A stretch of 64,000 nt of DNA. Origin: Promethearchaeota archaeon (GTDB taxonomy: Archaea; Asgardarchaeota; Lokiarchaeia; Sigyniarchaeales; SOKP01). The DNA is taken from contig JAEOUA010000010.1 in assembly GCA_016839555.1 (NCBI GenBank), positions 192,001 through 256,000 of the forward strand, in the 5' to 3' direction. A program made the position numbers and the translations under genes. The stretch's first letter is position 1. The number at the start of each line of letters is the position of its first letter. The notes beneath the pieces are model-generated. The model saw nothing but the letters and a program-made list of their open reading frames with translations. It had not been told where the DNA came from and made no database searches. Shown here piece by piece: positions 1 through 64,000 of the stretch.

Positions 1-1
1 A

Positions 2-334
2 TCTATCTCAGAGATGAAGAGAATCTTAAAAAAGGGGGGGTTATTAATTATAGGTTGCCCCTCATATGTTCAAATAGATAAAGAGATGAATTATTTCTTT
101 AAAAAATTTTTATCATTACTACTTAAAGCATATTACAGAATTGTAAAGAGAAATCCAACATATATTAATATTGATGGATGTACTGCTTGTCTCAGAGTTC
201 ATAACTTTCCAGGAGATTATTATAGATTTAGTAATCAAACCTTTAAAGAGGTATTTTTTAAAGGATTTAATAATGTTACTATTGAAACTATTATGCTGCC
301 ACCAAGAACAATTGCGTATGGGTATAAAATTTAA
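2..334 (+). CDS. C-terminal part of a class I SAM-dependent methyltransferase-like protein (5' truncated by window)
   Basis: Frame open from the window edge; EMKRILKKGGLLIIGCP and HNFPGDYYRF resemble type-11 methyltransferase C-termini. Confidence 0.6.
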   Translation, partial: SISEMKRILKKGGLLIIGCPSYVQIDKEMNYFFKKFLSLLLKAYYRIVKRNPTYINIDGCTACLRVHNFPGDYYRFSNQTFKEVFFKGFNNVTIETIMLPPRTIAYGYKI

Positions 335-479
335 AAGTTTTATATGAATATCAAATTGGAAAAAATTTTTTAGGATTTTTTAAATAAATATTCCATAAAG
401 ATCATATTCTGAAAGCTTTTAATTCTTTACTAAATTATTTAGAAAAATACTAGGATAAAAAAATTTAAAGGTTAACAAT

Positions 480-1793
480 TTGCGAATAAAATTAGAAAAA
501 ATTGATTCTTATTTTTTAATTATTTTAATACTTGGGAGTATCTTGAGATTAATTTTTGTATTAACAATACCATTAAATGTAGATTCTTACCCATTCATAA
601 GAGCGGCAATGGGGATCCTTGAATTAGATTATAATAAATATGGAACTTTTCGACCTCCAGGATTTCCTCTTCTAATTGTTCCATTCCTCATTTTGACTGG
701 AAATGGCAGCGCAGCAGCAAAATTGGCTTCCTTTACCTCTAGTATTCTCTTAATAATTTGTTGCTTTTATGTATTTAGAAACGCTTCTATGAGATTTTTT
801 AGTGAAAGTGAAAAAAAAAGAGAAAAAGCTACTTATATTGGCTTTTTAGTGAGTTTTTTAATCTCAATGAATATTTATTTTATAGTTCATCCCGGTTATG
901 GAATAAGAGAAGAATATTTAACACTATTGGGTATATTAGTTTTCTATTTCACCGTAATTAAAGAAGAAAGTACATTTAAATATAATATCTTTTTGGGACT
1001 TTCAATTTCATTGCTTACCCTCACGCTCTTAACCACAGGTCTGTTTTTCACGGTAGGAATTATCCTATTTGTCCTAATTTCAAGATTAAAATGGTTTAAA
1101 TTTAAACCTATGCCAATTAAAAAAGTATTAATAATTGTGATTGCTTTCTTTATCTCATTTATTTCTTGGGCTGTATTTAGTCACTATACTTGGGGAGATG
1201 CATTTTATAATTGGCAAGTTCAAAGTATTTTTTATGAAAATTTTTACAAAATGACTTTAGATTCAATTGATAATATAATTCAAGCTTTATTTAATGCTTT
1301 AACTGGTGGAATTCCTTATGAGTTTTATTATTTATTCTTTTTTATTAGTTTTTTCTTTATTATTATAGTGTTTTATATTATAATAAAAAATATTCGGATT
1401 AAACAGGTTCTTTTTATTTTTTTGGTGATTGGTCTTAATCTATTATATTTAAGTGTATTTATTGCTCCAAGTAAATTAATAAATATTCCGAATAGTTCAC
1501 GGGTTATGGTATATTTATTACCATTCTTCCTTTATTTAGGCGCTATTCCTTTAGGAAATATCTTAGTAGAATTGAAATATAGTAAGGAAAAATACTCAAA
1601 ATATATTATTTCTTTATTTATTATATTTTTAGTAACATATACTCTTAAAGGATTTCCATTTATATTTAAATTAGGATTTGGGGGTTTTCCTTTTCCAACT
1701 CATCCTTTATTCATAATTTTTTTATGCATTAACGAAATATCTATTTTTATTTTTCTTATAAAAACTAAAAATATAAAATATTCCTTGAACTGA
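480..1793 (+). CDS. Polytopic membrane protein, GT-C/PMT_2 (ArnT/GT39-like) glycosyltransferase
   Basis: About 12 hydrophobic segments; N-terminal D-S-Y and RPPGFPLLI loop; paralog of 2913-4295. Confidence 0.6.
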   Translation: MRIKLEKIDSYFLIILILGSILRLIFVLTIPLNVDSYPFIRAAMGILELDYNKYGTFRPPGFPLLIVPFLILTGNGSAAAKLASFTSSILLIICCFYVFRNASMRFFSESEKKREKATYIGFLVSFLISMNIYFIVHPGYGIREEYLTLLGILVFYFTVIKEESTFKYNIFLGLSISLLTLTLLTTGLFFTVGIILFVLISRLKWFKFKPMPIKKVLIIVIAFFISFISWAVFSHYTWGDAFYNWQVQSIFYENFYKMTLDSIDNIIQALFNALTGGIPYEFYYLFFFISFFFIIIVFYIIIKNIRIKQVLFIFLVIGLNLLYLSVFIAPSKLINIPNSSRVMVYLLPFFLYLGAIPLGNILVELKYSKEKYSKYIISLFIIFLVTYTLKGFPFIFKLGFGGFPFPTHPLFIIFLCINEISIFIFLIKTKNIKYSLN

Positions 1794-1858
1794 AAATCCC
1801 ATGAAAATATAATTCATTACAATGTCAAAAAACAATAAAAAAATCTAGGTAAAAAGAT

Positions 1859-2788
1859 TTGGCAGATGTTAATTATAATTTTCTTCTATCATTAATTATC
1901 ATTATAATTGGTTTTATTTTAAAATATTTTAACATCATTAAAGAGAAAAACGGAAAAATAATTGCAAAACTAGTATTCAACATCACATTACCAGCTATTA
2001 TTTTTCGAACTATTTATACGATTATTATTACTCCTCAATTGTTTTTATTAACTATTATACCCATTTTTTATGCATTTTTTATATTGGGAATCTCATATAT
2101 ACTTTTTCGTAAAAAAGACCAAAATATAAAAGGATTATTATTTATGTGTGTTTTAGGATTTAATGTTGTACATTTGGCTTTTCCCCTTGTCGAAGGCATC
2201 TGGGGAAAAGAAGGATTAAAATATATAGCTATGTTTGATATCGGAAATGGATTTGTAATATTCCTTCTAAGTTATTTGGTTGGATCTATATTTTCACCAA
2301 AAAATAATTTACTCCATCAAAAGCAATTAATGAAAAATAGTTTGAAAAAAGTTTTAACTTCCGGGCCGTTAATAGCTTATTTAATCGCTATACCGATAAA
2401 TATCTTTGGTATTATTATTCCTATCTTTATAATTGATATAATTGATAAATTTGCAGATGCAAATTCTGCTTTAACATTATTATTATTGGGGATATTTTTG
2501 AATTTTAAGTTTGAAAAAGATCAATGGAAAAAAATTCTTTCAGTTTTAGGAATTCGTTATTTTTTAGGTTTATCGGTGGGATTATTTCTTTTTTTAATCC
2601 TGCCTTTTAATTTATTATATCGTGGGATTTTAACTATTGCATTAATATTACCTATTGGATTGGCAGTGATTCCTTTCACTGTAGAATTCGAATATAATGA
2701 AAAACTTGCTGGCACAATGGCAAATATTTCGATAATTATTTCTTTTATATTAATGTGGCTATTAATCTTGATTCTTGGTTTTGGTTGA
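1859..2788 (+). CDS. AEC (auxin efflux carrier/malate permease) family transporter
   Basis: LVFNITLPAIIF, GFNVVHLAFPLVEGIWG motifs; about 10 TM segments. Confidence 0.85.
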   Translation: MADVNYNFLLSLIIIIIGFILKYFNIIKEKNGKIIAKLVFNITLPAIIFRTIYTIIITPQLFLLTIIPIFYAFFILGISYILFRKKDQNIKGLLFMCVLGFNVVHLAFPLVEGIWGKEGLKYIAMFDIGNGFVIFLLSYLVGSIFSPKNNLLHQKQLMKNSLKKVLTSGPLIAYLIAIPINIFGIIIPIFIIDIIDKFADANSALTLLLLGIFLNFKFEKDQWKKILSVLGIRYFLGLSVGLFLFLILPFNLLYRGILTIALILPIGLAVIPFTVEFEYNEKLAGTMANISIIISFILMWLLILILGFG

Positions 2789-2912
2789 ATTTTCAATAAA
2801 TTAATTATTAAATTCTAAGAATTAATATATTCAATAATAAGAGCTTAAAATAGAGATTGATTATTTGTATAAAATATTAATAGTTTTCTAAATTATTAGA
2901 CAAAACAATTAA

Positions 2913-4295
2913 ATGAATATAGCTGAGGTTTCGGAAAAAATTATGATAAAAAAGTGTAATAAATGTAAATATTATTTCCTAATAATTCTAAGCATAAACA
3001 TCATTGTTAAACTTTTATCTTTCTCATCTACTCCGCTATTTTTTGATTCCTACACATATTTAATTGCTGCACAAGATATTATTAATTTGAATTATGAATC
3101 TTATCGGGCACCATTTTTCCCACTCTTAATTGTTCCTTTTTTATTTTTAACTAAAAATCCCTCTCTCTCCATTAAATTAGTTTCATTTTTAACCAGTATA
3201 TTTTTAATTATAATTTCATATATTATCTTTTCTAAAGCAGCTATGAAAATATTTGATAGAAATAATGAAAATTATAAGCAGAAAGGAAAATGCGTTGGAT
3301 TACTTGTTTGTTTTTTGATTTCATTTAATCTATATTTTCTTTCCCATGATTTAAAAGGACTAAGAGAAAGCTTATTATCCATTTTAGTATTATCTATATT
3401 TTATTTTACGATTATCAAAGAAAATATGAAGTTACAAAACAATATTTTCCTAGCTTTATCTATTTCTTGGCTTACGCTCACGCTCTTGACCGCAGGAATT
3501 TTTATTACTATTGGAATACTCTTGTTTTATTTAATATCAAAATTCAAAAGGTTTAAATGGAAATCGATTGAAGGGAGAAAAATACTAATCATTACTTTAG
3601 CATTTATTCTACCTTTTTTCTTATGGACTTTTTTTAATTTGTGTAAGTCTCTCCCCCCTTTTTATAGTTTAAATGTTCAAAGCCTCTGGTTTAAATTCGA
3701 ATATGGTCTTGAAATCACTTCAATCAGTGGATTAATTGATGCTTCTATAAATGCTCTAATTTTTGGAGTGCCCTCTTTATTTATTTATCTTATAGTTTTA
3801 ATTGGTTTTCTTTTTATAGCGATAATGATTTATGTGTTAATTAAAAATTTTAGAAAAAGACAGTTTCTTTTTCTATTTTTCTTTATAGGGGTTAATTTAG
3901 CTTATTTAAGTTTTTTCATTACAACACCGAGAGTAATTATGTATTTTTTTCCTTTTTTCTTATATTTAGGTGCATTGTATTTAACCAATATAATCTTTAA
4001 TATTAAGAATGGACAAATTAAAAACAAAAAAACTATGGTTTACTTGTTAATGATTTTTCTAATAACCTATATACTTCGAGGAATAAATGGTCTATCGATA
4101 ATCTATTTGATTCTTCAATTTTATAATAATATCCCGCTAAATATTAATTTCTATAAAATTTTATTTCAATTTTCTGAGTCTTTTTCTTCTCTAGGAGCAA
4201 TCATTAGTATTGTTTTTTCAGTAATAAATGAAGTCGCACTTCTCATCTATGTTATTAAGAGTAGCTATTTGAATATCTCTTGTGAATTTTCTTGA
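2913..4295 (+). CDS. Polytopic membrane protein, GT-C/PMT_2-like glycosyltransferase (paralog of 480-1793)
   Basis: FDSYTY, YRAPFFPLLIVPFL and LTLTLLTAG match the first paralog. Confidence 0.6.
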   Translation: MNIAEVSEKIMIKKCNKCKYYFLIILSINIIVKLLSFSSTPLFFDSYTYLIAAQDIINLNYESYRAPFFPLLIVPFLFLTKNPSLSIKLVSFLTSIFLIIISYIIFSKAAMKIFDRNNENYKQKGKCVGLLVCFLISFNLYFLSHDLKGLRESLLSILVLSIFYFTIIKENMKLQNNIFLALSISWLTLTLLTAGIFITIGILLFYLISKFKRFKWKSIEGRKILIITLAFILPFFLWTFFNLCKSLPPFYSLNVQSLWFKFEYGLEITSISGLIDASINALIFGVPSLFIYLIVLIGFLFIAIMIYVLIKNFRKRQFLFLFFFIGVNLAYLSFFITTPRVIMYFFPFFLYLGALYLTNIIFNIKNGQIKNKKTMVYLLMIFLITYILRGINGLSIIYLILQFYNNIPLNINFYKILFQFSESFSSLGAIISIVFSVINEVALLIYVIKSSYLNISCEFS

Positions 4296-4517
4296 ATTAT
4301 TATCTTTTTGTAGTTATATTTTGGAGAATTCGTTTATAATATAATTATTTGAAAGATTTATGCAATTCTCTTTATTGTTAGTATTTTAAATAGTAGCGTA
4401 TTGAAAAATTAGTCCTAAATAATAAAAACTTCAAGAGAATTTGTAAAGAAATTATTTTCAATAAAAAAAAATAAGAAGTTATGAGAAAAAATTAATTCCT
4501 ATTTCTATTTTTGATTT

Positions 4518-5066
4518 TTAAATTAGTTTCGTGAATTTATAAAGAGAATCAACTTGTTCAGAGAACTTAAAAAGATTGTTTTCGGTTATTTTTTCTTGGA
4601 TTTGTGAACCTTCATAATGATGATCATCCACCCAAAATGAACCTTCGGCTTTTAGGATTCGGTAAAATTCTTTAAGATTCTCAGTATAATTTTCCAGATT
4701 ATGCAACACATCAATTAAAAGTATCACATCAATACTAGCTTCTTTAAGATTTGTATTACAATCTGTTTGAATAGTTTCGATATTTTTTAATTGATACTTT
4801 TCAGCTTGTTTTTTAACTTTTTCTGAGGAAAGGGGGTGAACATCTGCAGCATAGACTTTTCCATTCGACCCCGCTAATTTTGCAGCAGGTATTGTAAAGC
4901 TGCCCGAGCCGCACCCATAATCAAGAACATGATCTCCCTTTTTTATATCCGTTTTTTCAATTTTTTTCATAGGGTCTTTAAAGAAATCCCTCATTTTGAA
5001 AAAAAAGGACATACCTTTAAAATCCATATTGCTTTTACTATTTTCTCTAGTTTTTATTTTATTCAT
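4518..5066 (-). CDS. Class I SAM-dependent methyltransferase
   Basis: VLDYGCGSG motif I, KVYAAD, IDVILLIDVLH. Confidence 0.9.
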   Translation of the reverse strand: MNKIKTRENSKSNMDFKGMSFFFKMRDFFKDPMKKIEKTDIKKGDHVLDYGCGSGSFTIPAAKLAGSNGKVYAADVHPLSSEKVKKQAEKYQLKNIETIQTDCNTNLKEASIDVILLIDVLHNLENYTENLKEFYRILKAEGSFWVDDHHYEGSQIQEKITENNLFKFSEQVDSLYKFTKLI

Positions 5067-5068
5067 TT

Positions 5069-5311
5069 TTAATCACTTCCCGTATCAATATCAAAAGATT
5101 CAAAAAATTTTTTGGCAAATCCCTGTAATTTAGAAGCTTTCATTAAACCCATTCCTCTATCTAAATCGCCAAACACTAAAATTTTATCACCTGGATTTAT
5201 ATCAAATTTTTCTCTGGCATCCTTAGGAATCGTAATTTGACCCCTATCTCCTACTGTTGTGCTTCCAAAAAATAATCTTTCTCTATTTCTTTTTTTCATT
5301 TTTTTTTTCAC
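5069..5311 (-). CDS. AbrB/MazE/SpoVT family DNA-binding protein
   Basis: TTVGDRGQITIPKDAREKFDINPGD swapped-hairpin signature; alternative ATG start at 5299. Confidence 0.9.
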   Translation of the reverse strand: MKKKMKKRNRERLFFGSTTVGDRGQITIPKDAREKFDINPGDKILVFGDLDRGMGLMKASKLQGFAKKFFESFDIDTGSD

Positions 5312-5335
5312 TCAGAATCTTTAGATTTTGATTTT

Positions 5336-5380
5336 TCATATTTATCATATAGATCATATTTATCATATAGATCATATTTA
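5336..5380. repeat. Five tandem 9-bp repeats (TCATATTTA/TCATATAGA alternating), probable operator of the AbrB-family gene
   Basis: tcatattta-tcatataga-tcatattta-tcatataga-tcatattta, just downstream of a minus-strand TTTAAATA box (5387-5394). Confidence 0.75.
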
Positions 5381-5509
5381 TTTGAATATTTAAATTTTTC
5401 TATTTTAGTATTCAATTTTTCTATGCACTTTAAAGATAATAAATTGAAAAATTAAAAAAAGACCTTTTAAGTAATCCATAATAAAATTATTGAATAAAAA
5501 AACACTGAA

Positions 5510-6832
5510 TTGTTTATGAAAAAAAAAATAAAAATAGGTCTTGTATGTTTAGCAAGAAAAACCTTTGATTTCGGGGCCGCCCATGAGATATATAAAAAAA
5601 TTCAAAAAGATTTAAGGCAAATAGAGAATGTTGAATGGGAAATTATAGAGGATCTTATTACTGAAATTGAGAATGCAAAACAAGGTGCCCATTATTTTGA
5701 CTCACAACAGATTGACGCCCTTATATGTATAAGTGGGACATTTGCCTTAGGTCATTTAGTTTTAGAATTAAATAAAGTAAGACAAAAACCAATCTTATTA
5801 TGGGGATTAAAGGAACTTCCTTATAATGGTGGTAAAATCCGACTAAATTCTGTATGTGGAATAAATCTCAATGCCTCAAATCTCTATAAAGCAGGAGTTA
5901 AAAATTTTCACGTAGTAATTGGAGATAAAGTAGATAATGATTGGATTGATGCTATTAGAATTATAAAAGCTTTCTCCGAAGCTCATATCGGAATAATCGG
6001 CTCCAGAGCACATGGATTTTTTAATTTAGATGTTGATGAATTAAACCTCTATGAAAAATTAGGTGTTTTAATTGATTATTATCAATTAAGTGATGTATTC
6101 AATCAAAATATTGATTATTTTAATCTTAATCAACGAATAGAGCAAATTAAATCTCTTTTCAATGTTTCAGATTTAAATTCAAATCAAATAGAAAAAGTAG
6201 CTGAATTAATAATTAAATTTGAAACCTTCATGGAAAAAAACCAATTAACATCTATGGCAATAAGATGCTGGCCAGAATTTGCAGAAAAATTTGGAATATC
6301 TCCTTGTGCTTCTATGTCAATTTTACAATCTGAAGGGAAAATATTAACATGTGAGGGGGATATATTAGGGAGTTTATCAATGATCGCTCATCAGGCTATT
6401 GGAGGAGAAACCCCATATTTAGCGGATTTTTCCCAAGTGGATTTTGAGAATGATTTTGGTCTTTTATGGCATTGTGGAGTAGCACCCTGTAATTTATGGG
6501 ATGGTAAGTGCGAGAGAGCTCTCGATTCTTATTTTGCTGGAGGGAAGGGAGTGACTGCCGATTTTGTAATGAAATCTGGAAAACTTTCCATTTTACGTAT
6601 AGATTATGCCCCAGGAGAATATAGACTCTTCCTTCAAAAAGGTGAAGCTATTCCAATGGATAAACAATTGAAAGGGACCTACGCAAAAGTTAAATTCCCA
6701 GATCATATTTCCAAAGTTCTTAATAAGATTATACATAATGGTATTGCTCATCACCTTTCCGTAGTATATGGGGATTATATTCGCCCTCTCGAAATCTTTG
6801 CTAAAATTAAAAATTTTAAAGTAATAAACTAA
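5510..6832 (+). CDS. L-fucose/L-arabinose isomerase family protein
   Basis: AIRCWPE, CEGDI, LWHCG, GIAHH motifs. Confidence 0.85.
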   Translation: MFMKKKIKIGLVCLARKTFDFGAAHEIYKKIQKDLRQIENVEWEIIEDLITEIENAKQGAHYFDSQQIDALICISGTFALGHLVLELNKVRQKPILLWGLKELPYNGGKIRLNSVCGINLNASNLYKAGVKNFHVVIGDKVDNDWIDAIRIIKAFSEAHIGIIGSRAHGFFNLDVDELNLYEKLGVLIDYYQLSDVFNQNIDYFNLNQRIEQIKSLFNVSDLNSNQIEKVAELIIKFETFMEKNQLTSMAIRCWPEFAEKFGISPCASMSILQSEGKILTCEGDILGSLSMIAHQAIGGETPYLADFSQVDFENDFGLLWHCGVAPCNLWDGKCERALDSYFAGGKGVTADFVMKSGKLSILRIDYAPGEYRLFLQKGEAIPMDKQLKGTYAKVKFPDHISKVLNKIIHNGIAHHLSVVYGDYIRPLEIFAKIKNFKVIN

Positions 6833-6865
6833 TAAAGATCAAAATATCTAAAGGGCGATAAAATA

Positions 6866-8839
6866 ATGATTTTAGAAATAAGTAAAAATGGTTTTAAAAT
6901 ATTTTATAGAAATTATCTTTTTATCAATCATAATACTAAAAATCCAGCCTTCAAATTAGGAATTGGTAAAGGAAAGTATAGTATGCGTATGGGTGATTTC
7001 AAAATCAGAGAGAAATTAAAACAAAAAATTCCTTTATCAAATTTTAAAATAATCTCAAAAAATAAAAATCAAACATTAATCGAACTTAGTTCAAAAGAAT
7101 ATAAATTAAAAGTTAAAATAGTAGAAAAACAGGAAAACTTATGGTTTCATTTTACCACTCCAAATGAGAAGATAAATCGATTTTGGATCTCATTAGTTGC
7201 AGAAGAAAATGAAGCAATATTGGGGTGTGGAGAACAATATTCTGAATTAAATCTTAGGGGAAAAGAAGTTCCTTTATTCGTAGAAGAGCAAGGTGTTGGA
7301 AGAGGGGACCCTCCTTGTACAGGAGATTGGTATACTACATATTATCCTCAACCAACTTTTATCTCTTCAAATAATTATTATTGTCATGTGGATACTACAT
7401 ATTATTCAAAATTTGATTTCACTGATAAAAAAAAACACGAATTATATATTTGGGAAGTTCCCAATGCCATTATTCTTGGGAAATTTGATAATTTATTAGA
7501 TACAATTAGCAATCTGTCTAATTACCTTGGAAGGCAACCAAAATTAGTTGATTGGGCATATGATGGACTCTGGTTGGGTCTCCAAGGAGGAAAAGAGGTT
7601 ATAGAAAAAGCAATTAAAATATGTAAAGAGCATAAAATTAAGTTAAGTGCAGTTTGGTGTCAGGATTGGGAGGGCATTAATATGACATGTCAAGGAAAGC
7701 AATTATTTTGGAATTGGGAATATGATCACAAGTTATACCCAGATTTACCGAATTATATTGAGGAATTACAAAAAAAGAATATAAAATTCTTAGGCTATAT
7801 CAATCCTTATTTAAATAATTTAGGATCTTTACATAAAGAGGCCAAGAAAAAGGGATATCTTATTAAAAATTTTGAGGGCGAAATTCTTTATGATGATTCT
7901 ACACCTGAAAATTGTTTTGCTATTATAGACCTTACAAATCCAGAAGCTTTTGAATGGATTAAATATGTAATCATTAATAATATGATTAAGATTGGATTAG
8001 ACGGATATATGTGTGATTATGGGGAATATACTCCCCTAGATATTAACCTTCATTCTGGAATAGATCCTGAAGCATTTCATAATCAATACCCTGTTTTTTG
8101 GGCAAGAGTAAATTATGAAGCTTTAAAACAAACTAATTCACTTGATAAGGTGACCTTTTTTAATCGATCTGGATATACACATTCTTCAAAATATGTCCCA
8201 ATCATGTGGGCAGGTGATCAATTAGTTACATGGAGTATACATGATGGATTACCTTCTATTATTCCTGCTGGGCTCTCATTAGGTTTATGTGGCATTGGTT
8301 ATTTTCATTTTGATATTGGAGGATTTCATTCATTAATGGGGCAAAAACGGACTAAAGAAATTTTTCTTAGATGGACTGAATTAGCAGCATTTTCAATTAT
8401 AATGCGTTCTCATGAAGGAATTAAACCCTGGGATAATTGGCAATATAATTCTGATGAAGAGACACTAAAGCATTTAAGCAAAATGGTCAAAATTCATATA
8501 AAATTAAAATTATATTTCCAGTCCTGCTCTAATATCTATCAAAAAAAGGGATTACCGATAATGCGCCCTTGCTTTTTACATTATGATAACGATCCTATTC
8601 TTTATGACTTAAAATATCAATTTTTAATTGGAAGAGATTTACTGATTGCCCCAGTTATTAAACCAAACCAAAAAGAATGGAATATATATTTACCAGAAGA
8701 TGATTGGATACACCTCTGGACTAGTCAAAAATTTTCTAAAGGATGGATAACTATTAGTGCTCCGATTGGAAAACCTCCAGTATTTTATAGGGCAAAATCG
8801 AAATATAGAGAATTATTTAAGGATTTAAAAAAGATATAA
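6866..8839 (+). CDS. GH31 alpha-glycosidase, YihQ-like
   Basis: WLGLQGG, QDW, nucleophile YMCDYGE, acid/base WAGDQ, DIGG, MRSHEG. Confidence 0.9.
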   Translation: MILEISKNGFKIFYRNYLFINHNTKNPAFKLGIGKGKYSMRMGDFKIREKLKQKIPLSNFKIISKNKNQTLIELSSKEYKLKVKIVEKQENLWFHFTTPNEKINRFWISLVAEENEAILGCGEQYSELNLRGKEVPLFVEEQGVGRGDPPCTGDWYTTYYPQPTFISSNNYYCHVDTTYYSKFDFTDKKKHELYIWEVPNAIILGKFDNLLDTISNLSNYLGRQPKLVDWAYDGLWLGLQGGKEVIEKAIKICKEHKIKLSAVWCQDWEGINMTCQGKQLFWNWEYDHKLYPDLPNYIEELQKKNIKFLGYINPYLNNLGSLHKEAKKKGYLIKNFEGEILYDDSTPENCFAIIDLTNPEAFEWIKYVIINNMIKIGLDGYMCDYGEYTPLDINLHSGIDPEAFHNQYPVFWARVNYEALKQTNSLDKVTFFNRSGYTHSSKYVPIMWAGDQLVTWSIHDGLPSIIPAGLSLGLCGIGYFHFDIGGFHSLMGQKRTKEIFLRWTELAAFSIIMRSHEGIKPWDNWQYNSDEETLKHLSKMVKIHIKLKLYFQSCSNIYQKKGLPIMRPCFLHYDNDPILYDLKYQFLIGRDLLIAPVIKPNQKEWNIYLPEDDWIHLWTSQKFSKGWITISAPIGKPPVFYRAKSKYRELFKDLKKI

Positions 8840-8906
8840 TTAAAATTGAAAAATATTTTATAATTCAAAATTAATCTATTCTGAGATATCTTTTTATTAT
8901 CATTTA

Positions 8907-9563
8907 TCACGCATTATTCCTATAGATAAAGGTTAAGGAGAATAAAAAAAACCAAGAGTATATCACAAAAACCAGAATCCATTCAAATAAGGTTGCAAAG
9001 ACAGGAAAGTAAACATAAGCCATTAATAATAAGACCAAAAACGTTATAAAATATACAAAACCTGAAATTAGGAGGTAGCTTGGAATGCTTATTTTATATA
9101 TTAAATAGATTAATCTAATAAAAAAAGCAAAAAAAGGATATCCTATAAAAAGAAAGAAGGCAAATACATAGTGTAAATAAAAAGGATTTCTATCCAGACT
9201 AAAGATTCCTACTCCAACAAGTCCAATATTTCCGTTAAGTAGAAATGAAAAAGCTAAAATAGCTAATGCTCTATAGAAAATTTTATGTTTTATGTTTGTA
9301 AAATTTATTTCAAGTTTAAAGAGAAAAGATAAAAAAAAATTAAATATGAATGGAAACATAAGAATACCAGAAAAGATACATCCAAGATCAAATAGCAGCG
9401 GTAAGGGAGAATATAATTTTTGACCCAGATCACTCACTGCATTTAAAAATATAGTGAAATTCTTATCTCCGAATAATTTAGTAATTAAAAAACTAGTAAG
9501 ATATGAAATAATTAAAATAATAACGCTTAGAATTGTAATAATCTTTACATATTTAAAATCCAT
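8907..9563 (-). CDS. DUF998-like membrane protein
   Basis: AVSDLG, F.LG.I.SG, GVGIFS..LH, FEW motifs; about 6 TM segments. Confidence 0.7.
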   Translation of the reverse strand: MDFKYVKIITILSVIILIISYLTSFLITKLFGDKNFTIFLNAVSDLGQKLYSPLPLLFDLGCIFSGILMFPFIFNFFLSFLFKLEINFTNIKHKIFYRALAILAFSFLLNGNIGLVGVGIFSLDRNPFYLHYVFAFFLFIGYPFFAFFIRLIYLIYKISIPSYLLISGFVYFITFLVLLLMAYVYFPVFATLFEWILVFVIYSWFFLFSLTFIYRNNA

Positions 9564-9830
9564 CTTCTTTATTAATAAAATTTAAAATTGTTATATAAAA
9601 GGAAATGAAATATAGAGACCATGAGCATTTATTAAAGATAAAAATTATTAACCTCTATAAAGATTTTTTCATTTCAATTAATTTTTTTAATTTAACTAAT
9701 AAAAGGTCCATCTTTTAATAAAAAGTTAGTTAATATAACATTTATATAAGTAATTAATTCTACCTTTGTAAAGTTTTCCTAATTAAAAAAAATATAAAAA
9801 ATAATTAATTTATATATAAAATAAAACAAA

Positions 9831-12599
9831 TTAGATAAAAATAGTAGATTTTTCTTCATCCGTAATATCCTCAATTTCTCGAGGCTCTCCTCTTTCTAGG
9901 AAGAAGGGATCTATTATTGCAGAGATTTGATCGAAATCATAATGTCGAGCGGTAATCGCCTTCAACCTACAAACTGCAGCGCATCGCCCGCATCCTTTAC
10001 AAATAGCAGGATTGATATACGCTTTTTTCATATCCATACTTATTTCTTCAAATTCTTTTTTCACATCTACAAGTGAAATTGCTTTAAATTGGCACGCTTC
10101 TTCACATCTTCCGCAACCATTACATTTCTCCGTATCAACAATCATATCCTTAAAATGGCATTCAATTGAAAGCAAGAATGAAAGGAATTTCAATTTATTT
10201 GTAGAAACTTGTTCTAAACTTAAGAATCTGCTTGCTCTCGCTGCTGCCCCCTTGGCTTGTGAAATGGAATCTTGAATATTTTTTGGCCATTGAGCGCATC
10301 CGCATAAGAATAAGCCATGGTTTTCAAAATCTAAAGGTCGTAATTTTGCGTGAGCTTCAACAAAAAATCCATCATCATTTATGGATACATTTAACATATC
10401 TGCTAGAGAATCTAAATCATTAGATGGCACCATGGGAGCTGATAATATGATAAGGTCTGTACCAAATTCAAGAAAATGCTCCGGATTATGATAATCTCTT
10501 AATTTAATCGTATATCTTTCAGGATCATCTCCAGTTTTAATAATTTCAGGGATATTTTGAGGATTATATCTTACAAAATTTGCGGTTTTATTGTTTTCAT
10601 TGAAAAAGTCTTCAAAATCTTTTTTCGCTGTATGCAGATCTCTATAAAATACTAACATTTGAAGATCGGGTTTGATCTTTTCTAATATATTAATATTTTT
10701 GATAGTGTTGCTACAACATATATTTGAACAATATGAAATTCCACCTTCATGTCGTGCTCCTACACACATTATGGTAGTAACGTGATGAATGTCTTTTAAC
10801 CACTCATAAGAACCTGTTTTGAGTTTTTGTTCTAATTCTAATTGAGTTATAATATTTTTATTTCCCTCACCGTAGGAATAGAGACCTTTTGGCTTATATT
10901 CTTGACCCCCTGTCGCAATGATAACGGTTCCAACATTTAATTCTAGCGGTTCTGGTTTGGAATTATTGACAAAAGCTACATAATTCCCAATTGAACCAGA
11001 TATTTGTTCAATCTTAGAATCTAATAGAACTTCAATATTAGTATTGTTTATGATTTTTTCTTTAATATTTTCTAAAAATTTGCTTGCTTTCTCTTCAATG
11101 GGATAAATTACATTCAGATTCTTTAAAATCCCTCCTAAACTTTCAGTTTTTTCTACGATATACGTTTTATATCCTTGGTTTGCAATATTTAGTGCTGCCG
11201 TCATTCCTGAAATACCTCCCCCAATTACCAATGCTGAAGGAGTAATTTCGATAATCTCTTCTTTTTTAGTAAGATCAATCTGTTTTCTTTTGATTTGAGT
11301 ATACTTAACTGAACTTAATAAATTAGCGATTTGTGAGGCTACTGCGCTCGCATCTGCAACCGTCTCAGAAATGTCCATCGGACTCTGACAATACCCACAT
11401 AAATAAATTCCATCCTTAGAAGAAAGTGATTTATCAAAGTAAGATCTTTCTTGATAGAAGCCGTATTTATCTAATTTAATTCCTAAAATTTTTGCTAATT
11501 TTTTTGTACCTGCAGAATATACAAGTGGAGCAGCTAATACAACCATATTCGCGAGAAATTCCTTTTTTTCACCAGTACCTAGATCTTTATAATTTATAAT
11601 TAAATCTTTTGATTTTGGAATTTCTTTAATATCATAGATTTTTGCTTGAAAATAGGTTACATTATGTTGCTTTTGAGCTTCTTTAGCATATTCATAGAAA
11701 TTCTTGCCAAATGCTCTAAATTTATGTCTGAATATATAAGGTTTTATATCTTCAGAATATAAATTTGTCCAAACAGCTTGATTTGCAGTATACATGCAGC
11801 AGACTCGGGAACAATAAGGGACACTTTCTTCCACATCAATTGATCCCGCACATTGGATGAAAGCAACTTTTTTCGGCTGTGTTTCATCACTTATTCTTAA
11901 TATTTGGGGACCAAATGGTCCTGTAGTACATAAAATTCTTTCATATTCTAAAGCATTGACAACATTTTTATATTGATATCCCCATCTTTCAGTCAATTCC
12001 TCCCCTAACATATCAAAACCAGTAGCAACCACTATTGCTCCCACTTCTATTTGAATCTCTTCTGGTTTTTGATCAAAATTAATAGCATCTCCTTTACATA
12101 CTTTTTTACATACTCCACATACTTGCCGGTTTATATATAAACATAAATTTGGATCTATTACATAAACAGGTGGTGTTGCTTGGGGAAAAGGAATATAAAT
12201 AGATTTTCTTTTACCTAGATTCATATCATATGGATTAGGTGCCTCTATTTTGGGACATTTAGCCGCACAATCCCCACATCCTTTGCATTTAGTCTCATCC
12301 ACATAACGAGGCTTCTTTTCTATAGTGACTTTAAAATTTCCTACTTCCCCTTTTACCTTTTTTACATTAGATAACGTAAATAATTTAATATTCGGATTGC
12401 GAAAAACTGCGATCATTTTTGGAGAAAGAGTGCATAATGCGCAATCATCATTTGGAAAAAGTTTCTCTAATTGAGCCACATGTCCTCCTATTGATGGTTT
12501 CCTTTCTACTAAATATACTTTAAATCCTAAATCTACTAAATCCAAGGAGGTTTGAATTCCTCCAATACCACCTCCAATTACTAATACAGAACCAATCAT
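9831..12599 (-). CDS. hdrA: HdrA-like flavoprotein with two FAD modules, lacking the HdrA N-terminal-type domain and MvhD
   Basis: Two GGGI(G/S)G Rossmann motifs, FIQCAGS, YCSRVCC, CxxCxxCxxxC ferredoxin motifs. Confidence 0.85.
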   Translation of the reverse strand: MIGSVLVIGGGIGGIQTSLDLVDLGFKVYLVERKPSIGGHVAQLEKLFPNDDCALCTLSPKMIAVFRNPNIKLFTLSNVKKVKGEVGNFKVTIEKKPRYVDETKCKGCGDCAAKCPKIEAPNPYDMNLGKRKSIYIPFPQATPPVYVIDPNLCLYINRQVCGVCKKVCKGDAINFDQKPEEIQIEVGAIVVATGFDMLGEELTERWGYQYKNVVNALEYERILCTTGPFGPQILRISDETQPKKVAFIQCAGSIDVEESVPYCSRVCCMYTANQAVWTNLYSEDIKPYIFRHKFRAFGKNFYEYAKEAQKQHNVTYFQAKIYDIKEIPKSKDLIINYKDLGTGEKKEFLANMVVLAAPLVYSAGTKKLAKILGIKLDKYGFYQERSYFDKSLSSKDGIYLCGYCQSPMDISETVADASAVASQIANLLSSVKYTQIKRKQIDLTKKEEIIEITPSALVIGGGISGMTAALNIANQGYKTYIVEKTESLGGILKNLNVIYPIEEKASKFLENIKEKIINNTNIEVLLDSKIEQISGSIGNYVAFVNNSKPEPLELNVGTVIIATGGQEYKPKGLYSYGEGNKNIITQLELEQKLKTGSYEWLKDIHHVTTIMCVGARHEGGISYCSNICCSNTIKNINILEKIKPDLQMLVFYRDLHTAKKDFEDFFNENNKTANFVRYNPQNIPEIIKTGDDPERYTIKLRDYHNPEHFLEFGTDLIILSAPMVPSNDLDSLADMLNVSINDDGFFVEAHAKLRPLDFENHGLFLCGCAQWPKNIQDSISQAKGAAARASRFLSLEQVSTNKLKFLSFLLSIECHFKDMIVDTEKCNGCGRCEEACQFKAISLVDVKKEFEEISMDMKKAYINPAICKGCGRCAAVCRLKAITARHYDFDQISAIIDPFFLERGEPREIEDITDEEKSTIFI

Positions 12600-12730
12600 T
12601 TTTTAATATATCACTTTTATAATTCAAATGAAAATTATTTTGGAAAAAATATTCTTAACATCAATTAATTACTTTCTACTATTTAAATGTATCGTAAATA
12701 AATTTCGAAAAAAATAAAAAATAAAAAGAA

Positions 12731-12789
12731 AAGTGATCATATTAATTCATAAAATAGTATTAAGATCTCGTAATACAACAAGATCACTT
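12731..12789 (-). terminator. Possible hairpin followed by a U-rich tract between the two large hdrA-like genes
   Basis: AAGTGATC/GATCACTT outer and GTATTA/TAATAC inner inverted repeats; long T-run follows on the minus strand. Confidence 0.3.
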
Positions 12790-12990
12790 CGAAATATTAG
12801 CAATAACTAACAAAAGTATTGAATTCTGATATTTAATAATTATTCATTATTGAATTCAAAAATTATGAATAAATGTTTTTTTAAAATATTAAATAATTCT
12901 CTCTAAGATTATTGTTTTAAAAAATAAGATAATAAAAACTTAAAGAAAGTATGAAAAGTGATAAATTAAAAAATGCAATTTTTTGGTTTT

Positions 12991-15900
12991 TTACTTGGTT
13001 AAAGGACCTAATTCCTTAACTTGATTAGTAAATTCTGTAATTAATTCAGCAAAACGCTTTCCTTCAGAAGCACTTACCCATTCAAGTCTAAGGCGCTTTT
13101 TGTCAATACCTAATTGCTCAATAATAATATTGTGAAGTTTTTCAAATCTTTCTTGTGCATATTCATTGCCAGAAATATAATGACAATCGCCAATATGGCA
13201 TCCACTTATAAGTACTCCATCCGCGCCGTCCTTGAATGCCTTCAAAATGAATGAGGGATCAACCCTTCCCGAACACATTACTCTTACAATCCTCATGTTT
13301 GGAGGATATTGAAACCTTGAAACGCCTGCTAAGTCAGCTCCCGCGTAAGAACACCAATTACAGCAAAAAACAAGAATTTCAGGATTGAAATATGAGTCAA
13401 TCATGGCGGAAATCTGCCCGAATTCAAACTGTCTGATCGTTATAGCACCATTTGGACAAGTCGCTGCGCATGTACCACAGCCCTTGCATAATGCGGGGTT
13501 TATGAACGATTTTTTTGTAGAAATATTGACTTCTTCAAATTCTTTAATAGAGGGGACCAGCTCTATTGCATTATATGGGCAGACGCTTTCGCATTTTCCA
13601 CAGCCAATACAATTCGTGGGATTAACTTCAGCAACTACCCCAGAGGTTTGAATTTCTTTTGCATTTAAAAAACGACTGGCTCTTCCCGCCGCACCATTTG
13701 CTTGCGAGATGGAATCTCGAATATTTTTTGGCCATTGAGCGCATCCGCATAAGAAGATTCCATCAGTTGCAAAATCTAATGGTCTTAATTTTACATGAGC
13801 TTCCAAGAAAAATCCATGCTCGTCTAAAGGTACCTTTAGCATTTTAGCTAATTCTATATTATCATATGGAACCATTGGAGTGGAAAGAACGATTAAATCA
13901 GTTTCAAATTTAAGTTTATCATGTAAATTTGTATCATATACTTCAATTTCATATTTTTCTGGTTTCTTTTTCTTTTTTTTAACTTTTGGTAAATTATCCA
14001 AATCATATCTAAGAAACATAGCATCTTTTCTGCGATTACGGTAGTATTCTTCATATTCTTTTTTGGCCATTTGAATATCTCTATAAAGTAAAACGATCTC
14101 AAGCTCTGGTTTTAGCTCTTTAAGATAATTTATGTTTTTTATGGCATTACCACAACACACATTAGAACAATAAGTAATTCCTTCTTTTTGCCGAGCATTT
14201 ACGCATAATATTGTTGTTATTCTATCGATATCATCCAGCCAAGAATAATCTTTTGATCTTAATTTCTGTTCAAGTTCTAATTGAGTTATCACATTATTAT
14301 TTCCCTGTTTATATTCAAATATCCCATGTGGCTTATGTTCTTTGGTCCCTGTCGCAACTATTATTGTGCCAATTTTTAACTCATGGATTTTATCTTTTGA
14401 ATCAATGATAGAGACATCATAATTTCCAATGTAGCCTTTTACTTCTTTTAATTGTGATCCGAGAAAAATTTCAATATTTTCATTATTTTCAATTTTTAAT
14501 TTTGTTTCATTTAAAAGATCTATCGCATCATATTCAATAGGATATAAAGAGTTTAAAAATTTCAAATTTCCTCCAAGATTCTTTTCTTTTTCAACCAGAA
14601 ATGCCTTAAATCCTTGGTTTGCAATGCTTAAAGCAGCTGTCATTCCTGAGATCCCCCCTCCAATTATTAATGCGCTAGGAGTTATTTGGATAAGTTCTTC
14701 TTTAAGGGGTTTTAATAATCTAGCTTTTGCGACTGCCATTCGTATAAGATCTTTAGCTTTTTGAGTTGCTGCCTCACGCTCATTCATATGAACCCAGCTA
14801 CACTGATCGCGAATATTAACCATCTCGAAGAGATATTTATTTAAGCCTGCTTCCTGACAAGTTTCCTGAAATAAGGCTTCATGGGTTCTTGGGGTACAAG
14901 ATGCAACAATAAAACGATTTAAATCATATTCTTGAATTACTTCCTTAATTCTCGCTTGAGAATCAGAACTGCAAGAATATAAATTATCTTCACAAAATAC
15001 CACATTAGGCAAAGTTTTTATATATTCCGCTACATTGGGGACTTCTACATATTTTCCAATATTAATCCCACAATGACAAATTAAAACTCCGATTCTTGGC
15101 TCATCTGTAATTTTTACTTCTTTTTCTTCTACTTCAATTTCTTTTTCTTTTAATTGGGTATAAGCAACGGAATTTAAAAAGGAAGCTACTTGAGATGCTA
15201 CCCCACTGGAATCAGCAACGGTTTCTGGAATATCCATTGGTCCCTCGCAAAATCCGCATAGAAAAATTCCATCTCGAGAGGATAATGATTTATTAAAATA
15301 AGACCTTTCATGAAAAAATCCATATTTATCTAATTCAATGCCTAATATTTTTCCTAATTCTCTAGTACCATGAGATGGTACTAAAGGGGTTGCTAAAACT
15401 ATTAAATTTGCCCGAAATTGTTGAAATTCTCCTGTTTTAAGATCTTCATAGTTTATTAAGATATCATTAGTTTTAGAATCTTCCTCAATAAAACTTATCT
15501 TCGTTTGAAAATATTCAACCCCATATTCTTCTTGGGCTCGTTGCGTAAATTCATAGAAATTTTTTCCATAAGCTCTAATATCATGTCGAAAGACATAACA
15601 TTTAGACTTTTCTGAATGCTCCTTAGTAATGATTGCTTCTTTTGCAGTATACATACAACAAACGCTGGAACAATAAGGTATACCTTCATGTAAATCTCGA
15701 GATCCCGCACATTGGATGAATGCTATCTTTTCTGGTTCCTTATGATCACTTGGTCTTAATACATGCCCTTCGAAGGGTCCGGAAGCGCAAAGAATTCTTT
15801 CATATTCTAATGCAGACACTACATTTTCATATTGATAACCCCATCGGTGTGATAATTCTTCTCCAAGCATATCAAATCCAGTAGCTACTACTATTGCACC

Positions 15901-16458
15901 TACTTTTATATCAAATATCTGAGGCTTCTGGTCAAAATCAATAGCTTCTGCTTTACAAACTTTACTACATACTCCACATACATCTTTAGTTAGCTTTAAA
16001 CATAATTCAGGATCTATTACATAAACTGGCGGTACTGCTTGGGGAAAAGGAATATAGATCGATTTTCGCTTTCCAAGATTCATATCAAAAAGATTAGGAA
16101 CCTCTATCTTCGGGCATTTTGCTGCGCAATCGCCACATCCCTTACATTTTGTTTCATCCACATAGCGCGGCTTTTTTAAGATTGATACTGTAAAATCTCC
16201 TGCTTTACCTTTTACTTCTTTAACTTCATGATAAGTTAAAAGCTCAATATTCTGATTACGAAAAACTTCCACCATTTTTGGCGCCAGAATACAGAGTGAG
16301 CAGTCATTTGTGGGGAATGTTTTGTCAAGTTGAGCCATTCGTCCCCCAATAGAAGGAGATTTCTCTACTAAATATACTTTAAAACCTAATTCAGTCAAAT
16401 CTAAAGAAGTTTGAATCCCAGCTATGCCACCACCTATAACCAGTACCGAGCCTTCCAT
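12991..16458 (-). CDS. hdrA: Large HdrA-like protein (two FAD modules) fused to a C-terminal MvhD domain; all-Cys paralog
   Basis: DKTFPTNDCSLC, ICHCG, VASCTP, RDQCSW; MvhD motifs FCCNWCSYAGADLAG, MCSGRVD, GCHIGDCHY. Confidence 0.92.
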   Translation of the reverse strand: MEGSVLVIGGGIAGIQTSLDLTELGFKVYLVEKSPSIGGRMAQLDKTFPTNDCSLCILAPKMVEVFRNQNIELLTYHEVKEVKGKAGDFTVSILKKPRYVDETKCKGCGDCAAKCPKIEVPNLFDMNLGKRKSIYIPFPQAVPPVYVIDPELCLKLTKDVCGVCSKVCKAEAIDFDQKPQIFDIKVGAIVVATGFDMLGEELSHRWGYQYENVVSALEYERILCASGPFEGHVLRPSDHKEPEKIAFIQCAGSRDLHEGIPYCSSVCCMYTAKEAIITKEHSEKSKCYVFRHDIRAYGKNFYEFTQRAQEEYGVEYFQTKISFIEEDSKTNDILINYEDLKTGEFQQFRANLIVLATPLVPSHGTRELGKILGIELDKYGFFHERSYFNKSLSSRDGIFLCGFCEGPMDIPETVADSSGVASQVASFLNSVAYTQLKEKEIEVEEKEVKITDEPRIGVLICHCGINIGKYVEVPNVAEYIKTLPNVVFCEDNLYSCSSDSQARIKEVIQEYDLNRFIVASCTPRTHEALFQETCQEAGLNKYLFEMVNIRDQCSWVHMNEREAATQKAKDLIRMAVAKARLLKPLKEELIQITPSALIIGGGISGMTAALSIANQGFKAFLVEKEKNLGGNLKFLNSLYPIEYDAIDLLNETKLKIENNENIEIFLGSQLKEVKGYIGNYDVSIIDSKDKIHELKIGTIIVATGTKEHKPHGIFEYKQGNNNVITQLELEQKLRSKDYSWLDDIDRITTILCVNARQKEGITYCSNVCCGNAIKNINYLKELKPELEIVLLYRDIQMAKKEYEEYYRNRRKDAMFLRYDLDNLPKVKKKKKKPEKYEIEVYDTNLHDKLKFETDLIVLSTPMVPYDNIELAKMLKVPLDEHGFFLEAHVKLRPLDFATDGIFLCGCAQWPKNIRDSISQANGAAGRASRFLNAKEIQTSGVVAEVNPTNCIGCGKCESVCPYNAIELVPSIKEFEEVNISTKKSFINPALCKGCGTCAATCPNGAITIRQFEFGQISAMIDSYFNPEILVFCCNWCSYAGADLAGVSRFQYPPNMRIVRVMCSGRVDPSFILKAFKDGADGVLISGCHIGDCHYISGNEYAQERFEKLHNIIIEQLGIDKKRLRLEWVSASEGKRFAELITEFTNQVKELGPLTK

Positions 16459-16461
16459 TAT

Positions 16462-17691
16462 TTATTTTACCTCGATATGTTTTATGATAAATTCAATAAA
16501 ATCCATAATCTTCACATCAGCTAAATCAGGAAAATCATTCTGAACACAAGTTAGATGAATATTACACTTTGGACATGATGTTAACATGAGGCTGGCAACT
16601 TCTTTTGCTTCTAACATTCTTTTATATCGTAATGCTTTAGATTTTTCATTACAATTCATCCAACAACTCACACCACAACATAACGAATTTTTTTGATTGT
16701 GCACCATCTCTTTGAAATCATATCCTAAAGTTTTAAAAGCATTAAAAATTTCTCTTGATTTTTCTATAATTTTATTTTCTTTTGGCAAAAATCTGCTTAA
16801 GCGACAAGGATCATGAAAAGTGAATTGAATTTTTTCTTCTTTTTCATTAGGATGGGCAAATTCAATCGTCTCGTTTTTCCAATTATCATATACATATTCA
16901 ATTATATGTTTTACTTCATATTTTTCTTCAAAATCATCAAAAATTTGAGTATAATCCACTTTGAAGGTCCTATAGCATTCTGCACATGCAGTAATAATGG
17001 TTGAAACTTGGGCCTCCTCGAATTTTTTTAAATTCTTTTTTCCTAACTCTATAAATTCATCGATCTCACCTTGCCCCCAATAAATATCATGTCCACAACA
17101 CATCTCATCCTCTAACACAACAATGGGATTATCTTCGACTTTGCATAATAATTGTAAAGTACTAATCGCTATTTCATCTAATCCTTGAAATTCAAATTTA
17201 AAAAAAGGTAAGCACCCCACAAAATACAATATTTCTCCTTTTTGAGATGTTTTACACTCTTTTGGGATCCAACTTAGATCTCTCTTTGGGCGAATAGAAT
17301 ATTGGCTCATAATTTCAGGAATAGAAGTATAAATGCCTTTATGAGCAATCAATTCTTCGGGATTTTGTTCCTCTTCTTTTCTCATTTTATATCGTGCAAT
17401 TCGAACCACATCAGCAAAATTAATTTCCATAGGACAATTTTGCAGGCAGCTGTTGCACGTCAAGCAATCCCATAAGACTTTACTTTTAAGTACTTTTTCT
17501 TCAAAACCTTCTAAAATAAGTTGGATTATTCTACTTGGCGGATATTTCTCAACTTTACTTAATTGACACACACTACTACAGCGTCCGCATTGATAACATT
17601 TTTTTAATAAATCTCTTAACTCAGAACTATATACTTTCTTTTTGAAAACAATGTCTTGCTCTTTGTCTGTAATTTTTTTTGACTCGGTTAT
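16462..17691 (-). CDS. hdrD: HdrD-like protein (HdrC-type 2x[4Fe-4S] plus two CCG domains); start probably ATA at 17691
   Basis: Frame extends 40 codons upstream of the ORF-track GTG and contains CYQCGRCSSVC; CLTCNSCLQNCP, two CCG, FHDPCRL. Confidence 0.8.
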   Translation of the reverse strand: MTESKKITDKEQDIVFKKKVYSSELRDLLKKCYQCGRCSSVCQLSKVEKYPPSRIIQLILEGFEEKVLKSKVLWDCLTCNSCLQNCPMEINFADVVRIARYKMRKEEEQNPEELIAHKGIYTSIPEIMSQYSIRPKRDLSWIPKECKTSQKGEILYFVGCLPFFKFEFQGLDEIAISTLQLLCKVEDNPIVVLEDEMCCGHDIYWGQGEIDEFIELGKKNLKKFEEAQVSTIITACAECYRTFKVDYTQIFDDFEEKYEVKHIIEYVYDNWKNETIEFAHPNEKEEKIQFTFHDPCRLSRFLPKENKIIEKSREIFNAFKTLGYDFKEMVHNQKNSLCCGVSCWMNCNEKSKALRYKRMLEAKEVASLMLTSCPKCNIHLTCVQNDFPDLADVKIMDFIEFIIKHIEVK

Positions 17692-17693
17692 TC

Positions 17694-18836
17694 TTACTCA
17701 CGCCCTAATTTATAATTGTCTTGAATCCCCATTTTTTTTAAAAATTCTAAATAACGCTTAATTTTATTTTTCGCAAAATTATTAATAAGATCCCTCATTT
17801 TTTCTTGTTTAGCTTCCCCCAAGTCCACACAATCAAAAATATCGCTTTCTTTTGCTTTAGTAAATATTTTTTGTCCTTTCTCTGTTCGTGGGATCACAGT
17901 TGTAAATTTATCTTGAGAACCTAATCCCCCAAAAGAAATATCGGCATATATATTTGTAAAATCACTACATGCGTTACATGCAGTCCGCATATAATCATTT
18001 AAATGATTAAATGGTAGATGGATTGTTCTTTTGTTGTTGTCCTCATCGTGTATCTTGAAGATTAAATCTTCTTTAATATTTATCTTTTCTACCTGTTTTA
18101 AATTTATATTAAAATCTTTTTGGAATTTCTCAATTTGAGCTTTTTCAAAAAAGAAATTTTCATAACAAAATAATCCTAAACATACTTCAATATTTTGTGA
18201 AGGAGTAACTCCTAAAGCTTGCATACATCTTATGGTATATATTTGACAAGGAGTCCCCACCACAGCTAATTTTTTAAATTTATAATGATTTAATTTTGGG
18301 ATGGAATGCGTATAAGTAGAGAACTTCTGAACCTCATTCAATTGAGTAGAAATATCTAAAGTGGCTCCAGAAGCTTTAATTAAATCCTCTTTATTATAGG
18401 CAATTGCGGATTCCCTTGAAAAAGGGCTCTCCATTTTTGCCACAATCGCACCATCAATAATATTTTCTTCAATTAAAAAATTAATTAATGAATTTACAAC
18501 TCCTCCATCTGTACCAACTTCTAAAAATTTACTGTCTTTAGATTGACAGGAATATATTTTGTCGTAATGTCCGATTGGCATTTCATGAAAATCTAAACTT
18601 TTATAGGTAGTATCAAGTTCTTCATGCAGATAATGGGTTTGGGGGCAGATCACGTAGCAAATCCCACATTCGAGACATTTATCTTTATTAATATATTCTG
18701 GAGGAGCATTAGGTTTTGTAAAACCTATAACATCATATTCTGCCGAGCTGCAGAAGGAAACGCACCCTCCACATTCTTGGCAAATACCTTTATCATGAAC
18801 TTCAGTAATTAAATCTTCAAAAGTTTTTGGACTCAT
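17694..18836 (-). CDS. F420 hydrogenase/dehydrogenase beta subunit (FrhB/FdhB/FpoF) family with N-terminal ferredoxin
   Basis: CQECGGC, CLECGIC, TDGGVV, VGTPCQ, GLFCYE, CNACSDF, ADISFG. Confidence 0.88.
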   Translation of the reverse strand: MSPKTFEDLITEVHDKGICQECGGCVSFCSSAEYDVIGFTKPNAPPEYINKDKCLECGICYVICPQTHYLHEELDTTYKSLDFHEMPIGHYDKIYSCQSKDSKFLEVGTDGGVVNSLINFLIEENIIDGAIVAKMESPFSRESAIAYNKEDLIKASGATLDISTQLNEVQKFSTYTHSIPKLNHYKFKKLAVVGTPCQIYTIRCMQALGVTPSQNIEVCLGLFCYENFFFEKAQIEKFQKDFNINLKQVEKINIKEDLIFKIHDEDNNKRTIHLPFNHLNDYMRTACNACSDFTNIYADISFGGLGSQDKFTTVIPRTEKGQKIFTKAKESDIFDCVDLGEAKQEKMRDLINNFAKNKIKRYLEFLKKMGIQDNYKLGRE

Positions 18837-18853
18837 AATAAAATAAGATTTTT

Positions 18854-20362
18854 TTATTCATTTTTATTTAATTCAATAGATTTTGCTTTATTTCTTTTAC
18901 TTCCACCAATTCTTTCTACAAGGAATTGCCCAGGTTTAACTTCTGTTAGTTTTTTAAATTCTATTAACCCCGCTTTTACTGCCCCCTGAAATATTTCTTC
19001 TCCCGCCTTAGATCGTATAATAACTGCAGATGATCCACCAGGTGCTCCAATTGATCCCACAGAAATGTCTGCATATTCTGAGGTTAAATCATCACAATAG
19101 TGACAAGTATCGCGAGCATAAGACTGAACATCTTTAAGTGGAACATTTTTTTCCTCTCCGTTTTTTAGATTAATAATAAATTTCCCACTATCAATATTCA
19201 TCTTGGTTAGATTGTTAATGTCTTCATTGAACTGTTCTCTTACTAGTTTAATGATATTGTCGTAAGAAAAACTTTCCATGCAGAATAATCCTATGCGATA
19301 TGTTATATTTTTAAAGAATGGAAGGCCACTGGGAAATAATTCCCCTTTTACAAGAGCGTTCATCATACAAGGAACTCCAACAAGTGCTATCCGCTCATAA
19401 TTTTTTGCTTTTTCGAGGATATTTAATGAGGGAGCGTTCGCATATTTTGTACCCGCCGTTTTATATAAGTCTTTTACATCATCTACAATTACCGGTTCTG
19501 GTTTCCATAATTTATCTGAATGTTGTACGGCAACAATCGCATCGACAAGATTATTTTTAAGCAAATATTCGAGCAAAGAAGTAACAATCCCACCGTCCTG
19601 CCTAACCTCCTTGATTTCATCCTTAGTAGTAGTGCCAGAATAAGTTTTTAGATATGCACCTATTTTTTCCGAAAATGTCAGTGAATTATCAAGCTTTTTT
19701 ATGGTTTCATATGCTCTATTCATTGAGAAAGAGCGAGGGCAAACGGTAAAACATAGGCCGCATTTCATACATTTGTCTTCATCTAATTCAAGATGATCCG
19801 CGGTAACATTGATCGCATTCACCGGACAGATTGCCGAACAAAACCCGCAATTAACACATACCCCCACCTCATCAATTATTGACACAGGTTCAAAATAATG
19901 TTCTTTGAGATCCATCTCAGTATCTTTGGCTTTATATCGATAAAAATACTCCTTTTCCTCTACGACTTTTTCTTCCCCTTTAATTGTTTTCTTTACCTTC
20001 TTGGTTTTTACTTCAACTTGCTCTTCTACATATCCTTGTTCTTTTAAATAGATTACATCTCTTATTACATTTTCTGGTGGAATATCTTTAAATTCCTTGA
20101 CAATTTCCTCTAAAAATAATGCTTCATCGATATTTTTCATTTTTTTCAGGATATATCTGCGCTCTGTTTCAGCATCAATCATGGAATCTAAAATTTCGTA
20201 ATATTCCTGTTCTGTATATTTACTACATTCTAAAATCTCATCCTTGGCCTCAAAAAAAGCTCGAATTTGAAAATTCATTGATGCTTCAAAGGTAGCGTCT
20301 AATAGATCTTTCGGGGATATTTTTTCGAATACCTTTTTATCCACTTGTTGTAGCATTACCAT
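18854..20362 (-). CDS. FrhB/FpoF family protein with ferredoxin and an extra ~160-aa N-terminal domain
   Basis: CVNCGFCSAICP, CMKCGLC, QDGGIVT, VGVPC, GLFCME, CHYCDD, ADISVG. Confidence 0.88.
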   Translation of the reverse strand: MVMLQQVDKKVFEKISPKDLLDATFEASMNFQIRAFFEAKDEILECSKYTEQEYYEILDSMIDAETERRYILKKMKNIDEALFLEEIVKEFKDIPPENVIRDVIYLKEQGYVEEQVEVKTKKVKKTIKGEEKVVEEKEYFYRYKAKDTEMDLKEHYFEPVSIIDEVGVCVNCGFCSAICPVNAINVTADHLELDEDKCMKCGLCFTVCPRSFSMNRAYETIKKLDNSLTFSEKIGAYLKTYSGTTTKDEIKEVRQDGGIVTSLLEYLLKNNLVDAIVAVQHSDKLWKPEPVIVDDVKDLYKTAGTKYANAPSLNILEKAKNYERIALVGVPCMMNALVKGELFPSGLPFFKNITYRIGLFCMESFSYDNIIKLVREQFNEDINNLTKMNIDSGKFIINLKNGEEKNVPLKDVQSYARDTCHYCDDLTSEYADISVGSIGAPGGSSAVIIRSKAGEEIFQGAVKAGLIEFKKLTEVKPGQFLVERIGGSKRNKAKSIELNKNE

Positions 20363-20429
20363 TTTTACTTCTTTTTTCCTTTTTTAACTATTTCATTCAA
20401 CACATTTTTAAAATTATAATTATTTTTTA

Positions 20430-20503
20430 CATCCTCCCACCACGCTAAGGTTAGTCCTTTTGTACCTACAATTTTTATACAAAACTCATTCTTTTAGAGG
20501 ATG
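20430..20503 (-). promoter_or_regulatory. Eukaryote-like SECIS element
   Basis: CAUCCUCU/GGGAGGAUG lower helix; AUGA (20489-20486) opposite GA (20456-20455); UUUUGUAU/GUACAAAA upper helix; AAAAA opening the apical loop; starts 1 nt after the vhuD stop. Confidence 0.85.
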
Positions 20504-20504
20504 G

Positions 20505-20933
20505 TTAGTTTTTTAGTCTTGCTTGATTTTCAATTTTTATAGGATTGGGTCCTAATCTCTGAATCTTCTCATGGGCGTCCTTAACACTCTTTACCAATTT
20601 ATCACCTTCAGCGGACGAGCAATAATACATATTGACTCTTTTTCCGAAACCTCTTTTTTCCAAAATTCTGTTCGCGAAATCGACATGCTCTTGTGCTACA
20701 TAATTGCCCTTGCCAAAAGCACATTCTTTTAGTCTTCATCCCACCACCATTACTCCATCAGCACCCGATTTTATCGCATATAAGATATGTTTCACATCAA
20801 CTCTGCCTGTACATCTCACTTTAATTATTCTCACAGAGGGAGTATATTTAAGCCTAGAAGTACCGGCTAAATCAGCTGCGCCGTAACCTCACTTTGTGCA
20901 AGCGAACAATATTATTTGCATATTATCATTCAA
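20505..20933 (-). CDS. vhuD: VhuD/MvhD selenoprotein, 142 aa, two Sec; absent from the ORF track
   Basis: FACTK-TGA-GYGAADLAG, VRCTGRVD, VVG-TGA-RLKEC; TGAs at 20889-20891 and 20736-20738; GGTGA SD before the TTG start (alternative ATG at 20921). Confidence 0.93.
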
Positions 20934-20938
20934 TTTTT

Positions 20939-22897
20939 TTAATCACCTGCTAGTAATCCTTTAATTTCAGCATATAATTGATAATCTCGGGAATAGCGTA
21001 TATCTATTGCTTGGGTTGGGCAACAAGTCGCACAAATCCCACATCCATCGCAATTAATTTCGTCCACCACTGCTACTTCATTATCAGAAACTGTGATCGC
21101 ACCTTTCGGACATTCTTTCTCACATCGTTTACATGAGATGCAGAGATCTTCTGTCACTTCCGCAACAATCAATTCGAGATCAATTTCGCCCGCAGATGTT
21201 AGTTCAGCAACTTTACTTGCCGCTGCCCTTGCTTGAGAAACAGAATAACCAATATTTTTAGGTCCTTGTGCAAAGCCTGCGATAAAAATTCCTTTTGTCC
21301 TTGTTTCTTGTGGCATAAGACCAAAGTGAGCTTCCGTTAAAAATCCATATTTATCCACATCTAAATTTAAGACTTTAGCAATTTGTTCTGTACCTTGAGA
21401 TGGCAATACCGCAGTTGACAATACCACTAAATCCGCATCAATATTTATAATTTCATCCGTAAGGGAAGAATATACCCTAATCTTAACGTTTTTAGTTTCA
21501 GGATCTTCTCTTATTTCTCCTACTTTCCCTCGTATTAATCGTATACCTTTTTCTCTTGATCTTTGATAGTATTCTTCAAATCCCTTTTCATTTGTTCTCA
21601 TATCAATATAACATATCGATATATTCGCGTCAGGAAATTCTTCTTTTAATAATCGTGCATTTTTTAATGCTAACATGCAACATATGCCACTACAATAGGT
21701 TCTTTCAGCAGTTCTGCTCCCGACACATTGAATGAAAACAATTTCTTTTGGTTCTTTCTCATCCGATACTCTATGCATATACCCTTCAAGCGGTCCATTC
21801 GGAGCAAGCATTCTCTCAAGTTGAGCTTGATTAATCACGTTTTCAAATGTTCCATAACCATATTCATCTTCTGGTTCATAAATATCCCAACCAGTCGCAA
21901 TGATGATTGTTCCCACTTTAAAATGTACCTCTTCAGGTTTCTGAGAGAAATCTATTGCATCTAATTCGCATTCATTTACGCATGAAAAGCATTCTACACA
22001 GCAATCTCGTTTAATATCATATAAAAACGGTACTGCTTGACCAAATGCGATATCTATTGCTTTTCTAACCCCTAAATGCTCATCAAAGAAATTACTACAA
22101 TAGATAGGACATACCTCGGCGCATGCCCCACAGCCATTGCAATCATCTGTAATGAATCGCGGTTTTTTCTCAACTGTAACTTCATAATTTCCGACATAAC
22201 CTTCGACCTCCTTTACATAACTATAGCTTAGAATTTCAATGTTTTTATGTCGGTTAACTTCCAGCATTTTAGGGCCACAGATTCAGATGGAGCAATCGTC
22301 TGTTGGAAACGTTCTATCTAGCTGAGCCATGCGACCTCCTATGGTTGTTTTTTCTTCGACTAAATACACTTTTATTCCTTGGTTGGCAAGATCAAGAGCG
22401 GCATTCATGCCTGCAATACCCCCGCCTACTATGAGACAAGCCTTCTCAACAGGCACCGTTCTTATGGGGACGGTTTCAAGTCTTCTTAATCGTTCCATGC
22501 CTCCCTTTACAAGAATTTTTGCTTTTTCAGTTGCATCCTCCTTATCCTCTGTACACCAGCTACACTGCTCCCGAACATTTACCATCTGAAAAAAATAGGG
22601 ACTTAAGCCCGCTTTTTCAATAGTTTCTCTATAAATTGGTTCATGGGTAAGAGGTGTTCAAGCTGATGCGATTATACGATTTAATTTCTTTTCTTTGATA
22701 TCTTTAAGGATTTCTCCTTGGCCCGCTTCTGTACAGAGAAAGGGAGATATTTTTGATACCACCACATTGTCCAAAGTTTTGGCAAATTCTGTTAATTTTT
22801 GGCAATCTACTTTACTTTTTATATTTATACCTCACTGACAAGCGTAATAACCTATACGTTGCTCTGTATCCAATCCGTTGTTTTGATTATTATTCAT
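20939..22897 (-). CDS. hdrA: Heterodisulfide reductase subunit A selenoprotein, 652 aa, three Sec (U22, U80, U205)
   Basis: One frame from ATG 22897 (AGGTGA upstream): ACQ-U-GINI, ASA-U-TPLTHE, DDCSI-U-ICGPKM; TGAs at 22832-22834, 22658-22660, 22283-22285; joins two ORF-track fragments. Confidence 0.93.
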
Positions 22898-23309
22898 ACT
22901 TCTTTCTATATCACCTAATCAGAATTATTTTAATTCTTAATAATTATTTTTATTAAAGTTTTTTTATTAGTTTAACTTTACATTTTTCAATAGAACTTAA
23001 CACAAATAAAGAAATTTAATCTAAAAAAGTTTAGATTTATATTAATATTCACTTCATTTATATTTGAAAAGAAAAAATTTTAAAAAAAAATTATTTCTCT
23101 CTAAAAATATTCCAAATTGACGTTAAATTTTGAATCTTGTTTTCATATAATTGTCGAATTTGTTCTAAAAATATGAATAACTCTTATCAGCCAAGGTTTA
23201 TTTAAATTTAAAAGATGGAAATATAAAATAATAAAAAAAGTTAAATTTGAAATTGTAATTGTAAAAGATAATTAGAAAGTTAAATAACAAAAAAAAAAAA
23301 AAGAAAATT

Positions 23310-25049
23310 ATGACACTTCTATTAAATCCAAAGCAACATATACGGTATTATCCCGATGCGAGATCAAAAGAGATTATGCTCAAAACTATAGAATTTTTCG
23401 AAAATAAAGGGAAAAGAAAACTTAAGGAAGATGATCACAATCATGTGTGGTATGGTGATTTTCTCGAATTCCAAAAAGAAAATATGCTTTTTGCTCATCT
23501 GTTAACTCCTTCTCAATATGGAGAGAATGAAGATTATCGATGGGATACTTGGAGAATTTGCGAATTTAATGAAATACTTGCATTTTATGGTTTAAATTAT
23601 TGGTATACGTGGCAAGTGACAATATTAGGGCTAGGTCCTATTTGGATGAGTAAAAATGAGAAAGCGAAGCAAAAAGCAGCAAAATTATTGCGAGAGGGGG
23701 CAATATTTGCCTTTGGATTATCCGAACAAGCTCATGGGGCAGATATTTACGCTACTGAAATGGCTTTAACTCCTCAAGAAGATGGAACATATAGAGCAAA
23801 TGGAGAAAAATATTATATTGGAAACGGAAATGAAGCAGAAATGGTTTCAAATTTCGGCAAATTTGCTGATAAGGAAGGAAATATCCCTCCATATGACATG
23901 AAAAATAAGGACCAATATATTTTCTTTGTAGCAAATTATAGAAATAAAAACTATGAACTAATAAAAAATATTTGCGAAAGTCAAAATTATGTAGCAAATT
24001 TTGCACTTCATGACTATCCAATTACTGAAGAAGATATTCTTTCCAAGGGAGAAGAAGCTTGGAATGCATCTCTTAATACCGTAAATGTGGGAAAATATAA
24101 TTTAGGATGGGCTTCAATAGGTATTTGTACCCATACATTTTATGAAGCGATTCATCATGCCGCTCATCGACGGCTCTATAATATGTATGTGACCGATTTT
24201 CAACATGTAAAACAGAATTTTGTCGATGCTTATACCCGTTTAATAGCGATGAAATTATTTGGATTGAGAACGGCAGATTATATGAGAATAGCTTCTAATG
24301 AGGATCGCCGATATTTACTCTATGCACCGGTTATGAAAATGAAAACGACCACTCAAGGAGAGGAAGTTATTAATTTGATGTGGGATGTGATCGCTGCGAA
24401 AGGTTTTGAAAAAGATATGTATTTTGAAGGGGCAGCAAGGGATATTCGTGCGTTACCTAAACTTGAAGGTACAGTTCACGTAAATATTGCGTTAATTTTG
24501 AAATTTATGTTAAATTTCTTTATGAATCATAAGAAATATGAAGAGATCCCTCGACAAGATCAAATTAAAGATGATACTTATTTGTTCAATCAGGGACCCA
24601 CTCGTGGGTTGGGAGCAATTCGTCTTCATGATTGGAAGCCAGCGTTTGAGCAATATAACCTACCCAATGTTAAAATATTTTTAGAACAAATTAAGATGTT
24701 TAATCTTATGGGAGTTAAAGCTACCCCAAGTGCTAAACAACAAAAAGATTTGGATTTTATGCTTTCAGGAATCGGAGAGATTTTTTCTCTTATCGTATAT
24801 GCTCATTTAATCATTGAAAATGCGAAAATCTACGAAATTGATAATGATACATTAGACCAAATATTTGATTTTTTAGTAAGAGATTTTTCTAAATATGCAT
24901 TGAATCTGTATCATAAAACTAGTACTACTCCTGAGCAGATGGAATGGTGTTTGAAGATGATTAAGAAACCCAATGTCGATCCAGAAAGATTTAATAAAGT
25001 ATGGGAAATTGTTCACTCTCTCAAGGATGCATATGAAATGAATCCATAA
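23310..25049 (+). CDS. Acyl-CoA dehydrogenase family protein
   Basis: AFGLSEQAHGAD, NGEKYYIGN, HRRLY, LEGT. Confidence 0.9.
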   Translation: MTLLLNPKQHIRYYPDARSKEIMLKTIEFFENKGKRKLKEDDHNHVWYGDFLEFQKENMLFAHLLTPSQYGENEDYRWDTWRICEFNEILAFYGLNYWYTWQVTILGLGPIWMSKNEKAKQKAAKLLREGAIFAFGLSEQAHGADIYATEMALTPQEDGTYRANGEKYYIGNGNEAEMVSNFGKFADKEGNIPPYDMKNKDQYIFFVANYRNKNYELIKNICESQNYVANFALHDYPITEEDILSKGEEAWNASLNTVNVGKYNLGWASIGICTHTFYEAIHHAAHRRLYNMYVTDFQHVKQNFVDAYTRLIAMKLFGLRTADYMRIASNEDRRYLLYAPVMKMKTTTQGEEVINLMWDVIAAKGFEKDMYFEGAARDIRALPKLEGTVHVNIALILKFMLNFFMNHKKYEEIPRQDQIKDDTYLFNQGPTRGLGAIRLHDWKPAFEQYNLPNVKIFLEQIKMFNLMGVKATPSAKQQKDLDFMLSGIGEIFSLIVYAHLIIENAKIYEIDNDTLDQIFDFLVRDFSKYALNLYHKTSTTPEQMEWCLKMIKKPNVDPERFNKVWEIVHSLKDAYEMNP

Positions 25050-25352
25050 TCTTTAAAATTTTATAAATCACTTAGAAAATTTTGGTTGAAATTCAAACTC
25101 TAAAGTATATATTATCAAATTATTTGATAATTATACATTTAAATTTGAGATCAATATTAAGTTGGATTTTCCCTCCTCTTAATTTTTAAATTATTTTTTA
25201 AAGAAGAATCTGTTAACAAAGGCAGTTTTACAATCATTTTCTGATTGCTTATTGTTGAAATCTAAATATTTTTATAGGAAAAACATTTTTTAGGGAAAAG
25301 ATTTTTTATTGAGTTAATATAAATATTGAATTAAATATATACATATTATCTT

Positions 25353-26948
25353 ATGAAAAAGATAGAGTTAGCACCTAAGGAGATTTTTGAGAAAAGAAAT
25401 GAATTAGGGTTAAATAATTCATTAAAAACTCTTTTAGAAATCATTGATCACGGAGAAGAGGCATCACGAAGAAAGCTGGCACTCTTCTATATAAGATCCT
25501 TTGAGGATATTCCTCAGAATTTAAAAATGGAATGTTTTAATAGCTTAGAAGGAATAATAATTTCCGATACAAATATTGAGTTAAAATGCGAAGCCGCAAA
25601 ATCCTTAGGAAAATTAAAAATAGAAAAATCAATTGAACCTTTAAAATGGTTATTAGAACAGCCTTCAATTAATTATGAAGATAAAAAGGTAATATTGAAG
25701 GCAATTCATGATTGTAGATTTAAAGAATCAGAAATAGAGCTATTTTTGGACCATTTAGATTCTCATTTCAAATCAATTAGAGAATATGTGAAAAATGAAT
25801 TATTAAAATTAGATCCAGAAAGAGCAGTACATTTATTCTTGGATTATTTTGGTAAAAAACCATCCAATGAAGCAAAAAAGGAAATTATTAAATTACTAGG
25901 ATATGAGTTATCGGGATTAAATATTTCTTTTGATGATTTTAGTTATATTAAATCAAAATATCCAGAAATTTTAAATAATCTAATTGATTATATAGATGAT
26001 TTGCTTGATATCCTCTCCATCATGAAAGAAGAGGATATAGAGCTTTTTGAAAATCTTATAATAATCTTTAATGTTCTTCATGAACATGTAAACGAGAAAC
26101 TGATTGAATTTCTTGATAGTGAGGATTTTATTGCTAAGGAAAATGCTATAAAATTGATAGGGGAATTAAATATAAAAGAAGCGAGTGATAAATTAGTTAA
26201 AAATATTGATAATGTCTATAGTGACGTGAGTTTAGCATCAATTGAAGCTCTGGGAAAGATTGGTGATATTTCTCTTATTCCAGATTTAGTAAAAGCTTTA
26301 GATATCGAAGATCCAACTTTTGAATATGCTGATTATACATTAAAATGGAATATTATAGAATCCATTAAAAAAATCTATTTAAAAAATGAAGAAATTTCAT
26401 ATGATTTTTTAATAGAAAAACTTAAAACTTCAAATGAGATTTTAAAAGAGAGTATTGCATATATTTTAGGAGAAATAGCCAAAGAAGATTTCACTGATCC
26501 TTTACTCGGAATCTTAAAACAATGGCATAATATTGATGTAGCTAAAAGTATTGTTATTGCATTAGGAAAAATTGGTGAATTGAGGGCAGCAAAACGATTT
26601 TTAAAGATAATTAATGATCCAGGAACATATTGGCTTCTTAAAAAAGTAACAGTAGATTCATTATATAATATTTTCAAAAAGAATGGACATTTTATGAAGA
26701 TTGATGGTACTGAAGAAAAAAGAACCCTAATTAAGCATAGAACAGAGTTAGAAGAGTATCTTACTAATAATCCTGATGAAAATCAAAAAGTTAAGGTTGC
26801 TATTATAAAATTACTTGAAATATTTGGGGATAAAACTTCAATCCATGCGCTTATGAAACGGCTTGATGATTTCCATCGAATAGTAGGAATCTCTGCTTCG
26901 AAAGCAATTAAAAAAATCGAGAAGAGATTAGAGATGGAACCTAATTAG
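25353..26948 (+). CDS. HEAT/PBS-lyase repeat protein
   Basis: Repeated AAKSLGKL, SIEALGKIG, IAYILGEIA, IVIALGKIG units. Confidence 0.85.
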   Translation: MKKIELAPKEIFEKRNELGLNNSLKTLLEIIDHGEEASRRKLALFYIRSFEDIPQNLKMECFNSLEGIIISDTNIELKCEAAKSLGKLKIEKSIEPLKWLLEQPSINYEDKKVILKAIHDCRFKESEIELFLDHLDSHFKSIREYVKNELLKLDPERAVHLFLDYFGKKPSNEAKKEIIKLLGYELSGLNISFDDFSYIKSKYPEILNNLIDYIDDLLDILSIMKEEDIELFENLIIIFNVLHEHVNEKLIEFLDSEDFIAKENAIKLIGELNIKEASDKLVKNIDNVYSDVSLASIEALGKIGDISLIPDLVKALDIEDPTFEYADYTLKWNIIESIKKIYLKNEEISYDFLIEKLKTSNEILKESIAYILGEIAKEDFTDPLLGILKQWHNIDVAKSIVIALGKIGELRAAKRFLKIINDPGTYWLLKKVTVDSLYNIFKKNGHFMKIDGTEEKRTLIKHRTELEEYLTNNPDENQKVKVAIIKLLEIFGDKTSIHALMKRLDDFHRIVGISASKAIKKIEKRLEMEPN

Positions 26949-27206
26949 ATTCATCTTGATCCAGATTACAATTTTCTGTTATATTTATAGCCTCTTTCTC
27001 TTGATATAAGGTTTATATTTTTTTTAATTTACAGAAATTTAAATATTCAGAGAGTAAAAGATAAACTGTTATCTTCTTATTTTTATTTTATTTATCAATA
27101 AATTTTTTTTTAAACTTCCATTACTCTAAATAGTAAGCTTTTTACAATTTATTAATTAGAAATAGATATTGATGAATAAACTAGATATTAATAAACTGAT
27201 AAAGTC

Positions 27207-28700
27207 ATGACGGAAAACGAGGTTAATCAAGAGCAAGCTAGTGAAAAATACAAGTATAGCTTTGACTATATCCAACATAAGTTAGAGGGAAAGAAAGATT
27301 CATTCGGAATGTTGATGAAAGAAATTGTACGAACAGGAATCTGTACGCAATGCGGTACTTGCGCAGCCGTCTGTCCGGTCCTTGAGTGGGACCATCTTGC
27401 TGGTGAACCTAAACTGATTGGGAAATGTACTGGCTGCGGAATTTGCTATAATCAATGTCCCCGGACAATTACTGATCCTCACCAACTTATTGGAGAATTC
27501 AAAAGCGGCTATGTAGCAAATACGAATATACCGGAAGTTATCGGTTATCAAGATGGGGGCACAGTAACCAGTCTAATTTGTTATCTTTTTGATGAGCATT
27601 TAATTGATGCGGCGATTGTGACCATGAAAGATCCAAAAAATCCTTGGCATCCAGTACCCCAAATCATCACCAGTAAGGATGATGCGATTAAAGCTGCTGG
27701 TTCGATTTATTGCCATTCTCAAACAGTGGATGCATTAATGGAGGCTGTGAGACAAGACTATCGCTCAATTGCCTTTGTTGGAACGCCTTGTAATATTGAT
27801 GCGGTCAATAAAATGTTTAGTTCTCCCGCAGGAATGCTCAAATATTTTATGCGGGCCCATATCCTTACCATAGGGTTATTTTGCATGGATTCATTTTCCC
27901 CAGAAGCGTTATACCCTTATTTTAAAAAGGATGGGATTGATTTAGAGAAGGTAGTAAAAATGGATATCAATAAAGGAAAATTTCACCTTTATTATGATGA
28001 AGATGGAGAACCCGTAAAATCTTATACGATTAAGAGTCTAGATAAATTTAAATCCTCAAGCTGTAATTTTTGCACAGATCTTACTTCTGAGAATGCTGAT
28101 ATATCCGTTGGATCTGTAGGAAGTGGTCCCAATAAAAATACAGTTTTCGCAAGAACTGGTATTGGAGCAGAACTCTTAGAAGACGCGGCAAAAAAGGGTT
28201 ATTTAACTATTGAGCCATTTGATGCGATTAATTTAAATGCGGTCTTTTTTCTGGCAAAATTGAAAAAGGTCGCTCAATATAATATTCAAAAGCGGAAAGT
28301 GTTTATTGTCAGAGATGTGGAAGAGGAAGAGGAACCGAAAATAGAAACTAAAAAAGAAGAAAAAGAATTGGATATAAAACCTATTATTGATTCTCGACGT
28401 GCAATAAGCCTAAAGAAAGAAGTAAATGAGGAGGCTAAAACTCTCGAGTTATCAATCACGAATACAATTGGATTTATACTTGAGGATTTGAAAATAAGAA
28501 TAGCCAGCATAGACGAGGTTTTCGAAAAGAACGTATGGGTTACAAAAATAACAGAACTATTTCCTTATGAAAGTATAGAAATTGATTATCCCTTAGAAGA
28601 AGACGGAGAACTTCAGCTGGGGAAAGTACTCATTGAAGCATCGACAGAAAGTATTGGGAAAATTTACTCTAAAACTTATGATCTTTCCCCTAAAAAATAA
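27207..28700 (+). CDS. FrhB-family protein with ferredoxin and a C-terminal extension
   Basis: CTQCGTCAAVCP, QDGGTVT, VGTPC, GLFCMD, CNFCTD, ADISVG; about 130-aa extra C-terminal region. Confidence 0.88.
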   Translation: MTENEVNQEQASEKYKYSFDYIQHKLEGKKDSFGMLMKEIVRTGICTQCGTCAAVCPVLEWDHLAGEPKLIGKCTGCGICYNQCPRTITDPHQLIGEFKSGYVANTNIPEVIGYQDGGTVTSLICYLFDEHLIDAAIVTMKDPKNPWHPVPQIITSKDDAIKAAGSIYCHSQTVDALMEAVRQDYRSIAFVGTPCNIDAVNKMFSSPAGMLKYFMRAHILTIGLFCMDSFSPEALYPYFKKDGIDLEKVVKMDINKGKFHLYYDEDGEPVKSYTIKSLDKFKSSSCNFCTDLTSENADISVGSVGSGPNKNTVFARTGIGAELLEDAAKKGYLTIEPFDAINLNAVFFLAKLKKVAQYNIQKRKVFIVRDVEEEEEPKIETKKEEKELDIKPIIDSRRAISLKKEVNEEAKTLELSITNTIGFILEDLKIRIASIDEVFEKNVWVTKITELFPYESIEIDYPLEEDGELQLGKVLIEASTESIGKIYSKTYDLSPKK

Positions 28701-28792
28701 AAACTAAAATAAGTCTTTATATTACACAACTTAAAAGAAAAAGAATATAATTAATAATAATAGAAGATAAAGATAAAGGAGGCAAATTTAAA

Positions 28793-29701
28793 ATGAAAAT
28801 ATCATTAGTGGGCCTTTCTGGCTGTGGTAAAACATCACTTTATAGTGTGGCATTTGCAGCAAAAAGCCCCGAAGATACGAAATCGTTAAGTCCCACTATC
28901 TTGTATGAGACAAGAAGACATCCTTTTTTAGGTTTACAAGTTGGTATATTTGATTTCGGCGGACAAGAACAATACAGAAAGGAGTACATGGAAAAGCCGG
29001 AAGTCTTCAAAGGCACGGACATCCTGATACCCATTATTGATCTCCATGATCCTGACAGATTTGAACAAGCGAAGGAATATTTTGATGGATTGTTAGATAT
29101 TTATCGCAAGAACAATGAAAAACCGAAAATCTTCTTATTTTATCATAAATATGATACCGAAGATTATGAAAAGGAACTTCTTGATACAAACATCAAAAAG
29201 GCACGTGAAAAATTTGAAGGGATGTTTGAAGGATATGAATCAAAATCCTATCTTACCAGTATTTATGATCAAGATAAATTAGCTAAGATTTTTAGGGATA
29301 TTTTAATCTCCTCTTATGAAGAATTAAAAGGGCATGTGGAAAAGGCGGAGAGCGATTTGGAAGAAATTAATGCTAAAATAATTATTTCCGATATATCTGG
29401 AAATGTTATTGTCCATAATGTAAAAGGAGTAAGTAGCGGGCTCACTTTAAGAGGCGATCTACGAGACTTTATAAATGCATGCAACACTGTGAGAGAGAAT
29501 GTTTTCATGTCGGATTCAGCTCAATTTAAAGGCAGTAATGAGGATGGTAAAGAAATTGATCTACACATCTTTAAGTACATCATTTCTGTGCTAATCATGA
29601 AAACTGGCGAAATAGACATGGAATCACAAGACAAAATCAATATCCTTTTGAATGATATGAAACTCTTTGCAGATCTCATTATTAGCGCTCATACTGAATA
29701 A
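28793..29701 (+). CDS. Rag/Gtr-like small GTPase with a C-terminal roadblock/longin-like domain
   Basis: GLSGCGKTS, SPT, DFGGQ, HKYD (Rag-type G4), TSIYD (G5); GGAGG SD. Confidence 0.75.
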   Translation: MKISLVGLSGCGKTSLYSVAFAAKSPEDTKSLSPTILYETRRHPFLGLQVGIFDFGGQEQYRKEYMEKPEVFKGTDILIPIIDLHDPDRFEQAKEYFDGLLDIYRKNNEKPKIFLFYHKYDTEDYEKELLDTNIKKAREKFEGMFEGYESKSYLTSIYDQDKLAKIFRDILISSYEELKGHVEKAESDLEEINAKIIISDISGNVIVHNVKGVSSGLTLRGDLRDFINACNTVRENVFMSDSAQFKGSNEDGKEIDLHIFKYIISVLIMKTGEIDMESQDKINILLNDMKLFADLIISAHTE

Positions 29702-29898
29702 ATCAATTAAAAGATTTTTTTTCCCTTTTTTTTAAATTAAAATATCAATTTGTAAGCTATTTTAATAAAATTTTACTATTAACTCCTCAGTTTTTTATAG
29801 AGAATCTGTATTCTTTCTATTCTAAATAATTATATAATTTTGAGAATTAGATATTAAAAAAAAATAGAAAATGATTGGAATTTTTAAGTATATTAATA

Positions 29899-30933
29899 TT
29901 ATAAAATCATTGTCCATCCAAATTCATCGAGTAAATCTAATTTTTGTATACCAGTTAAGATCTTGTAAATTTTTTCAGTAATAGGGCCTGGTATGTTGTT
30001 ATTATATGTCTTTGTTCTTTTTTCATAAGTTATTGAACCAATCGGCGTAATCACCGCTGCTGTTCCTGTACAAAAGAGTTCCGCGCAATTATCTCCAAAT
30101 AATTCTTTATATGAAATATCTCTTTGTTCCGTTGTGATGCCAAGTTTGCGTTCTGCTATTTTTAATACAGAGTCAACCGTAATTCCTTCAAGAATGGTGC
30201 CATCGAAACGTGGGGTAACAAGTTTGTTATCAATTATCGCGCAAAAATTTGCTGCTCCCACCTCTGTTATATATTCCTTATAAACAGCATCAAGATAAAT
30301 TATTTGGTCGTAGCCTCTTTTCTTTCCCTCAAGTGCTGGTCTCATGGTACGCGAATAATTAGAACATGTTTTTGTAGAACCGGTCCCCCCCGGACTTGCT
30401 CGAGTATATTTGTTTGAAATTAATAGATTCACTGTATTAAATCCCTCGGGAAAATAAGGTCCAACTGGAGAACAAAACACTAAAAAGATGTATTCTTTTG
30501 CGGGTGCAATTCCCAGCACTGGACCACTTCCGATTAATAATGGACGAATATATAGCGATCCTCCGCTTTCATATGGCGGTATAAAATCCTTATTTGCAAT
30601 AACCACCTTTTTGACTGCATCTAAAAATCTCTGTTTATCATAGGGGGGCATCACAAGCCTTTTTGCACTTTTTTCGAACCTCTCTGCATTTTTCATGGGT
30701 CGAAATAGACTAATTCTCCTATCCTTTGATTTTAATGCTTTTAATCCTTCAAAAACACCTTGACCATAGTTAAGTATACATGCTGCAGGAGATAGTTCTA
30801 TTGAATTAAATGGAATTAATTCACCGTCATCCCACTTTCCATCTTTATATCTGGACAAAAACATCCAATCCGTTTCATAAAAATCAAATTTTAGATTATT
30901 AAAATCTATCATATTTCTTTTTGTTGCTTGCAT
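29899..30933 (-). CDS. ilvE: Branched-chain amino acid aminotransferase
   Basis: LNYGQGVFEGLK, LYIRP, TKTCSNY (PLP Lys), EVGAAN, ILEGIT, GTAAVITP. Confidence 0.95.
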   Translation of the reverse strand: MQATKRNMIDFNNLKFDFYETDWMFLSRYKDGKWDDGELIPFNSIELSPAACILNYGQGVFEGLKALKSKDRRISLFRPMKNAERFEKSAKRLVMPPYDKQRFLDAVKKVVIANKDFIPPYESGGSLYIRPLLIGSGPVLGIAPAKEYIFLVFCSPVGPYFPEGFNTVNLLISNKYTRASPGGTGSTKTCSNYSRTMRPALEGKKRGYDQIIYLDAVYKEYITEVGAANFCAIIDNKLVTPRFDGTILEGITVDSVLKIAERKLGITTEQRDISYKELFGDNCAELFCTGTAAVITPIGSITYEKRTKTYNNNIPGPITEKIYKILTGIQKLDLLDEFGWTMIL

Positions 30934-31094
30934 TTTTTTTTCACGTGTGTTTGTTTTTTTATTATATAGACCTTAGCAAGCAAGCGCTTATTACCCTGAC
31001 CTTATTGATTATGAATTTTAAACACATACAGCAAGATATCAATATTTTTTAACAAATTTAGTAATCAAAAAGAGACAAGGAAAGCTATCTTGCT
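30934..31094 (-). promoter_or_regulatory. Structured leader between the uORF and ilvE with alternative pairings (candidate attenuator)
   Basis: 31086-31094 complements 31030-31038; 31187-31195 complements 30997-31005; 31135-31141 complements 30971-30977; CUCUUUUUG tract at 31066-31074. Confidence 0.55.
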
Positions 31095-31196
31095 TTATAA
31101 TACTAATACAGCTGCGGCAATTGCGATAGCCATAGCTAAGGCTACATAATTATTTTGAACTTTTTCCGCATTATGATTAGTATTACATAAGGTCAT
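31095..31196 (-). CDS. 33-aa putative ilvE leader peptide MTLCNTNHNAEKVQNNYVALAMAIAIAAAVLVL
   Basis: ATG 31196 to TAA 31095; last 16 codons are 8 Val/Leu/Ile, 7 Ala and 1 Met; same strand as ilvE, 161 nt upstream. Confidence 0.65.
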   Translation of the reverse strand: MTLCNTNHNAEKVQNNYVALAMAIAIAAAVLVL

Positions 31197-31201
31197 TGTA
31201 A

Positions 31202-31240
31202 TAGTTTATTTAAACTAATATTTAAAATATATGGTTTTCA
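31202..31240 (-). promoter_or_regulatory. Probable BRE-TATA promoter of the ilvE leader with an adjacent 7-2-7 palindrome
   Basis: TTTTAAATA at 31227-31219, 23-31 nt before the uORF ATG; TAGTTTA-TT-TAAACTA at 31202-31217. Confidence 0.45.
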
Positions 31241-31479
31241 TTAGGGGGAATTGTAGTGGGAATTATCTTATAAAGTGTATTATCACTCTAATTAATAGAA
31301 ATCTTTTTAATTCGAGAATTTAATGGCTTTTAAAGCAATAAGAAATTTTAATTAGCATTTAACCATCATAAGATCCCTTAAAGTCTTCGAAATTACGAGT
31401 CTATCCTAAAAAACATTAATAATAAATATTCATAAAAACTTTAAAAAATATTAATAAAAAAAAAATTTTTTTATTTAAA

Positions 31480-32928
31480 ATGAGGGCTATAAAAAAAAGA
31501 AATAAGATTCTCTCCATATTAATTGTTAGTATTTTTCTAATCATTTTTTCAGCAATTAATATGGGAATAGATTTTAATACGCCTCTTAAAAACTCTGAAA
31601 CAACCATTCTGTACCAAAAAAATCCAATACTCGAACCTTCTTCAGTTACATATAATTGGGGCTCTATAGAATTAATCTCTACGGGTAGCGTTAATGATTC
31701 CAGAGATCCAGAGATTATATCTGACAGTTCAGGAAATTTGTATGTTGTCTGGGATGATGGTAATGCTTCGGATCCAAATGATAGGGATGTATTTTTTAAA
31801 TTGTGGAATAAAACAACTAGTAATTGGGAGAATAATGAGACAGTTTCAGAAGATTACAATTTAATATCTGCTAATCCTGATATAGCTTTAATCGATAAAA
31901 CTGCCTTTGTAGTATGGCAAAATATGGGAGATGATATGAATTCTTATGATATATTACGGAGTATCCGAAATCCTGGCGGAAGTTGGGGCAGTTATAAGAA
32001 TCTAACTATTAATAGTACGGAAAAAATCAAAATAAATCCATCCCTTTATATTGATAAAGCTGGTAGACCACATACAGTATGGACCGAAGTAAATAAAACT
32101 AATTCTAGCTATTACAATATCTATTATAATAAAAACTTTTTAACAACGGAAAGAATAACAAATTATTCTGCGGAAGAAGCAACCAATCCGCAAGTTATTT
32201 GCGATTCTGAAAATAAACCCCATATAGTATGGCAAGAGAAATATGTTGTTGGAATTGGTACTAGTATAAAAATAAGGCATATATGGTATGATGAGGGATG
32301 GAAAGACATAGAAGATATAAGTCAAATAGGAGAATATATAACTTGTAAAGATCCCAGTATCGCTGTAGATAGTTCAGGCAACATACACGTTGTTTGGCAA
32401 ACACACGATAGTACATTCTCTTCCTCCTCCATAAATTATAAAGTTTGGGATAAAATAACTGAAGAATGGGGATCAACTAAGACAATCGCAAATATTGAAT
32501 CAACAGAATATGTTTTCCCTGAGATTGCGATTGATAGTGCGGATAATATACATATAGTATATGGAGATGATCCAAATGCTACATTGGAAAGAGATTTATT
32601 TTACATAAATCTTTTGAGTGATTCAATCATTTGGAGTCCAGCTCAATGTATAGCAAATGGTACTAAGAGTGTATGGGAGTTCTCTATTACAGCAGATATT
32701 TACGACAAAATACATATTGTATGGGAAGATTATTCAAATTTTAACAATTCGGGAGATGATTCAGACATATTTTATAGGCGATTAACTTTAATTCAAAGGA
32801 AACAAAATATCCTATTCCTTCTCCCGAGCAGTCAAGCGCCACAGATTCCAGGTTATAATATTCTTATCTTAATTGGTGCGATTTCTGTAATATCGATGAT
32901 TATAATGAAAAAATATTTGAAAATATGA
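31480..32928 (+). CDS. Secreted beta-propeller-like repeat protein with a Loki-CTERM-type sorting signal
   Basis: Signal peptide; repeats P.I..DS.G..H.VW; many N-x-S/T sites; C-terminal IPGY, TM helix and basic tail. Confidence 0.8.
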   Translation: MRAIKKRNKILSILIVSIFLIIFSAINMGIDFNTPLKNSETTILYQKNPILEPSSVTYNWGSIELISTGSVNDSRDPEIISDSSGNLYVVWDDGNASDPNDRDVFFKLWNKTTSNWENNETVSEDYNLISANPDIALIDKTAFVVWQNMGDDMNSYDILRSIRNPGGSWGSYKNLTINSTEKIKINPSLYIDKAGRPHTVWTEVNKTNSSYYNIYYNKNFLTTERITNYSAEEATNPQVICDSENKPHIVWQEKYVVGIGTSIKIRHIWYDEGWKDIEDISQIGEYITCKDPSIAVDSSGNIHVVWQTHDSTFSSSSINYKVWDKITEEWGSTKTIANIESTEYVFPEIAIDSADNIHIVYGDDPNATLERDLFYINLLSDSIIWSPAQCIANGTKSVWEFSITADIYDKIHIVWEDYSNFNNSGDDSDIFYRRLTLIQRKQNILFLLPSSQAPQIPGYNILILIGAISVISMIIMKKYLKI

Positions 32929-33066
32929 ATGTATATCTAATACATCATATTTTCTGTTTTCTTTTTTTTAATGAGACAAGCAAAAATGATAGAGAGATTA
33001 AAAAACCTTTAAAATAAGAATCATATTATTCTCTAAATAGATTTTTCTTAGTTGATATAAGTATAA

Positions 33067-33774
33067 CTAAATTAATTCTCTTAAATCAGATAAGGTACCC
33101 CTAAAATTTGGTTCCGGAGTTTCTGGACTCAAATCAGTATTTTCATTTTCAATCAAAAAAGTTTTGCAGCCCAGTTTAGCTGCAACCATATCTTTATCTT
33201 CATCTCCAACCATTAAGCACTTTTCTGGGGAAATTTTAATTTTCTCTGCTATTTGTTTAAAATATAGTAAATTTGGTTTTGTAGCGCTAACTTGGTCATA
33301 GCTGGTTATGAGATCATAATCAAAATCACCTAAATCTCCCCAATCTAAGCGTTGTCGAATAGCCGTCTCGGGCAATAATGGTGTGGTGGCAATCACTACT
33401 TTATATCCATTTTCAAACGCATTTTTAACAGTTGGTCGGGCCTCAGGCTTTTTATTCGCATATTGTTTGAGCTTATGAAACTCCTCTTTATAAAATTGTA
33501 TAAAGCGCGGCTCTAAATCGTCCCGCGTATAGCCCTCAATTGGAAAAAAATAGGTCGCAAAAATCTCTTCATTGGTAGCCTCTCCATTATTATTTTCAAG
33601 CCTATTAGAGGCTTCAAGAAGTCGAGGGATAAATATTTTTCGAGGTATATATTCTTTTACATAATTGGAAAGCAACTTGATATAACCGGGAATAAATTTC
33701 TTAAGATTAATATCAATAAGAGTCCCATCAAGATCAAATAATATTGCCTCAATATGAGTACCATTGATAATCAT
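33067..33774 (-). CDS. HAD superfamily hydrolase
   Basis: FDLDGTL, KP, MVGD; paralog of 41667-42371. Confidence 0.9.
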   Translation of the reverse strand: MIINGTHIEAILFDLDGTLIDINLKKFIPGYIKLLSNYVKEYIPRKIFIPRLLEASNRLENNNGEATNEEIFATYFFPIEGYTRDDLEPRFIQFYKEEFHKLKQYANKKPEARPTVKNAFENGYKVVIATTPLLPETAIRQRLDWGDLGDFDYDLITSYDQVSATKPNLLYFKQIAEKIKISPEKCLMVGDEDKDMVAAKLGCKTFLIENENTDLSPETPEPNFRGTLSDLRELI

Positions 33775-33830
33775 ATTTAGTATTATGTTGTTTTTTTGAA
33801 TAATTTTTTGCTTAATTTATTAAGTTTAAT

Positions 33831-34679
33831 TTGTTTATGCTTTTCTCAAAAATTATTAAATTGAAAAAAGATGATATAATATATAAAAAAGAGGATTTTA
33901 GAAAAAAGGATCAAAAATTATTTGAATTTATTAAGAGTAAAAGTATAATGATCACGGAATTAAGTCCCAAAATAATCGAAGCGTTTGATAGGGTAAGAAA
34001 AATATATTTCCTACAAGGGTTTGAAAGGATTTCTAAAGAAACTAAAAATATACTTAAATCTAATTTGAAGAATGAAGAATATTTAATGGATATTAAATCT
34101 ACGATTGAATTAATAATCGAATCTCAATATGAGGAAAAACTTACTGAATTTGATGAATTTTTCATCTTACCTCATCTTAAAGAAGAATTAGCTTTAATCC
34201 ATACATATTTAATTGATCTCTTGAAGGGAGATCCTGATGTGGAGAATTTAAAATGCTTCATTATTTTTAATCCCAAAACTGGCATCGTGAGATTTGGATG
34301 GAACCATCAGATTTTCAAAAAGGATATTGATCTTGTGGCAGGACTATTTACTGCTATAACCAGTTTCTCCAAAGAAGCAATTGAAAGACAGCTGAAGGGT
34401 TTAAGCGTGGAAGGAATGGAATTTCAGATGATTTCTTTTAAAAAATGTGATATAGCAATATTATATATATTAGAGAGGGACCCTTCCCCTCTTTTGATAA
34501 AAAGATTAAACATATTCGCTACTGAACTTGAGAATGAATTTTTAGAATTATTTGGAACAATGGATTTTATAGATTTTACAGACGATAAAGAGGTAAGGGA
34601 AAAAATGTATAAAATAATGGTTAATATTTTAAGATTTGATTATAAGAAATTAGCCAAAAAGGATAATCATAAAGAATAA
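33831..34679 (+). CDS. Hypothetical protein with a C-terminal longin-like domain (start uncertain)
   Basis: DIDLVAGLFTAITSFSKE resembles the Asgard longin-like helix motif. Confidence 0.5.
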   Translation: MFMLFSKIIKLKKDDIIYKKEDFRKKDQKLFEFIKSKSIMITELSPKIIEAFDRVRKIYFLQGFERISKETKNILKSNLKNEEYLMDIKSTIELIIESQYEEKLTEFDEFFILPHLKEELALIHTYLIDLLKGDPDVENLKCFIIFNPKTGIVRFGWNHQIFKKDIDLVAGLFTAITSFSKEAIERQLKGLSVEGMEFQMISFKKCDIAILYILERDPSPLLIKRLNIFATELENEFLELFGTMDFIDFTDDKEVREKMYKIMVNILRFDYKKLAKKDNHKE

Positions 34680-34741
34680 TTCTTACAACGCAATTTTAAT
34701 TAATTAAAAATGAAATTATGATAAAATATAAAAAGTAAAAT

Positions 34742-35404
34742 ATGAGTATACAAAATTTTTTGAATCAATTGCATCAAAAAATTAAAATTTTTCATGATAT
34801 TGTCAAAAAAGAGGTCTTTTATCTAAGTGAGTGTAATTTATCAGTCATAAAATCTAAAAATGAATCAGATGTGATGCCTCTTTCCATGGCAATCTTTTTT
34901 TTAAGAAATATAGTGAAAGAAATGTCCCGATCGAGTATTAAAATAAAAGATTTTAATAGATTAGAAGCAAATATTAAAAACCTTTTTCAAAAATTTATTG
35001 ATACTCCCGAATTAATTAATTTTGATAAAGGAGAAGATTTATTTATTAAATTAAATGAGCAAAGTTCATTATCTATATTTCAACCGCTATTTAATAATTT
35101 TTTTCAAGAAAATATAAATAAAGAAGTAATGAAACACAACTGTCTTACATTAAAAGAAAGTTTAATCAATTTTGAGAATTTTAAAGAGAAATATAGAGAA
35201 TTCAATTTAAAATGTCAGAATTTTGAGAATTTAAGAGAAAAGTTTGAAAGATTGCAAAATCTCTTAAACGTTGGAGACTTGAAAACACTTAACGAACAAA
35301 ATATAGAAGATTTTAGATTATTTCGAAGTTTTTTGCCTTTTAGCGCAAATTCCGAATATGTAATTGATATTGAACAGAAAAAAATAGTTAAATTATCCAA
35401 ATAA
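34742..35404 (+). CDS. Hypothetical helical/coiled-coil protein
   Basis: 220-aa ORF co-oriented with neighbours; internal repeat NFENFKEK/NFENLREK. Confidence 0.55.
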   Translation: MSIQNFLNQLHQKIKIFHDIVKKEVFYLSECNLSVIKSKNESDVMPLSMAIFFLRNIVKEMSRSSIKIKDFNRLEANIKNLFQKFIDTPELINFDKGEDLFIKLNEQSSLSIFQPLFNNFFQENINKEVMKHNCLTLKESLINFENFKEKYREFNLKCQNFENLREKFERLQNLLNVGDLKTLNEQNIEDFRLFRSFLPFSANSEYVIDIEQKKIVKLSK

Positions 35405-35450
35405 TTGATTTATAAATTTAATAGAAAGTAATCAAATATTCCTTGAAATC

Positions 35451-35816
35451 ATGCAATTAAAAGAAGTAATGAGATTTTTATTAGAAGAAGTAGAAAATAA
35501 TTGTTTTATTAAAATCTCGGATTTTTTAAGCGAAAAAAATTTAGATTCCGTAAATACTAAAGACTTAATTAAAGTGATTAAGAAAATACCTCATAGTAAA
35601 TTACTCTTGGATACAAATGATGAGGTAATATATTCATATAATTTAGTTTATACATATTGTAGAGAGAAGTTTTTCGAATCTTTAGCTAATCAAAACGAGA
35701 TTAATCTTACTTCAGATGATTTTGAAAACTTTAAACCAGAAGATATAATTCGGATTTTTTGTAATATTAATAGAGAATTTTTCGATTTTCTTATTTCAAT
35801 TATCAGAGAAAAGTAA
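35451..35816 (+). CDS. Hypothetical protein
   Basis: 121-aa ORF with ATG start, co-oriented. Confidence 0.5.
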   Translation: MQLKEVMRFLLEEVENNCFIKISDFLSEKNLDSVNTKDLIKVIKKIPHSKLLLDTNDEVIYSYNLVYTYCREKFFESLANQNEINLTSDDFENFKPEDIIRIFCNINREFFDFLISIIREK

Positions 35817-35990
35817 GTCGGTAAAAGCATTAAGATTTATATGTTATTGGAGAATTTCTTCATCAACTATAAAACAAAATCAAGAATTTGTTATAATTTT
35901 ATTTATAACCTCATTCAATATGAATAATGGTCAAATTATTAAAATTAAGTTAATTTTTTTATATATCAGAATAAATTTTTACATTATTTT

Positions 35991-37199
35991 ATGAATTTAA
36001 ATCTAGTTCCTCTCGAACGAACTGTATATGTTGGCGACAAACTGCCAGTTCAAGTAAAATTTATCTTTGATGAAGAAGAAGAGCTTTATTGGAGTGGGAT
36101 TATATTAATTACTTCTCCTCCATGTGCAAAGGAATTACAAATAGCAAGAAAAGAAATTTTTACAAAAGGAAATTTTGAGGCAGGAGAATATATTCGAAAA
36201 AAATCAATAACTATAAAAAATAATGTTGTACCAACTATAGAAAAGAGAGATCTAGTTTATAATATTCAATTATTATTGAGAAAACCTAATCCAATTAATC
36301 CAGATGAGCATCTAATCATTAAGAGGAAAGAAAAAATAGAAATCCTTCCCAAGAAAACCGCTGAACAGAGGTCTACGAGCCCATTATCTTTTTCAATTTC
36401 TAATTTGAACGTAAATGTAAAAAAAGACGTTTTTAAGCCAGGAGAAACAATTAAGATAAACTTTTCATCAAAAGGTTTAAAGGAATTAGAAGTAAGATTA
36501 CTCCAAAAAGCAAATTTAGTTTGCCATTGTGAACAATATGGTAAAAGCTGTCAGCAAGTTGATAATTTGCCTCCTGCGATTGCTGGTAAAGCACGGAAAA
36601 AAGCAAATACAGAAGAAGGATATTTATTAATCAAAGTACCTGAAACAGCAGAACTCACCCATAATTACTTATGGGAACCCTCAGAAAAAGAATTTTGGGG
36701 ATTAAAATATGGAGATTATTGCGAATGGTCTTTATTAGTGATTGGGCGAAAAGATCCTGAATACGGAAAAGAAGCTATAAGATTTGAATTGCCAATTTCA
36801 ATTACCGCAAAACCAATTGAAGAAAGAAAAATTGGTGTAGATTTATTTTCTGAATCAAAATCAGGGGCTTCCTCTTTATTTGAAGGAGTCTCGACGCAAT
36901 TTCAGAAAAAATTTAATGTATTATCAACATCTTTGTTGAGTGAAAGTGGGACTGATTTAAAAAAGTATAAAATACAAATAGAAAATATATCAAAGAAAGC
37001 CCTTGAAGGAGCAACAATAAAATTGTCAGGCCTTCAAGAGGGATTATTCGAGACTGCCCCTTCCATCACGGGGTTTAAAAAATGGGAAGAAGGTGAGGTA
37101 AAGGATATTATATATGAAACAAAGCAACCAATAACTGCATTAGTAAGCGTTATCGAAGATAACTCGCAAATGATTGTGAGAACACAAAAACCTATTTAA
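35991..37199 (+). CDS. Arrestin/Vps26-like tandem beta-sandwich protein (tentative)
   Basis: Two domains opening with L.L...RTVYVGD and V.VKKDVFKPGETI.I patterns; third Ig-like domain; CHC..C insertion. Confidence 0.5.
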   Translation: MNLNLVPLERTVYVGDKLPVQVKFIFDEEEELYWSGIILITSPPCAKELQIARKEIFTKGNFEAGEYIRKKSITIKNNVVPTIEKRDLVYNIQLLLRKPNPINPDEHLIIKRKEKIEILPKKTAEQRSTSPLSFSISNLNVNVKKDVFKPGETIKINFSSKGLKELEVRLLQKANLVCHCEQYGKSCQQVDNLPPAIAGKARKKANTEEGYLLIKVPETAELTHNYLWEPSEKEFWGLKYGDYCEWSLLVIGRKDPEYGKEAIRFELPISITAKPIEERKIGVDLFSESKSGASSLFEGVSTQFQKKFNVLSTSLLSESGTDLKKYKIQIENISKKALEGATIKLSGLQEGLFETAPSITGFKKWEEGEVKDIIYETKQPITALVSVIEDNSQMIVRTQKPI

Positions 37200-37414
37200 A
37201 ATTCTAAAATATCATCTGAAATTTTCATAATTTTTTCTCTTTATTTTGAACTGATTAAAACCTTTATTTAAAAGCTATATTTTATTGACCAGTTCCGCAT
37301 AGAGTAAAACAGCTAATAAAAGCTCTGAAGGAATTTTTTTCTTATTTATAAAAATCTATTACTCAAAATGCTTAAGCGAAATGCTTTATAAAGTAAAAAA
37401 TCTTTTGTTTATTT

Positions 37415-38782
37415 ATGGCATTTTTAGATGATAATTATTTATTAACAAACAATACAGCAAAAACGATATATGATCAGATAAAAGATCTACCGATTTTAGA
37501 TGCTCACAATCATGCTGATGTTAAAGAAATCCGAGAAAATAAGAATTATTCTGATATATGGTATATAGAAGCAGCAACAGACCATTATGTGTGGGAATTA
37601 CTTAGAAAAAGAGGCGTGGAAGAGAAATATATTACTGGAAGTGCATCAAATAAAGAGAAATGGATGAAATTAGCAAACGTTTTTGAGCAGCTCGTGGGTA
37701 ATCCCGTATATGAATGGGTTCATTTAGATCTTAAGAGAAGATTAGGAATAGATCTATTAATTAATGAATACAATGCTGAGAAAATTTGGGATATAACAAA
37801 AGAGCTTTTAGAGCAGGAAAATTTTAAACCTCAAGCGCTTTTAAAAGAGATGGATGTTGAACTGATGTGCTCAACAGATGATCCCATTGATTCACTTGAA
37901 GATCATAAAGCTTTAAAGGAATCAGATTGCAAAACTAAAGTTTTACCAACATGGCGACCTGATAAATCTATGCATATTAATAAAGTGGGATTTCCTGATT
38001 ATATTAAAAAACTTGAAGAACGCGTTCAGAAGCAGATACTAAATATTGATGATTTAATTGAAGCACTACAAGAAACACATGATTTTTTCGAGAAGATGGG
38101 CGCAAAAGCAAGCGATCATGGTGTGGAGGTACCTTTTGGATATATTATTGATCATCAAAAAGCGGATCAAATATTTCAAAAGAGGATGAAGGGAGAAAAT
38201 GTAAAAAAAGAGGAGGAAAAGGCATATATATCTTATATGCTTCATAAGTTCGGTGAGATGAATGTAAAATCCAATTGGGTTATGCAAATCCATTTAGGAG
38301 CCATGAGAGATATTCGAGATACACTATATAATAATATTGGGCCGGATTCAGGAGGAGATATTTCCAATCATTTTATTCCCATTGTAGAACCACTAAAAGC
38401 TTTTCTGAATAAATTTGATGAGAGATTAAAAATCGTCCTCTATGCTCTTGATCCAACACATTATCCAACATTAGCTACATTAACTCGCGCATTTGGAGAG
38501 ACCGTAAGCTTAGGAGCTGCATGGTGGTTTAATGATTCTCCTATTGGAATGAAACGACAATTAGAATATATTGGCACTGTAGACTTATTAATGAATTTTG
38601 CTGGAATGGTCTCTGATTCGAGAAAATTAATGTCGTATGGGTCAAGAACTGAAATGTTTCGAAGAGTACTTTCAGATGTTTTGGGAAATTTAGTTGAGAA
38701 AGGGCAAATACCTTTAGAACTTGCTATTCGGGGTGCTGTTCATATTTGTTATGAAAGAAAAAAGGTTTTATTCAACTTCTAA
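37415..38782 (+). CDS. uxaC: Uronate (glucuronate) isomerase
   Basis: LPILDAHNH, DHY.W...R..GV.E, STDDP, PTWRPD, QIHLG, AAWWFND, SDSR. Confidence 0.95.
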   Translation: MAFLDDNYLLTNNTAKTIYDQIKDLPILDAHNHADVKEIRENKNYSDIWYIEAATDHYVWELLRKRGVEEKYITGSASNKEKWMKLANVFEQLVGNPVYEWVHLDLKRRLGIDLLINEYNAEKIWDITKELLEQENFKPQALLKEMDVELMCSTDDPIDSLEDHKALKESDCKTKVLPTWRPDKSMHINKVGFPDYIKKLEERVQKQILNIDDLIEALQETHDFFEKMGAKASDHGVEVPFGYIIDHQKADQIFQKRMKGENVKKEEEKAYISYMLHKFGEMNVKSNWVMQIHLGAMRDIRDTLYNNIGPDSGGDISNHFIPIVEPLKAFLNKFDERLKIVLYALDPTHYPTLATLTRAFGETVSLGAAWWFNDSPIGMKRQLEYIGTVDLLMNFAGMVSDSRKLMSYGSRTEMFRRVLSDVLGNLVEKGQIPLELAIRGAVHICYERKKVLFNF

Positions 38783-38796
38783 AATTAGTTCACATA

Positions 38797-39039
38797 TTAT
38801 TTTTTAATATTTAACTCTTTTTTAAGGATTTCAATATGTTTTTCAGTAAGTTTCTTAGGTTTTTTCGGCGTTTCAGACTTATTTTTCTTAAAATGAGAAA
38901 ATGGAATAAATATTTGAGAATATAAATTAAATAAATCCTGTAATGACGTGAATTTTTGTTGTATTTGGTTTTGTAAATCAATAAATTCTTTACGGTCTAA
39001 TTTTTCGCTATTGAGCTGAATAATCAGATCTTTCGACAT
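38797..39039 (-). CDS. Small hypothetical protein
   Basis: 80-aa ORF downstream of the MglA-like gene. Confidence 0.45.
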   Translation of the reverse strand: MSKDLIIQLNSEKLDRKEFIDLQNQIQQKFTSLQDLFNLYSQIFIPFSHFKKNKSETPKKPKKLTEKHIEILKKELNIKK

Positions 39040-39177
39040 TATGATCTAATTAGTTTGAATCTTTTTAAAGAACCAGAGATTGAAGATTTAATAAATTATT
39101 CATCCTTTAAAAAATGAATTTAGATTTTTTTCTAGTAAAATAATAGTTCTAAAGGGGCAAACAAAACTTTTTGAATC

Positions 39178-39774
39178 TTAATTGTTATTAAGAAGAGTAG
39201 TTTTTTGATAAGATTTTGATAGAATTAAGGTTAGGATTTTTTCGAATGTTTCTAGTACACCTTCGCCGTTTAGGGCGATTGTTCGAATAAGCGCGATATT
39301 ATCATAAGATTCATAGTTGATTTCTTTTAAAAAATGAGGCACCGCAAATTTTTCTCGCAAATCCTGTTTGTTTAAGGCAATCACTTTAGGTATTTCATTT
39401 AAGGTTTTTCTATTAAAATATCTCTTCAGCTCTTTCCACGAATTAATGTTCCTCTTGAGTGCTTCTTTGTAAGAATCGGCAACAAATATAATTCCGTCTG
39501 TTGCCCTTACAACTGTTGGACGTGTGATAAGGTAAAAATCCTGACCTGTAGTAGTATAAATATTCATTTTAAGCTTCCAGTTCTTATTCTGAAAGGTAAT
39601 TGTTCCATAATCAAAAAATAAGGTTCTATTTACAGTGCTTTCGATGCTCTGTATCTCTTCTCCTTTACCAAAGTGATTGAATAAACTCTTAATAGAGGTT
39701 GTTTTACCCGACATTGCAGGGCCATAGTAGACAATTTTAAGCTGAATAACCTTTTCCAAACTATTAATTATCAT
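39178..39774 (-). CDS. MglA-like small GTPase
   Basis: KIVYYGPAMSGKTT, RTLFFD, TGQDFY, DGIIFVADS, NKQD. Confidence 0.85.
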   Translation of the reverse strand: MIINSLEKVIQLKIVYYGPAMSGKTTSIKSLFNHFGKGEEIQSIESTVNRTLFFDYGTITFQNKNWKLKMNIYTTTGQDFYLITRPTVVRATDGIIFVADSYKEALKRNINSWKELKRYFNRKTLNEIPKVIALNKQDLREKFAVPHFLKEINYESYDNIALIRTIALNGEGVLETFEKILTLILSKSYQKTTLLNNN

Positions 39775-39853
39775 TTTTTACATTTAATAGTTATAAAAAG
39801 AATTATTTAAAGAACGAGATAATTCTAATCAAAAATCCAAAAAACTTTTTTAA

Positions 39854-40183
39854 TCAAAGATGATAGATTTTTTTCATTTTTTTATTGATTTTGCGTTTTA
39901 TTTGCTTACTTATATGACCTAATTCTCCAATAATAAGATTCTTACTAATAGTGGCTATTTTATCTAAAAAGATTGTAGAACTAACTTTCAAATTAGTAAT
40001 CGGAAAATCTTTATAATTTTTATCTAAGATAATATAAGTTTCTTCTGAGGATTTTGGTATTTTAGAAGATATAAATACCACAACCACATCTTTTGGTCTT
40101 TCAAGGATAACTAGAGCTGGTCTTCTCTTAACTGTTTTTAAATCGGTAAACGTGAATGGAATTAAAACAATTTTTCCTTTCAT
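39854..40183 (-). CDS. PemK/MazF family toxin
   Basis: GKIVLIPFTFTDL, KRRPALVI, ISS, L.V.STI.LDKIATI. Confidence 0.9.
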   Translation of the reverse strand: MKGKIVLIPFTFTDLKTVKRRPALVILERPKDVVVVFISSKIPKSSEETYIILDKNYKDFPITNLKVSSTIFLDKIATISKNLIIGELGHISKQIKRKINKKMKKIYHL

Positions 40184-40422
40184 TTGTATCGCTTAATTAA
40201 ATCTTCATCTGTATAGATATCGGGTTCTTTTTCAAGGAACTCTTTTAAAGAACGTTCAGAAAGCATTTCTAATTCTTGACAAAATATTGGTCCTTCTTGA
40301 TATTTTAAATTTTTCAAATAATTTTCAATAGCTCTGCTTGCGATAGAAGACCAATTTACTTCAGGGTAATCTTCCATTTTTTTTACTAATTCTTCTGGGA
40401 TGGAGATTATTAGTTTACTCAT
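40180..40422 (-). CDS. Cognate antitoxin with a ribbon-helix-helix-like N-terminus
   Basis: ISIPEEL..KM..YPEVNWS.IA.RAI; ATGA overlap with the toxin gene. Confidence 0.8.
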   Translation of the reverse strand: MSKLIISIPEELVKKMEDYPEVNWSSIASRAIENYLKNLKYQEGPIFCQELEMLSERSLKEFLEKEPDIYTDEDLIKRYK

Positions 40423-40917
40423 TTCTCTATTATTAATATAATACCATAATATAAATTTCTTTCTTTACATTAAGAATTAATTTAAAATTTTTTAAACTAT
40501 ATTCCCATATTAATATCTTGATTATCTTTCTTTAATATTTTCAATAAATCCGATATTCTTTCTCTACTTTAATCTTAAATTCTACATTATTTTCATTAAA
40601 TAATTATCATTTAATTCATAAATAATATGATAAATATCGTATTTGGATCTTCAAAATTAGCTATCCCAGATATAATATTTGAAAATTTTTAAATCTTTAA
40701 AAATTTATAAAATATTCCTAAAAGTAATATTTTGCCTTACTCTAATATGTTTTGAGAGCTATAATAAAATCTGATCAATATTACCCTCTAAACTTTGTGA
40801 TAATATTATGATTCATTTCTACAAAAAAAGAAAAAGAATTACATAAAGAAGAATATTTTTTTTAAAAATATATAGAAGGACTTAATTCAATTATAATTAA
40901 GAAAAAAGGGGTTAATA

Positions 40918-41466
40918 TTATGTCTCTTCTGCCTTTAATTTAGATGTGATTCTTTTAGTCAATTCAATAAACGCCTTTTCAACATTTTCATTGGTTTTAG
41001 CAGAAGTTTCTATATATATACTGCCTCTCTCCTTAGCAAACTCAGATGGAAGATTTGGTTCAATAATTCTTCCTACCTCCGAAATTAAATCTAATTTGTT
41101 TCCAATTAAAATAAAAGGAACTTCATGCTTCGTATAAGTTAACATCTCAGCATACCATTTTTTTATCAAATTATCATAGGTAAACGCTCTACTCAAATCA
41201 AAAACTAATAGAGCACCATTAGTACCTCTATAAAAATTGCGGCGCAAATACTTGAAGCGCTCTTGTCCTCCAATATCCCAAATAGTGAGAGTTGCTGAGA
41301 GATTTTCAAAATCAACTTTTTTATTCATAATATCAACCCCCATTGTCATTTCATATGAAGAAGAAAACCTGTTATGAACAAAACGATTAACTAAACTTGT
41401 TTTTCCCACGGATCCAGGGCCAATCAAAATGATTTTATATTGATACTTCATAATATTTTGACACAA
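40918..41466 (-). CDS. Rab-like small GTPase (likely start ATG 41451)
   Basis: GPGSVGKTS, TMGVD, WDIGGQE, GNKLD, ETSAK; no C-terminal prenylation Cys. Confidence 0.92.
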   Translation of the reverse strand: MCQNIMKYQYKIILIGPGSVGKTSLVNRFVHNRFSSSYEMTMGVDIMNKKVDFENLSATLTIWDIGGQERFKYLRRNFYRGTNGALLVFDLSRAFTYDNLIKKWYAEMLTYTKHEVPFILIGNKLDLISEVGRIIEPNLPSEFAKERGSIYIETSAKTNENVEKAFIELTKRITSKLKAEET

Positions 41467-41666
41467 ATTAAATTAAATTAAAAATTTTACTCCTAGATTA
41501 ATTAGTAAAATTAATAGATAATAAAGATATCATTTTTAGCGTGTATTGTTAAAAAACGGTACTTTAAGTTTTAGATTTTAGACTCTAGAATCAATCAATA
41601 TAAATAGATTTATTAAGAAAAATGAGAATTATAATTAATAAAACTAAAAATAAATTTTAGATTTGT

Positions 41667-42371
41667 ATGAAAATTAAAAGTGATGTAAAAGGGATACTAT
41701 TCGATCTTGATGGTACTCTTTTAGATATTCATTTGACGAAATTTAATAGATCCTATACTAGAAATTTATATGAATATTTTCCAAGTTTAATGAATTTTGA
41801 CCAATTTTTTAAACATTACATGGCTTCAATTCAAAAAATGATTAATAATACAACGGGAAAAGCAAATTTTGATGTATTTCTAGATGAATTTCTTCCTCCT
41901 TTTAATCTAACAAGAGAAGAAGGAGAATCAATATTAAGAAATTATTATAAAAATGACTATCAAAAATTGAAAAAATTTGTAAATCCACGTCCGAAGCCAA
42001 GAGATACTGTTCAATATGTATTCAAAAAGAATTTTCAGGTTGTAATTGCTACCATTCCAATATTTATGCGTGATGCCATAAATGCACGTATGAACTGGGC
42101 GGGGATTGATGATTTTCAATTTGATTTAATAACCTATGCTGAAGATTTTACAACTTGTAAACCGAATTTAAATTATTATAAAGAAGTTTGTTCAAAAATC
42201 GGACTGAAACCCGAAGAATGTTTAGTTGTTGGAGATGAACATAATGAGATGGTGGCAAAATCGCTCGGTTGTCAAACTTTTTTGATTAAAAGCCCAATGA
42301 CGCACTTAAAAGATGATACACCAAAGCCCGATTTTGTTGGAAATTTACAGGATTTAATAAAATTATTATAA
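41667..42371 (+). CDS. HAD superfamily hydrolase
   Basis: FDLDGTL, CKP, VVGD. Confidence 0.9.
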   Translation: MKIKSDVKGILFDLDGTLLDIHLTKFNRSYTRNLYEYFPSLMNFDQFFKHYMASIQKMINNTTGKANFDVFLDEFLPPFNLTREEGESILRNYYKNDYQKLKKFVNPRPKPRDTVQYVFKKNFQVVIATIPIFMRDAINARMNWAGIDDFQFDLITYAEDFTTCKPNLNYYKEVCSKIGLKPEECLVVGDEHNEMVAKSLGCQTFLIKSPMTHLKDDTPKPDFVGNLQDLIKLL

Positions 42372-42484
42372 AGATTAAAAAGAATATAATCTTCAGCAAT
42401 TAATTTATAAATAAAATACACTTCCTCTCTATCTTATTTAAAAAAATTATTTAGAAAAGTAAAAATAATAAAAAAAATTTTGAA

Positions 42485-43066
42485 TTAAGCAGTCTTTAAT
42501 TTTTTTCTTAAATATACTATACCGACAATGAGACCAGGAATTCCTACGACGATAAGGATCCAAAAAACGGCCCACAATAATTTTATAATCCAGTAGGTGT
42601 AAGCGATTGAATTAAATCTTGTAAAGAGGTTTCCGTCTATTGATATTAGAATTAGGAATACAATAAAAACTATAAAGCCGAAGACTCCACCTGCTGCGTT
42701 CGATTTCTGTCTTATACCTTCCTCTTTGCCTCTTTTTTGTTTCAATAGTTCCTTTTCTTCTTGAGGTAATCTATACCACCACAGACCAACTGTTAAACCA
42801 AAATAAACTGCGGCGGGAATTCCAACAAATAAAAGCTCCCATAGAGCAAGCCATAGTAAAAATATGATTACAGTTCCAAAAGAGAAATCTCCAATTGTCC
42901 AATTTCCATATCCTCCGATATCTGATTTAACTATAACAAAATATAATGTCAAAATTGCGCCAACTACTACCCCTACGATTCCTATAACTAATAAAATCCC
43001 TGCTTTCCAATGTTTTTGTAGCATCAACTTTAAAAAGGAATAATCTGTGATATCTTCATCACTCAT
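42485..43066 (-). CDS. Hypothetical membrane protein (4 TM)
   Basis: Hydrophobic segments; GGTGA SD before ATG. Confidence 0.75.
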   Translation of the reverse strand: MSDEDITDYSFLKLMLQKHWKAGILLVIGIVGVVVGAILTLYFVIVKSDIGGYGNWTIGDFSFGTVIIFLLWLALWELLFVGIPAAVYFGLTVGLWWYRLPQEEKELLKQKRGKEEGIRQKSNAAGGVFGFIVFIVFLILISIDGNLFTRFNSIAYTYWIIKLLWAVFWILIVVGIPGLIVGIVYLRKKLKTA

Positions 43067-43255
43067 TTACCTTCACCTTTTATATTTTTTTTATGCTTTT
43101 GTTTATGATTTTATAATCAATACTTTTTTTATGTTATGAAATAAAGAAGTATAGTGATATATATTTCTAATGTAAATATTTTATATATAATTGATTTATA
43201 GCTCTATATATTTACTTTTAAAAAAAGTTCAGGGTTAATAATTAAAGAGAAAAAT

Positions 43256-43636
43256 CTATGATAAAAGCAATTTATTGCCTTGAATTTTATAGGGAAGTAT
43301 GCCTCGTAAAATTAACAATTCAATTTCTCTTCTCAATAATTCTGGTTTTAAATCAAATTCCATAGTTTCTTTAAAATGGGAGCTTAAAGAATTGAAATCT
43401 ATTTCTTTATGATCTCTAGCCAATTCTGATAATTCTTTTGTGATTTTCTTCTGATTTAATAAAGATTCCGCATTTGAAATTAATTGATATAACTTATGAG
43501 TAAGACTAGTATCGAAATCTCCTTTTATTTCAATCTCTTTTAATTTATACAAAATATTTAATGCATCTATGTAGTTTTCTTGAGAAATGTGTTCCTCAGC
43601 TTCAGTTAATAATCTAATAAATTCTTTAGTTTCCAT
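43256..43636 (-). CDS. Hypothetical protein, helical hairpin plus PCI-like winged helix
   Basis: C-terminal LRREIELLILRGILPYKI pattern. Confidence 0.45.
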   Translation of the reverse strand: METKEFIRLLTEAEEHISQENYIDALNILYKLKEIEIKGDFDTSLTHKLYQLISNAESLLNQKKITKELSELARDHKEIDFNSLSSHFKETMEFDLKPELLRREIELLILRGILPYKIQGNKLLLS

Positions 43637-43837
43637 TTTTTAACGCAACTATCTTAATTTAATTATTTTGAATAATCTATTGTGAATATTATAATTTTTT
43701 TATTTTATATTAATCAAAGTATCTCTTATCTTCATAATAATAATTATTTTGAATGATAATTCCATATTTTATAAAACAAACGCTTTAAAGGCTTGATTTA
43801 TTACTTTAAATTAATAATAGTAAAAAGTTGATTAAAA

Positions 43838-44065
43838 ATGGTTGATAAAGAAAAAGTCGAAAAAATTATAGAAAGGATAAGATCGCAATTAAAAATGGAC
43901 GGTGGCGATGTAGAGCTTGTCGAAATAACTGATGAGGGAATTGTGAAGGTTCGCCTTCAAGGGCATTGTGTGGGCTGCATTCATGCTCAGGAGACATTAA
44001 AATATGGGATAGAAAGAGCGATCAAGCAATTCGTGCCTGATATAAAGTCAGTCGTAAGTGTCTAA
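43838..44065 (+). CDS. NifU/Nfu family Fe-S carrier
   Basis: IR..L..DGGDVELV, VRLQGHCVGC, TLKYGIE. Confidence 0.92.
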   Translation: MVDKEKVEKIIERIRSQLKMDGGDVELVEITDEGIVKVRLQGHCVGCIHAQETLKYGIERAIKQFVPDIKSVVSV

Positions 44066-44225
44066 TTTTTTATTTTTTAAATTTTTTTAAAGTCAAAATA
44101 ACTTAATTTTATTCTTGATAATATTTTTCTGATTTAAGAATTAGATTAATAGTAAAATTTTAATTTGATTTTGTTAAATGCTCTCATTTTTTTAAAATAA
44201 TAATAATCAGAATTATTGAAACCAA

Positions 44226-45005
44226 TTAAAGACATAAATTGATAAAATCCGTTATTATTTTTTCTCCAGCGATTTTTGCTTTGTCAATAATTTCATCACT
44301 AATATAGGGAGGATAATGATAATTTCCTATATGATTTTCAGGGTGAAATTGAATTGAATATATCGGTTTATTTTTATGCCGCATATATTGAACAGTTTTA
44401 TAGTTATCAAGAGCAAGAGTGGCAATTATTTTGAAATGTTTGCGCAATTCAAAGTTATAAGGATCTATATAATCTTTATGATTAAGGTTCACATAAATGC
44501 GCTCATGTGGGATTAATTCATCGGGAAATCTTATTCGTAATAAGGAAACATCATTATTTACTACACGATAATTCATTCTTTTGATCTTTGAATTAAAAGC
44601 ATAGGCGGCTAATTGGTGTCCAAAACAAATTGCTAAAATAGGTTTATTGTATTTTCTTTTAATTAGTTCCAATTCTTTTCTAAATAACTCTTTCATATTT
44701 TCGTTCTTATAAAAATTGGAAACATTAAGGTTGGACCCAGTTAAAATTAATCCTTTACTTTTTTTGAGGGTGTAATAATTAATTTCAGAAAAATGGATTG
44801 TGTTTACACGGACCTCCGGAAAATTTATTCTTATAATATTCTCTAATCTAATGATTCTCTCTGGTTTAGCTTTGGTAGGATAATTATTTATAATGTAGAT
44901 TATCTTATGTTTTTTAAATGCTAATCTTATTTTTATTTTTAATTTAATATAGATTCTCTTGATTTTATTTTTAATTTTCTTTAGGAATTGCGCCATTCTT
45001 ATCAA
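44226..45005 (-). CDS. Class I glutamine amidotransferase-like (gamma-glutamyl hydrolase-type) protein
   Basis: LILTGS, AICFGHQL, QFHPE triad; basic N-terminal extension; start uncertain. Confidence 0.8.
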   Translation of the reverse strand: MIRMAQFLKKIKNKIKRIYIKLKIKIRLAFKKHKIIYIINNYPTKAKPERIIRLENIIRINFPEVRVNTIHFSEINYYTLKKSKGLILTGSNLNVSNFYKNENMKELFRKELELIKRKYNKPILAICFGHQLAAYAFNSKIKRMNYRVVNNDVSLLRIRFPDELIPHERIYVNLNHKDYIDPYNFELRKHFKIIATLALDNYKTVQYMRHKNKPIYSIQFHPENHIGNYHYPPYISDEIIDKAKIAGEKIITDFINLCL

Positions 45006-45143
45006 ACTTTTAGCATTTAATTTGAGTTTAATTGACTATTATTGGTTTTTTAGAAATAATTTGTCTTTAATCTAGTACTTTGAATGCCTAATGTTTATAA
45101 TTTTTAAGTATTATAAGTTATAAATAGATGAACAATAAAAGTT

Positions 45144-46604
45144 TTAAAAAGGAAATCCTCCTAAAAGTCTATCAATAAGACTTTCATGTCTAGATCTTAC
45201 ATTTTGGATGCGATCTCCTGGTTCCAAGGGAATTTGTAAACCTTGAACATTGAGCGTATTAATTATTTTTATTGATTTAAAAGATTTTACTAATTCATCT
45301 TCTTCTTCATAATCGAGATCATATTTCACTGATAATTTTCCTTGAATTTGCCTGCCTCCATTGACTTTATATTTGTCTCCTTGATCATCAGAAACAATTC
45401 TGGAATTTTCTAAGATCACAGTAGCATATAAATTTCCTTGTTGCCTAATTTTTTCAATTTTTCGTGTTTGAAATTTAATTCCCAATTCATCTTGGATCTG
45501 CGGTCTTTGAAATTTAAGGGTCGGCAAATTTTTAATTTTTACTCCTAAATTAGCCTCATATTTAGAAATTTTTTGAATCCATTCATAAAGACTCTCTTTA
45601 AAACTAATAACATTTCCCCCATTTCTTTTAAAGCTAGCTTCGTTCCCATATGTTATTGCTCTTTCTATATTTTCTTTATGATAGGGATCTTCTGTGATTT
45701 TTCCTGATTGTGCCAAAGATATCGCATGTAATCCAGAACAACAACAAAGGTATGCAATATCTAATAAATCTTCTATATAGTGCTGAACATCAATTATTCT
45801 AACTTCCACACGATTTCTTGAAGGAGAATCATCCTTATCTCCTTGGATGTTCGTAAAAGGACCTCTAGGAGTAATATCCATTAAGCGATCCCCACTCGAA
45901 TTAGTGATAACCTTTTTCGAAAATTCATCCTCCCCAGAACCAATTTTTAGCTGATATCTCATAAGTCCATAATATCTCATAGGAATTAACGCTGGTTTTT
46001 CTTCAGGAATTTCTATTTGCGCAAACCCATTCGGTTTTAAAACCGTGCTATTTGCACATCTATTACTTGCAATATTTGTTTTTCTTCCTTGAAAAATCGG
46101 GGAATTCGCAGATAAAGCAATAATTTCCGGTAGCATATTCCATAAGTAATTATTTACTGCTTTTAATTCCCATGATTTCATTAAACTTTCTTTTTTTTGA
46201 ACAGACACATTAATATGTGTTCCCACGATTGGGTTGGGATCTGATTGGATTGGGTGGAGACTTTGCGTGAAGATTTTAACCTCTAACTTTTTCCCAGCAT
46301 CAATTAATAATCTCCTGCCGGCTTTTACCGCCTCTTCCAATTGATTTGGTCTTAAAGGAAGCGAAACATATTCTATTTGTGCGGGACTCGGTTCTGCATC
46401 TAGGCTCTGGATTTTTATACGAAGCGCATCAAGAAGATCATTATTCTGTTCAAGAATTTCTGCCGCTTTCATCATTAAATTATCTGCTGCCTCAATTAAA
46501 GTACCATCTTTGTTTAGAATTAGGAACTCTTCTTCTATTCCGCAAAGAACGCGATAATCATCCGTTATATCGTCAATTTCCTTTTCTTTTACATGAAACC
46601 ACAT
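45144..46604 (-). CDS. Glutamate-cysteine ligase family 2 (GCS2/YbdK-like) carboxylate-amine ligase with a C-terminal extension
   Basis: GIEEE, QIE, GTHINV, ALSANSP, RVEVRIID. Confidence 0.8.
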   Translation of the reverse strand: MWFHVKEKEIDDITDDYRVLCGIEEEFLILNKDGTLIEAADNLMMKAAEILEQNNDLLDALRIKIQSLDAEPSPAQIEYVSLPLRPNQLEEAVKAGRRLLIDAGKKLEVKIFTQSLHPIQSDPNPIVGTHINVSVQKKESLMKSWELKAVNNYLWNMLPEIIALSANSPIFQGRKTNIASNRCANSTVLKPNGFAQIEIPEEKPALIPMRYYGLMRYQLKIGSGEDEFSKKVITNSSGDRLMDITPRGPFTNIQGDKDDSPSRNRVEVRIIDVQHYIEDLLDIAYLCCCSGLHAISLAQSGKITEDPYHKENIERAITYGNEASFKRNGGNVISFKESLYEWIQKISKYEANLGVKIKNLPTLKFQRPQIQDELGIKFQTRKIEKIRQQGNLYATVILENSRIVSDDQGDKYKVNGGRQIQGKLSVKYDLDYEEEDELVKSFKSIKIINTLNVQGLQIPLEPGDRIQNVRSRHESLIDRLLGGFPF

Positions 46605-46896
46605 TATAATACCACTTTTATCTATTCATAAATATATTTTTTGAAATTACATCTATACAATAAAAAATGGTTTTAATATCAAAAATTCATTTATTAAAAA
46701 TTATTAAATATCTTATTTTATAGATTTTAAGTTCTTGATTAAATGTTGTTTTCTTAATTATCTTGAACAATCAAATTATATTATAAAAATCTTTTTTAAG
46801 AAATAGAATGATTAAACAATAACTTTAATTCAATTAAATTAATTAAAAAGTGGGAGTTATCATAATATAATAAAAAAAAATGAAAAAAAAAAAAAA

Positions 46897-48174
46897 ATGA
46901 AAAAAAACGACAATAGCAATAAACTAAAAGAATCTGCTAAGAAAGATACAGGGGATTCAGAAGAGAAACAAAAAAAAGCAAAAAAACCAGAGAAAAAGAC
47001 ACAAACACAAATTTTACAAGAAACTTTAGGTTTAGAACCAGGTATTTTAGAAAATATAGAGCAAAAATTGTTTGTAGCAAGATTTCTCGATTACTATTCA
47101 GAGGAACCTCTTGATTTTATATATAGAGAGAAAGCTATCGATAGTTATAAAAATCAGATTTCCAACATCATAGAGAAATATGATAAAACTACTGAAGAAG
47201 ATAAACTTATTAAGCAGAGTTTTGAGAATAAACAGATTCTTAATACTATCGATAAAATAAGAGAACAAACAGAAAATATAGCGGCAGAAAAGGGATTTAA
47301 AAAATCTATAAATAAAAAAATGAGGAATTGGAGCATTTTAGTAAGTATCCCTATGTTTTTACTCATTATTGTATTTACTATTTTACCCTATTTTGATATC
47401 AATATTAATTATATATATCTTTTTCCTGTGTTATGTGTGTTCTGTATGGTGCCGACAATAATTCGAAATTTTTTGGCAAAGAAATGGTATAACTTTAAGG
47501 AACAAAACAAGATGGATATTTATACTACTAATCGTGAAGATATTATGATTCTAAAAGGTTTTATAAATGAAGTTTTAGAAAATGTAAGATCTAGACTCAT
47601 TGAACTTAAAGTTCCCTTAGAATTAATAAAATTTGTATTAAATAGCAATGATTATGATGCGGTAAAGGTTTTAAATCAAAAAGTGGAAAAGGGTACTAGA
47701 GTATATTACGTGAGATTTGATTATCCTTCCGGTATAGAACCATTTCCTATTCCCGAAGAATTGGCACGACAATATATACCACCAGAAAAAACCTTAGAAA
47801 AAATTGCAGAAGCAGAGAAAAATTTCATAGTATTAGAAAATATTGAGGCTGAAGGCGGAGTAATTGAAAGTTTTATTCCTACTTTAAAAGATAGTCTTGC
47901 TGAGCCTATAAATGAGATGTTGAATAATTGTGAATTTAAAAAAGCATCTAAAGATATAGAGTCAATTCTCCCTAATTATTCTACAGAAATGGCTATTTAT
48001 TGTAAATGCGGAGAAATGGTGAATATAAAGGGTATTCAAATCTGTACTTGGAAAAAAGATTTCAACTTTTATTTATTCGAAGGGGAAATTTGCGATTGTG
48101 GCGAAAAAGTATATGCGCTTTCATTAATGGACAAAAAGCAGGACATTCCAAAAGAATTAAAGAAAATATTTTGA
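46897..48174 (+). CDS. Hypothetical membrane-anchored protein (2 TM) with a C-terminal Cys-rich putative Zn site
   Basis: Two TM helices; CKCG and CDCG motifs. Confidence 0.65.
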   Translation: MKKNDNSNKLKESAKKDTGDSEEKQKKAKKPEKKTQTQILQETLGLEPGILENIEQKLFVARFLDYYSEEPLDFIYREKAIDSYKNQISNIIEKYDKTTEEDKLIKQSFENKQILNTIDKIREQTENIAAEKGFKKSINKKMRNWSILVSIPMFLLIIVFTILPYFDININYIYLFPVLCVFCMVPTIIRNFLAKKWYNFKEQNKMDIYTTNREDIMILKGFINEVLENVRSRLIELKVPLELIKFVLNSNDYDAVKVLNQKVEKGTRVYYVRFDYPSGIEPFPIPEELARQYIPPEKTLEKIAEAEKNFIVLENIEAEGGVIESFIPTLKDSLAEPINEMLNNCEFKKASKDIESILPNYSTEMAIYCKCGEMVNIKGIQICTWKKDFNFYLFEGEICDCGEKVYALSLMDKKQDIPKELKKIF

Positions 48175-48265
48175 ATTTAAAATATGAACCATACAATCTG
48201 TATAAAAACTAATTTTTTACTAAATTTCTTATTTATTTTTTCAATTTTAAAAAGAAAGAATAAAT

Positions 48266-49636
48266 TTAATTTTTTTTAATTTTTGAGTAATAATCATAGA
48301 GACATTTGAACCCGCGTACAGCTCTTTCGATTTCGTTTTCAAATACAGGTATTTCTAATTCAGAAGCAGTTTCTATAACCCTTTTTGCTCCTTCTCTTTC
48401 TGCTTGTATCAATATTGCGATTATAGGTTTATTAGGATACATCTCTTTAATATTTTTAAATATACTAAAATCAAATTCGATTTCTATAAAAAATTCTAAA
48501 GCTAATATGAGTCCATTTACAGATTCATCATTAAGAAGTGTTTTAGCAGAAATATTATAAATTCCGCATATTTTTGTACCAATAAATTTATCAGGCGGCC
48601 AATAATCAACCGGATTTCCTGAAATACAAGTTGATCCTCCCACTTTATCTAAAATAATATTTCTATGCTTATTAGCTATTTTTGCCAGCGACAAATTTTG
48701 TTTACGCATTTCTTTTGCTATGATATGAATCGCTCCGCTACTTGGACCAATTAGACCGAGATTTTTACCTTCTGGAGGAGGACACCATAAAAAGAGTTTT
48801 GAGAAATCAAATAATTCGATATAATTTTCAACCTTAATGCCCCCCACTTCGATTAATCTCGTTTCATTTTTAATTTCTTTTCCAACATAAAAGAATAAAA
48901 CCGGTTTGACTGGGGCACACCTTTTTACCGCATTAATTAAATCTTCAGATATTTCTCGTAAAAAGAGAAGGATGACTTTAGTTTTTTTATCATTGATAAA
49001 ATAATGTAACACATCAGATTCCCTAATATTAAATCCATGCCCCAAATGAACTACTTTTGAGATAGGAACATTCTGATTAGGAGACCACCATCCTAATCCC
49101 CCAGCTAATCCACCAGATTGTGCAATATAACTTGCTCCCGATTTTACGTTCCGATTCTGTTTCATAATATAATGTCGAACGGGTATGATGGAGGTGGTAA
49201 AATTATTACTAAAATTAATGCATCCAATCATAGATGGTCCCATATATTGTACATTATATTTTTCAGAAATCTGGTTTAAATGTTCTATGATTTCAATACT
49301 ATTTTCTCGCGAAGCTAATTTATATTCATAATCTACCTTCAATTCTGACTCTATAACAATAAATTTTATTCCAAACTCTGCCAGTTGTTGAAAAATAACT
49401 TCAACATTTTTTCCAAGAACAATTACTGCTAATTCAGGAATAATTGGTAATTCTTCTAGAGAATGATAAGACTTAATCCCTAAAATTTCATCTGCATTGG
49501 GATTTACAATGAAAATTTCTCCGCGGTAAAAAATTTCTATTAAATTTTTAAGTACAGTATAGCTAAAAGTTAATTCTTCGCGAGATACGCCAACGATTAC
49601 AATGGAGCTAGGATTAAAAAAGGGTTTAAGATCCAT
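48266..49636 (-). CDS. ADP-forming acyl-CoA synthetase alpha-subunit-like protein lacking the phospho-His loop
   Basis: FFNPSSIVIVGVS CoA-binding fold, AQSGG, SSGA, GNPVD; no SHTG segment. Confidence 0.8.
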   Translation of the reverse strand: MDLKPFFNPSSIVIVGVSREELTFSYTVLKNLIEIFYRGEIFIVNPNADEILGIKSYHSLEELPIIPELAVIVLGKNVEVIFQQLAEFGIKFIVIESELKVDYEYKLASRENSIEIIEHLNQISEKYNVQYMGPSMIGCINFSNNFTTSIIPVRHYIMKQNRNVKSGASYIAQSGGLAGGLGWWSPNQNVPISKVVHLGHGFNIRESDVLHYFINDKKTKVILLFLREISEDLINAVKRCAPVKPVLFFYVGKEIKNETRLIEVGGIKVENYIELFDFSKLFLWCPPPEGKNLGLIGPSSGAIHIIAKEMRKQNLSLAKIANKHRNIILDKVGGSTCISGNPVDYWPPDKFIGTKICGIYNISAKTLLNDESVNGLILALEFFIEIEFDFSIFKNIKEMYPNKPIIAILIQAEREGAKRVIETASELEIPVFENEIERAVRGFKCLYDYYSKIKKN

Positions 49637-49876
49637 AACGTTTTCTCAAAAGAATTTTTCTAAATAACTTTTTAATTTAATTGACTATAGGTAGTAATAT
49701 AATCAAAATGGTATAAATATTATTACACTAAAAAAGATTAAAGGGTTTTAAATCCTAAGAATTTAATCAGATCAAGAGATTACTTAGTATCAGTAATGTT
49801 ATAAGGGGGATTAAAAAATAAAAGATTAAGTTAAAATAATTTCTTTTTTTGCTAAAATCGCTAAAGGGTGAAAAAT

Positions 49877-50515
49877 TTATTTTGTTAATTGGGCGATCTC
49901 AACGCTATATAAAGGAATTGGTCTTTTCTTTTCTGCATTATATAATGGTAATCCTACTCGCTTCAAATATTCAGGTTTTTTATACTTCAAGAGCACTATT
50001 TGACAAGAAGAAGGTATTTTTTTAGATGCCACATTTAATCTTTTCTTTGCCAAATCTAACTGCTTCATCTGAATACCTAAATCACAAATAACTTGTCCCG
50101 CATTAACCCGCGCACAAACTGTTGTGGCTCTACCAAAAGAATTTCTCATCCCAGACTGCACTCTATCTGCTCCAGCAAATGCTAGCATGCGATTTTCTCT
50201 AATTTTATGATGACATTGTGGTCTAATCCTTAGTCTAAAATTTTTTCGACCTACTTTTTTTATAAATGCGCTATTGATTGCAATTCTTAATGCTTCTAAA
50301 GCACTTGAAGAGATTTGGACTTTGTCCTCTACTTTCAGGCCAACTACCACATCCCACTCATCCCAGGAGATCTGTTTATTTCCTCCCCAAAATCTATTAA
50401 TTTTACTCTGAGCTCCTCCACGAGCATATTCTCTTCTATGATTTGCGGAACGCTTATGTTGATAGGGTCTACTGTCCCATTTTGAATAACAGTGCCAAGG
50501 TCGCTTAGTAGCCAT
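49877..50515 (-). CDS. rpl10e: 50S ribosomal protein uL16 (L10e type)
   Basis: RPWHCY, ALEALRI, IRENRMLAFAGADRVQSGMRNSFG; GGTGA SD. Confidence 0.95.
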   Translation of the reverse strand: MATKRPWHCYSKWDSRPYQHKRSANHRREYARGGAQSKINRFWGGNKQISWDEWDVVVGLKVEDKVQISSSALEALRIAINSAFIKKVGRKNFRLRIRPQCHHKIRENRMLAFAGADRVQSGMRNSFGRATTVCARVNAGQVICDLGIQMKQLDLAKKRLNVASKKIPSSCQIVLLKYKKPEYLKRVGLPLYNAEKKRPIPLYSVEIAQLTK

Positions 50516-50953
50516 ATTTTTTCACCTTTTCTATTATTTTTGAGAAAAATTCCTAAAATTTAAGAATGATTCTGTAAATTATATTATATTTCAGCTAATT
50601 TTTAATTTATAAAGTGGTGAATATTATAAAAATTTTATCTTAGAGATTTATATAGGATTTTTCTATTTATTTTTTAATACTTTTATTTTAATTCGAAAGT
50701 TTTCTTCTTATTTTTAAATCTAAGAATTAATTTAGAATCTTTTCAAATTTATTTGATTATTTAACAACTTACCACGCATTTACGTATTACTTGAAAATAG
50801 TATTTTTTTAATGATATCAAGTTTCTTTGTGAATTTTTCTTAATTCAAGATGGATTTTTTTAAGGAAAATTTTATAAAATACTAAACGAATTACTTTTAA
50901 TCAAATTAAAATATATTATATTTAATCTAATTAAGTATAAATAAAAGTATAAA

Positions 50954-53524
50954 ATGGCTACTGAAATCCAACCACTGGAAAATATTCTTCCTCCACTTCT
51001 AAAAGAAGGAATCGTGGTCTTTTGTGGCGCCGGTATCTCAATCCCGCCCCCAAGTTGTTCGCCTTCATGGTGGACACTTACCGAGGAGATTTTGAAAGCT
51101 TTTTTTGATAGAGTACCTGAAGACTATAATCTCCCAAAAGATATGATTATCAAAGATCCAGAAAGAACACCGGAGGAAGTATTTGAAGCATTCTCAAATA
51201 TATTAGATGAAAGAATGTATAAGGCTTTTGAAGTGCTAAATGTTGCTGAACCTAATGCTAACCATTATGCCCTTGCTCGTTTAGCTAAGAAAGGAATATT
51301 AAAGGCATGCTTTACAACTAATTTCGATATATACTTAGAAAAAGCATTAAAGGAGGAAGGGGTAGATTTTAAGCTTTTAGTTGAAAATATTGAATATGAA
51401 AAATATTTTGAAACTCATATTAGAAATATTGAAACTAATCATAAATTTATTTTATGTAAGGTTCATGGGACAATAGAAAGACCAAATACCATTGTAAGTG
51501 TTGCATCAGCCTATAAAAGTGCAAAGGGATTTTCTGCTCCTAAAGGAAATGTATTTAAAAAGTTAATAGAAACTTATCCTTGTGTGTTTTTAGGATATTC
51601 AGGATGGGATTTTAATCATTTAAATTATAGGAGGTTTTGGAAGCGAGTTGGACCTAGCGTTAAGAAAATAATTTGGAATAATCGCCCTGGTAAAAGGGAA
51701 AATATAGATTTTAGTGATATTTTTCAATCATGTTGGGGAATATTTGAATTTACACAAGCAGAGCTCCCAAATGGGCTTATAAAAGCCATAGAAAAGATTC
51801 CTGAACTAAAAATTGATATAGAAGATTTAACTATGGATTTGATTAAAGATGATGCATCCAATTATGCAAAAGCTCAGGCAGAAAGAATAAGATTTTTTAA
51901 TAATTGGGTTGGAGATTTTCCAGAATCACATATGATTGGACTAGTAATTACTGAAAGTCAAAAATTTTCCACAACTTTTAGAGAATTCATGAAACATACT
52001 AAAGAGTATACTCAAGACACTGAAGCGATTTCATATAATATAAGTAATAAAATTCAAGAAATAACTGAAAAACATAATTTAGGAGAAATTTCTCTTGAAG
52101 AATATCAACACCAAATTTTTACCATATCGCTTGAAAATGCTATAAAGTTGATCAGAAAAGAATATATACCAAGAATTAGAGAAATCATAAATAATAATGA
52201 ATTTCCAGGTATCACAGATAATTCAAGTATTGTTTTAATGTTATTAAACGCATTAATTGCAACCTCAAGATATTTTGATATTGATAAAGCTATATTTAAA
52301 GCGGTAGAATATATAAATAATGTACAAGAATTAAACAAGCTTCAGACCAATGAATCTAGAGCAGAACAAACAATTTTAGGATTTAAATTACAACTTGAAC
52401 GCCCAAATAGAGATGATTGGAAAAGATATCTTGATCAAATGTATTTAGAGAAGCAAGAATTTATTTCTGGAGAGATTGATTTTAATCAATTCAGTTCTAA
52501 CTGTGCAAAGATAAATCAAAAAGCAGTAAATGAATTGGTAGGAATGACTGTTGATATTTATGAATTATTAGACAAACAAGTTGAAGCTACAATTAGGAGT
52601 AATTCAACAGATGAATTTGAGGATCAAGCAGGAGCGTTATCCATCACGATTATGCAAATTGCAGCATATTTATGCTCAAAATTTTATAATAATCAAATTT
52701 ATTTGGATTTACTTGAAGCACTTAGTCAAAATAATCTTCCTGAACATCAAAGAGATCCTAATAAAGTAATTAAAAAAGAGATGCTGGATGGAATTGATAA
52801 AATAATTCGTGATCCATTCATTCCGGTATTAAAAATTGCAGAACAAGAAAGTAATCTGGTTTCAATATTAATGGAAATGGCAATTCTTTCAATTTGGATT
52901 CAAACTGTTCAGTATCTGGATCCTATTGGGATGAAAGAATATCAAAGAATGTGGGATGCAGGAGAATATCCAAAACGCTTCTCCCCTAAGATGATATATA
53001 ATTATCTAAAAGAAAAAATTAAACCTTGGCTTGATAATGCGTTAGAGAATCTACCCGCAAGATATGCTCAGAAATTGTGTGGAAATCTCGCTATTATGGG
53101 AGAGATGGGTGATGATCTTGATTTATGTAAGCAAGCAACTTTAAGAAGCTTGGAATTAAGTGAGAATATGGTCACAGAAGCTACTCCTGAAAATATTCCA
53201 GGAAACCTAGCTGCTTTTTACGAGCGTTTAGGAGATTCAGAAAATGCGCTAAAATATTATATGATTTGTTTAAATGGAATAAAATTAAGATATCCGCCCG
53301 TATTGGCAGATGCAATTGTTTATAGAACTGCAGTCCTTTTGAATGAAAAGGGTGAAAAAACAAAGGCTTTAGAAATTTTAGGTACCTTTCACCCTTCATT
53401 TAGAGGAAATGCAAGTTCTGTAGTTCTAGTATCACGCAAAAAGGGAGAATTGCTTGCCGAAGAATTAGCAAGAGATTTAGGTTATAAAGATGCACATATT
53501 GCTGTGAATAATGTATTAGGATAA
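50954..53524 (+). CDS. SIR2-family domain fused to a long helical/TPR-like region
   Basis: FCGAGIS, TTNFD, KVHG, FLGYSG; C-terminal GNLAAFYERLGDSENALKYY TPR-like. Confidence 0.8.
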   Translation: MATEIQPLENILPPLLKEGIVVFCGAGISIPPPSCSPSWWTLTEEILKAFFDRVPEDYNLPKDMIIKDPERTPEEVFEAFSNILDERMYKAFEVLNVAEPNANHYALARLAKKGILKACFTTNFDIYLEKALKEEGVDFKLLVENIEYEKYFETHIRNIETNHKFILCKVHGTIERPNTIVSVASAYKSAKGFSAPKGNVFKKLIETYPCVFLGYSGWDFNHLNYRRFWKRVGPSVKKIIWNNRPGKRENIDFSDIFQSCWGIFEFTQAELPNGLIKAIEKIPELKIDIEDLTMDLIKDDASNYAKAQAERIRFFNNWVGDFPESHMIGLVITESQKFSTTFREFMKHTKEYTQDTEAISYNISNKIQEITEKHNLGEISLEEYQHQIFTISLENAIKLIRKEYIPRIREIINNNEFPGITDNSSIVLMLLNALIATSRYFDIDKAIFKAVEYINNVQELNKLQTNESRAEQTILGFKLQLERPNRDDWKRYLDQMYLEKQEFISGEIDFNQFSSNCAKINQKAVNELVGMTVDIYELLDKQVEATIRSNSTDEFEDQAGALSITIMQIAAYLCSKFYNNQIYLDLLEALSQNNLPEHQRDPNKVIKKEMLDGIDKIIRDPFIPVLKIAEQESNLVSILMEMAILSIWIQTVQYLDPIGMKEYQRMWDAGEYPKRFSPKMIYNYLKEKIKPWLDNALENLPARYAQKLCGNLAIMGEMGDDLDLCKQATLRSLELSENMVTEATPENIPGNLAAFYERLGDSENALKYYMICLNGIKLRYPPVLADAIVYRTAVLLNEKGEKTKALEILGTFHPSFRGNASSVVLVSRKKGELLAEELARDLGYKDAHIAVNNVLG

Positions 53525-53853
53525 ACCCTTCCATATTAAACCTCTTATATTTTTTAGTATCAATTAATTATGCAAACATAAACTATAGATCGATTTTTTT
53601 TATATTTTTTGTATTTAAAAGTATATCTATTAATGACATTTCTTTTCCTATTGAAAAATTTTTAAATACCCAAAAATGATTTAGATGAATTAAAATATGA
53701 TATATCTTCATTAAAATCATTGATAATTCTATTTTTTGATAAAACGAAACCTTTATATATAAAGCTGATTAATATTTTACTAATGAATTCTGATGATCGA
53801 TAATGATCACTTTATCTATTTAAAACGTATGAAAAAGTAAGACGAATATAGAT

Positions 53854-56364
53854 ATGAAAAAAATAAAAAATGAAACAGAGAAACCAAATAAATCGAAAAA
53901 TTCCTTGAAATCAAATAGAAAAAGTAAAAAGAGTTTAAGACAAAATAATCTCCCAAAATCAGTTAAGAAACCGAAAAAAATAAACCAAGTTGCTGCTATA
54001 TCGCTTCTAATACTCGGAATCGCCCTAATACCTGGTGCTATCTTTTTAAATTCTTTTATTCAAGAAGAAATCGATAAAGGAATTGAAGAACAAATTTTAG
54101 TTCCTACTTCTCCTGGTACCAATTTCTTAGCATTTATCACAAATGATTATCTTGGAGCTCCAGAAGAATTTAAAACCTTTTATCTATGGAATTTAACCAA
54201 TCCCGATGAATTTCTCTCTGGTGATGAAAAACCCATATATGAACAAATCGGACCATTTAAATTCAGAGATCTGAAGTATAAATACGATATTGCCTATAAT
54301 CCGTTGCTCACTGAAGTTACTTATAAAGAATACGATAAATATGTACAAGTTGCAGGTGATAATATTTCTGAAGTCTATATAACAAACATTAATCCTGGAT
54401 TTTTGGGTGCCATTGAGTACGCCGGCGGAACTGAGCAAAACCTCATCGAAATGAACTTACCTTTAGTGCTTTCTAAAGTAAAGGGAATGTTTTGTGAAGA
54501 ATTGAATCAGACATTAGGAGAAGTTCTCACAGAAGAAGGAATGTTCAGTATGTTAAATGAGACACTTATGGGAATAATAAATGATGCAAGAGTCGACAGT
54601 TCTTTTATTGATGCATTTTTAGATTTACTGGAAACCTTTTATGGAGAAGGTATAATTGAAACATGGATTGAAAATATAATAACATACATTTTCGATTATC
54701 TTCTACCTCCAGAACATTTAATTAATTTTATGGCTAATGCAATGCCCACAGCTGAAGAAGTTTTTTATGAAGAATGGGCAAATGACTATTTTCCTGAAGT
54801 AGATGCTAATCTTACTACGCTTTATGAAGAAATCGAAGGAGTTAATAGTACTGTGTTATTAGATATATTGGAATTCATTTTTGAGACATTTCCTGCTCTT
54901 AAAGATTTAGGAGAATCCATAATGGGGAGTATAATTCAACAATTAGGTGATGATATGGTAAAAAGTGAGGGGAGCAGTGACGGAACGGGTATTGATTTAG
55001 ATGGGCGAGATCCATATAATTATCCGGGTTCTTATAGAGATTTAAATATCGCGAATCATACTGATGGAGGGTCTAGTTTGACCTACGAGCAATGTACTGC
55101 ACTTTGGAATGAGAGTGATCCTAATTCGCTTCTTGGAATGGATTATGAAATCAATAAAGTTTGGTTTGATGCTCTTAATGGTGATAACGATTCACAATAT
55201 TTCTTAAGGGACCATTTTGGAATAACAGAAACTCAACTTAACTCTATTTTGAATTGGATCGAAACAGGTCTATCCACTTGGCTACCAAATTTAATAGAAT
55301 ACTCCTTAAATAAGGAGTATAATAGTGGAGTGATAACGAATAGAACAGTAGAAGAATGGTTATTTACAGCAGAAGACGCAGCTATCAAAGATGCTATGTC
55401 ACAGAATGGGAAAGATGAGTCACTTGCTCGTGTTAATCTGTTTGATAGCTGTCAAAATGAAACTGAGGCAGAAGAAGCAGATATAAAAAGTATTACTATA
55501 ATGACAGGAGAAAATAATAAATATCTTGCCCGACAAGTAGTTAAATACGATGGTAAATCAACTATAAATATCTGGGAAAGTACAGAAAAAATAAGAGGCT
55601 CCTTAGGAATGTATAATATTCCTGGTATGACTGATCTTATACCTCCTAAGATCTTTATTTCAGATTTAATGCGCGTTATTGACATGGTATACATAGGTCC
55701 AACCTCAATATTTGGGGTTAACTTAAATAGATTCACGTTTGCTCCGAAAACATTCTCACCTAATGAAAATTACTATATGAATACTCAAGGATTAATCAAT
55801 GTGCAGGCGGTGGAGAAATTTCAAGGAGTTCCTGTGCTTGTAAGCAAACCTCATTTTCTTGATAGTGATCCGAGTGTTATAAATGCCATAGAAGGCATAG
55901 AACCTAATAGAATATCACATGATACCTTTATAGATGTGGAACCCATATCTGGAGTAACTATGAATGCGCGAGAACGGATTCAGGTGAATTTCAATGTGTC
56001 CTCCGACGAATATTTTACATCTGATATAAATACCACAGTAATGCCCATTGCCTGGTATGAGCAAAGCGGAATAGTTCCAAAACATTTAGCGGATAGATTT
56101 ACTCAGGAAGTGTATCCCGCACAAACAGCACAAATCGCGATAATTTCCGGTGGACTGGTATTAGGTGTGGTATTTTCCATAGCAGGTGGGTCTGGAACCT
56201 TAAATAACGAATTTAAAAAGTCTATAATAAGGAAAAGGCTTGGCCCTAAGGGTAAAAAAGCAATGAAATCAAAATTAGGTTATAAAACTGAGGAGAGTAA
56301 ATTAAAAAAGAAAAAACTAATCAATTCCTCCGAATCATTTGAGAAAAAACCCCATAAGAACTAA
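53854..56364 (+). CDS. CD36/SR-BI/LIMP-2 family membrane protein
   Basis: N- and C-terminal TM; FYLWNLTNP..F, EQIGPFKF, PVLVSKPHFLDSD, HDTFIDVEPISG...RIQVN, MPIAW. Confidence 0.85.
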   Translation: MKKIKNETEKPNKSKNSLKSNRKSKKSLRQNNLPKSVKKPKKINQVAAISLLILGIALIPGAIFLNSFIQEEIDKGIEEQILVPTSPGTNFLAFITNDYLGAPEEFKTFYLWNLTNPDEFLSGDEKPIYEQIGPFKFRDLKYKYDIAYNPLLTEVTYKEYDKYVQVAGDNISEVYITNINPGFLGAIEYAGGTEQNLIEMNLPLVLSKVKGMFCEELNQTLGEVLTEEGMFSMLNETLMGIINDARVDSSFIDAFLDLLETFYGEGIIETWIENIITYIFDYLLPPEHLINFMANAMPTAEEVFYEEWANDYFPEVDANLTTLYEEIEGVNSTVLLDILEFIFETFPALKDLGESIMGSIIQQLGDDMVKSEGSSDGTGIDLDGRDPYNYPGSYRDLNIANHTDGGSSLTYEQCTALWNESDPNSLLGMDYEINKVWFDALNGDNDSQYFLRDHFGITETQLNSILNWIETGLSTWLPNLIEYSLNKEYNSGVITNRTVEEWLFTAEDAAIKDAMSQNGKDESLARVNLFDSCQNETEAEEADIKSITIMTGENNKYLARQVVKYDGKSTINIWESTEKIRGSLGMYNIPGMTDLIPPKIFISDLMRVIDMVYIGPTSIFGVNLNRFTFAPKTFSPNENYYMNTQGLINVQAVEKFQGVPVLVSKPHFLDSDPSVINAIEGIEPNRISHDTFIDVEPISGVTMNARERIQVNFNVSSDEYFTSDINTTVMPIAWYEQSGIVPKHLADRFTQEVYPAQTAQIAIISGGLVLGVVFSIAGGSGTLNNEFKKSIIRKRLGPKGKKAMKSKLGYKTEESKLKKKKLINSSESFEKKPHKN

Positions 56365-56521
56365 AACGTCTTAAAAACTTATAAAAATTCATTTATTCCT
56401 ATTTTTTTATTATATTTTTGTTAAGAGAAAATATTATTTTAAAATAAAACGTATACAATTAATTTTTATGAGAAACTAAAAAATAAACTTACGAATACTA
56501 TATTATAAAATTAAATCGAGA

Positions 56522-57226
56522 TTAATCAATAATAATAGAAAGATCAAAATAAGAGTCTTTTTTATCTCCACCAATATGGTAATTCTCGATTTTGCACTCA
56601 ATCTTTCGGTTTGTTTCTTTTTCTAATATTCCTTCAGTGAGACCGCATATAAAATGTAAGTGATAAATGTAGTTGTCATTTTCTTCCAAAAAAACGGAAT
56701 TTCGGAAGCGATAAGTAGCCTTCTTACCTTTAGGATCTATCTTTAAAATCGAAATATCCACATCTGGTTGGAAGATGTCGTAAGTTGGATAAAATTCTTT
56801 AAATATTTCCAGATGGATCTTAGTGAGTTGAGAGATTGGATGACTTTTTATATATTTTAATTGCTTGTAAATTTTTGGACTGAATGTGAATTTGATATCC
56901 TGAACGTTTTCTTTTATTAATTCTTTAAAAAATTCTCCTTTTTCAGGAAAATTTTTTTTTAATCCTTTTAATAAGATTTTGTAATAAGATAAAACAAGGG
57001 AATTAGGGAGATAATTTTCTTCTGACGAGAAATAAAGCGAATATGCTCCCACTTTCTTTTTATAGATTTTATTTTTTAATTTTAAGATACTAATATATTT
57101 TGATACCGTATTTCTTGAGTAACCTTTAATATCAGAAATGTCTGTGATAGTTACTCCACCAGGATTGTTTTTAATACATTGTAGTATTTCATATTCATAC
57201 TTTATACTGCTATCTTGCTCCGAAAT
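56522..57226 (-). CDS. Winged-helix transcriptional regulator with a C-terminal V4R-like domain; start probably ATT at 57226
   Basis: Frame extends upstream of the ORF-track GTG and encodes EILQCIKNNPGGVTITDISDIKGYSRNTVSKYISIL; C-terminal HFICGLTEGIL. Confidence 0.7.
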   Translation of the reverse strand: MSEQDSSIKYEYEILQCIKNNPGGVTITDISDIKGYSRNTVSKYISILKLKNKIYKKKVGAYSLYFSSEENYLPNSLVLSYYKILLKGLKKNFPEKGEFFKELIKENVQDIKFTFSPKIYKQLKYIKSHPISQLTKIHLEIFKEFYPTYDIFQPDVDISILKIDPKGKKATYRFRNSVFLEENDNYIYHLHFICGLTEGILEKETNRKIECKIENYHIGGDKKDSYFDLSIIID

Positions 57227-57402
57227 TCTTAAACACCACGAGAAAATTCTTTCAAATAAGAGTAAAGATTTATCTCTTATATGTTTTTTTACATTAAATT
57301 TGAAATTAATTAGATCAAATAATAAGATTCAATATTAATGATTTTAATGATAAAATAATAAAAAAAATTAATGATTTCTTTTGCTTTTTTTTTAAAAGAA
57401 AT

Positions 57403-58545
57403 ATGTCCAAAATTCACAGAATTCTCCGAGAAAAAACTTACCTCCTCTGCAAAGGACTTTATTTAAGCAATGAATTGATTATTTATTACAAAAAGCAAGG
57501 AATTAACCTTGATTTTGGAAGGAAGGGAGGCGCAGGACCATTGGGAGGAAGATATTTTTTATTAGATGATGAAAAAACCTTAGTTAATGTTGCCTTATGG
57601 GATAATAAAGAAAGAACGGAATTAACTTTAGGAGAAAAGAAAGATAAATTCTTTGAAGTAATTAATAGAAATAACGAGGATGTTTTTTGCCACTTGGATT
57701 TAATTGAAAATCCCGAATATTATTCCCCCAACTATAAAACTTCTGATGGTATAGAAATGAAAAAAATAGCCTTAGTCCACGGAGTCGATTGTCTTGCTAC
57801 AACTATTTACCAAAAATGTAAATACTGGGAATGTGGGGAAGCATGCAAGTTCTGTGGAATTGAACTTAGCCTTGCTTATGGTACCACCATTCTAGAAAAA
57901 AACGCTAAACAGATCTCAGAAGTTATTACCGTTGCTAAAAATGAAGGAAGATGCGCCCATATGACGATAACCAGTGGGACAGAAGCAAGTGAAGACAAAG
58001 GAGCCCTAAGATATATAAATGTTCTAAAGGGTGTGAAAAAAAAGCACCCAGATATTCCTCTTCATGTTCAGATTGAGCCTTTAGAAGATTTAACATATCT
58101 AGATAAATTAAAGGAAGCTGGTGCGGATACGATTGGAATTCATATCGAACTTTTAGATGATAAACTTCGAAAAAAAATTACTCCTGGCAAATATAAGATA
58201 CCTTATAACTGTTTTGTTAAGAGCTGGAAAAATGCTCTTGAGGTATTTGGAAAAAATCAAGTGGAATCCTTCATATTAACTGGTTATGGAGAACCTATTG
58301 AAAAATTTATGAGGGATTTAGAAGATGTTATTTCTATTGGCGTGATCCCTTTTATAACACCCGTGCGGGCAATTCCTCTTAAAGGATCCAAAACCCCTCC
58401 CACTAATCCAGAGAATTTATTAAAAATTTATTATCAAGCCGCGGAATTAATGAAGGAGTATGGAATTAACCCCCTTGAAAATAAAGCAGGATGCGTTAGA
58501 TGCGGCGGCTGTTCAGCCATCAGTGAGGCATTTAAAATTTTTTGA
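57403..58545 (+). CDS. Radical SAM protein, MSMEG_0568-like
   Basis: KIALVHG, QKC...CKFCGI, TSGT, C-terminal KAGCVRCGGCS. Confidence 0.75.
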   Translation: MSKIHRILREKTYLLCKGLYLSNELIIYYKKQGINLDFGRKGGAGPLGGRYFLLDDEKTLVNVALWDNKERTELTLGEKKDKFFEVINRNNEDVFCHLDLIENPEYYSPNYKTSDGIEMKKIALVHGVDCLATTIYQKCKYWECGEACKFCGIELSLAYGTTILEKNAKQISEVITVAKNEGRCAHMTITSGTEASEDKGALRYINVLKGVKKKHPDIPLHVQIEPLEDLTYLDKLKEAGADTIGIHIELLDDKLRKKITPGKYKIPYNCFVKSWKNALEVFGKNQVESFILTGYGEPIEKFMRDLEDVISIGVIPFITPVRAIPLKGSKTPPTNPENLLKIYYQAAELMKEYGINPLENKAGCVRCGGCSAISEAFKIF

Positions 58546-58688
58546 CGCTAGAATTTTTAATATACTTTATTTTCTACGATTAAAAAATTATACATAATTT
58601 ATACTGCTTAAAAAAGTTAAAAAAAGTTCCATTGTTATTTAAATTGATATCTTTAAATTTATTTTAAATTAAAGTTTATTTTTAGAAA

Positions 58689-60335
58689 ATGACGGAAATA
58701 AAAACTGCTAAGGATAAAGAAAAAGAATCAGAAGGAAAGGAGCGCCAAAAGCAAAGAACTTTTAGAAATTTATCAGATATCGAAATAAAACGCCTTTATA
58801 AACCAGAAGATGTTGCCGATTTGAATTATGAGCAAGATTTAGGAGAGCCGGGAAAATATCCTTATACCAGAGGCCCTTATAAAAATATGTATAGGGGCAG
58901 GTTGTGGACAATGCGACAATTTGCGGGTTTTGGAACAGCAGAACAAACTAATAAGCGATTTAAATTTTTAATTGAGCATGGTCAGACGGGTTTAAGTGTG
59001 GCATTTCATTTGCCAACTATCTATGGATATGAGTCTTGTGATGAAAAAGCGCTCGGGGAAGTTGGCAAAGAGGGCGTTGCTATTGATATTCTTAAAGATA
59101 TGGAAATATTATTTGACGGGATTGATTTATCTAAGATTTCTACATCAATGACGATTAATGCGCCAGCATCTATTTTATTAGCAATGTACATTGTAGTAGC
59201 TGAAAAACAAGGGGTTGCTCCAGAAGAATTGAGAGGAACAATCCAAAATGATATATTAAAAGAATATATTGCACAAAAATCTTGGATATTCCCTCCAGAA
59301 CCTTCTATGAGATTAATTATAGATACAATAGAATATTGTACCAAACATGTTCCACAATGGTACACAATTAGCATAAGCGGATATCATATTCGAGAAGCTG
59401 GTTCAACGGCTGTTCAAGAATTAGCTTTTACATTAGCTGACGGATTTGCATATGTGGAAGCTGCTCTGGAGAGAGGATTAGATGTTGACGATTTTGCTCA
59501 TAGATTATCTTTTTTCTTCAATGCACATAATAATTTTTTTGAAGAAATAGCAAAATATAGAGCAGCGAGAAGGATTTGGGCTAAAAGAATGAAAAATAAA
59601 TACGGAGCAAAAAAACCAGAATCGATGCGTCTCAGATTCCATACTCAAACTGCTGGAGTTTCATTAACTGCGCAAGATCCGGAAAGTAATATTGTACGTG
59701 TTGCATATCAAGGTTTAGCCGCAGTATTAGGCGGTACCCAATCTTTACATACAAATTCTTTTGATGAAGCTTTATGTTTACCGACCGAGAAAGCGGTGAG
59801 GATTGCATTAAGAACTCAACAAATTATAGCACATGAAACGGGAGTTGCTGATACCGTCGATCCATTGGCGGGCTCTTATTTTGTTGAATGGTTAACTAAT
59901 AAAATGGAAGAAGAAGCAAATAAATATTTTGAAAGAATTGAAGAATTAGGAGGCGTGATCCCCGCGATCAAGAAAAATTTCTTTCAAAAAGAAATCGCAA
60001 ATGCTTCATATAAATATCAAAAAGAAGTAGATAGAAAAGAAAGAATAATCGTAGGAGTTAATAAATTTAAACCAAAAACAGAAAAAGAATTAGAGATTCT
60101 CAAAATTGATGAAAAAGTAGCACTCGATCAAATCAAGAATCTAAATAAAGTAAAACAGAAGCGCAATAATAAAGCAACCAAGCAAGTTTTATCGGAACTT
60201 AAGGAAGCTGCTAAAGGAACCGAAAATTTAATGCCGTATATCATTTCTGCTGTGCGAGAATATGCATCTGTGGGAGAGATTATAGGAACACTCAAAGAAG
60301 TTTTTGGAACTTATAGAGAGGATTCAATATTTTAA
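58689..60335 (+). CDS. B12-dependent acyl-CoA mutase large subunit (MutA/IcmA-like)
   Basis: PGKYPYTRG, WTMRQFAGF, GTIQNDILKE, SISGYH, LRFHTQT, QSLHTN. Confidence 0.95.
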   Translation: MTEIKTAKDKEKESEGKERQKQRTFRNLSDIEIKRLYKPEDVADLNYEQDLGEPGKYPYTRGPYKNMYRGRLWTMRQFAGFGTAEQTNKRFKFLIEHGQTGLSVAFHLPTIYGYESCDEKALGEVGKEGVAIDILKDMEILFDGIDLSKISTSMTINAPASILLAMYIVVAEKQGVAPEELRGTIQNDILKEYIAQKSWIFPPEPSMRLIIDTIEYCTKHVPQWYTISISGYHIREAGSTAVQELAFTLADGFAYVEAALERGLDVDDFAHRLSFFFNAHNNFFEEIAKYRAARRIWAKRMKNKYGAKKPESMRLRFHTQTAGVSLTAQDPESNIVRVAYQGLAAVLGGTQSLHTNSFDEALCLPTEKAVRIALRTQQIIAHETGVADTVDPLAGSYFVEWLTNKMEEEANKYFERIEELGGVIPAIKKNFFQKEIANASYKYQKEVDRKERIIVGVNKFKPKTEKELEILKIDEKVALDQIKNLNKVKQKRNNKATKQVLSELKEAAKGTENLMPYIISAVREYASVGEIIGTLKEVFGTYREDSIF

Positions 60336-60338
60336 TAG

Positions 60339-60749
60339 GTGGATAAGATGGAAAATAAAAGGAAGATAAAAGTCTTAGTAACTAAACCTGGGCTTAATGG
60401 ACATGATCGGGGGGCGAAAGTTGTAGCTCGGGGTCTTAGAGATGCTGGGATGGAAGTAATATATACTGGGCTTCATCAAACACCGAAAGATATAGTAAAT
60501 ACCATCATTCAAGAAGATCCTGATGCTGTGTTATTGAGTATCTTAAGCGGGGCTCATAACGCCTTATGTCCAAAAATTATGGAATTGTTAAAAGAGCAAA
60601 ATATAGATGATGTATTAGTGGCCGTTGGGGGTATTATTCCCGAAGAAGACAAAGAAAGTTTACAAAAAATTGGATTGAAAGGTTTTTATGGACCTGGTAC
60701 AGAAATTAAGACAATTGTTGAATTTGTAAGAAAAAATCTAAAGCGATAA
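60339..60749 (+). CDS. Cobalamin-binding small subunit of acyl-CoA mutase
   Basis: KPGLNGHDRGAK, SILSGAH, GGIIP, GPGT. Confidence 0.95.
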   Translation: MDKMENKRKIKVLVTKPGLNGHDRGAKVVARGLRDAGMEVIYTGLHQTPKDIVNTIIQEDPDAVLLSILSGAHNALCPKIMELLKEQNIDDVLVAVGGIIPEEDKESLQKIGLKGFYGPGTEIKTIVEFVRKNLKR

Positions 60750-60762
60750 TTAAGATCTTATA

Positions 60763-61755
60763 ATGAAGAATCAATATAATGACTTAATACCCAGATTATT
60801 ACAAGGAGAGACCAGAGCTGCTGCCCGGCTAATTAGTTTAGCAGAAAATGATATTAAAGCTGCGGAATCCATCATAAAAGCTATTTATAAATACACTGGA
60901 AACGCATATATTCTAGGTATTACTGGAGCACCAGGGTCAGGAAAAAGCACCTTTATTTCCACTTTAATTGATAAATTAACAGGTAAAGAAAATAAAATAG
61001 GGATAATTTGTGTAGATCCTTCCAGTCCTTTAACTGGAGGTGCGTTATTGGGAGATCGAATTCGAATGAAGCAACATTTTTCCTCAGATAATGTTTTTAT
61101 AAGAAGCATGGCTAATCGAGGGCAATTAGGTGGGCTTTCTCGAGCAACTGAAGATGTTATTAAAATATTGGATGCGTATGGTTGCAATATAATTATCGTT
61201 GAGACTGTGGGAGTTGGTCAATCAGAAGTAGATATTTTTAAATCTGCTCATACTGTTTTAGTTTTATTAGTACCTGGGCTTGGTGATGATATCCAGACTA
61301 TCAAAGCTGGCATTATGGAAATTACAGATATCTTTGTAGTAAATAAGATGGATTTGCCGGGAGCAGACAAAAAAATTGCTGAAATTATTCAGATGTTGGA
61401 ATTGAACATGAATTATAAATATAATTCAGAGGATATAAATGAAAATTTTTCGAAAACTACACAATGGACTCCTGAAATCATAAAAACTAATTCTATTACT
61501 GGAGAAAATTTTAATAAATTATTAGATAAAATTGAGAAGCATAGAAAATTTTTAAACAATAACAATGTGCTTGAGAGCTATCTAAAAGGTCGGATTAAAA
61601 ATGAGACATTGCAGATATTAAAATATAAATTAACTAAAAAAATAGAAAATATATTTAAAGAAAATGAATCAATAGAAAAACTAGTTAATCAACTAATGGA
61701 AAAACAGATTAGTCCTTATGAAATGGCCAATTTGATAATTTTAAAATTCTTTTAA
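60763..61755 (+). CDS. meaB: MeaB/ArgK GTPase metallochaperone
   Basis: GITGAPGSGKST, VDPSS...GGALLGDRIRM, ETVGVGQSE, VNKMD. Confidence 0.95.
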   Translation: MKNQYNDLIPRLLQGETRAAARLISLAENDIKAAESIIKAIYKYTGNAYILGITGAPGSGKSTFISTLIDKLTGKENKIGIICVDPSSPLTGGALLGDRIRMKQHFSSDNVFIRSMANRGQLGGLSRATEDVIKILDAYGCNIIIVETVGVGQSEVDIFKSAHTVLVLLVPGLGDDIQTIKAGIMEITDIFVVNKMDLPGADKKIAEIIQMLELNMNYKYNSEDINENFSKTTQWTPEIIKTNSITGENFNKLLDKIEKHRKFLNNNNVLESYLKGRIKNETLQILKYKLTKKIENIFKENESIEKLVNQLMEKQISPYEMANLIILKFF

Positions 61756-61903
61756 TGATCTTAAAAATAATAATATATAATTATCCAAATTAGGTAGATT
61801 TTAATCATTATAATTCATTTTTAACAATATCAATAAATTTTTAATTTGTAATAGATTAAAAAATTATAAATTAAAATATAGAATAATAAAAACTTAATAA
61901 AAA

Positions 61904-62497
61904 ATGAGCAATATCATATTCTTTTATTATTTCAATCAATATTTAACCCAAGAGTCATTTCCTAAGGAGGGTTATACAATTTTTATTATTCCTGATTTTG
62001 TTATATTAGGATTTCTTGTTGTTTTTACGTATCTTTATTTTAAGAAATTTAATAAGGGTGGGGAATATAAAAAAATATTAAATTTAATTTTAGCATATGT
62101 ATTTTTTGTCATTGCTTATATAATACAATCTATTGTAAATTTTTTCATTCTTTTTGATTTTACTCAAAATACAATTTATATATTTATTGAATATCAGTTT
62201 TTAGCGCTAGTAATTCTCGGTTGTATTCCGCTCGCGCTTTTTTATAATGATTTTGAATCAGACTCTATTGAACAATTTAATTTTATATTAATTATAGGAA
62301 TAATATTAATATTTTGGATGACCGTTTCGGCTTTTTTTGCACCTCAAGCTAAATGGATAATGTATATTGCATTCATTATTACGAGCTTTTTTAATAGCGC
62401 ACTTATTAATTACTACATAGAAGAGCCAGAAAAATATCAAGAAAAGATTTCGCCTCCTAAAAAAACTGATCTATCTGAACAAAAGACAGTTCCTTAA
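61904..62497 (+). CDS. Hypothetical membrane protein
   Basis: About 5 TM segments. Confidence 0.65.
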   Translation: MSNIIFFYYFNQYLTQESFPKEGYTIFIIPDFVILGFLVVFTYLYFKKFNKGGEYKKILNLILAYVFFVIAYIIQSIVNFFILFDFTQNTIYIFIEYQFLALVILGCIPLALFYNDFESDSIEQFNFILIIGIILIFWMTVSAFFAPQAKWIMYIAFIITSFFNSALINYYIEEPEKYQEKISPPKKTDLSEQKTVP

Positions 62498-62500
62498 AAA

Positions 62501-63277
62501 GTGCGAAAAACTAATCTTTTAGTAGTTGGTGGGGGAAAATTTGGGTTAAGAGCAATAAAATTTGCAAAAAAAAGAAGTTATAATACAATCCTAATCGATA
62601 AAAATCCCAATTGCCTTGCGGGTAATTTTATTGAAACAAAGTTTAGAGAATTTTATGCTCTGTTAGATTATTTTAATAAACATCAAAACAGAGAAATTGT
62701 TTTTTTTGAAAGCGATATATCCATTATTAATAAAATTTTATATGAAATTGAATTTTCCTGGATTATACCAGTTGTGCCAATCCATTTAATAGCTTTAATC
62801 GTTAAAAATTTTATGATATCAAATAATATTCAATTGCTTCTAGATAATATAACTAGTAAAGTTTACTCAGAAAAAATCAAACCTGATATATTATTAACCT
62901 CTCCCGTTCAAGAAGGAATCTTATATTTATCTTATGCTAAAGAAGATGAAGTATGTCCTGAAGATTGCCCAGGTCCACCAGACTATTGTCCCTCTTTCAA
63001 AAGAGAAAAGCCCATTACCATCACTGAATATTTGAAAAAAGTCTTTGATATTTCTGACAGTTTTAATTTACTGAAAAATAAGAAAAAATTAATTATTTTA
63101 TTGCATAGCTATCAGTTGATGCCCGGATTAGGAGGACTCAAAGGACAAGAGATTTATTCTATTTATAATCAACTCGAAAATAATCTCATTTTTTTAAAAA
63201 ACAATCAATTTAATTTAATCGTAGCAACTACCTGTAACTGCCATGGAGTTATTAATTTCTATAAATCTAGAAAATAA
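62501..63277 (+). CDS. Rossmann-fold NAD-binding protein with a Cys-rich C-terminus
   Basis: VVGGGKFG; CPEDCPGP..CP; QL.PGLGG; TTCNCHGV. Confidence 0.65.
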   Translation: MRKTNLLVVGGGKFGLRAIKFAKKRSYNTILIDKNPNCLAGNFIETKFREFYALLDYFNKHQNREIVFFESDISIINKILYEIEFSWIIPVVPIHLIALIVKNFMISNNIQLLLDNITSKVYSEKIKPDILLTSPVQEGILYLSYAKEDEVCPEDCPGPPDYCPSFKREKPITITEYLKKVFDISDSFNLLKNKKKLIILLHSYQLMPGLGGLKGQEIYSIYNQLENNLIFLKNNQFNLIVATTCNCHGVINFYKSRK

Positions 63278-63297
63278 AGACCATTAAAAAAACTAAA

Positions 63298-63552
63298 TTA
63301 TTTTTGTTTTCTGGGATCGATCCATTCAGAATATACTTCCGTTATTACCGAATTTCCAGATTTTTGGCATTCAAGACATTTTTCATCTTCTAGTTCCTTA
63401 AATGTAAAGTCTCCCTTTTTAAATTCACGTGTATATTTTTTTTGACAGTTTCTACATTTAATAACGCTATAAACCTTCTGAATAAATCGGTCTTTTCTAT
63501 CTAAGATGTCTCCTATCGCTGGAAGTGGTGGAAGCTCGGGCTCTTCACTCAA
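63298..63552 (-). CDS. Small zinc-ribbon protein
   Basis: CRNC, REFKKGD, CLEC. Confidence 0.7.
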   Translation of the reverse strand: MSEEPELPPLPAIGDILDRKDRFIQKVYSVIKCRNCQKKYTREFKKGDFTFKELEDEKCLECQKSGNSVITEVYSEWIDPRKQK

Positions 63553-63714
63553 AATTTATTCCCTACTATATTAATTACTTTTAATAGAATAAATGAAAAG
63601 AATTCTAATAATTTTTTGGTTAATTTTTTTTATACTTTAAATAAAAATATTTAATTTCCAAAATTAAAAACTCTATTATTTATTTCAAAGATTGAATTAT
63701 ATGGAATATTAAAT

Positions 63715-64000
63715 ATGTTTGAATTTAAAAAAGAACAGCAAATAGCGAGAATTGATAATATTAAAATTGGGGGCCCTTCAGGAGAAAATCCAACTGTACT
63801 CATTGGCAGCATTTTTCATAAGGGAGATCAAATAGTATCGGACGAAAAATTAGGAATTTTTAACAAAAAGGAAGCTGAAAGGTTAATTTTCAAACAAAAA
63901 GAACTCTCTGACAAATCTGGAAACCCCTGTCTATTAGATCTAGCTGGAATTTACGAAAAAGCATGTAAAAAATATATTAATTTTATCACAAGCATAAACG
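63715..64000 (+). CDS. mtrH: MtrH-family methyltransferase (3' truncated; not in ORF track)
   Basis: MFEFKKEQ...KIGGPSGENPTVLIGSIFHKG...GIFNKKEAERLI..Q.ELSDKSGNP matches the MtrH N-terminus. Confidence 0.8.
   Translation, partial: MFEFKKEQQIARIDNIKIGGPSGENPTVLIGSIFHKGDQIVSDEKLGIFNKKEAERLIFKQKELSDKSGNPCLLDLAGIYEKACKKYINFITSIN

Follow-up and report, generated by a model that had tools for sequence, protein, structure and literature searches.

The hdrA–vhuD locus and its in-frame UGA codons

The window examined here, a stretch of 64,000 nucleotides from a Promethearchaeota archaeon contig, carries on its minus strand a cluster of seven co-directional genes that includes hdrA and vhuD. The hdrA gene (20939–22897, minus strand; 652 codons, UAA stop) is an open frame when TGA is read as selenocysteine (Sec), with in-frame UGAs at codon 22 (U22, 22832–22834), codon 80 (U80, 22658–22660) and codon 205 (U205, 22283–22285), and it matches the solved HdrA chain 9sfi_A with a score of 680 bits. 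The vhuD gene (also mvhD, FlpD family; 20505–20933, minus strand; 142 codons, TTG start, UAA stop) matches PF02662 with 146.7 bits and has in-frame UGAs at codons 15 (U15, 20889–20891) and 66 (U66, 20736–20738). When aligned to the solved chains, U205 of HdrA lies opposite an X (Sec) of 9sfi_A and U22 and U80 lie opposite Cys, while U15 and U66 of VhuD both fall opposite X (Sec) positions of the solved subunit delta, 9sfi_K. The UGA columns of HdrA and VhuD are invariantly Cys or Sec among the four paralogous pairs in the genome, and U15 and U66 both correspond to Cys in the all-Cys MvhD domain of a neighbouring fusion protein. On these alignments, all five UGAs of the two genes occupy Cys/Sec positions of solved homologues.

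The neighbouring HdrA-like/MvhD fusion protein (12991–16458, minus strand; 1155 aa, with a C-terminal FlpD domain) is encoded in the same co-directional cluster, separated from the Sec-type hdrA–vhuD pair by two frhB-like genes and a gene for a CCG-domain (HdrB-like) protein. Hence, Sec and Cys forms are found side by side in one cluster.

Standard gene calling splits both hdrA and vhuD, and this is the single point in favour of reading the UGAs as true stops, left by a broken gene or an assembly error. Under that reading, or if UGA were reassigned across the genome, no selenocysteine insertion (SECIS) element would be needed. Both versions appear extremely improbable, as the five UGAs are aligned with Cys or Sec of solved homologues and are kept in paralogues and orthologues, and TGA ends 13 % of the genome's long ORFs. 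The sequence-only reading, which proposed a shared SECIS at this locus, had also pointed out that all seven cluster genes end in TAA. The count is correct for all seven, but it was given little weight because TAA ends 74 % of the long ORFs in the genome.

The gap between the hdrA stop and the vhuD start is 5 nt, as previously stated, provided that vhuD begins at the TTG, which is aligned with the Met of the paralogues; the next ATG lies 17 nt from the hdrA stop. Beyond vhuD and the hairpin that follows it (20430–20503, minus strand) are an A/U-rich spacer of 67 nt (20363–20429) and the next co-directional gene, an frhB-like gene of 502 aa (18854–20362, minus strand). The order vhuD, SECIS, frhB-like gene is conserved, with orthologues of the frhB-like gene following the vhuD SECIS in related genomes.

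The hairpin behind vhuD and its relatives

From the folds and a covariance model (CM), the whole element (20430–20503, minus strand; 74 nt) is predicted to be a three-way junction of a lower helix (P1), a kink-turn arm with an upper helix (P2), and a side hairpin (P3). In the minimum free energy (MFE) folds, the 5′ strand of P1, CAUCCUCU (20496–20503), begins 1 nt past the vhuD stop and forms 8 bp with the 3′ strand, GGAGGAUG (20430–20437). The 5′ side of the kink-turn (20486–20492) consists of AG (20492–20491), a bulge A-A-U (20490–20488), and G20487 and A20486, with the AUGA motif at 20489–20486; on the 3′ side (20453–20457), an unpaired G20457 that faces G20485 is followed by GA (G20456–A20455) and by C20454–U20453, which belong to a short stem. 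The AG is predicted to pair with this CU, and G20487 and A20486 to form tandem G.A pairs. Such a succession of a stem, a 3-nt bulge A-A-U and then G.A/A.G is, as far as sequence can tell, the pattern of a standard kink-turn, and each of its components (AG/CU stem, AAU bulge, GA/GA) is present in the element.

P2 and its apical loop span 20458–20484, with 8 Watson-Crick or GU pairs between the strands UUUUGUAU and GUACAAAA (20484–20477 with 20465–20458) and an 11-nt loop, AAAAAUUGUAG (20476–20466), that starts with AAAAA and ends with AG. A G.G position adjoins the core in the upper helix of the window copy, and this first stem position is unpaired in 5/8 of the in-genome copies. P3 (20439–20451), ACC-UUAGCGU-GGU, has 3 bp, formed by the ACC and GGU halves, and a 7-nt loop, and is weak in the window copy. 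The fold reproduces everything that had been seen by eye, namely a hairpin directly after the vhuD stop with a lower helix, an AUGA/GA core, an 8-bp upper helix and an unpaired AAAAA. An "extra segment", CUAACCUUAG, had been placed in the 3′ internal loop; the segment is real, but it is not loop filler. Its CU pairs with the AG at the base of the kink-turn, and the remainder consists of a single A without a partner, the ACC that is the 5′ half of P3, and part of the P3 loop; the segment belongs to a conserved third arm.

A CM built from seven other in-genome copies, with the window copy excluded, finds 20452–20495 (minus strand) with 43.2 bits (E 5.6e-7 in 64 kb), and the next-best match in the 64-kb window scores 19.5 bits; with the window copy included in the model the score is 51.5 bits. 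Against shuffled sequences, the energy of the complete hairpin fold is not significant (z −1.1 to −1.2), and z is −2.7 when the core is fixed and only the flanks are shuffled. All eight upper-helix pairs form in every one of the 8 in-genome copies (100 %), both sides of each pair varying between copies, and 98.3 % of P2 cells are paired in 36 orthologues. No SECIS family was obtained from Rfam, either on the window at the gathering score or around the locus at E up to 10. The only Rfam hits were at chance level and were rejected: a miRNA, a snoRNA and a RybB-like match that scored 25.6 bits where the cut-off is 40.

Eukaryote-like SECIS elements had been said to occur in Lokiarchaeota, and the literature agrees (PMC4989117, PMC11227280). 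The lokiSECIS of Mariotti et al. 2016 (PMC4989117) is described as having AUGA, a 9-bp stem, an 11-nt loop with five leading adenines and a final G that usually has an A before it, then GA or in some cases AA, and as lying near the end of the coding sequence. The window element has every one of these features, with AUGA directly before the main stem, a stem of 9 positions (8 paired plus the G.G), an 11-nt loop with an A-rich start and AG at its end, and GA directly after the stem. As published, there is a single copy per hdrA–vhuD pair, located after vhuD, HdrA has multiple Sec and hdrA never ends in UGA. Nothing essential differs from the lokiSECIS, or the type I eSECIS-like elements of Asgard archaea as named by Huang et al. 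2024 (PMC11227280), the G.G at the first stem position being the only peculiarity recorded. With eukaryotic SECIS elements (AUGA/GA kink-turn, AAR motif, SBP2-dependent) it shares the AUGA...GA core, the unpaired apical adenines and, presumably, action over kilobases from the 3′ side, whereas its upper helix is shorter, it has an extra third arm, it would be carried on a prokaryotic polycistronic RNA, and it has no Rfam hit. The GAA_A SECIS of Methanococcales and Methanopyrus is alike in lying 3′ of vhuD, where two UGAs separated by about 50 codons depend on a single element, and their vhuD SECIS, which has AUGA and an extra stem, has the AUGA in common with the window element (PMC4989117); however, the window element lacks the GAA_A bulge and the G-C-rich upper helix. 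A SECIS element separate from that of vhuD is reported for hdrA in these methanogens (PMC4989117). Judged by its primary sequence and predicted fold, the window hairpin is a genuine Lokiarchaeota-type SECIS.

The genome (3.74 Mb, 12 contigs) contains nine type I elements, eight of which follow a gene with an in-frame UGA, as read here. The nine are associated with four hdrA–vhuD pairs, two vhuU-like mini-genes, a UxxU AhpC/TSA-family peroxiredoxin-like gene, a 120-codon UU ORF and a small gene on contig C2, where the only ORF called beside the element is an 80-aa frame without a UGA. The three further paralogous hdrA–vhuD pairs have the same layout as the pair in the window, and the geometry of a 9-position stem and an 11-nt loop recurs in the 8 further in-genome copies and in 35 orthologues. 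One of the elements (G000:C9:63074-63273; L138:1346-1545, plus strand; 38.3 bits) has one extra stem position and shares sequence with the end of a 54-codon vhuU-like mini-gene (motif DCUxxCxxH), located after a 437-aa NiFe-hydrogenase large-subunit gene; the mini-gene terminates at the UGA contained in the AUGA core. The 120-codon ORF (L011:3637-3999, plus strand; G000:C7:6178-6540) has two adjacent UGAs (codons 83–84), ends 1 nt before a canonical lokiSECIS and has no Pfam match.

Genes for selenocysteine synthesis and insertion were also located. A SepSecS gene (388 bits) lies beside a tRNA-Sec-like gene in G000:C5:400755-408710, and a SelB-like GTPase factor is encoded approximately 6 kb from them. 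The tRNA-Sec-like gene (88 nt, anticodon UCA) scores 45.3 bits, 1.7 bits under the Rfam cut-off of 47, and was not called by ARAGORN. A selD gene has one in-frame TGA. The Pfam model eEFSec_4th matched none of the control genomes and hence is uninformative. On this gene content, the genome carries the selenocysteine machinery.

Candidate signals for the five UGA codons

The reading we prefer, to which we assign a probability of about 0.85, is that a Loki-type (eukaryote-like, type I) SECIS at the 3′ end of a bicistronic hdrA–vhuD message serves all five UGAs. The kink-turn core (AUGA/GA) and the A-rich apical loop would recruit a Sec-specific elongation factor with Sec-tRNASec, the SelB-like factor being bound either directly or through an adaptor, and the factor would be delivered in cis to ribosomes paused at the upstream UGAs of the same RNA. 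The AUGA lies 15 nt from the UAA end of vhuD, 249 and 402 nt from the two vhuD UGAs, and 1796, 2171 and 2345 nt from the three in hdrA; the reach would therefore have to extend to 1.8–2.3 kb and across the 5-nt cistron boundary. The distance of about 2.3 kb given earlier is borne out by the farthest hdrA UGA, and all predictions of the sequence-only reading that can be addressed at the sequence level, one such SECIS for five UGAs in two cistrons, hold. From this arrangement we infer a common transcript for hdrA and vhuD, and an action of the element on hdrA codons.

The same interpretation was published in 2016, and the window is a correct rediscovery of it. Mariotti et al. 2016 (PMC4989117) found that HdrA and VhuD of Loki are always in tandem with a very short gap, that there is only one lokiSECIS, downstream of VhuD, and that the pair is most likely on one polycistronic mRNA, and they concluded that as many as six UGAs, spread over about 2 kb, can be served by a single lokiSECIS. 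Huang et al. 2024 (PMC11227280) gave the shared-signal reading again, for Asgard genomes in general.

Conservation of the arrangement was assessed in related genomes. Every genome of the same family has a CM match (126/126), compared to 2/25 elsewhere in the class. Orthologues of the frhB-like gene downstream led to 40 loci in related genomes, of which 36 have a single element right after vhuD, 50–160 nt before the frhB-like gene, and the hairpin is thus kept there as well as in the three paralogous pairs. At these loci hdrA has 3–5 UGAs and vhuD 2, giving up to 7 per pair, and the farthest UGA is 2.3–2.45 kb from the core. The hdrA stop is UAA or UAG in 30/30 and never UGA (0/30), and in 13/29 vhuD stops at the UGA within the AUGA core, which matches the minimal-distance idea of Mariotti et al. 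2016 (PMC4989117). A further search for loci via an alignment of VhuD used a back-translated pattern that required Cys codons and returned mostly Cys-type MvhD loci of bacteria and methanogens, with one useful close relative (L016; SECIS match of 48.7 bits).

Two loci (L130 and L131) with a 54 %-identical frhB-like gene have a Cys-type vhuD without UGA and no SECIS match, which fits a link between the element and Sec codons. In another genus (L132:330-400, minus strand, and L133), a variant SECIS with AUGA...AA in place of AUGA...GA was found. Its stem is shorter, its apical part contains a mini-stem and its linker is longer; it retains both the side hairpin (UCCCUGCAAGGGA) and the lower helix.

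If the element served vhuD only, the three hdrA UGAs would depend on another signal, either within hdrA itself or in the leader 5′ of it. No such signal was found: with CM filters off, nothing else in the whole window exceeds 19.5 bits and neither hdrA nor the 412 nt upstream has a match at E up to 10; an approximate GAA_A-type pattern of our own gave 0 hits in 20300–23400 and 0 in the whole window; and no stable fold better than shuffles (z −0.33 to +0.53) is present in the 70 nt after each UGA. These results hold for the signal types that can be modelled today, the known SECIS types, and this leaves some room for a separate hdrA signal. Within that scope, the hairpin after vhuD is the only recognisable signal for the five UGAs, in line with the earlier expectation that no second SECIS would be found in or upstream of hdrA.

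An AUGA...GA SECIS-like match does occur inside hdrA of some orthologues (L116:2046, L121:2100, L107:2147 and L120:2105, in oriented coordinates), about 1.15 kb upstream of the start of the frhB-like gene, and counts in favour of a separate signal. It was rejected as a candidate since it shows no conservation, neither the window nor most orthologues having it. As it falls within a conserved protein-coding stretch, it probably just reflects the encoded protein. The lack of structure after the UGAs, and the recurrence of the single-SECIS layout with a gap of a few nucleotides in all four paralogous pairs and 36 related loci, also make a separate hdrA signal unlikely, and favour the shared element.

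A further possibility is that the hairpin is mainly a 3′-end or stability element, or a generic site for a kink-turn-binding protein, rather than a recoding signal. Kink-turns bind L7Ae-type proteins, and a run of 5 U directly follows P1 in 13 orthologues. The window copy is without such a U run, however, eight of the nine in-genome copies are behind genes with in-frame UGAs at Cys positions, and the Cys-type vhuD loci L130 and L131 lack the element. This explanation was hence considered very unlikely in comparison with a recoding role.

The runs of U have also been considered as marks of the end of a transcript. A run of at least 5 U is present in the spacer of 23/36 orthologues, approximately the chance level for A/U-rich DNA; the 67-nt spacer in the window has none, and a promoter or terminator reading of it was rejected on both counts. 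Where five U follow the lower helix directly (13/36 loci, e.g. L098, L101 and L116), they could represent a transcript end or an extension of the helix. The description of the hairpin as lying "inside an operon" comes from gene order, and co-transcription with the frhB-like gene, which starts 67 nt past P1, is no more than a possibility. The SECIS reading is the same for a message that stops at the element and for one that runs on into that gene.

A predicted third arm and kink-turn stem

The two-stem hairpin with an internal loop modelled in the main texts of PMC4989117 and PMC11227280, which do not describe a short kink-turn stem or a third hairpin, may not be the complete structure. A small hairpin is located between GA and the 3′ strand of the lower helix in all eight folded in-genome copies. 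As the MAFFT alignment of full elements mis-registered the lower helix, and RNAalifold recovered P2 and P3 only, constrained folds of P1 and P3 were compared with those obtained from shuffled flanks. When P2 is the sole fixed helix, the MFE fold is a three-way junction in 39/43 elements compared to 23 % of shuffled flanks, and under tight geometry limits in 32/43 elements compared to 1.9 % of 1720 shuffles. The 43 elements include 35 distinct P3 and 24 distinct P1 sequences, and P1 pairing is kept despite the differences.

The kink-turn stem pairs covary across the 36 orthologues. The pair next to the bulge and GA is G-C in 35/36 and A-U in one, and the second, for which five pair types occur, is maintained in 29/36. 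In the alignment of the 36 orthologue sequences, 93.5 % of P3 pairs are kept; P3 is 3–7 bp in relatives, often with a GCA/GCG loop, the window copy (3 bp) being the weakest form.

Hence, it is conceivable that the Loki-type SECIS is a three-way junction built on a standard kink-turn and not the published two-stem hairpin, a proposal that we make tentatively and to which we give somewhat less than even odds. The parts would be a lower helix, a 2–3 bp stem that continues through a bulge of 3 nt and G.A pairs to the upper helix, and a third hairpin 2–4 nt after GA. A likeness to the k-junction, a kink-turn-based three-way junction (Wang et al. 2014, cited in PMC11227280), is offered as a lead only: presumably shared are the kink-turn and a third helix leaving the side of the non-bulged strand, and the window element differs in having a predicted canonical stem of 2–3 bp between the kink-turn and the junction.

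One 3′ signal serving up to seven UGAs in two cistrons over 2.3–2.45 kb would be the longest-range multi-gene Sec arrangement known and would link archaeal and eukaryotic recoding, a case that was made in 2016 and to which the window adds one more clean instance. The well-assembled genome, with four hdrA–vhuD pairs and nine type I elements, could be used to design transcript mapping, proteomics and RNA probing. The conserved third arm and the kink-turn stem, which are ignored by current search models, are the only part that may add to knowledge. No SBP2 homologue is known in archaea (PMC4989117, PMC11881835), and a Loki SECIS was reported to be non-functional in Methanococcus maripaludis (PMC11881835). 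If function requires the third arm and the junction, perhaps because an archaeal SECIS-binding factor docks there, this could help to explain that failure in Methanococcus.

Follow-up and report, generated by a model that had tools for sequence, protein, structure and literature searches.

A Lokiarchaeial hdrA-vhuD locus with five in-frame UGA codons and one downstream SECIS-type hairpin

Two adjacent genes in a 64,000-nucleotide stretch of Promethearchaeota DNA (the window, from whose first letter all positions are counted unless a contig is named) very probably make up a selenoprotein unit, and two-gene units of this kind have been described before in Lokiarchaeota. A first-pass annotation of the sequence had singled out the upstream gene, hdrA, for its three in-frame UGA codons, which it took to encode selenocysteine (Sec). 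The Sec unit is larger than this one gene, and also comprises a vhuD gene with two UGA codons of its own and a hairpin of the lokiSECIS type that the two genes share (Table 1). With the same high probability that we attach to the unit as a whole, all five UGA codons are predicted to encode Sec.

The hdrA gene lies on the minus strand, and a plus-strand reading of the same interval is full of stops. Minus-strand translation bears out the earlier description of a single 652-codon frame at 20939-22897, with TGA at codons 22, 80 and 205 only, no frameshift and no internal TAA or TAG. The frame is indeed split by standard gene calling, as had been claimed: under translation table 11 it yields products of 442 aa (20939..22267) and 100 aa (22283..22585), and the N-terminal remainder falls below the 60-aa cut-off of the ORF listing. 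A chance origin is excluded because a frame of 652 codons free of TAA and TAG has, by our own estimate, a probability of ~1e-18 at the G+C content of the window (29.8%), and because the translation aligns with a solved HdrA (PDB 9sfi_A, E 3.3e-203) over residues 12-649. The same residues align with 5odc_A (E 2.7e-194) and 8rvu_a (E 1.3e-190).

The domains of the predicted protein are those of the family. An FAD-binding Rossmann motif (GGGIAG) occupies residues 158-163, Pfam matches to Pyr_redox_2, FAD_oxidored and NAD_binding_8 mark a thioredoxin-reductase-like domain at 154-204, and Fer4 family matches fall at 235-264 and 578-633. Cys sets for six [4Fe-4S] clusters are all present and are conserved among orthologues: one in the N-terminal domain, where Sec would take two of the four Cys positions, one in the C391/C402/C406/C407 motif, two in an inserted ferredoxin domain and two in the C-terminal ferredoxin domain. 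Judged by its sequence, then, hdrA is a real gene of the HdrA family with three predicted Sec sites.

Table 1. Features of the hdrA-vhuD locus and the evidence for each (window positions)
Feature	Position	Strand	Remarks
hdrA coding sequence	20939..22897	-	652 codons plus TAA stop; translation, Pfam and solved-structure matches
hdrA codon 22, UGA, predicted Sec (YACQ-U-GIN; C20-Q-U22, N-terminal cluster domain)	22832..22834	-	TGA in 67/67 orthologues covering the site; invariant Cys in solved HdrA
hdrA codon 80, UGA, predicted Sec (IASA-U-TPL, N-terminal cluster domain)	22658..22660	-	TGA in 68/68 orthologues; invariant Cys in solved HdrA
hdrA codon 205, UGA, predicted Sec, canonical site (DCSI-U-ICG; C202-S-I-U205)	22283..22285	-	TGA in 68/68 orthologues; X (Sec) in 9sfi_A
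vhuD/mvhD-like coding sequence	20505..20933 (TTG) or 20505..20921 (ATG)	-	142 or 138 codons; TAA stop at 20507-20505
vhuD first UGA, predicted Sec (FACTK-U-GYG)	20889..20891	-	X (Sec) in 9sfi_K; Cys16 of M. marburgensis MvhD (9sw2_D); kept in orthologues
vhuD second UGA, predicted Sec (VVG-U-RLKEC)	20736..20738	-	second X (Sec) of 9sfi_K; kept in orthologues
lokiSECIS-type hairpin	20430..20503	-	motif, fold and covariation; begins directly past the vhuD stop
SECIS lower helix	20503-20496 / 20437-20430	-	
SECIS AUGA	20489-20486	-	15 nt after the vhuD stop
SECIS upper stem	20485-20477 / 20465-20457	-	nine positions: 8 pairs and one G.G (first position)
SECIS 11-nt loop AAAAAUUGUAG	20476-20466	-	
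SECIS GA	20456-20455	-	
SECIS small nested hairpin	20451-20439	-	

All three UGA codons of hdrA stand in invariant Cys columns. The proposal that one of them corresponds to the CxxU site of methanococcal HdrA is upheld by the alignment, in which U205 is matched to Sec197 of Methanococcus maripaludis (9sfi_A) and to Cys205 of M. marburgensis. The conservation of the codons themselves was assessed in 68 orthologues (75-85% identity) from MAGs named Promethearchaeota, as NCBI now calls Lokiarchaeota. The closest loci also belong to such MAGs, and the window DNA is present in marine-sediment metagenomes. At codon 55, where the present gene has Cys, 40 of the orthologues have TGA and 28 have Cys, and the present hdrA is therefore a three-Sec variant of a mostly four-Sec group. 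Single MAGs carry an extra TGA at 303, 306 or 619, all of them ligand positions of the classical CxxCxxC ferredoxin motif.

HdrA homologues occur in 40 of 41 related genomes, and those listed contain from 0 to 5 TGA codons and no other stop. In a single-contig 4.4-Mb genome of the same order, for example, an HdrA has two TGA codons. Random stops at non-Cys sites were not found in the orthologues; their TGA codons fall on Cys columns. In two other samples of the same study, the contigs that reach this locus span all five TGA codons of hdrA and vhuD and are identical across the TGA-bearing stretches. The contigs are fragmentary, and the run that is the likeliest source yields almost no coverage; none of the runs listed for this stretch is of RNA type. 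In a relative from a marsh metagenome, the first vhuD TGA is kept while nearby third codon positions differ.

Could hdrA be a pseudogene with three nonsense mutations, from which fragments or nothing would be made? Fragments are what standard gene calling returns, and six Cys-only paralogues of the HdrA family could cover the function. A decaying gene is nevertheless hard to reconcile with a frame that has acquired neither a frameshift nor a TAA or TAG, whose three TGA codons all fall in invariant Cys columns, and whose protein sequence is conserved across these codons (E 3e-203). Moreover, the same codons are TGA in 67-68 of the 68 orthologues, which come from independent MAGs, and a conserved SECIS element and Sec machinery accompany the gene. 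We regard loss of function as extremely improbable, and continue with hdrA as a functional gene with predicted Sec sites.

The vhuD gene begins 5 nt past the hdrA stop if translation starts at TTG 20933, or 17 nt past it if translation starts at ATG 20921; the TTG is the start that agrees with the N-termini of orthologues. The product matches Pfam FlpD (3.9e-43) and VhuD of the M. maripaludis complex (9sfi_K, E 1.1e-36). In orthologous loci the hdrA stop is TAA in every case checked, and vhuD begins 2-28 nt later.

The hairpin past the vhuD stop has the AUGA, 9-bp stem, 11-nt A-rich loop and GA that the published rules prescribe for lokiSECIS, save for one G.G in the stem. A strict form of this motif finds nine matches in the 3.74-Mb genome, compared with none in the reversed genome and none in each of three shuffled genomes. 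Relaxed rules reveal no second SECIS motif on either strand between 20000 and 23400. The element recurs in all 66 orthologous loci with enough sequence, 435-487 nt past the hdrA stop, and these loci provide 39 distinct stems from which RNAalifold recovers the upper stem with compensatory changes in seven of its eight pairs. By contrast, the fold of the single sequence is no more stable than those of its shuffles (z -0.04); the element is supported by motif rules and covariation and gains nothing from folding energy.

An Rfam scan of 19800-23400, with E values up to 10, yields no match to a SECIS family; Rfam holds no lokiSECIS model. Matches to RybB, MIR476 and snoR1 near the locus lie on the opposite strand and were set aside as chance. 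Column-wise pairing from a MAFFT alignment is unusable for the lower helix and the small nested hairpin, whose 3′ part is out of register, and these parts were examined by constrained folds of each sequence with a shuffle control. The accessible portions of the lokiSECIS literature (PMC4989117, PMC11227280) make no mention of a lower helix that has a nested mini-hairpin on the 3′ side of the core.

The genome from which the window derives (12 contigs, 92% complete) is a Lokiarchaeial MAG with Sec machinery, in keeping with the earlier remark that Lokiarchaeota use Sec. The five components named in the first-pass annotation, namely tRNA-Sec, SelD, PSTK, SepSecS and SelB, were all located, three of them with scores below curated cut-offs. 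A tRNA-Sec with anticodon UCA scores 45.3 bits with Infernal, just under the Rfam cut-off of 47, and lies ~190 nt from a SepSecS gene (494 bits). A SelB-like gene 5 kb from this pair scores 237 bits against a cut-off of 242, and a PSTK-like gene scores 160 bits against one of 290, the cut-offs in both cases belonging to models built on other lineages. SelD (185 bits) has its own in-frame TGA and is thus predicted to contain Sec. ARAGORN called no tRNA in the window and none at the tRNA-Sec locus.

Elsewhere in the window TGA is an ordinary stop. Eight other ORFs that can be extended by read-through (480-1838, 1859-2818, 2913-4313, 8904-9563, 31480-32940, 39803-40183, 46897-48180 and 57403-58551) were rejected as selenoproteins, the TGA lying within the last 16 codons of each. 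This position of TGA excludes a reassignment of UGA throughout the genome to a standard amino acid, such as Trp or Gly in codes 4 and 25. The same idea had drawn some encouragement from public gene calls in related contigs, where another protein family was translated with TGA as Trp, and it is opposed further by the finding that internal TGA codons occur only in a few redox proteins, on Cys columns and with a SECIS in each case, and by the presence of a tRNA-Sec. We give it hardly any credence, and read the UGA codons of hdrA and vhuD as probable Sec codons.

A subtler alternative is that the same machinery inserts Cys at these UGA codons to some extent or under certain conditions, selenium scarcity being one example, such that the protein is mixed or mostly of the Cys form. 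In mammals the Sec pathway is known to insert Cys at UGA. Every UGA site here aligns with Cys, and the switching between TGA and Cys at codon 55 among orthologues implies that Cys is functionally tolerated at that position. However, codons 22, 80 and 205 are strictly kept as TGA among the 68 orthologues, a pattern that favors selection on selenium itself. The genome also keeps a Sec-containing SelD, and separate Cys-only paralogues exist for a selenium-free situation. Substantial Cys insertion thus appears improbable, if less so than either pseudogene decay or codon reassignment, and Sec remains the favored reading at all five sites.

The arrangement of the locus suggests how these codons would be decoded. 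One mRNA probably carries both hdrA and vhuD, and its five UGA codons would be read by Sec-tRNA(UCA), whose synthesis would run through PSTK and SepSecS, with SelD as the source of selenophosphate, and whose delivery would fall to an archaeal SelB/EFSec. The single eukaryote-like kink-turn SECIS past the vhuD stop would direct decoding at all of them, whereas the TAA stop of hdrA should not be recodable by a SECIS. The UGA codons of hdrA lie 2345, 2171 and 1796 nt upstream of the SECIS AUGA, and those of vhuD lie 402 and 249 nt upstream. We know of no experimental demonstration, in any archaeon, of one SECIS acting over 2.3 kb and two cistrons.

By analogy with solved methanogen complexes, HdrA would be the FAD-containing electron-bifurcating subunit and VhuD its [2Fe-2S] partner for electron input. 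The C-x-x-U pair C202/U205 would sit between mobile clusters and the flavin, where it may serve as a redox-active selenylsulfide or as a ligand-binding relay. The first Sec of VhuD, which aligns with Cys16 of MvhD, would approach this pair; cryo-EM work places MvhD Cys16 near the Cys202/Cys205 pair. U22 and U80 belong to the four invariant Cys positions of the domain predicted to hold a mobile, low-potential "shuttle" [4Fe-4S] cluster, and the HdrA N-terminal domain is where the low-potential shuttle cluster HA3 has been located. Selenium would in this manner be gathered along the mobile low-potential path around the flavin, where its presumed effect would be to accelerate or tune electron transfer.

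What role the selenium might play at the canonical position is still debated. One crystal-structure reading has the canonical residue complete the N-terminal cluster of the partner as its fourth ligand, whereas two 2026 cryo-EM studies describe a separate Cys/Sec pair, with density of a selenylsulfide-like kind or from an unknown ligand, between the mobile clusters and the flavin. The counterpart of this pair in the present protein is C202/U205. The published views therefore conflict, with a ligand of the partner's cluster on one side and a separate Cys/Sec relay pair on the other.

The first-pass annotation had also held that the two additional N-terminal Sec residues replace Fe-S ligands, a claim that stands in part. 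Among five solved HdrA sequences, the N-terminal cluster domain has invariant Cys only at positions 20, 22, 55 and 80, and U22 and U80 are two of these four. In 5ODC (M. thermolithotrophicus), the residues equivalent to codons 20, 22, 55, 80, 202 and 205 are approximately Cys11, 13, 46, 71, 194 and 197. If three or four of the invariant positions are [4Fe-4S] ligands, then at least one of U22 and U80 should be a selenolate ligand. This is a counting argument, not one read from structure coordinates. The same count for orthologues with four Sec residues indicates that at least two of their three N-terminal Sec would be ligands, given that three or four invariant positions ligate. Against the claim, Mariotti et al. 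(2016; PMC4989117), writing before structures were available, stated that the N-terminal Sec positions are not cluster ligands. A ligand list for the N-terminal cluster was not found in open-access papers, in which only Cys197 of the partner is named as one ligand.

A bolder reading is that the shuttle [4Fe-4S] cluster is held mostly or wholly by selenolates, supplied by codons 22 and 80, by codon 55 in most orthologues and possibly by U205 of the partner subunit. We advance this tentatively, and lean slightly against it. If true, the low-potential branch of flavin-based electron bifurcation would contain a naturally occurring Fe-S cluster with selenium ligands, and the 2016 denial of a ligand role for these Sec positions, which predates the structures, would be overturned. 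Structures published from 2017 to 2026 locate the residues on which the Sec sites fall around the bifurcating flavin and its mobile clusters, and the insistence of this lineage on selenium at such positions points to which residues matter.

The genome encodes ten members of the HdrA family, four with predicted Sec and six with Cys only, and the earlier observation that Cys-only paralogues exist beside the Sec-encoding hdrA is thus correct. Two of the four Sec genes have TGA at positions 22 and 205, and two at 22, 80 and 205. Each of the four is followed by a Sec-encoding vhuD and by its own lokiSECIS, giving three such pairs besides the present locus. One Cys-only paralogue had been compared with hdrA directly and said to have Cys at each of the three sites. 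The aligned residues are Cys, but this gene (12991-16458, minus strand, 1155 aa) joins two HdrA modules to an MvhD domain, and the sites are split between the modules: module 1 has the counterpart of U205 (Cys at residue 56), and module 2 has the Cys counterparts of U22 and U80. A complementary arrangement of this type has been described for fused HdrA (PMC9012536).

Downstream of the pair, on the same strand, are two FrhB/FdhB-like genes, a CCG-domain gene, the HdrA-HdrA-MvhD fusion and another HdrA-like gene. The CCG-domain gene (HdrB/D-like, 16462-17571) is the only one in the cluster, and hdrB and hdrC have been reported to lie elsewhere in Loki (Mariotti et al., 2016; PMC4989117). Pfam annotation of the neighborhood reveals no hydrogenase gene near hdrA. 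Because FrhB-like and CCG-domain genes are neighbors and a hydrogenase is not, a bifurcating complex that operates independently of hydrogenase is weakly suggested, and appears plausible.

Several of the other strict lokiSECIS matches in the genome lie outside the hdrA-vhuD pairs. One begins 1 nt after an ORF on contig 7 (6067-6540) that encodes ~155 aa and belongs to no Pfam family. The protein has an invariant G-C-U-U, with two adjacent TGA codons, followed by a conserved 35-residue tail. Its structure model, which is confident (pLDDT 83.8), has beta-grasp domains as its only structural matches, at low TM. A ThiS/MoaD-like protein is encoded beside it. Homologues are encoded in 25 of 41 relatives, with two TGA codons in every one, and nearly all of 235 database relatives end at ...GC and are called hypothetical; the few that are full length read GCWW because the caller used TGA as Trp. 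The seven Asgard and eleven archaeal selenoprotein families named in the accessible portions of the surveyed literature do not include the G-C-U-U family. On sequence and model we consider it a candidate for a conserved beta-grasp-like family with two adjacent Sec residues and its own lokiSECIS. A further match follows a PrxL gene with U-x-x-U, another follows a candidate short ORF with a CYDCU motif that is possibly VhuU-like and has no Pfam match, and two more follow ORFs to which no family could be assigned.

The hdrA-vhuD-SECIS locus is already known in kind and fits every defining published feature that was tested, since its architecture is described by Mariotti et al. (2016; PMC4989117) and Huang et al. 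(2024; PMC11227280). The high novelty that the first-pass annotation implied for a triple-Sec HdrA cannot be sustained: multi-Sec HdrA from Lokiarchaeota, with up to four Sec residues at five possible positions that always include the canonical one, was published in 2016 (PMC4989117). In that account, a vhuD with two Sec always accompanies the multi-Sec HdrA gene in tandem, UGA never serves as the hdrA stop, and up to six UGA codons over ~2 kb would depend on one shared eukaryote-like SECIS located downstream of vhuD (PMC4989117). The later survey covered more than 400 Asgard genomes and reported 1439 selenoprotein genes in 227 of them (PMC11227280). The present locus has little novelty of its own, and is best regarded as a clean, well-conserved example of a published Lokiarchaeial feature. 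Its practical lesson is that gene callers fragment hdrA and miss vhuD entirely, and Asgard redox gene clusters will consequently be misread wherever UGA-Sec codons are not handled. Five UGA codons in two cistrons, with one eukaryote-like SECIS as far as 2.3 kb away, also represent the setup that has made Lokiarchaeota a proposed link between archaeal and eukaryotic Sec decoding.

Comparison with the HdrA/VhuD complex of M. maripaludis (9sfi) reveals the same domain architecture, with ~55% identity as judged by eye in the alignment and not computed, and Sec at the C-x-x-U of HdrA and at both VhuD positions. The methanogen HdrA differs in having one Sec, the counterparts of U22 and U80 being Cys, and the SECIS of Methanococcus is of the archaeal GAA_A type. 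The methanogen complex works with a [NiFeSe] hydrogenase and a formylmethanofuran dehydrogenase in methanogenesis, neither of which is encoded beside the present hdrA. Eukaryotic selenoprotein P offers a different parallel, in which several distant UGA codons are served by SECIS elements of the 3′ UTR; as here, these are kink-turn structures that combine unpaired adenines with an AUGA...GA core. It departs from the present system in that here one SECIS would serve two cistrons and has a shorter upper stem; no SBP2 is known in Asgard archaea (PMC4989117, PMC11227280).

The closest likeness is to the HdrA/VhuD pairs of Lokiarchaeota, with which the locus shares its phylum, a short gap between hdrA and vhuD on the same strand, a canonical UGA near residue 200, a vhuD with two UGA codons and an hdrA stop other than UGA. 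The single SECIS after vhuD, with its AUGA, nine-position stem, 11-nt loop of the form A's...AG and GA, likewise conforms to these pairs. Relative to its Lokiarchaeial orthologues, the present hdrA has three predicted Sec residues where most have four, the extra one being at codon 55, and otherwise nothing essential differs.

Two adjacent in-frame TGA codons form part of an invariant G-C-U-U motif in a conserved family of proteins approximately 155 amino acids in length, which is represented in this genome by a gene on contig 7, outside the window. The motif is followed by a conserved tail of 35 residues, and a lokiSECIS lies 1 nucleotide 3′ of the gene's stop codon, with its AUGA at contig position 6542. 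Homologues occur in 25 of the 41 related genomes searched, both TGA codons are present in all, and a Cys-Cys form was not seen. Nearly all of 235 database relatives end prematurely at ...GC, annotated as hypothetical. Neither PMC11227280 nor PMC13188914 includes it in its list of selenoprotein families from archaea. Pfam yields no match to the protein, and beta-grasp domains, at low TM, are the sole structural matches to its AF2 model (pLDDT 83.8). A polyferredoxin gene and a ThiS/MoaD-family gene are located upstream.

The start codons of this gene and of vhuD both look non-standard. Specifically, the conserved N-terminus of the G-C-U-U protein in this genome contains no ATG, GTG or TTG, and the frame opens NIKKLKF... 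(around position 1390 of L128, the lokiSECIS-bearing stretch of contig 7). For vhuD, on the minus strand of the window, TTG at 20933 is preferred over ATG at 20921 because the N-termini of its orthologues read MENxxxII...

Features discussed in the text (L124 through L128, lokiSECIS-bearing stretches of this genome; L034, L038, L039 and L043 through L110, orthologous hdrA loci from related genomes, with codons numbered as in the window hdrA)
Feature	Location	Strand	Remark
G-C-U-U protein gene	G000 contig 7, 6067-6540 (L128:1390-1863)	+	ORF with two in-frame TGA and lokiSECIS
Peroxiredoxin-like selenoprotein	contig 10, 423591-424118 (L124)	-	AhpC/TSA, 2.2e-25
Candidate short ORF, motif CYDCU	contig 6, 314176-314331 (L125)	-	own lokiSECIS
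Strict lokiSECIS match, no assigned selenoprotein	contig 2, around 30224 (L126)	-	in-frame-TGA ORF precedes
Strict lokiSECIS match, no assigned selenoprotein	contig 11, around 822 (L127)	-	strict motif
hdrA-vhuD SECIS	window 20430-20503	-	compared with orthologous loci L043-L110
hdrA orthologues with added TGA	codon 303: L038, L039; codon 619: L034; codon 306: among L043-L110
Fused tandem HdrA	window 12991-16458	-	1155 aa
Fused tandem HdrA	window 9831-12599	-	fusion of HdrA modules

Among the other lokiSECIS matches, the contig 10 protein has a U-x-x-U redox box and its own element, and it matches a PrxL family already reported for Lokiarchaeota. The contig 6 candidate may be VhuU-like; it has no Pfam match, and its frame was not recovered on a second translation. 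The ORF ahead of the contig 2 element carries its in-frame TGA in ...FFYSSET-U-TMAFCG... and gives only a weak HesB/IscA-type match (E 0.16), and no convincing ORF was found for the contig 11 element.

The hdrA-vhuD SECIS has a lower helix in addition to the published upper stem and core, together with a small hairpin of 3-6 bp nested on the 3′ side directly after the core GA, whose loop in relatives is often GCGA or GCAA. This layout is found at 43 of 66 orthologous loci, versus 12% of flank-shuffled controls; no mention of it was found in the text of two papers on SECIS elements.

A few hdrA orthologues carry an added TGA at codon 303 (two genomes of one genus), 306 or 619, all positions of the classical CxxCxxCxxxC ferredoxin motif. 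The added codons suggest that, in the HdrA family, even a Cys whose role as a [4Fe-4S] ligand is not disputed can give way to Sec.

Two proteins encoded in the window are tandem HdrA fusions. In the 1155-residue protein, the first module retains the C-x-x-C pair and lacks the N-terminal cluster domain, the second retains that domain and lacks the pair, and the C-terminus carries a fused MvhD domain. The same complementary pattern of modules has been described for the HdrA fusions of ANME and Moorella (PMC9012536).

Follow-up and report, generated by a model that had tools for sequence, protein, structure and literature searches.

A conserved upstream reading frame with two alternative RNA folds precedes ilvE in an Asgard archaeon: a candidate amino-acid-sensing leader

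The ilvE locus and its upstream reading frame

The window analyzed here is a 64,000-nucleotide stretch of the genome of a Promethearchaeota archaeon. It has a G+C content of 30%, and it also encodes a Gtr1/RagA-type GTPase, in line with an Asgard origin. A scan of the window for tRNAs returned zero tRNAs. The ilvE gene lies on the minus strand (Table 1), and its product scores 405.8 bits against the NCBIfam model NF009897, for which the cut-off is 307, with further matches to TIGR01123 and Pfam Aminotran_4. This is in agreement with the gene assignment made in a first-pass annotation of the same DNA. That annotation had also pointed to an unannotated reading frame of 33 codons before ilvE with a tail rich in Ala, Val, Ile, and Leu codons. 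The upstream reading frame (uORF) is present as described. Its last 12 codons include five for Ala and two each for Ile, Val, and Leu, and 161 nt separate its stop codon from ilvE. All of the sequence motifs quoted in the annotation were found where it had placed them.

Table 1. Features of the ilvE leader, in coordinates of the window
Feature	Coordinates	Strand	Remarks
TATA-like box	31219..31227	-	leader promoter; uORF ATG about 31 nt downstream
uORF	31095..31196	-	33 codons plus stop
E1	31187..31196	-	uORF start codon and the next 7 nt; partner E6 (fold X) or E8 (fold Y)
E1b	31176..31185	-	about codons 4-7 (Asn/Thr codons); complementary to E2
E2	31095..31107	-	last four sense codons (Val/Leu) plus stop; 3' strand of the intra-uORF hairpin
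E3	31082..31094	-	purine-rich box immediately 3' of the stop codon; partner E5 (X) or E7 (Y)
E4	31063..31080	-	pyrimidine strand with U5 run (31071-31067); loop in X, pairs with E6 in Y
E5	31030..31038	-	proximal E3 partner (fold X); duplex test, RNAalifold, alignment
E6	30995..31010	-	purine run, then AGGUCA; pairs with E1 (X) or E4 (Y)
E7	30975..30989	-	distal E3 partner (fold Y); duplex test
E8	30969..30975	-	second AGGUC element; pairs with E1 in fold Y
Shine-Dalgarno-like GUGA	30941..30944	-	8 nt before the ilvE start; A-rich, mostly unpaired stretch
ilvE	29899..30933	-	group II branched-chain aminotransferase, presumed controlled gene; Pfam Aminotran_4, NF009897, TIGR01123

The uORF is preceded by a TATA-like box, as had been proposed together with a leaderless start. 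The spacing of the two is a general property of the leader family described below, since all 50 aligned leaders have a TATA-like 8-mer whose first base is 30-37 nt before the uORF ATG. Because of this spacing, which is about 31 nt here, the leader transcript is probably leaderless and would start at or 1-3 nt before the uORF AUG. At the other end of the leader, a GUGA or GAGGU motif is situated just before the ilvE start, and its position is conserved among the ilvE leaders. A search of positions 29500-32500 against Rfam with cmscan, with E values up to 10, gave no match above chance. The sole match was a coronavirus pseudoknot at 17 bits, compared with a gathering score of 35.6, which is at chance level.

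To find related leaders, ilvE homologues were collected by a protein search of 41 related genomes. Every one of the closest homologues (60-80% identity) has a similar ORF on the same strand that ends 135-218 nt upstream. A covariance model built from 11 ilvE leaders (R1) returned, as its best 18 matches (92-127 bits), the regions before 18 ilvE genes, each of which is preceded by the leader. The uORF is thus present in all 18 orthologous loci, for proteins that are 60-100% identical, with a distance of 135-218 nt from its stop to the ilvE ATG. Searches of this genome and of 154 genomes of the order with simple word patterns were overly strict, and most of the extra matches that they gave were random; the true matches were all upstream of ilvE.

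The reading frame itself is under constraint. Among 39 non-redundant uORFs of the family there are no in-frame stop codons, whereas the two remaining frames contain 195 and 97, and all 50 leaders have an open uORF. Its length varies in the same 39 members, with 12 different values between 20 and 37 codons. The uORF is therefore maintained as a reading frame, and the conservation of the frame suggests that it is translated.

The leader of this genome, taken alone, contains four complementary 9-mers (0.9 expected, P 0.05) and 21 complementary 7-mers (9.75 expected, P 0.016) when compared with 1000 dinucleotide shuffles, and its fold has a z-score of -2.4. The excess of complementary words within the single sequence is modest, and the case therefore rests on the relatives. 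A P value of about 0.05 would be compatible with an ORF and complementarities that arose by chance in AT-rich intergenic DNA. However, 12 of the 13 sampled genera of the archaeal family in which the element occurs have kept it, with both the frame and the pairings maintained. These comparative data already refute the chance reading, which has virtually no probability left.

Two mutually exclusive folds supported by covariation

The pairing potential of the leader was assessed with an all-versus-all duplex test, in which 13 elements (78 pairs) were compared in 39 sequences, and the energies of cognate duplexes were set against those of non-cognate duplexes formed across leaders. Six of the 78 element pairs stand out, namely E3:E5, E3:E7, E4:E6, E1b:E2, E1:E8, and E1:E6. 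Each of them has a p value of 0.0005, which is the floor of the permutation test, whereas pairs that do not form a helix have p values of 0.2-0.97. Cognate duplexes are more stable for E3:E5 (-14.2 kcal for cognate versus -8.8 kcal for non-cognate duplexes), E3:E7 (-8.7 versus -5.7 kcal), E4:E6 (-11.1 versus -8.2 kcal), E1b:E2 (-11.7 versus -9.0 kcal), E1:E8 (-6.9 versus -4.5 kcal), and E1:E6 (-7.6 versus -5.9 kcal).

The alignments support these six helices. The E3:E5 helix is 92-100% paired and is recovered by RNAalifold, and one of its column pairs is occupied by four GC, three AU, two UA, and two GU pairs. For E1:E6, 89.5% of the alignment cells are paired. Two column pairs of this helix are never unpaired; they contain nine CG, five UA, and four UG pairs (columns 7/268) and 11 CG, six UA, and one UG pair (columns 10/265). 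The corresponding figure for E1:E8 is 87.5%, and the E1b:E2 helix is 74-82% paired. In alignment A3, E4:E6 shows compensatory changes that are specific to lineages, and the nucleotides of E2 are conserved across all leader classes. The six pairings covary, and the check for covariation in relatives that the first-pass annotation had recommended yielded compensatory changes as well as alternative pairings for both the start of the uORF and the post-stop box.

Two of the pairings had been predicted from the single sequence. The pairing of the post-stop box with positions 31030-31038 corresponds to E3:E5, and that of the uORF start with positions 30997-31005 corresponds to E1:E6. Two other predictions were dropped as conserved pairings, because the duplex test on the 39 sequences did not support them. 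A local GCAAG/CUUGU hairpin before the U-run gives no cognate signal (E3 with E4, p 0.73). Pairing of CCUUAGC in the Ala-Leu-Ala codons with GCUAAGG would bring the middle or tail of the uORF together with E8, and this signal is weak; the conserved partner of E8 is the start of the uORF and not the Ala-Leu-Ala codons.

The six helices cannot all form at once, since three elements have two possible partners each: E5 or E7 for E3, E6 or E8 for E1, and E1 or E4 for E6. They sort into two folds. Fold X combines E1:E6, E1b:E2, and E3:E5, and would leave the U-rich E4 single-stranded in a loop and E7 free. Fold Y combines E1:E8, E1b:E2, E3:E7, and E4:E6, of which E1:E8, E3:E7, and E4:E6 would form a three-way junction with the U-tract and E7 sequestered. 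The 18 ilvE leaders were aligned with MAFFT without reference to structure. In this alignment, 88% of fold X is paired, compared with 36-52% when the partners are slid against each other as a control; for fold Y, the values are 69.5% and 41-52%. The minimum-free-energy fold of the present leader is fold Y. The median energy difference between the two folds is 3.4 kcal; fold Y could not be enforced in nine leaders, whose element windows overlapped. Folds X and Y are mutually exclusive and nearly isoenergetic, and such exclusive structures are also a property of classical leader-peptide attenuators. The start codon of the uORF is paired in both folds.

The repeated words in the leader could also be read at the level of DNA. 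AGGTCA/TGACCT and CAAG/CTTG occur two to three times, in direct and inverted orientation and close to the promoter, as operators of, for example, an Lrp/AsnC-type regulator would. However, the helices keep G.U pairs in excess of A.C (28 to 6 and 139 to 62). This preference is specific to RNA and to one strand, and it identifies the structure as RNA of the ilvE strand. The changes in the partners are moreover compensatory and differ between lineages, and the elements are situated 100-230 nt downstream of the TATA box. It is very unlikely that these words are DNA operators instead of RNA pairings.

A wider leader family with codon content that follows the downstream gene

Weaker matches of the R1 model keep the whole architecture of the leader but stand before other genes. 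A second covariance model (R2) was built from all 50 aligned members of the family, and about 130 related elements were found by covariance model. Of 126 genomes sampled from one archaeal family, 95 contain R2 matches, with one to three copies in each, whereas the 24 genomes searched from six other families of the class contain none. The present genome has two copies, which are the ilvE leader and an element on contig C7 with a Val-rich ORF.

The genes downstream of the family leaders include, besides ilvE, two kinds of leucyl-tRNA synthetase (LeuRS), an acyl-CoA dehydrogenase, a pyridoxal-dependent decarboxylase, an ABC exporter, and small ORFs for three families of proteins of 45-70 residues without a Pfam or NCBIfam match. 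When the last 12 codons of the uORFs are grouped by downstream gene, Leu accounts for 62% of the tail before LeuRS, Val for 53% before the acyl-CoA dehydrogenase, and Val and Leu together for 80-90% before the small ORFs. The tails before ilvE are rich in Ala (43%, compared with 4.9% genome-wide) and Val (22%, compared with 4.7%), whereas Ile and Leu are near background. The original description of the tail as rich in Val, Leu, Ile, and Ala codons thus holds for Ala and Val and not for Ile and Leu.

The codon content of the uORF follows the downstream gene, as predicted for a switch in which the ribosome senses an amino acid, and a match of this kind is the hallmark of bacterial attenuators. 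Codons of the relevant pathway are over-represented in the leaders of ilvE (Ala and Val), LeuRS, and the acyl-CoA dehydrogenase, and the short ORF is always in cis and upstream within the 5' leader. The leader classes are few and related, so that only a small number of independent events underlie the association of codons with genes. For several of the presumably controlled genes, namely the small ORFs, the ABC exporter, and the decarboxylase, no link to Val or Leu is obvious.

The choice of synonymous codons differs between the amino acids. The Ala codons in the ilvE tails have the same synonymous spread as in the genome, which indicates that the amino acid is constrained there and the bases are not. 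In contrast, the Val codon in the tails is GTA in 45 of 48 cases, compared with 35% genome-wide. Across the leader classes, Asn codons in E1b go with Leu tails and Thr codons with Val tails. The tail codons are common codons and not rare ones.

These observations bear on an alternative in which the leader is a structured 5' region with a constitutively translated uORF. Translation would then merely open the RNA, couple ribosomes to RNA polymerase, or stabilize the mRNA, to give examples, while the real signal would be a protein or metabolite bound at the three-way junction, and the codon bias would be a by-product of E1b:E2. The base pairing of the final Val/Leu codons with the Asn/Thr codons of E1b, the near-exclusive use of GTA, the common tail codons, and the small accessibility effect of ribosome masking in the modeling (see below) are all compatible with it. 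However, pairing leaves unexplained why the ilvE tails are rich in Ala with free synonymous choice, why Leu tails precede two unrelated types of LeuRS, and why Val tails precede the acyl-CoA dehydrogenase. The lack of an Rfam match, and of a conserved unpaired pocket typical of a ligand site, also speaks against a bound signal. We consider this alternative rather unlikely.

The distribution of the leader among aminotransferase genes was examined in a maximum-likelihood tree. A clade termed 'paralog 2' (support 100/100) comprises 12 genes, all without the leader, and includes the second ilvE copy of this genome, which is located on contig C12. All 16 aminotransferase genes of the family clade outside 'paralog 2' carry the leader, and it is absent from the aminotransferase genes of other (outgroup) families. 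The leader-bearing ilvE genes are a single lineage, and the Ala-rich form of the leader is seen solely before this lineage, in fixed orientation.

Could the uORF instead be an independent small gene, coding for a hydrophobic micro-protein or a dual-function small RNA beside ilvE, with the downstream elements as its 3' untranslated region? The C-terminal half of the peptide is hydrophobic, nothing but an ORF of 45 codons lies between the C7 copy and a convergent gene, and a degenerate copy (L079) has no downstream gene at all. Against this, the peptide is conserved in composition and not in sequence beyond that, its hydrophobic run is broken by charged or polar residues in many orthologs, and its composition shifts with the downstream gene. 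The restriction of the Ala-rich type to one ilvE lineage is likewise at odds with a free-standing gene. E8 lies directly upstream of the ribosome-binding site, at a spacing of merely about 28 nt from ilvE in one relative, and the comparison of ilvE leaders showed no conserved TATA box or promoter between E8 and ilvE. An independent small gene is accordingly an improbable explanation. The first-pass annotation had listed a loss of the uORF or its pairings in relatives, a separate ilvE transcription start below the uORF, and conservation of the peptide away from ilvE as observations that would count against an attenuator; the uORF and the pairings are both retained in relatives, and neither a conserved promoter nor the Ala-rich peptide away from its ilvE lineage was seen.

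Short ORFs with biased tails occur elsewhere in this genome. A genome-wide scan for such ORFs preceded by a TATA box is noisy, with 58 matches compared with 35 in a reversed-sequence control. On contig C12, a Leu-rich ORF of 34 codons, which is a separate uORF, lies 101 nt upstream of a leuA-type gene, and its presence speaks in favor of a sensing leader.

A possible switch and its relation to known systems

In bacteria, ribosome-mediated attenuation is a textbook example of the coupling between transcription and translation. Taking the evidence together, we consider it likely that an amino-acid-sensing leader ORF selects between the two folds and thereby controls ilvE. The leader-peptide attenuator originally proposed for this locus is supported with respect to the conserved uORF, the alternative pairings, and the tracking of codons with the downstream gene, and it is not supported with respect to a terminator hairpin and an enrichment of Ile and Leu.

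A ribosome on the short, probably leaderless ORF would report the supply of charged tRNA, mainly for Ala and Val. As the AUG of the uORF is buried in both folds, sensing would be co-transcriptional, with ribosome loading possible solely before E6 is made. E3:E5 would be the first helix able to form, and a free E3 would lead to fold X. A ribosome on the last codons or the stop codon would mask E3, since E3 starts with the base next to the stop codon; E3:E5 would then be blocked and fold Y would result. The position of E3 and the presence of the tail in the E1b:E2 hairpin provide a geometry that is suggestive of a choice of fold by a stalled ribosome. Two points stand against it. E3 would be masked solely by stalls on the last three to four codons, whereas the Ala run is located upstream of these. 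In addition, pairing with E1b constrains the final Val/Leu codons, and the composition may thus in part be structural.

We infer the regulated step and the direction of ilvE control, and two outputs may be considered for the former. In the first, fold X would expose the U5 tract to the archaeal termination or cleavage machinery, and fold Y would keep it paired. Of 50 leaders, 42 have five or more T in a row within 48 nt after the uORF stop, and the remaining 8 have fewer than five consecutive U. In 34 of the 50, the end of the longest T run falls 25-32 nt past the stop, and the U-tract is located 22-30 nt past the uORF stop in most members. This is where RNA polymerase would be when a closely trailing ribosome reaches the stop codon. 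Among the 39 sequences there is no conserved terminator hairpin before the U-run, which is itself one strand of the covarying long-range helix with the downstream E6. The logic of a classical terminator, a G+C-rich hairpin abutting a U-run, therefore does not apply to this leader family, and neither does it fit the leaders with fewer than five U. In archaea, however, termination makes use of short U-rich tracts without a hairpin and is assisted by aCPSF1, and a Lokiarchaeal ortholog of this protein also works in that role (PMC7515710). Beta-CASP proteins are encoded in the present genome. E4 is a candidate archaeal termination or cleavage signal.

In the second output, E7 would occlude the ribosome-binding and start region of ilvE. 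Covariation of E7 with the ribosome-binding region is weak (difference -0.95 kcal, p 0.0025). In this genome, the 3' half of E7 can also pair with the first ilvE codons, and folding without the uORF pairs positions 30983-30976 with 30931-24. Folding with and without the uORF masked, as the first-pass annotation had suggested, gave a small change only, in that the accessibility of the ribosome-binding site was lowered and not raised, from 0.58 in the free RNA to 0.50 with the end of the uORF masked. A comparison of the folds gave 0.45 for fold X and 0.54 for fold Y, and is biased by the larger number of bases masked in fold Y. In both modeled states, the ilvE start is largely open. With effects this small and of mixed sign, control of translation was set aside as the main output.

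As to direction, we lean slightly toward starvation turning the gene on, by analogy with the bacterial ilv, leu, and pheST leaders. Such a sign fits the synthetase and biosynthetic targets, whereas activation in times of plenty fits catabolic targets and the geometry of ribosome-polymerase coupling. The opposite sign would also suit an aminotransferase with a catabolic role.

The family as a whole invites a broader and more tentative reading, which we hold to be possible but doubtful. The leaders may constitute a modular switch, read by the ribosome, within a single and apparently Asgard archaeal family, in which the U-tract is hidden from or exposed to the aCPSF1/RNA polymerase machinery. Such a switch would consist of a two-state scaffold with a tail that can be re-coded (Ala/Val, Val, or Leu), wired to genes for an aminotransferase, tRNA synthetases, an acyl-CoA dehydrogenase, and small proteins. 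If this is true, it would represent attenuation without a terminator hairpin and, to our knowledge, the first attenuation mechanism to be defined in archaea. Our full-text searches found no report of leader-peptide attenuation in archaea, and no description was found of a U-tract whose use is made conditional by alternate looping and pairing.

The host belongs to the archaeal group that is closest to eukaryotes, and the archaeal termination machinery of aCPSF1 and RNA polymerase is eukaryote-like. With about 130 natural variants, six covarying helices, and several amino acid specificities on one scaffold, the leader family offers a test case in which the coupling of archaeal ribosomes to RNA polymerase, conditional termination at U-tracts without hairpins, and leaderless initiation in sensing become testable. 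The Ala/Val-rich sensor hints that the leader-bearing ilvE paralog handles alanine and valine. In a similar way, the three small-protein families without database matches may, judging from their Val/Leu sensors, have a role in Val/Leu physiology.

Among known systems, the enterobacterial leader peptides ilvL (ilvGMEDA) and ivbL (ilvBN) are transcription attenuators, and the ilvGMEDA operon includes ilvE. The archaeal leader resembles them in having a short ORF rich in amino acids of the downstream enzymes, exclusive pairings, and a U-run after the ORF. It differs in that no hairpin abuts the U-run, which is itself part of a long-range helix, in that the ORF is probably leaderless, and in its enrichment of Ala/Val instead of Val/Ile/Leu. 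The host is moreover an archaeon, in which termination needs no hairpin, and there is no relationship in sequence or in Rfam.

Synthetase genes preceded by a sensor of their own amino acid are known from Escherichia coli pheM-pheST and from T-box leaders, and the Leu-rich leaders before LeuRS parallel these. T-boxes bind tRNA directly and have no ORF, and pheM acts through a terminator hairpin. In contrast, the leader family described here has an ORF and no conserved terminator hairpin.

The closest parallel is the mycobacterial 'Cys ribulon', in which leaderless poly-Cys short ORFs at several loci share a dependence on one amino acid, and in which ribosome stalling is reported to prevent an mRNA structure from sequestering the downstream ribosome-binding site (bioRxiv 10.1101/834739). 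The family-wide, modular use of sensory ORFs, which are probably leaderless here as well, is similar. The Cys ribulon is bacterial and senses a single amino acid, whereas Ala/Val, Val, and Leu tails occur here on one RNA scaffold, and sequestration of the ribosome-binding site is weakly supported by the modeling in our case. The ilvBNC attenuator of Corynebacterium glutamicum has overlapping alternative hairpins that switch at low cost (PMC11857589). The ilvE leader is similar in being a leader for branched-chain amino acid metabolism with alternative structures that differ little in energy; the C. glutamicum leader has terminator, antiterminator, and anti-antiterminator hairpins and a proven intrinsic terminator, none of which can be demonstrated here. 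In its hairpin-less tract the family is instead like aCPSF1 (FttA) termination in archaea, where a U5-U7 tract is the terminator signal (PMC7515710). Without the terminator hairpin that defines bacterial attenuators, the leader family would nevertheless resemble them in function.

Setting and possible roles of the two ilvE paralogs

The window ilvE gene (29899-30933) appears to be monocistronic, and its neighbors on either side lie on the plus strand (see table). The BNR/beta-propeller-like protein encoded beyond the leader promoter carries terminal hydrophobic segments. The G+C content of the stretch 31420-31479 is 3%. The sensor ORF that precedes ilvE is enriched in Ala and Val codons and not in Ile or Leu codons, which hints at a role for the leader-bearing paralog as an alanine/valine-linked transaminase, a role that we infer purely from this codon content. 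The leaderless ilvE copy on contig C12 of the same genome, we infer, may be the general enzyme. The Ala-rich, ilvE-type leader copy found in a relative is devoid of the 3' pairing elements E6–E8, and there is no gene downstream of it on the same strand. This copy is probably a relic, left after the leader-bearing ilvE was lost.

Features of the ilvE surroundings and of related or separate leaders
Feature	Position	Strand	Remarks
Gtr1/RagA-like GTPase gene	window 28793-29701	plus	convergent with ilvE
BNR/beta-propeller-like protein gene, 482 residues	window 31480-32928	plus	divergent from ilvE leader promoter
Ala-rich, ilvE-type leader copy	G010:C178:13775-13910		relative; locus L079
Second leader-family member	C7:34192-34342	minus	own genome; locus L104
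Leu-rich uORF, 34 codons	C12:133951-134055 (L113:1852-1956)	minus	own genome
Conserved G+C-rich stretch	L114, about 1790-1900		own genome C12, upstream of second ilvE copy
Small-protein gene (example)	L084:1332-1466	minus	behind Val/Leu-type leader
Small-protein gene (example)	L092:563-766	plus	behind Val/Leu-type leader
Small-protein gene (example)	L100:1340-1486	minus	behind Val/Leu-type leader
Small-protein gene (example)	L103:1291-1485	minus	behind Val/Leu-type leader
LeuRS, bacterial-type editing domain	L075, L089, L093		behind Leu-rich leader
LeuRS, another type	L102		behind Leu-rich leader

Other leaders in the same genome

The second leader-family member, on contig C7, consists of a TATA box followed by a Val-rich uORF of 23 codons, and it has the same two-state scaffold as the rest of the family. 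The locus also contains a GGAGGU ribosome-binding site and an ORF of ~45 codons, which probably starts with GTG. The transcript would head toward a convergent class I/II-like aminotransferase gene, which ends ~385 nt downstream.

On C12, the Leu-rich uORF has AAGGA in front of it and thus is not leaderless. Hairpins and a U5 run come after it, and a leuA-type gene (HMGL-like and LeuA_dimer) is situated 101 nt downstream. Because neither covariance model of the leader family (R1 or R2) matches this uORF, it belongs to a separate leader of similar design. The G+C-rich stretch before the second ilvE copy, also present in L014, L018, and L021, gives rise to a spurious ORF in several of the genomes. 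Visual inspection suggests that its opposite strand may carry a tRNA gene with an intron.

Genes behind Val/Leu-type and Leu-rich leaders

The genes found most commonly behind Val/Leu-type leaders encode three or four families of 45–70-residue proteins (loci L072–L103), and no Pfam or NCBIfam entry matches any of them. Behind one of these families lies an Amidohydro_3 gene. Judging from the leader, these proteins may be tied to Val/Leu physiology. The leucyl-tRNA synthetase (LeuRS) genes in the table are preceded by Leu-rich versions of the leader, with 7–9 Leu among the last 12 codons. These leaders form an ORF-based parallel to the T-box or pheM control seen in bacteria.
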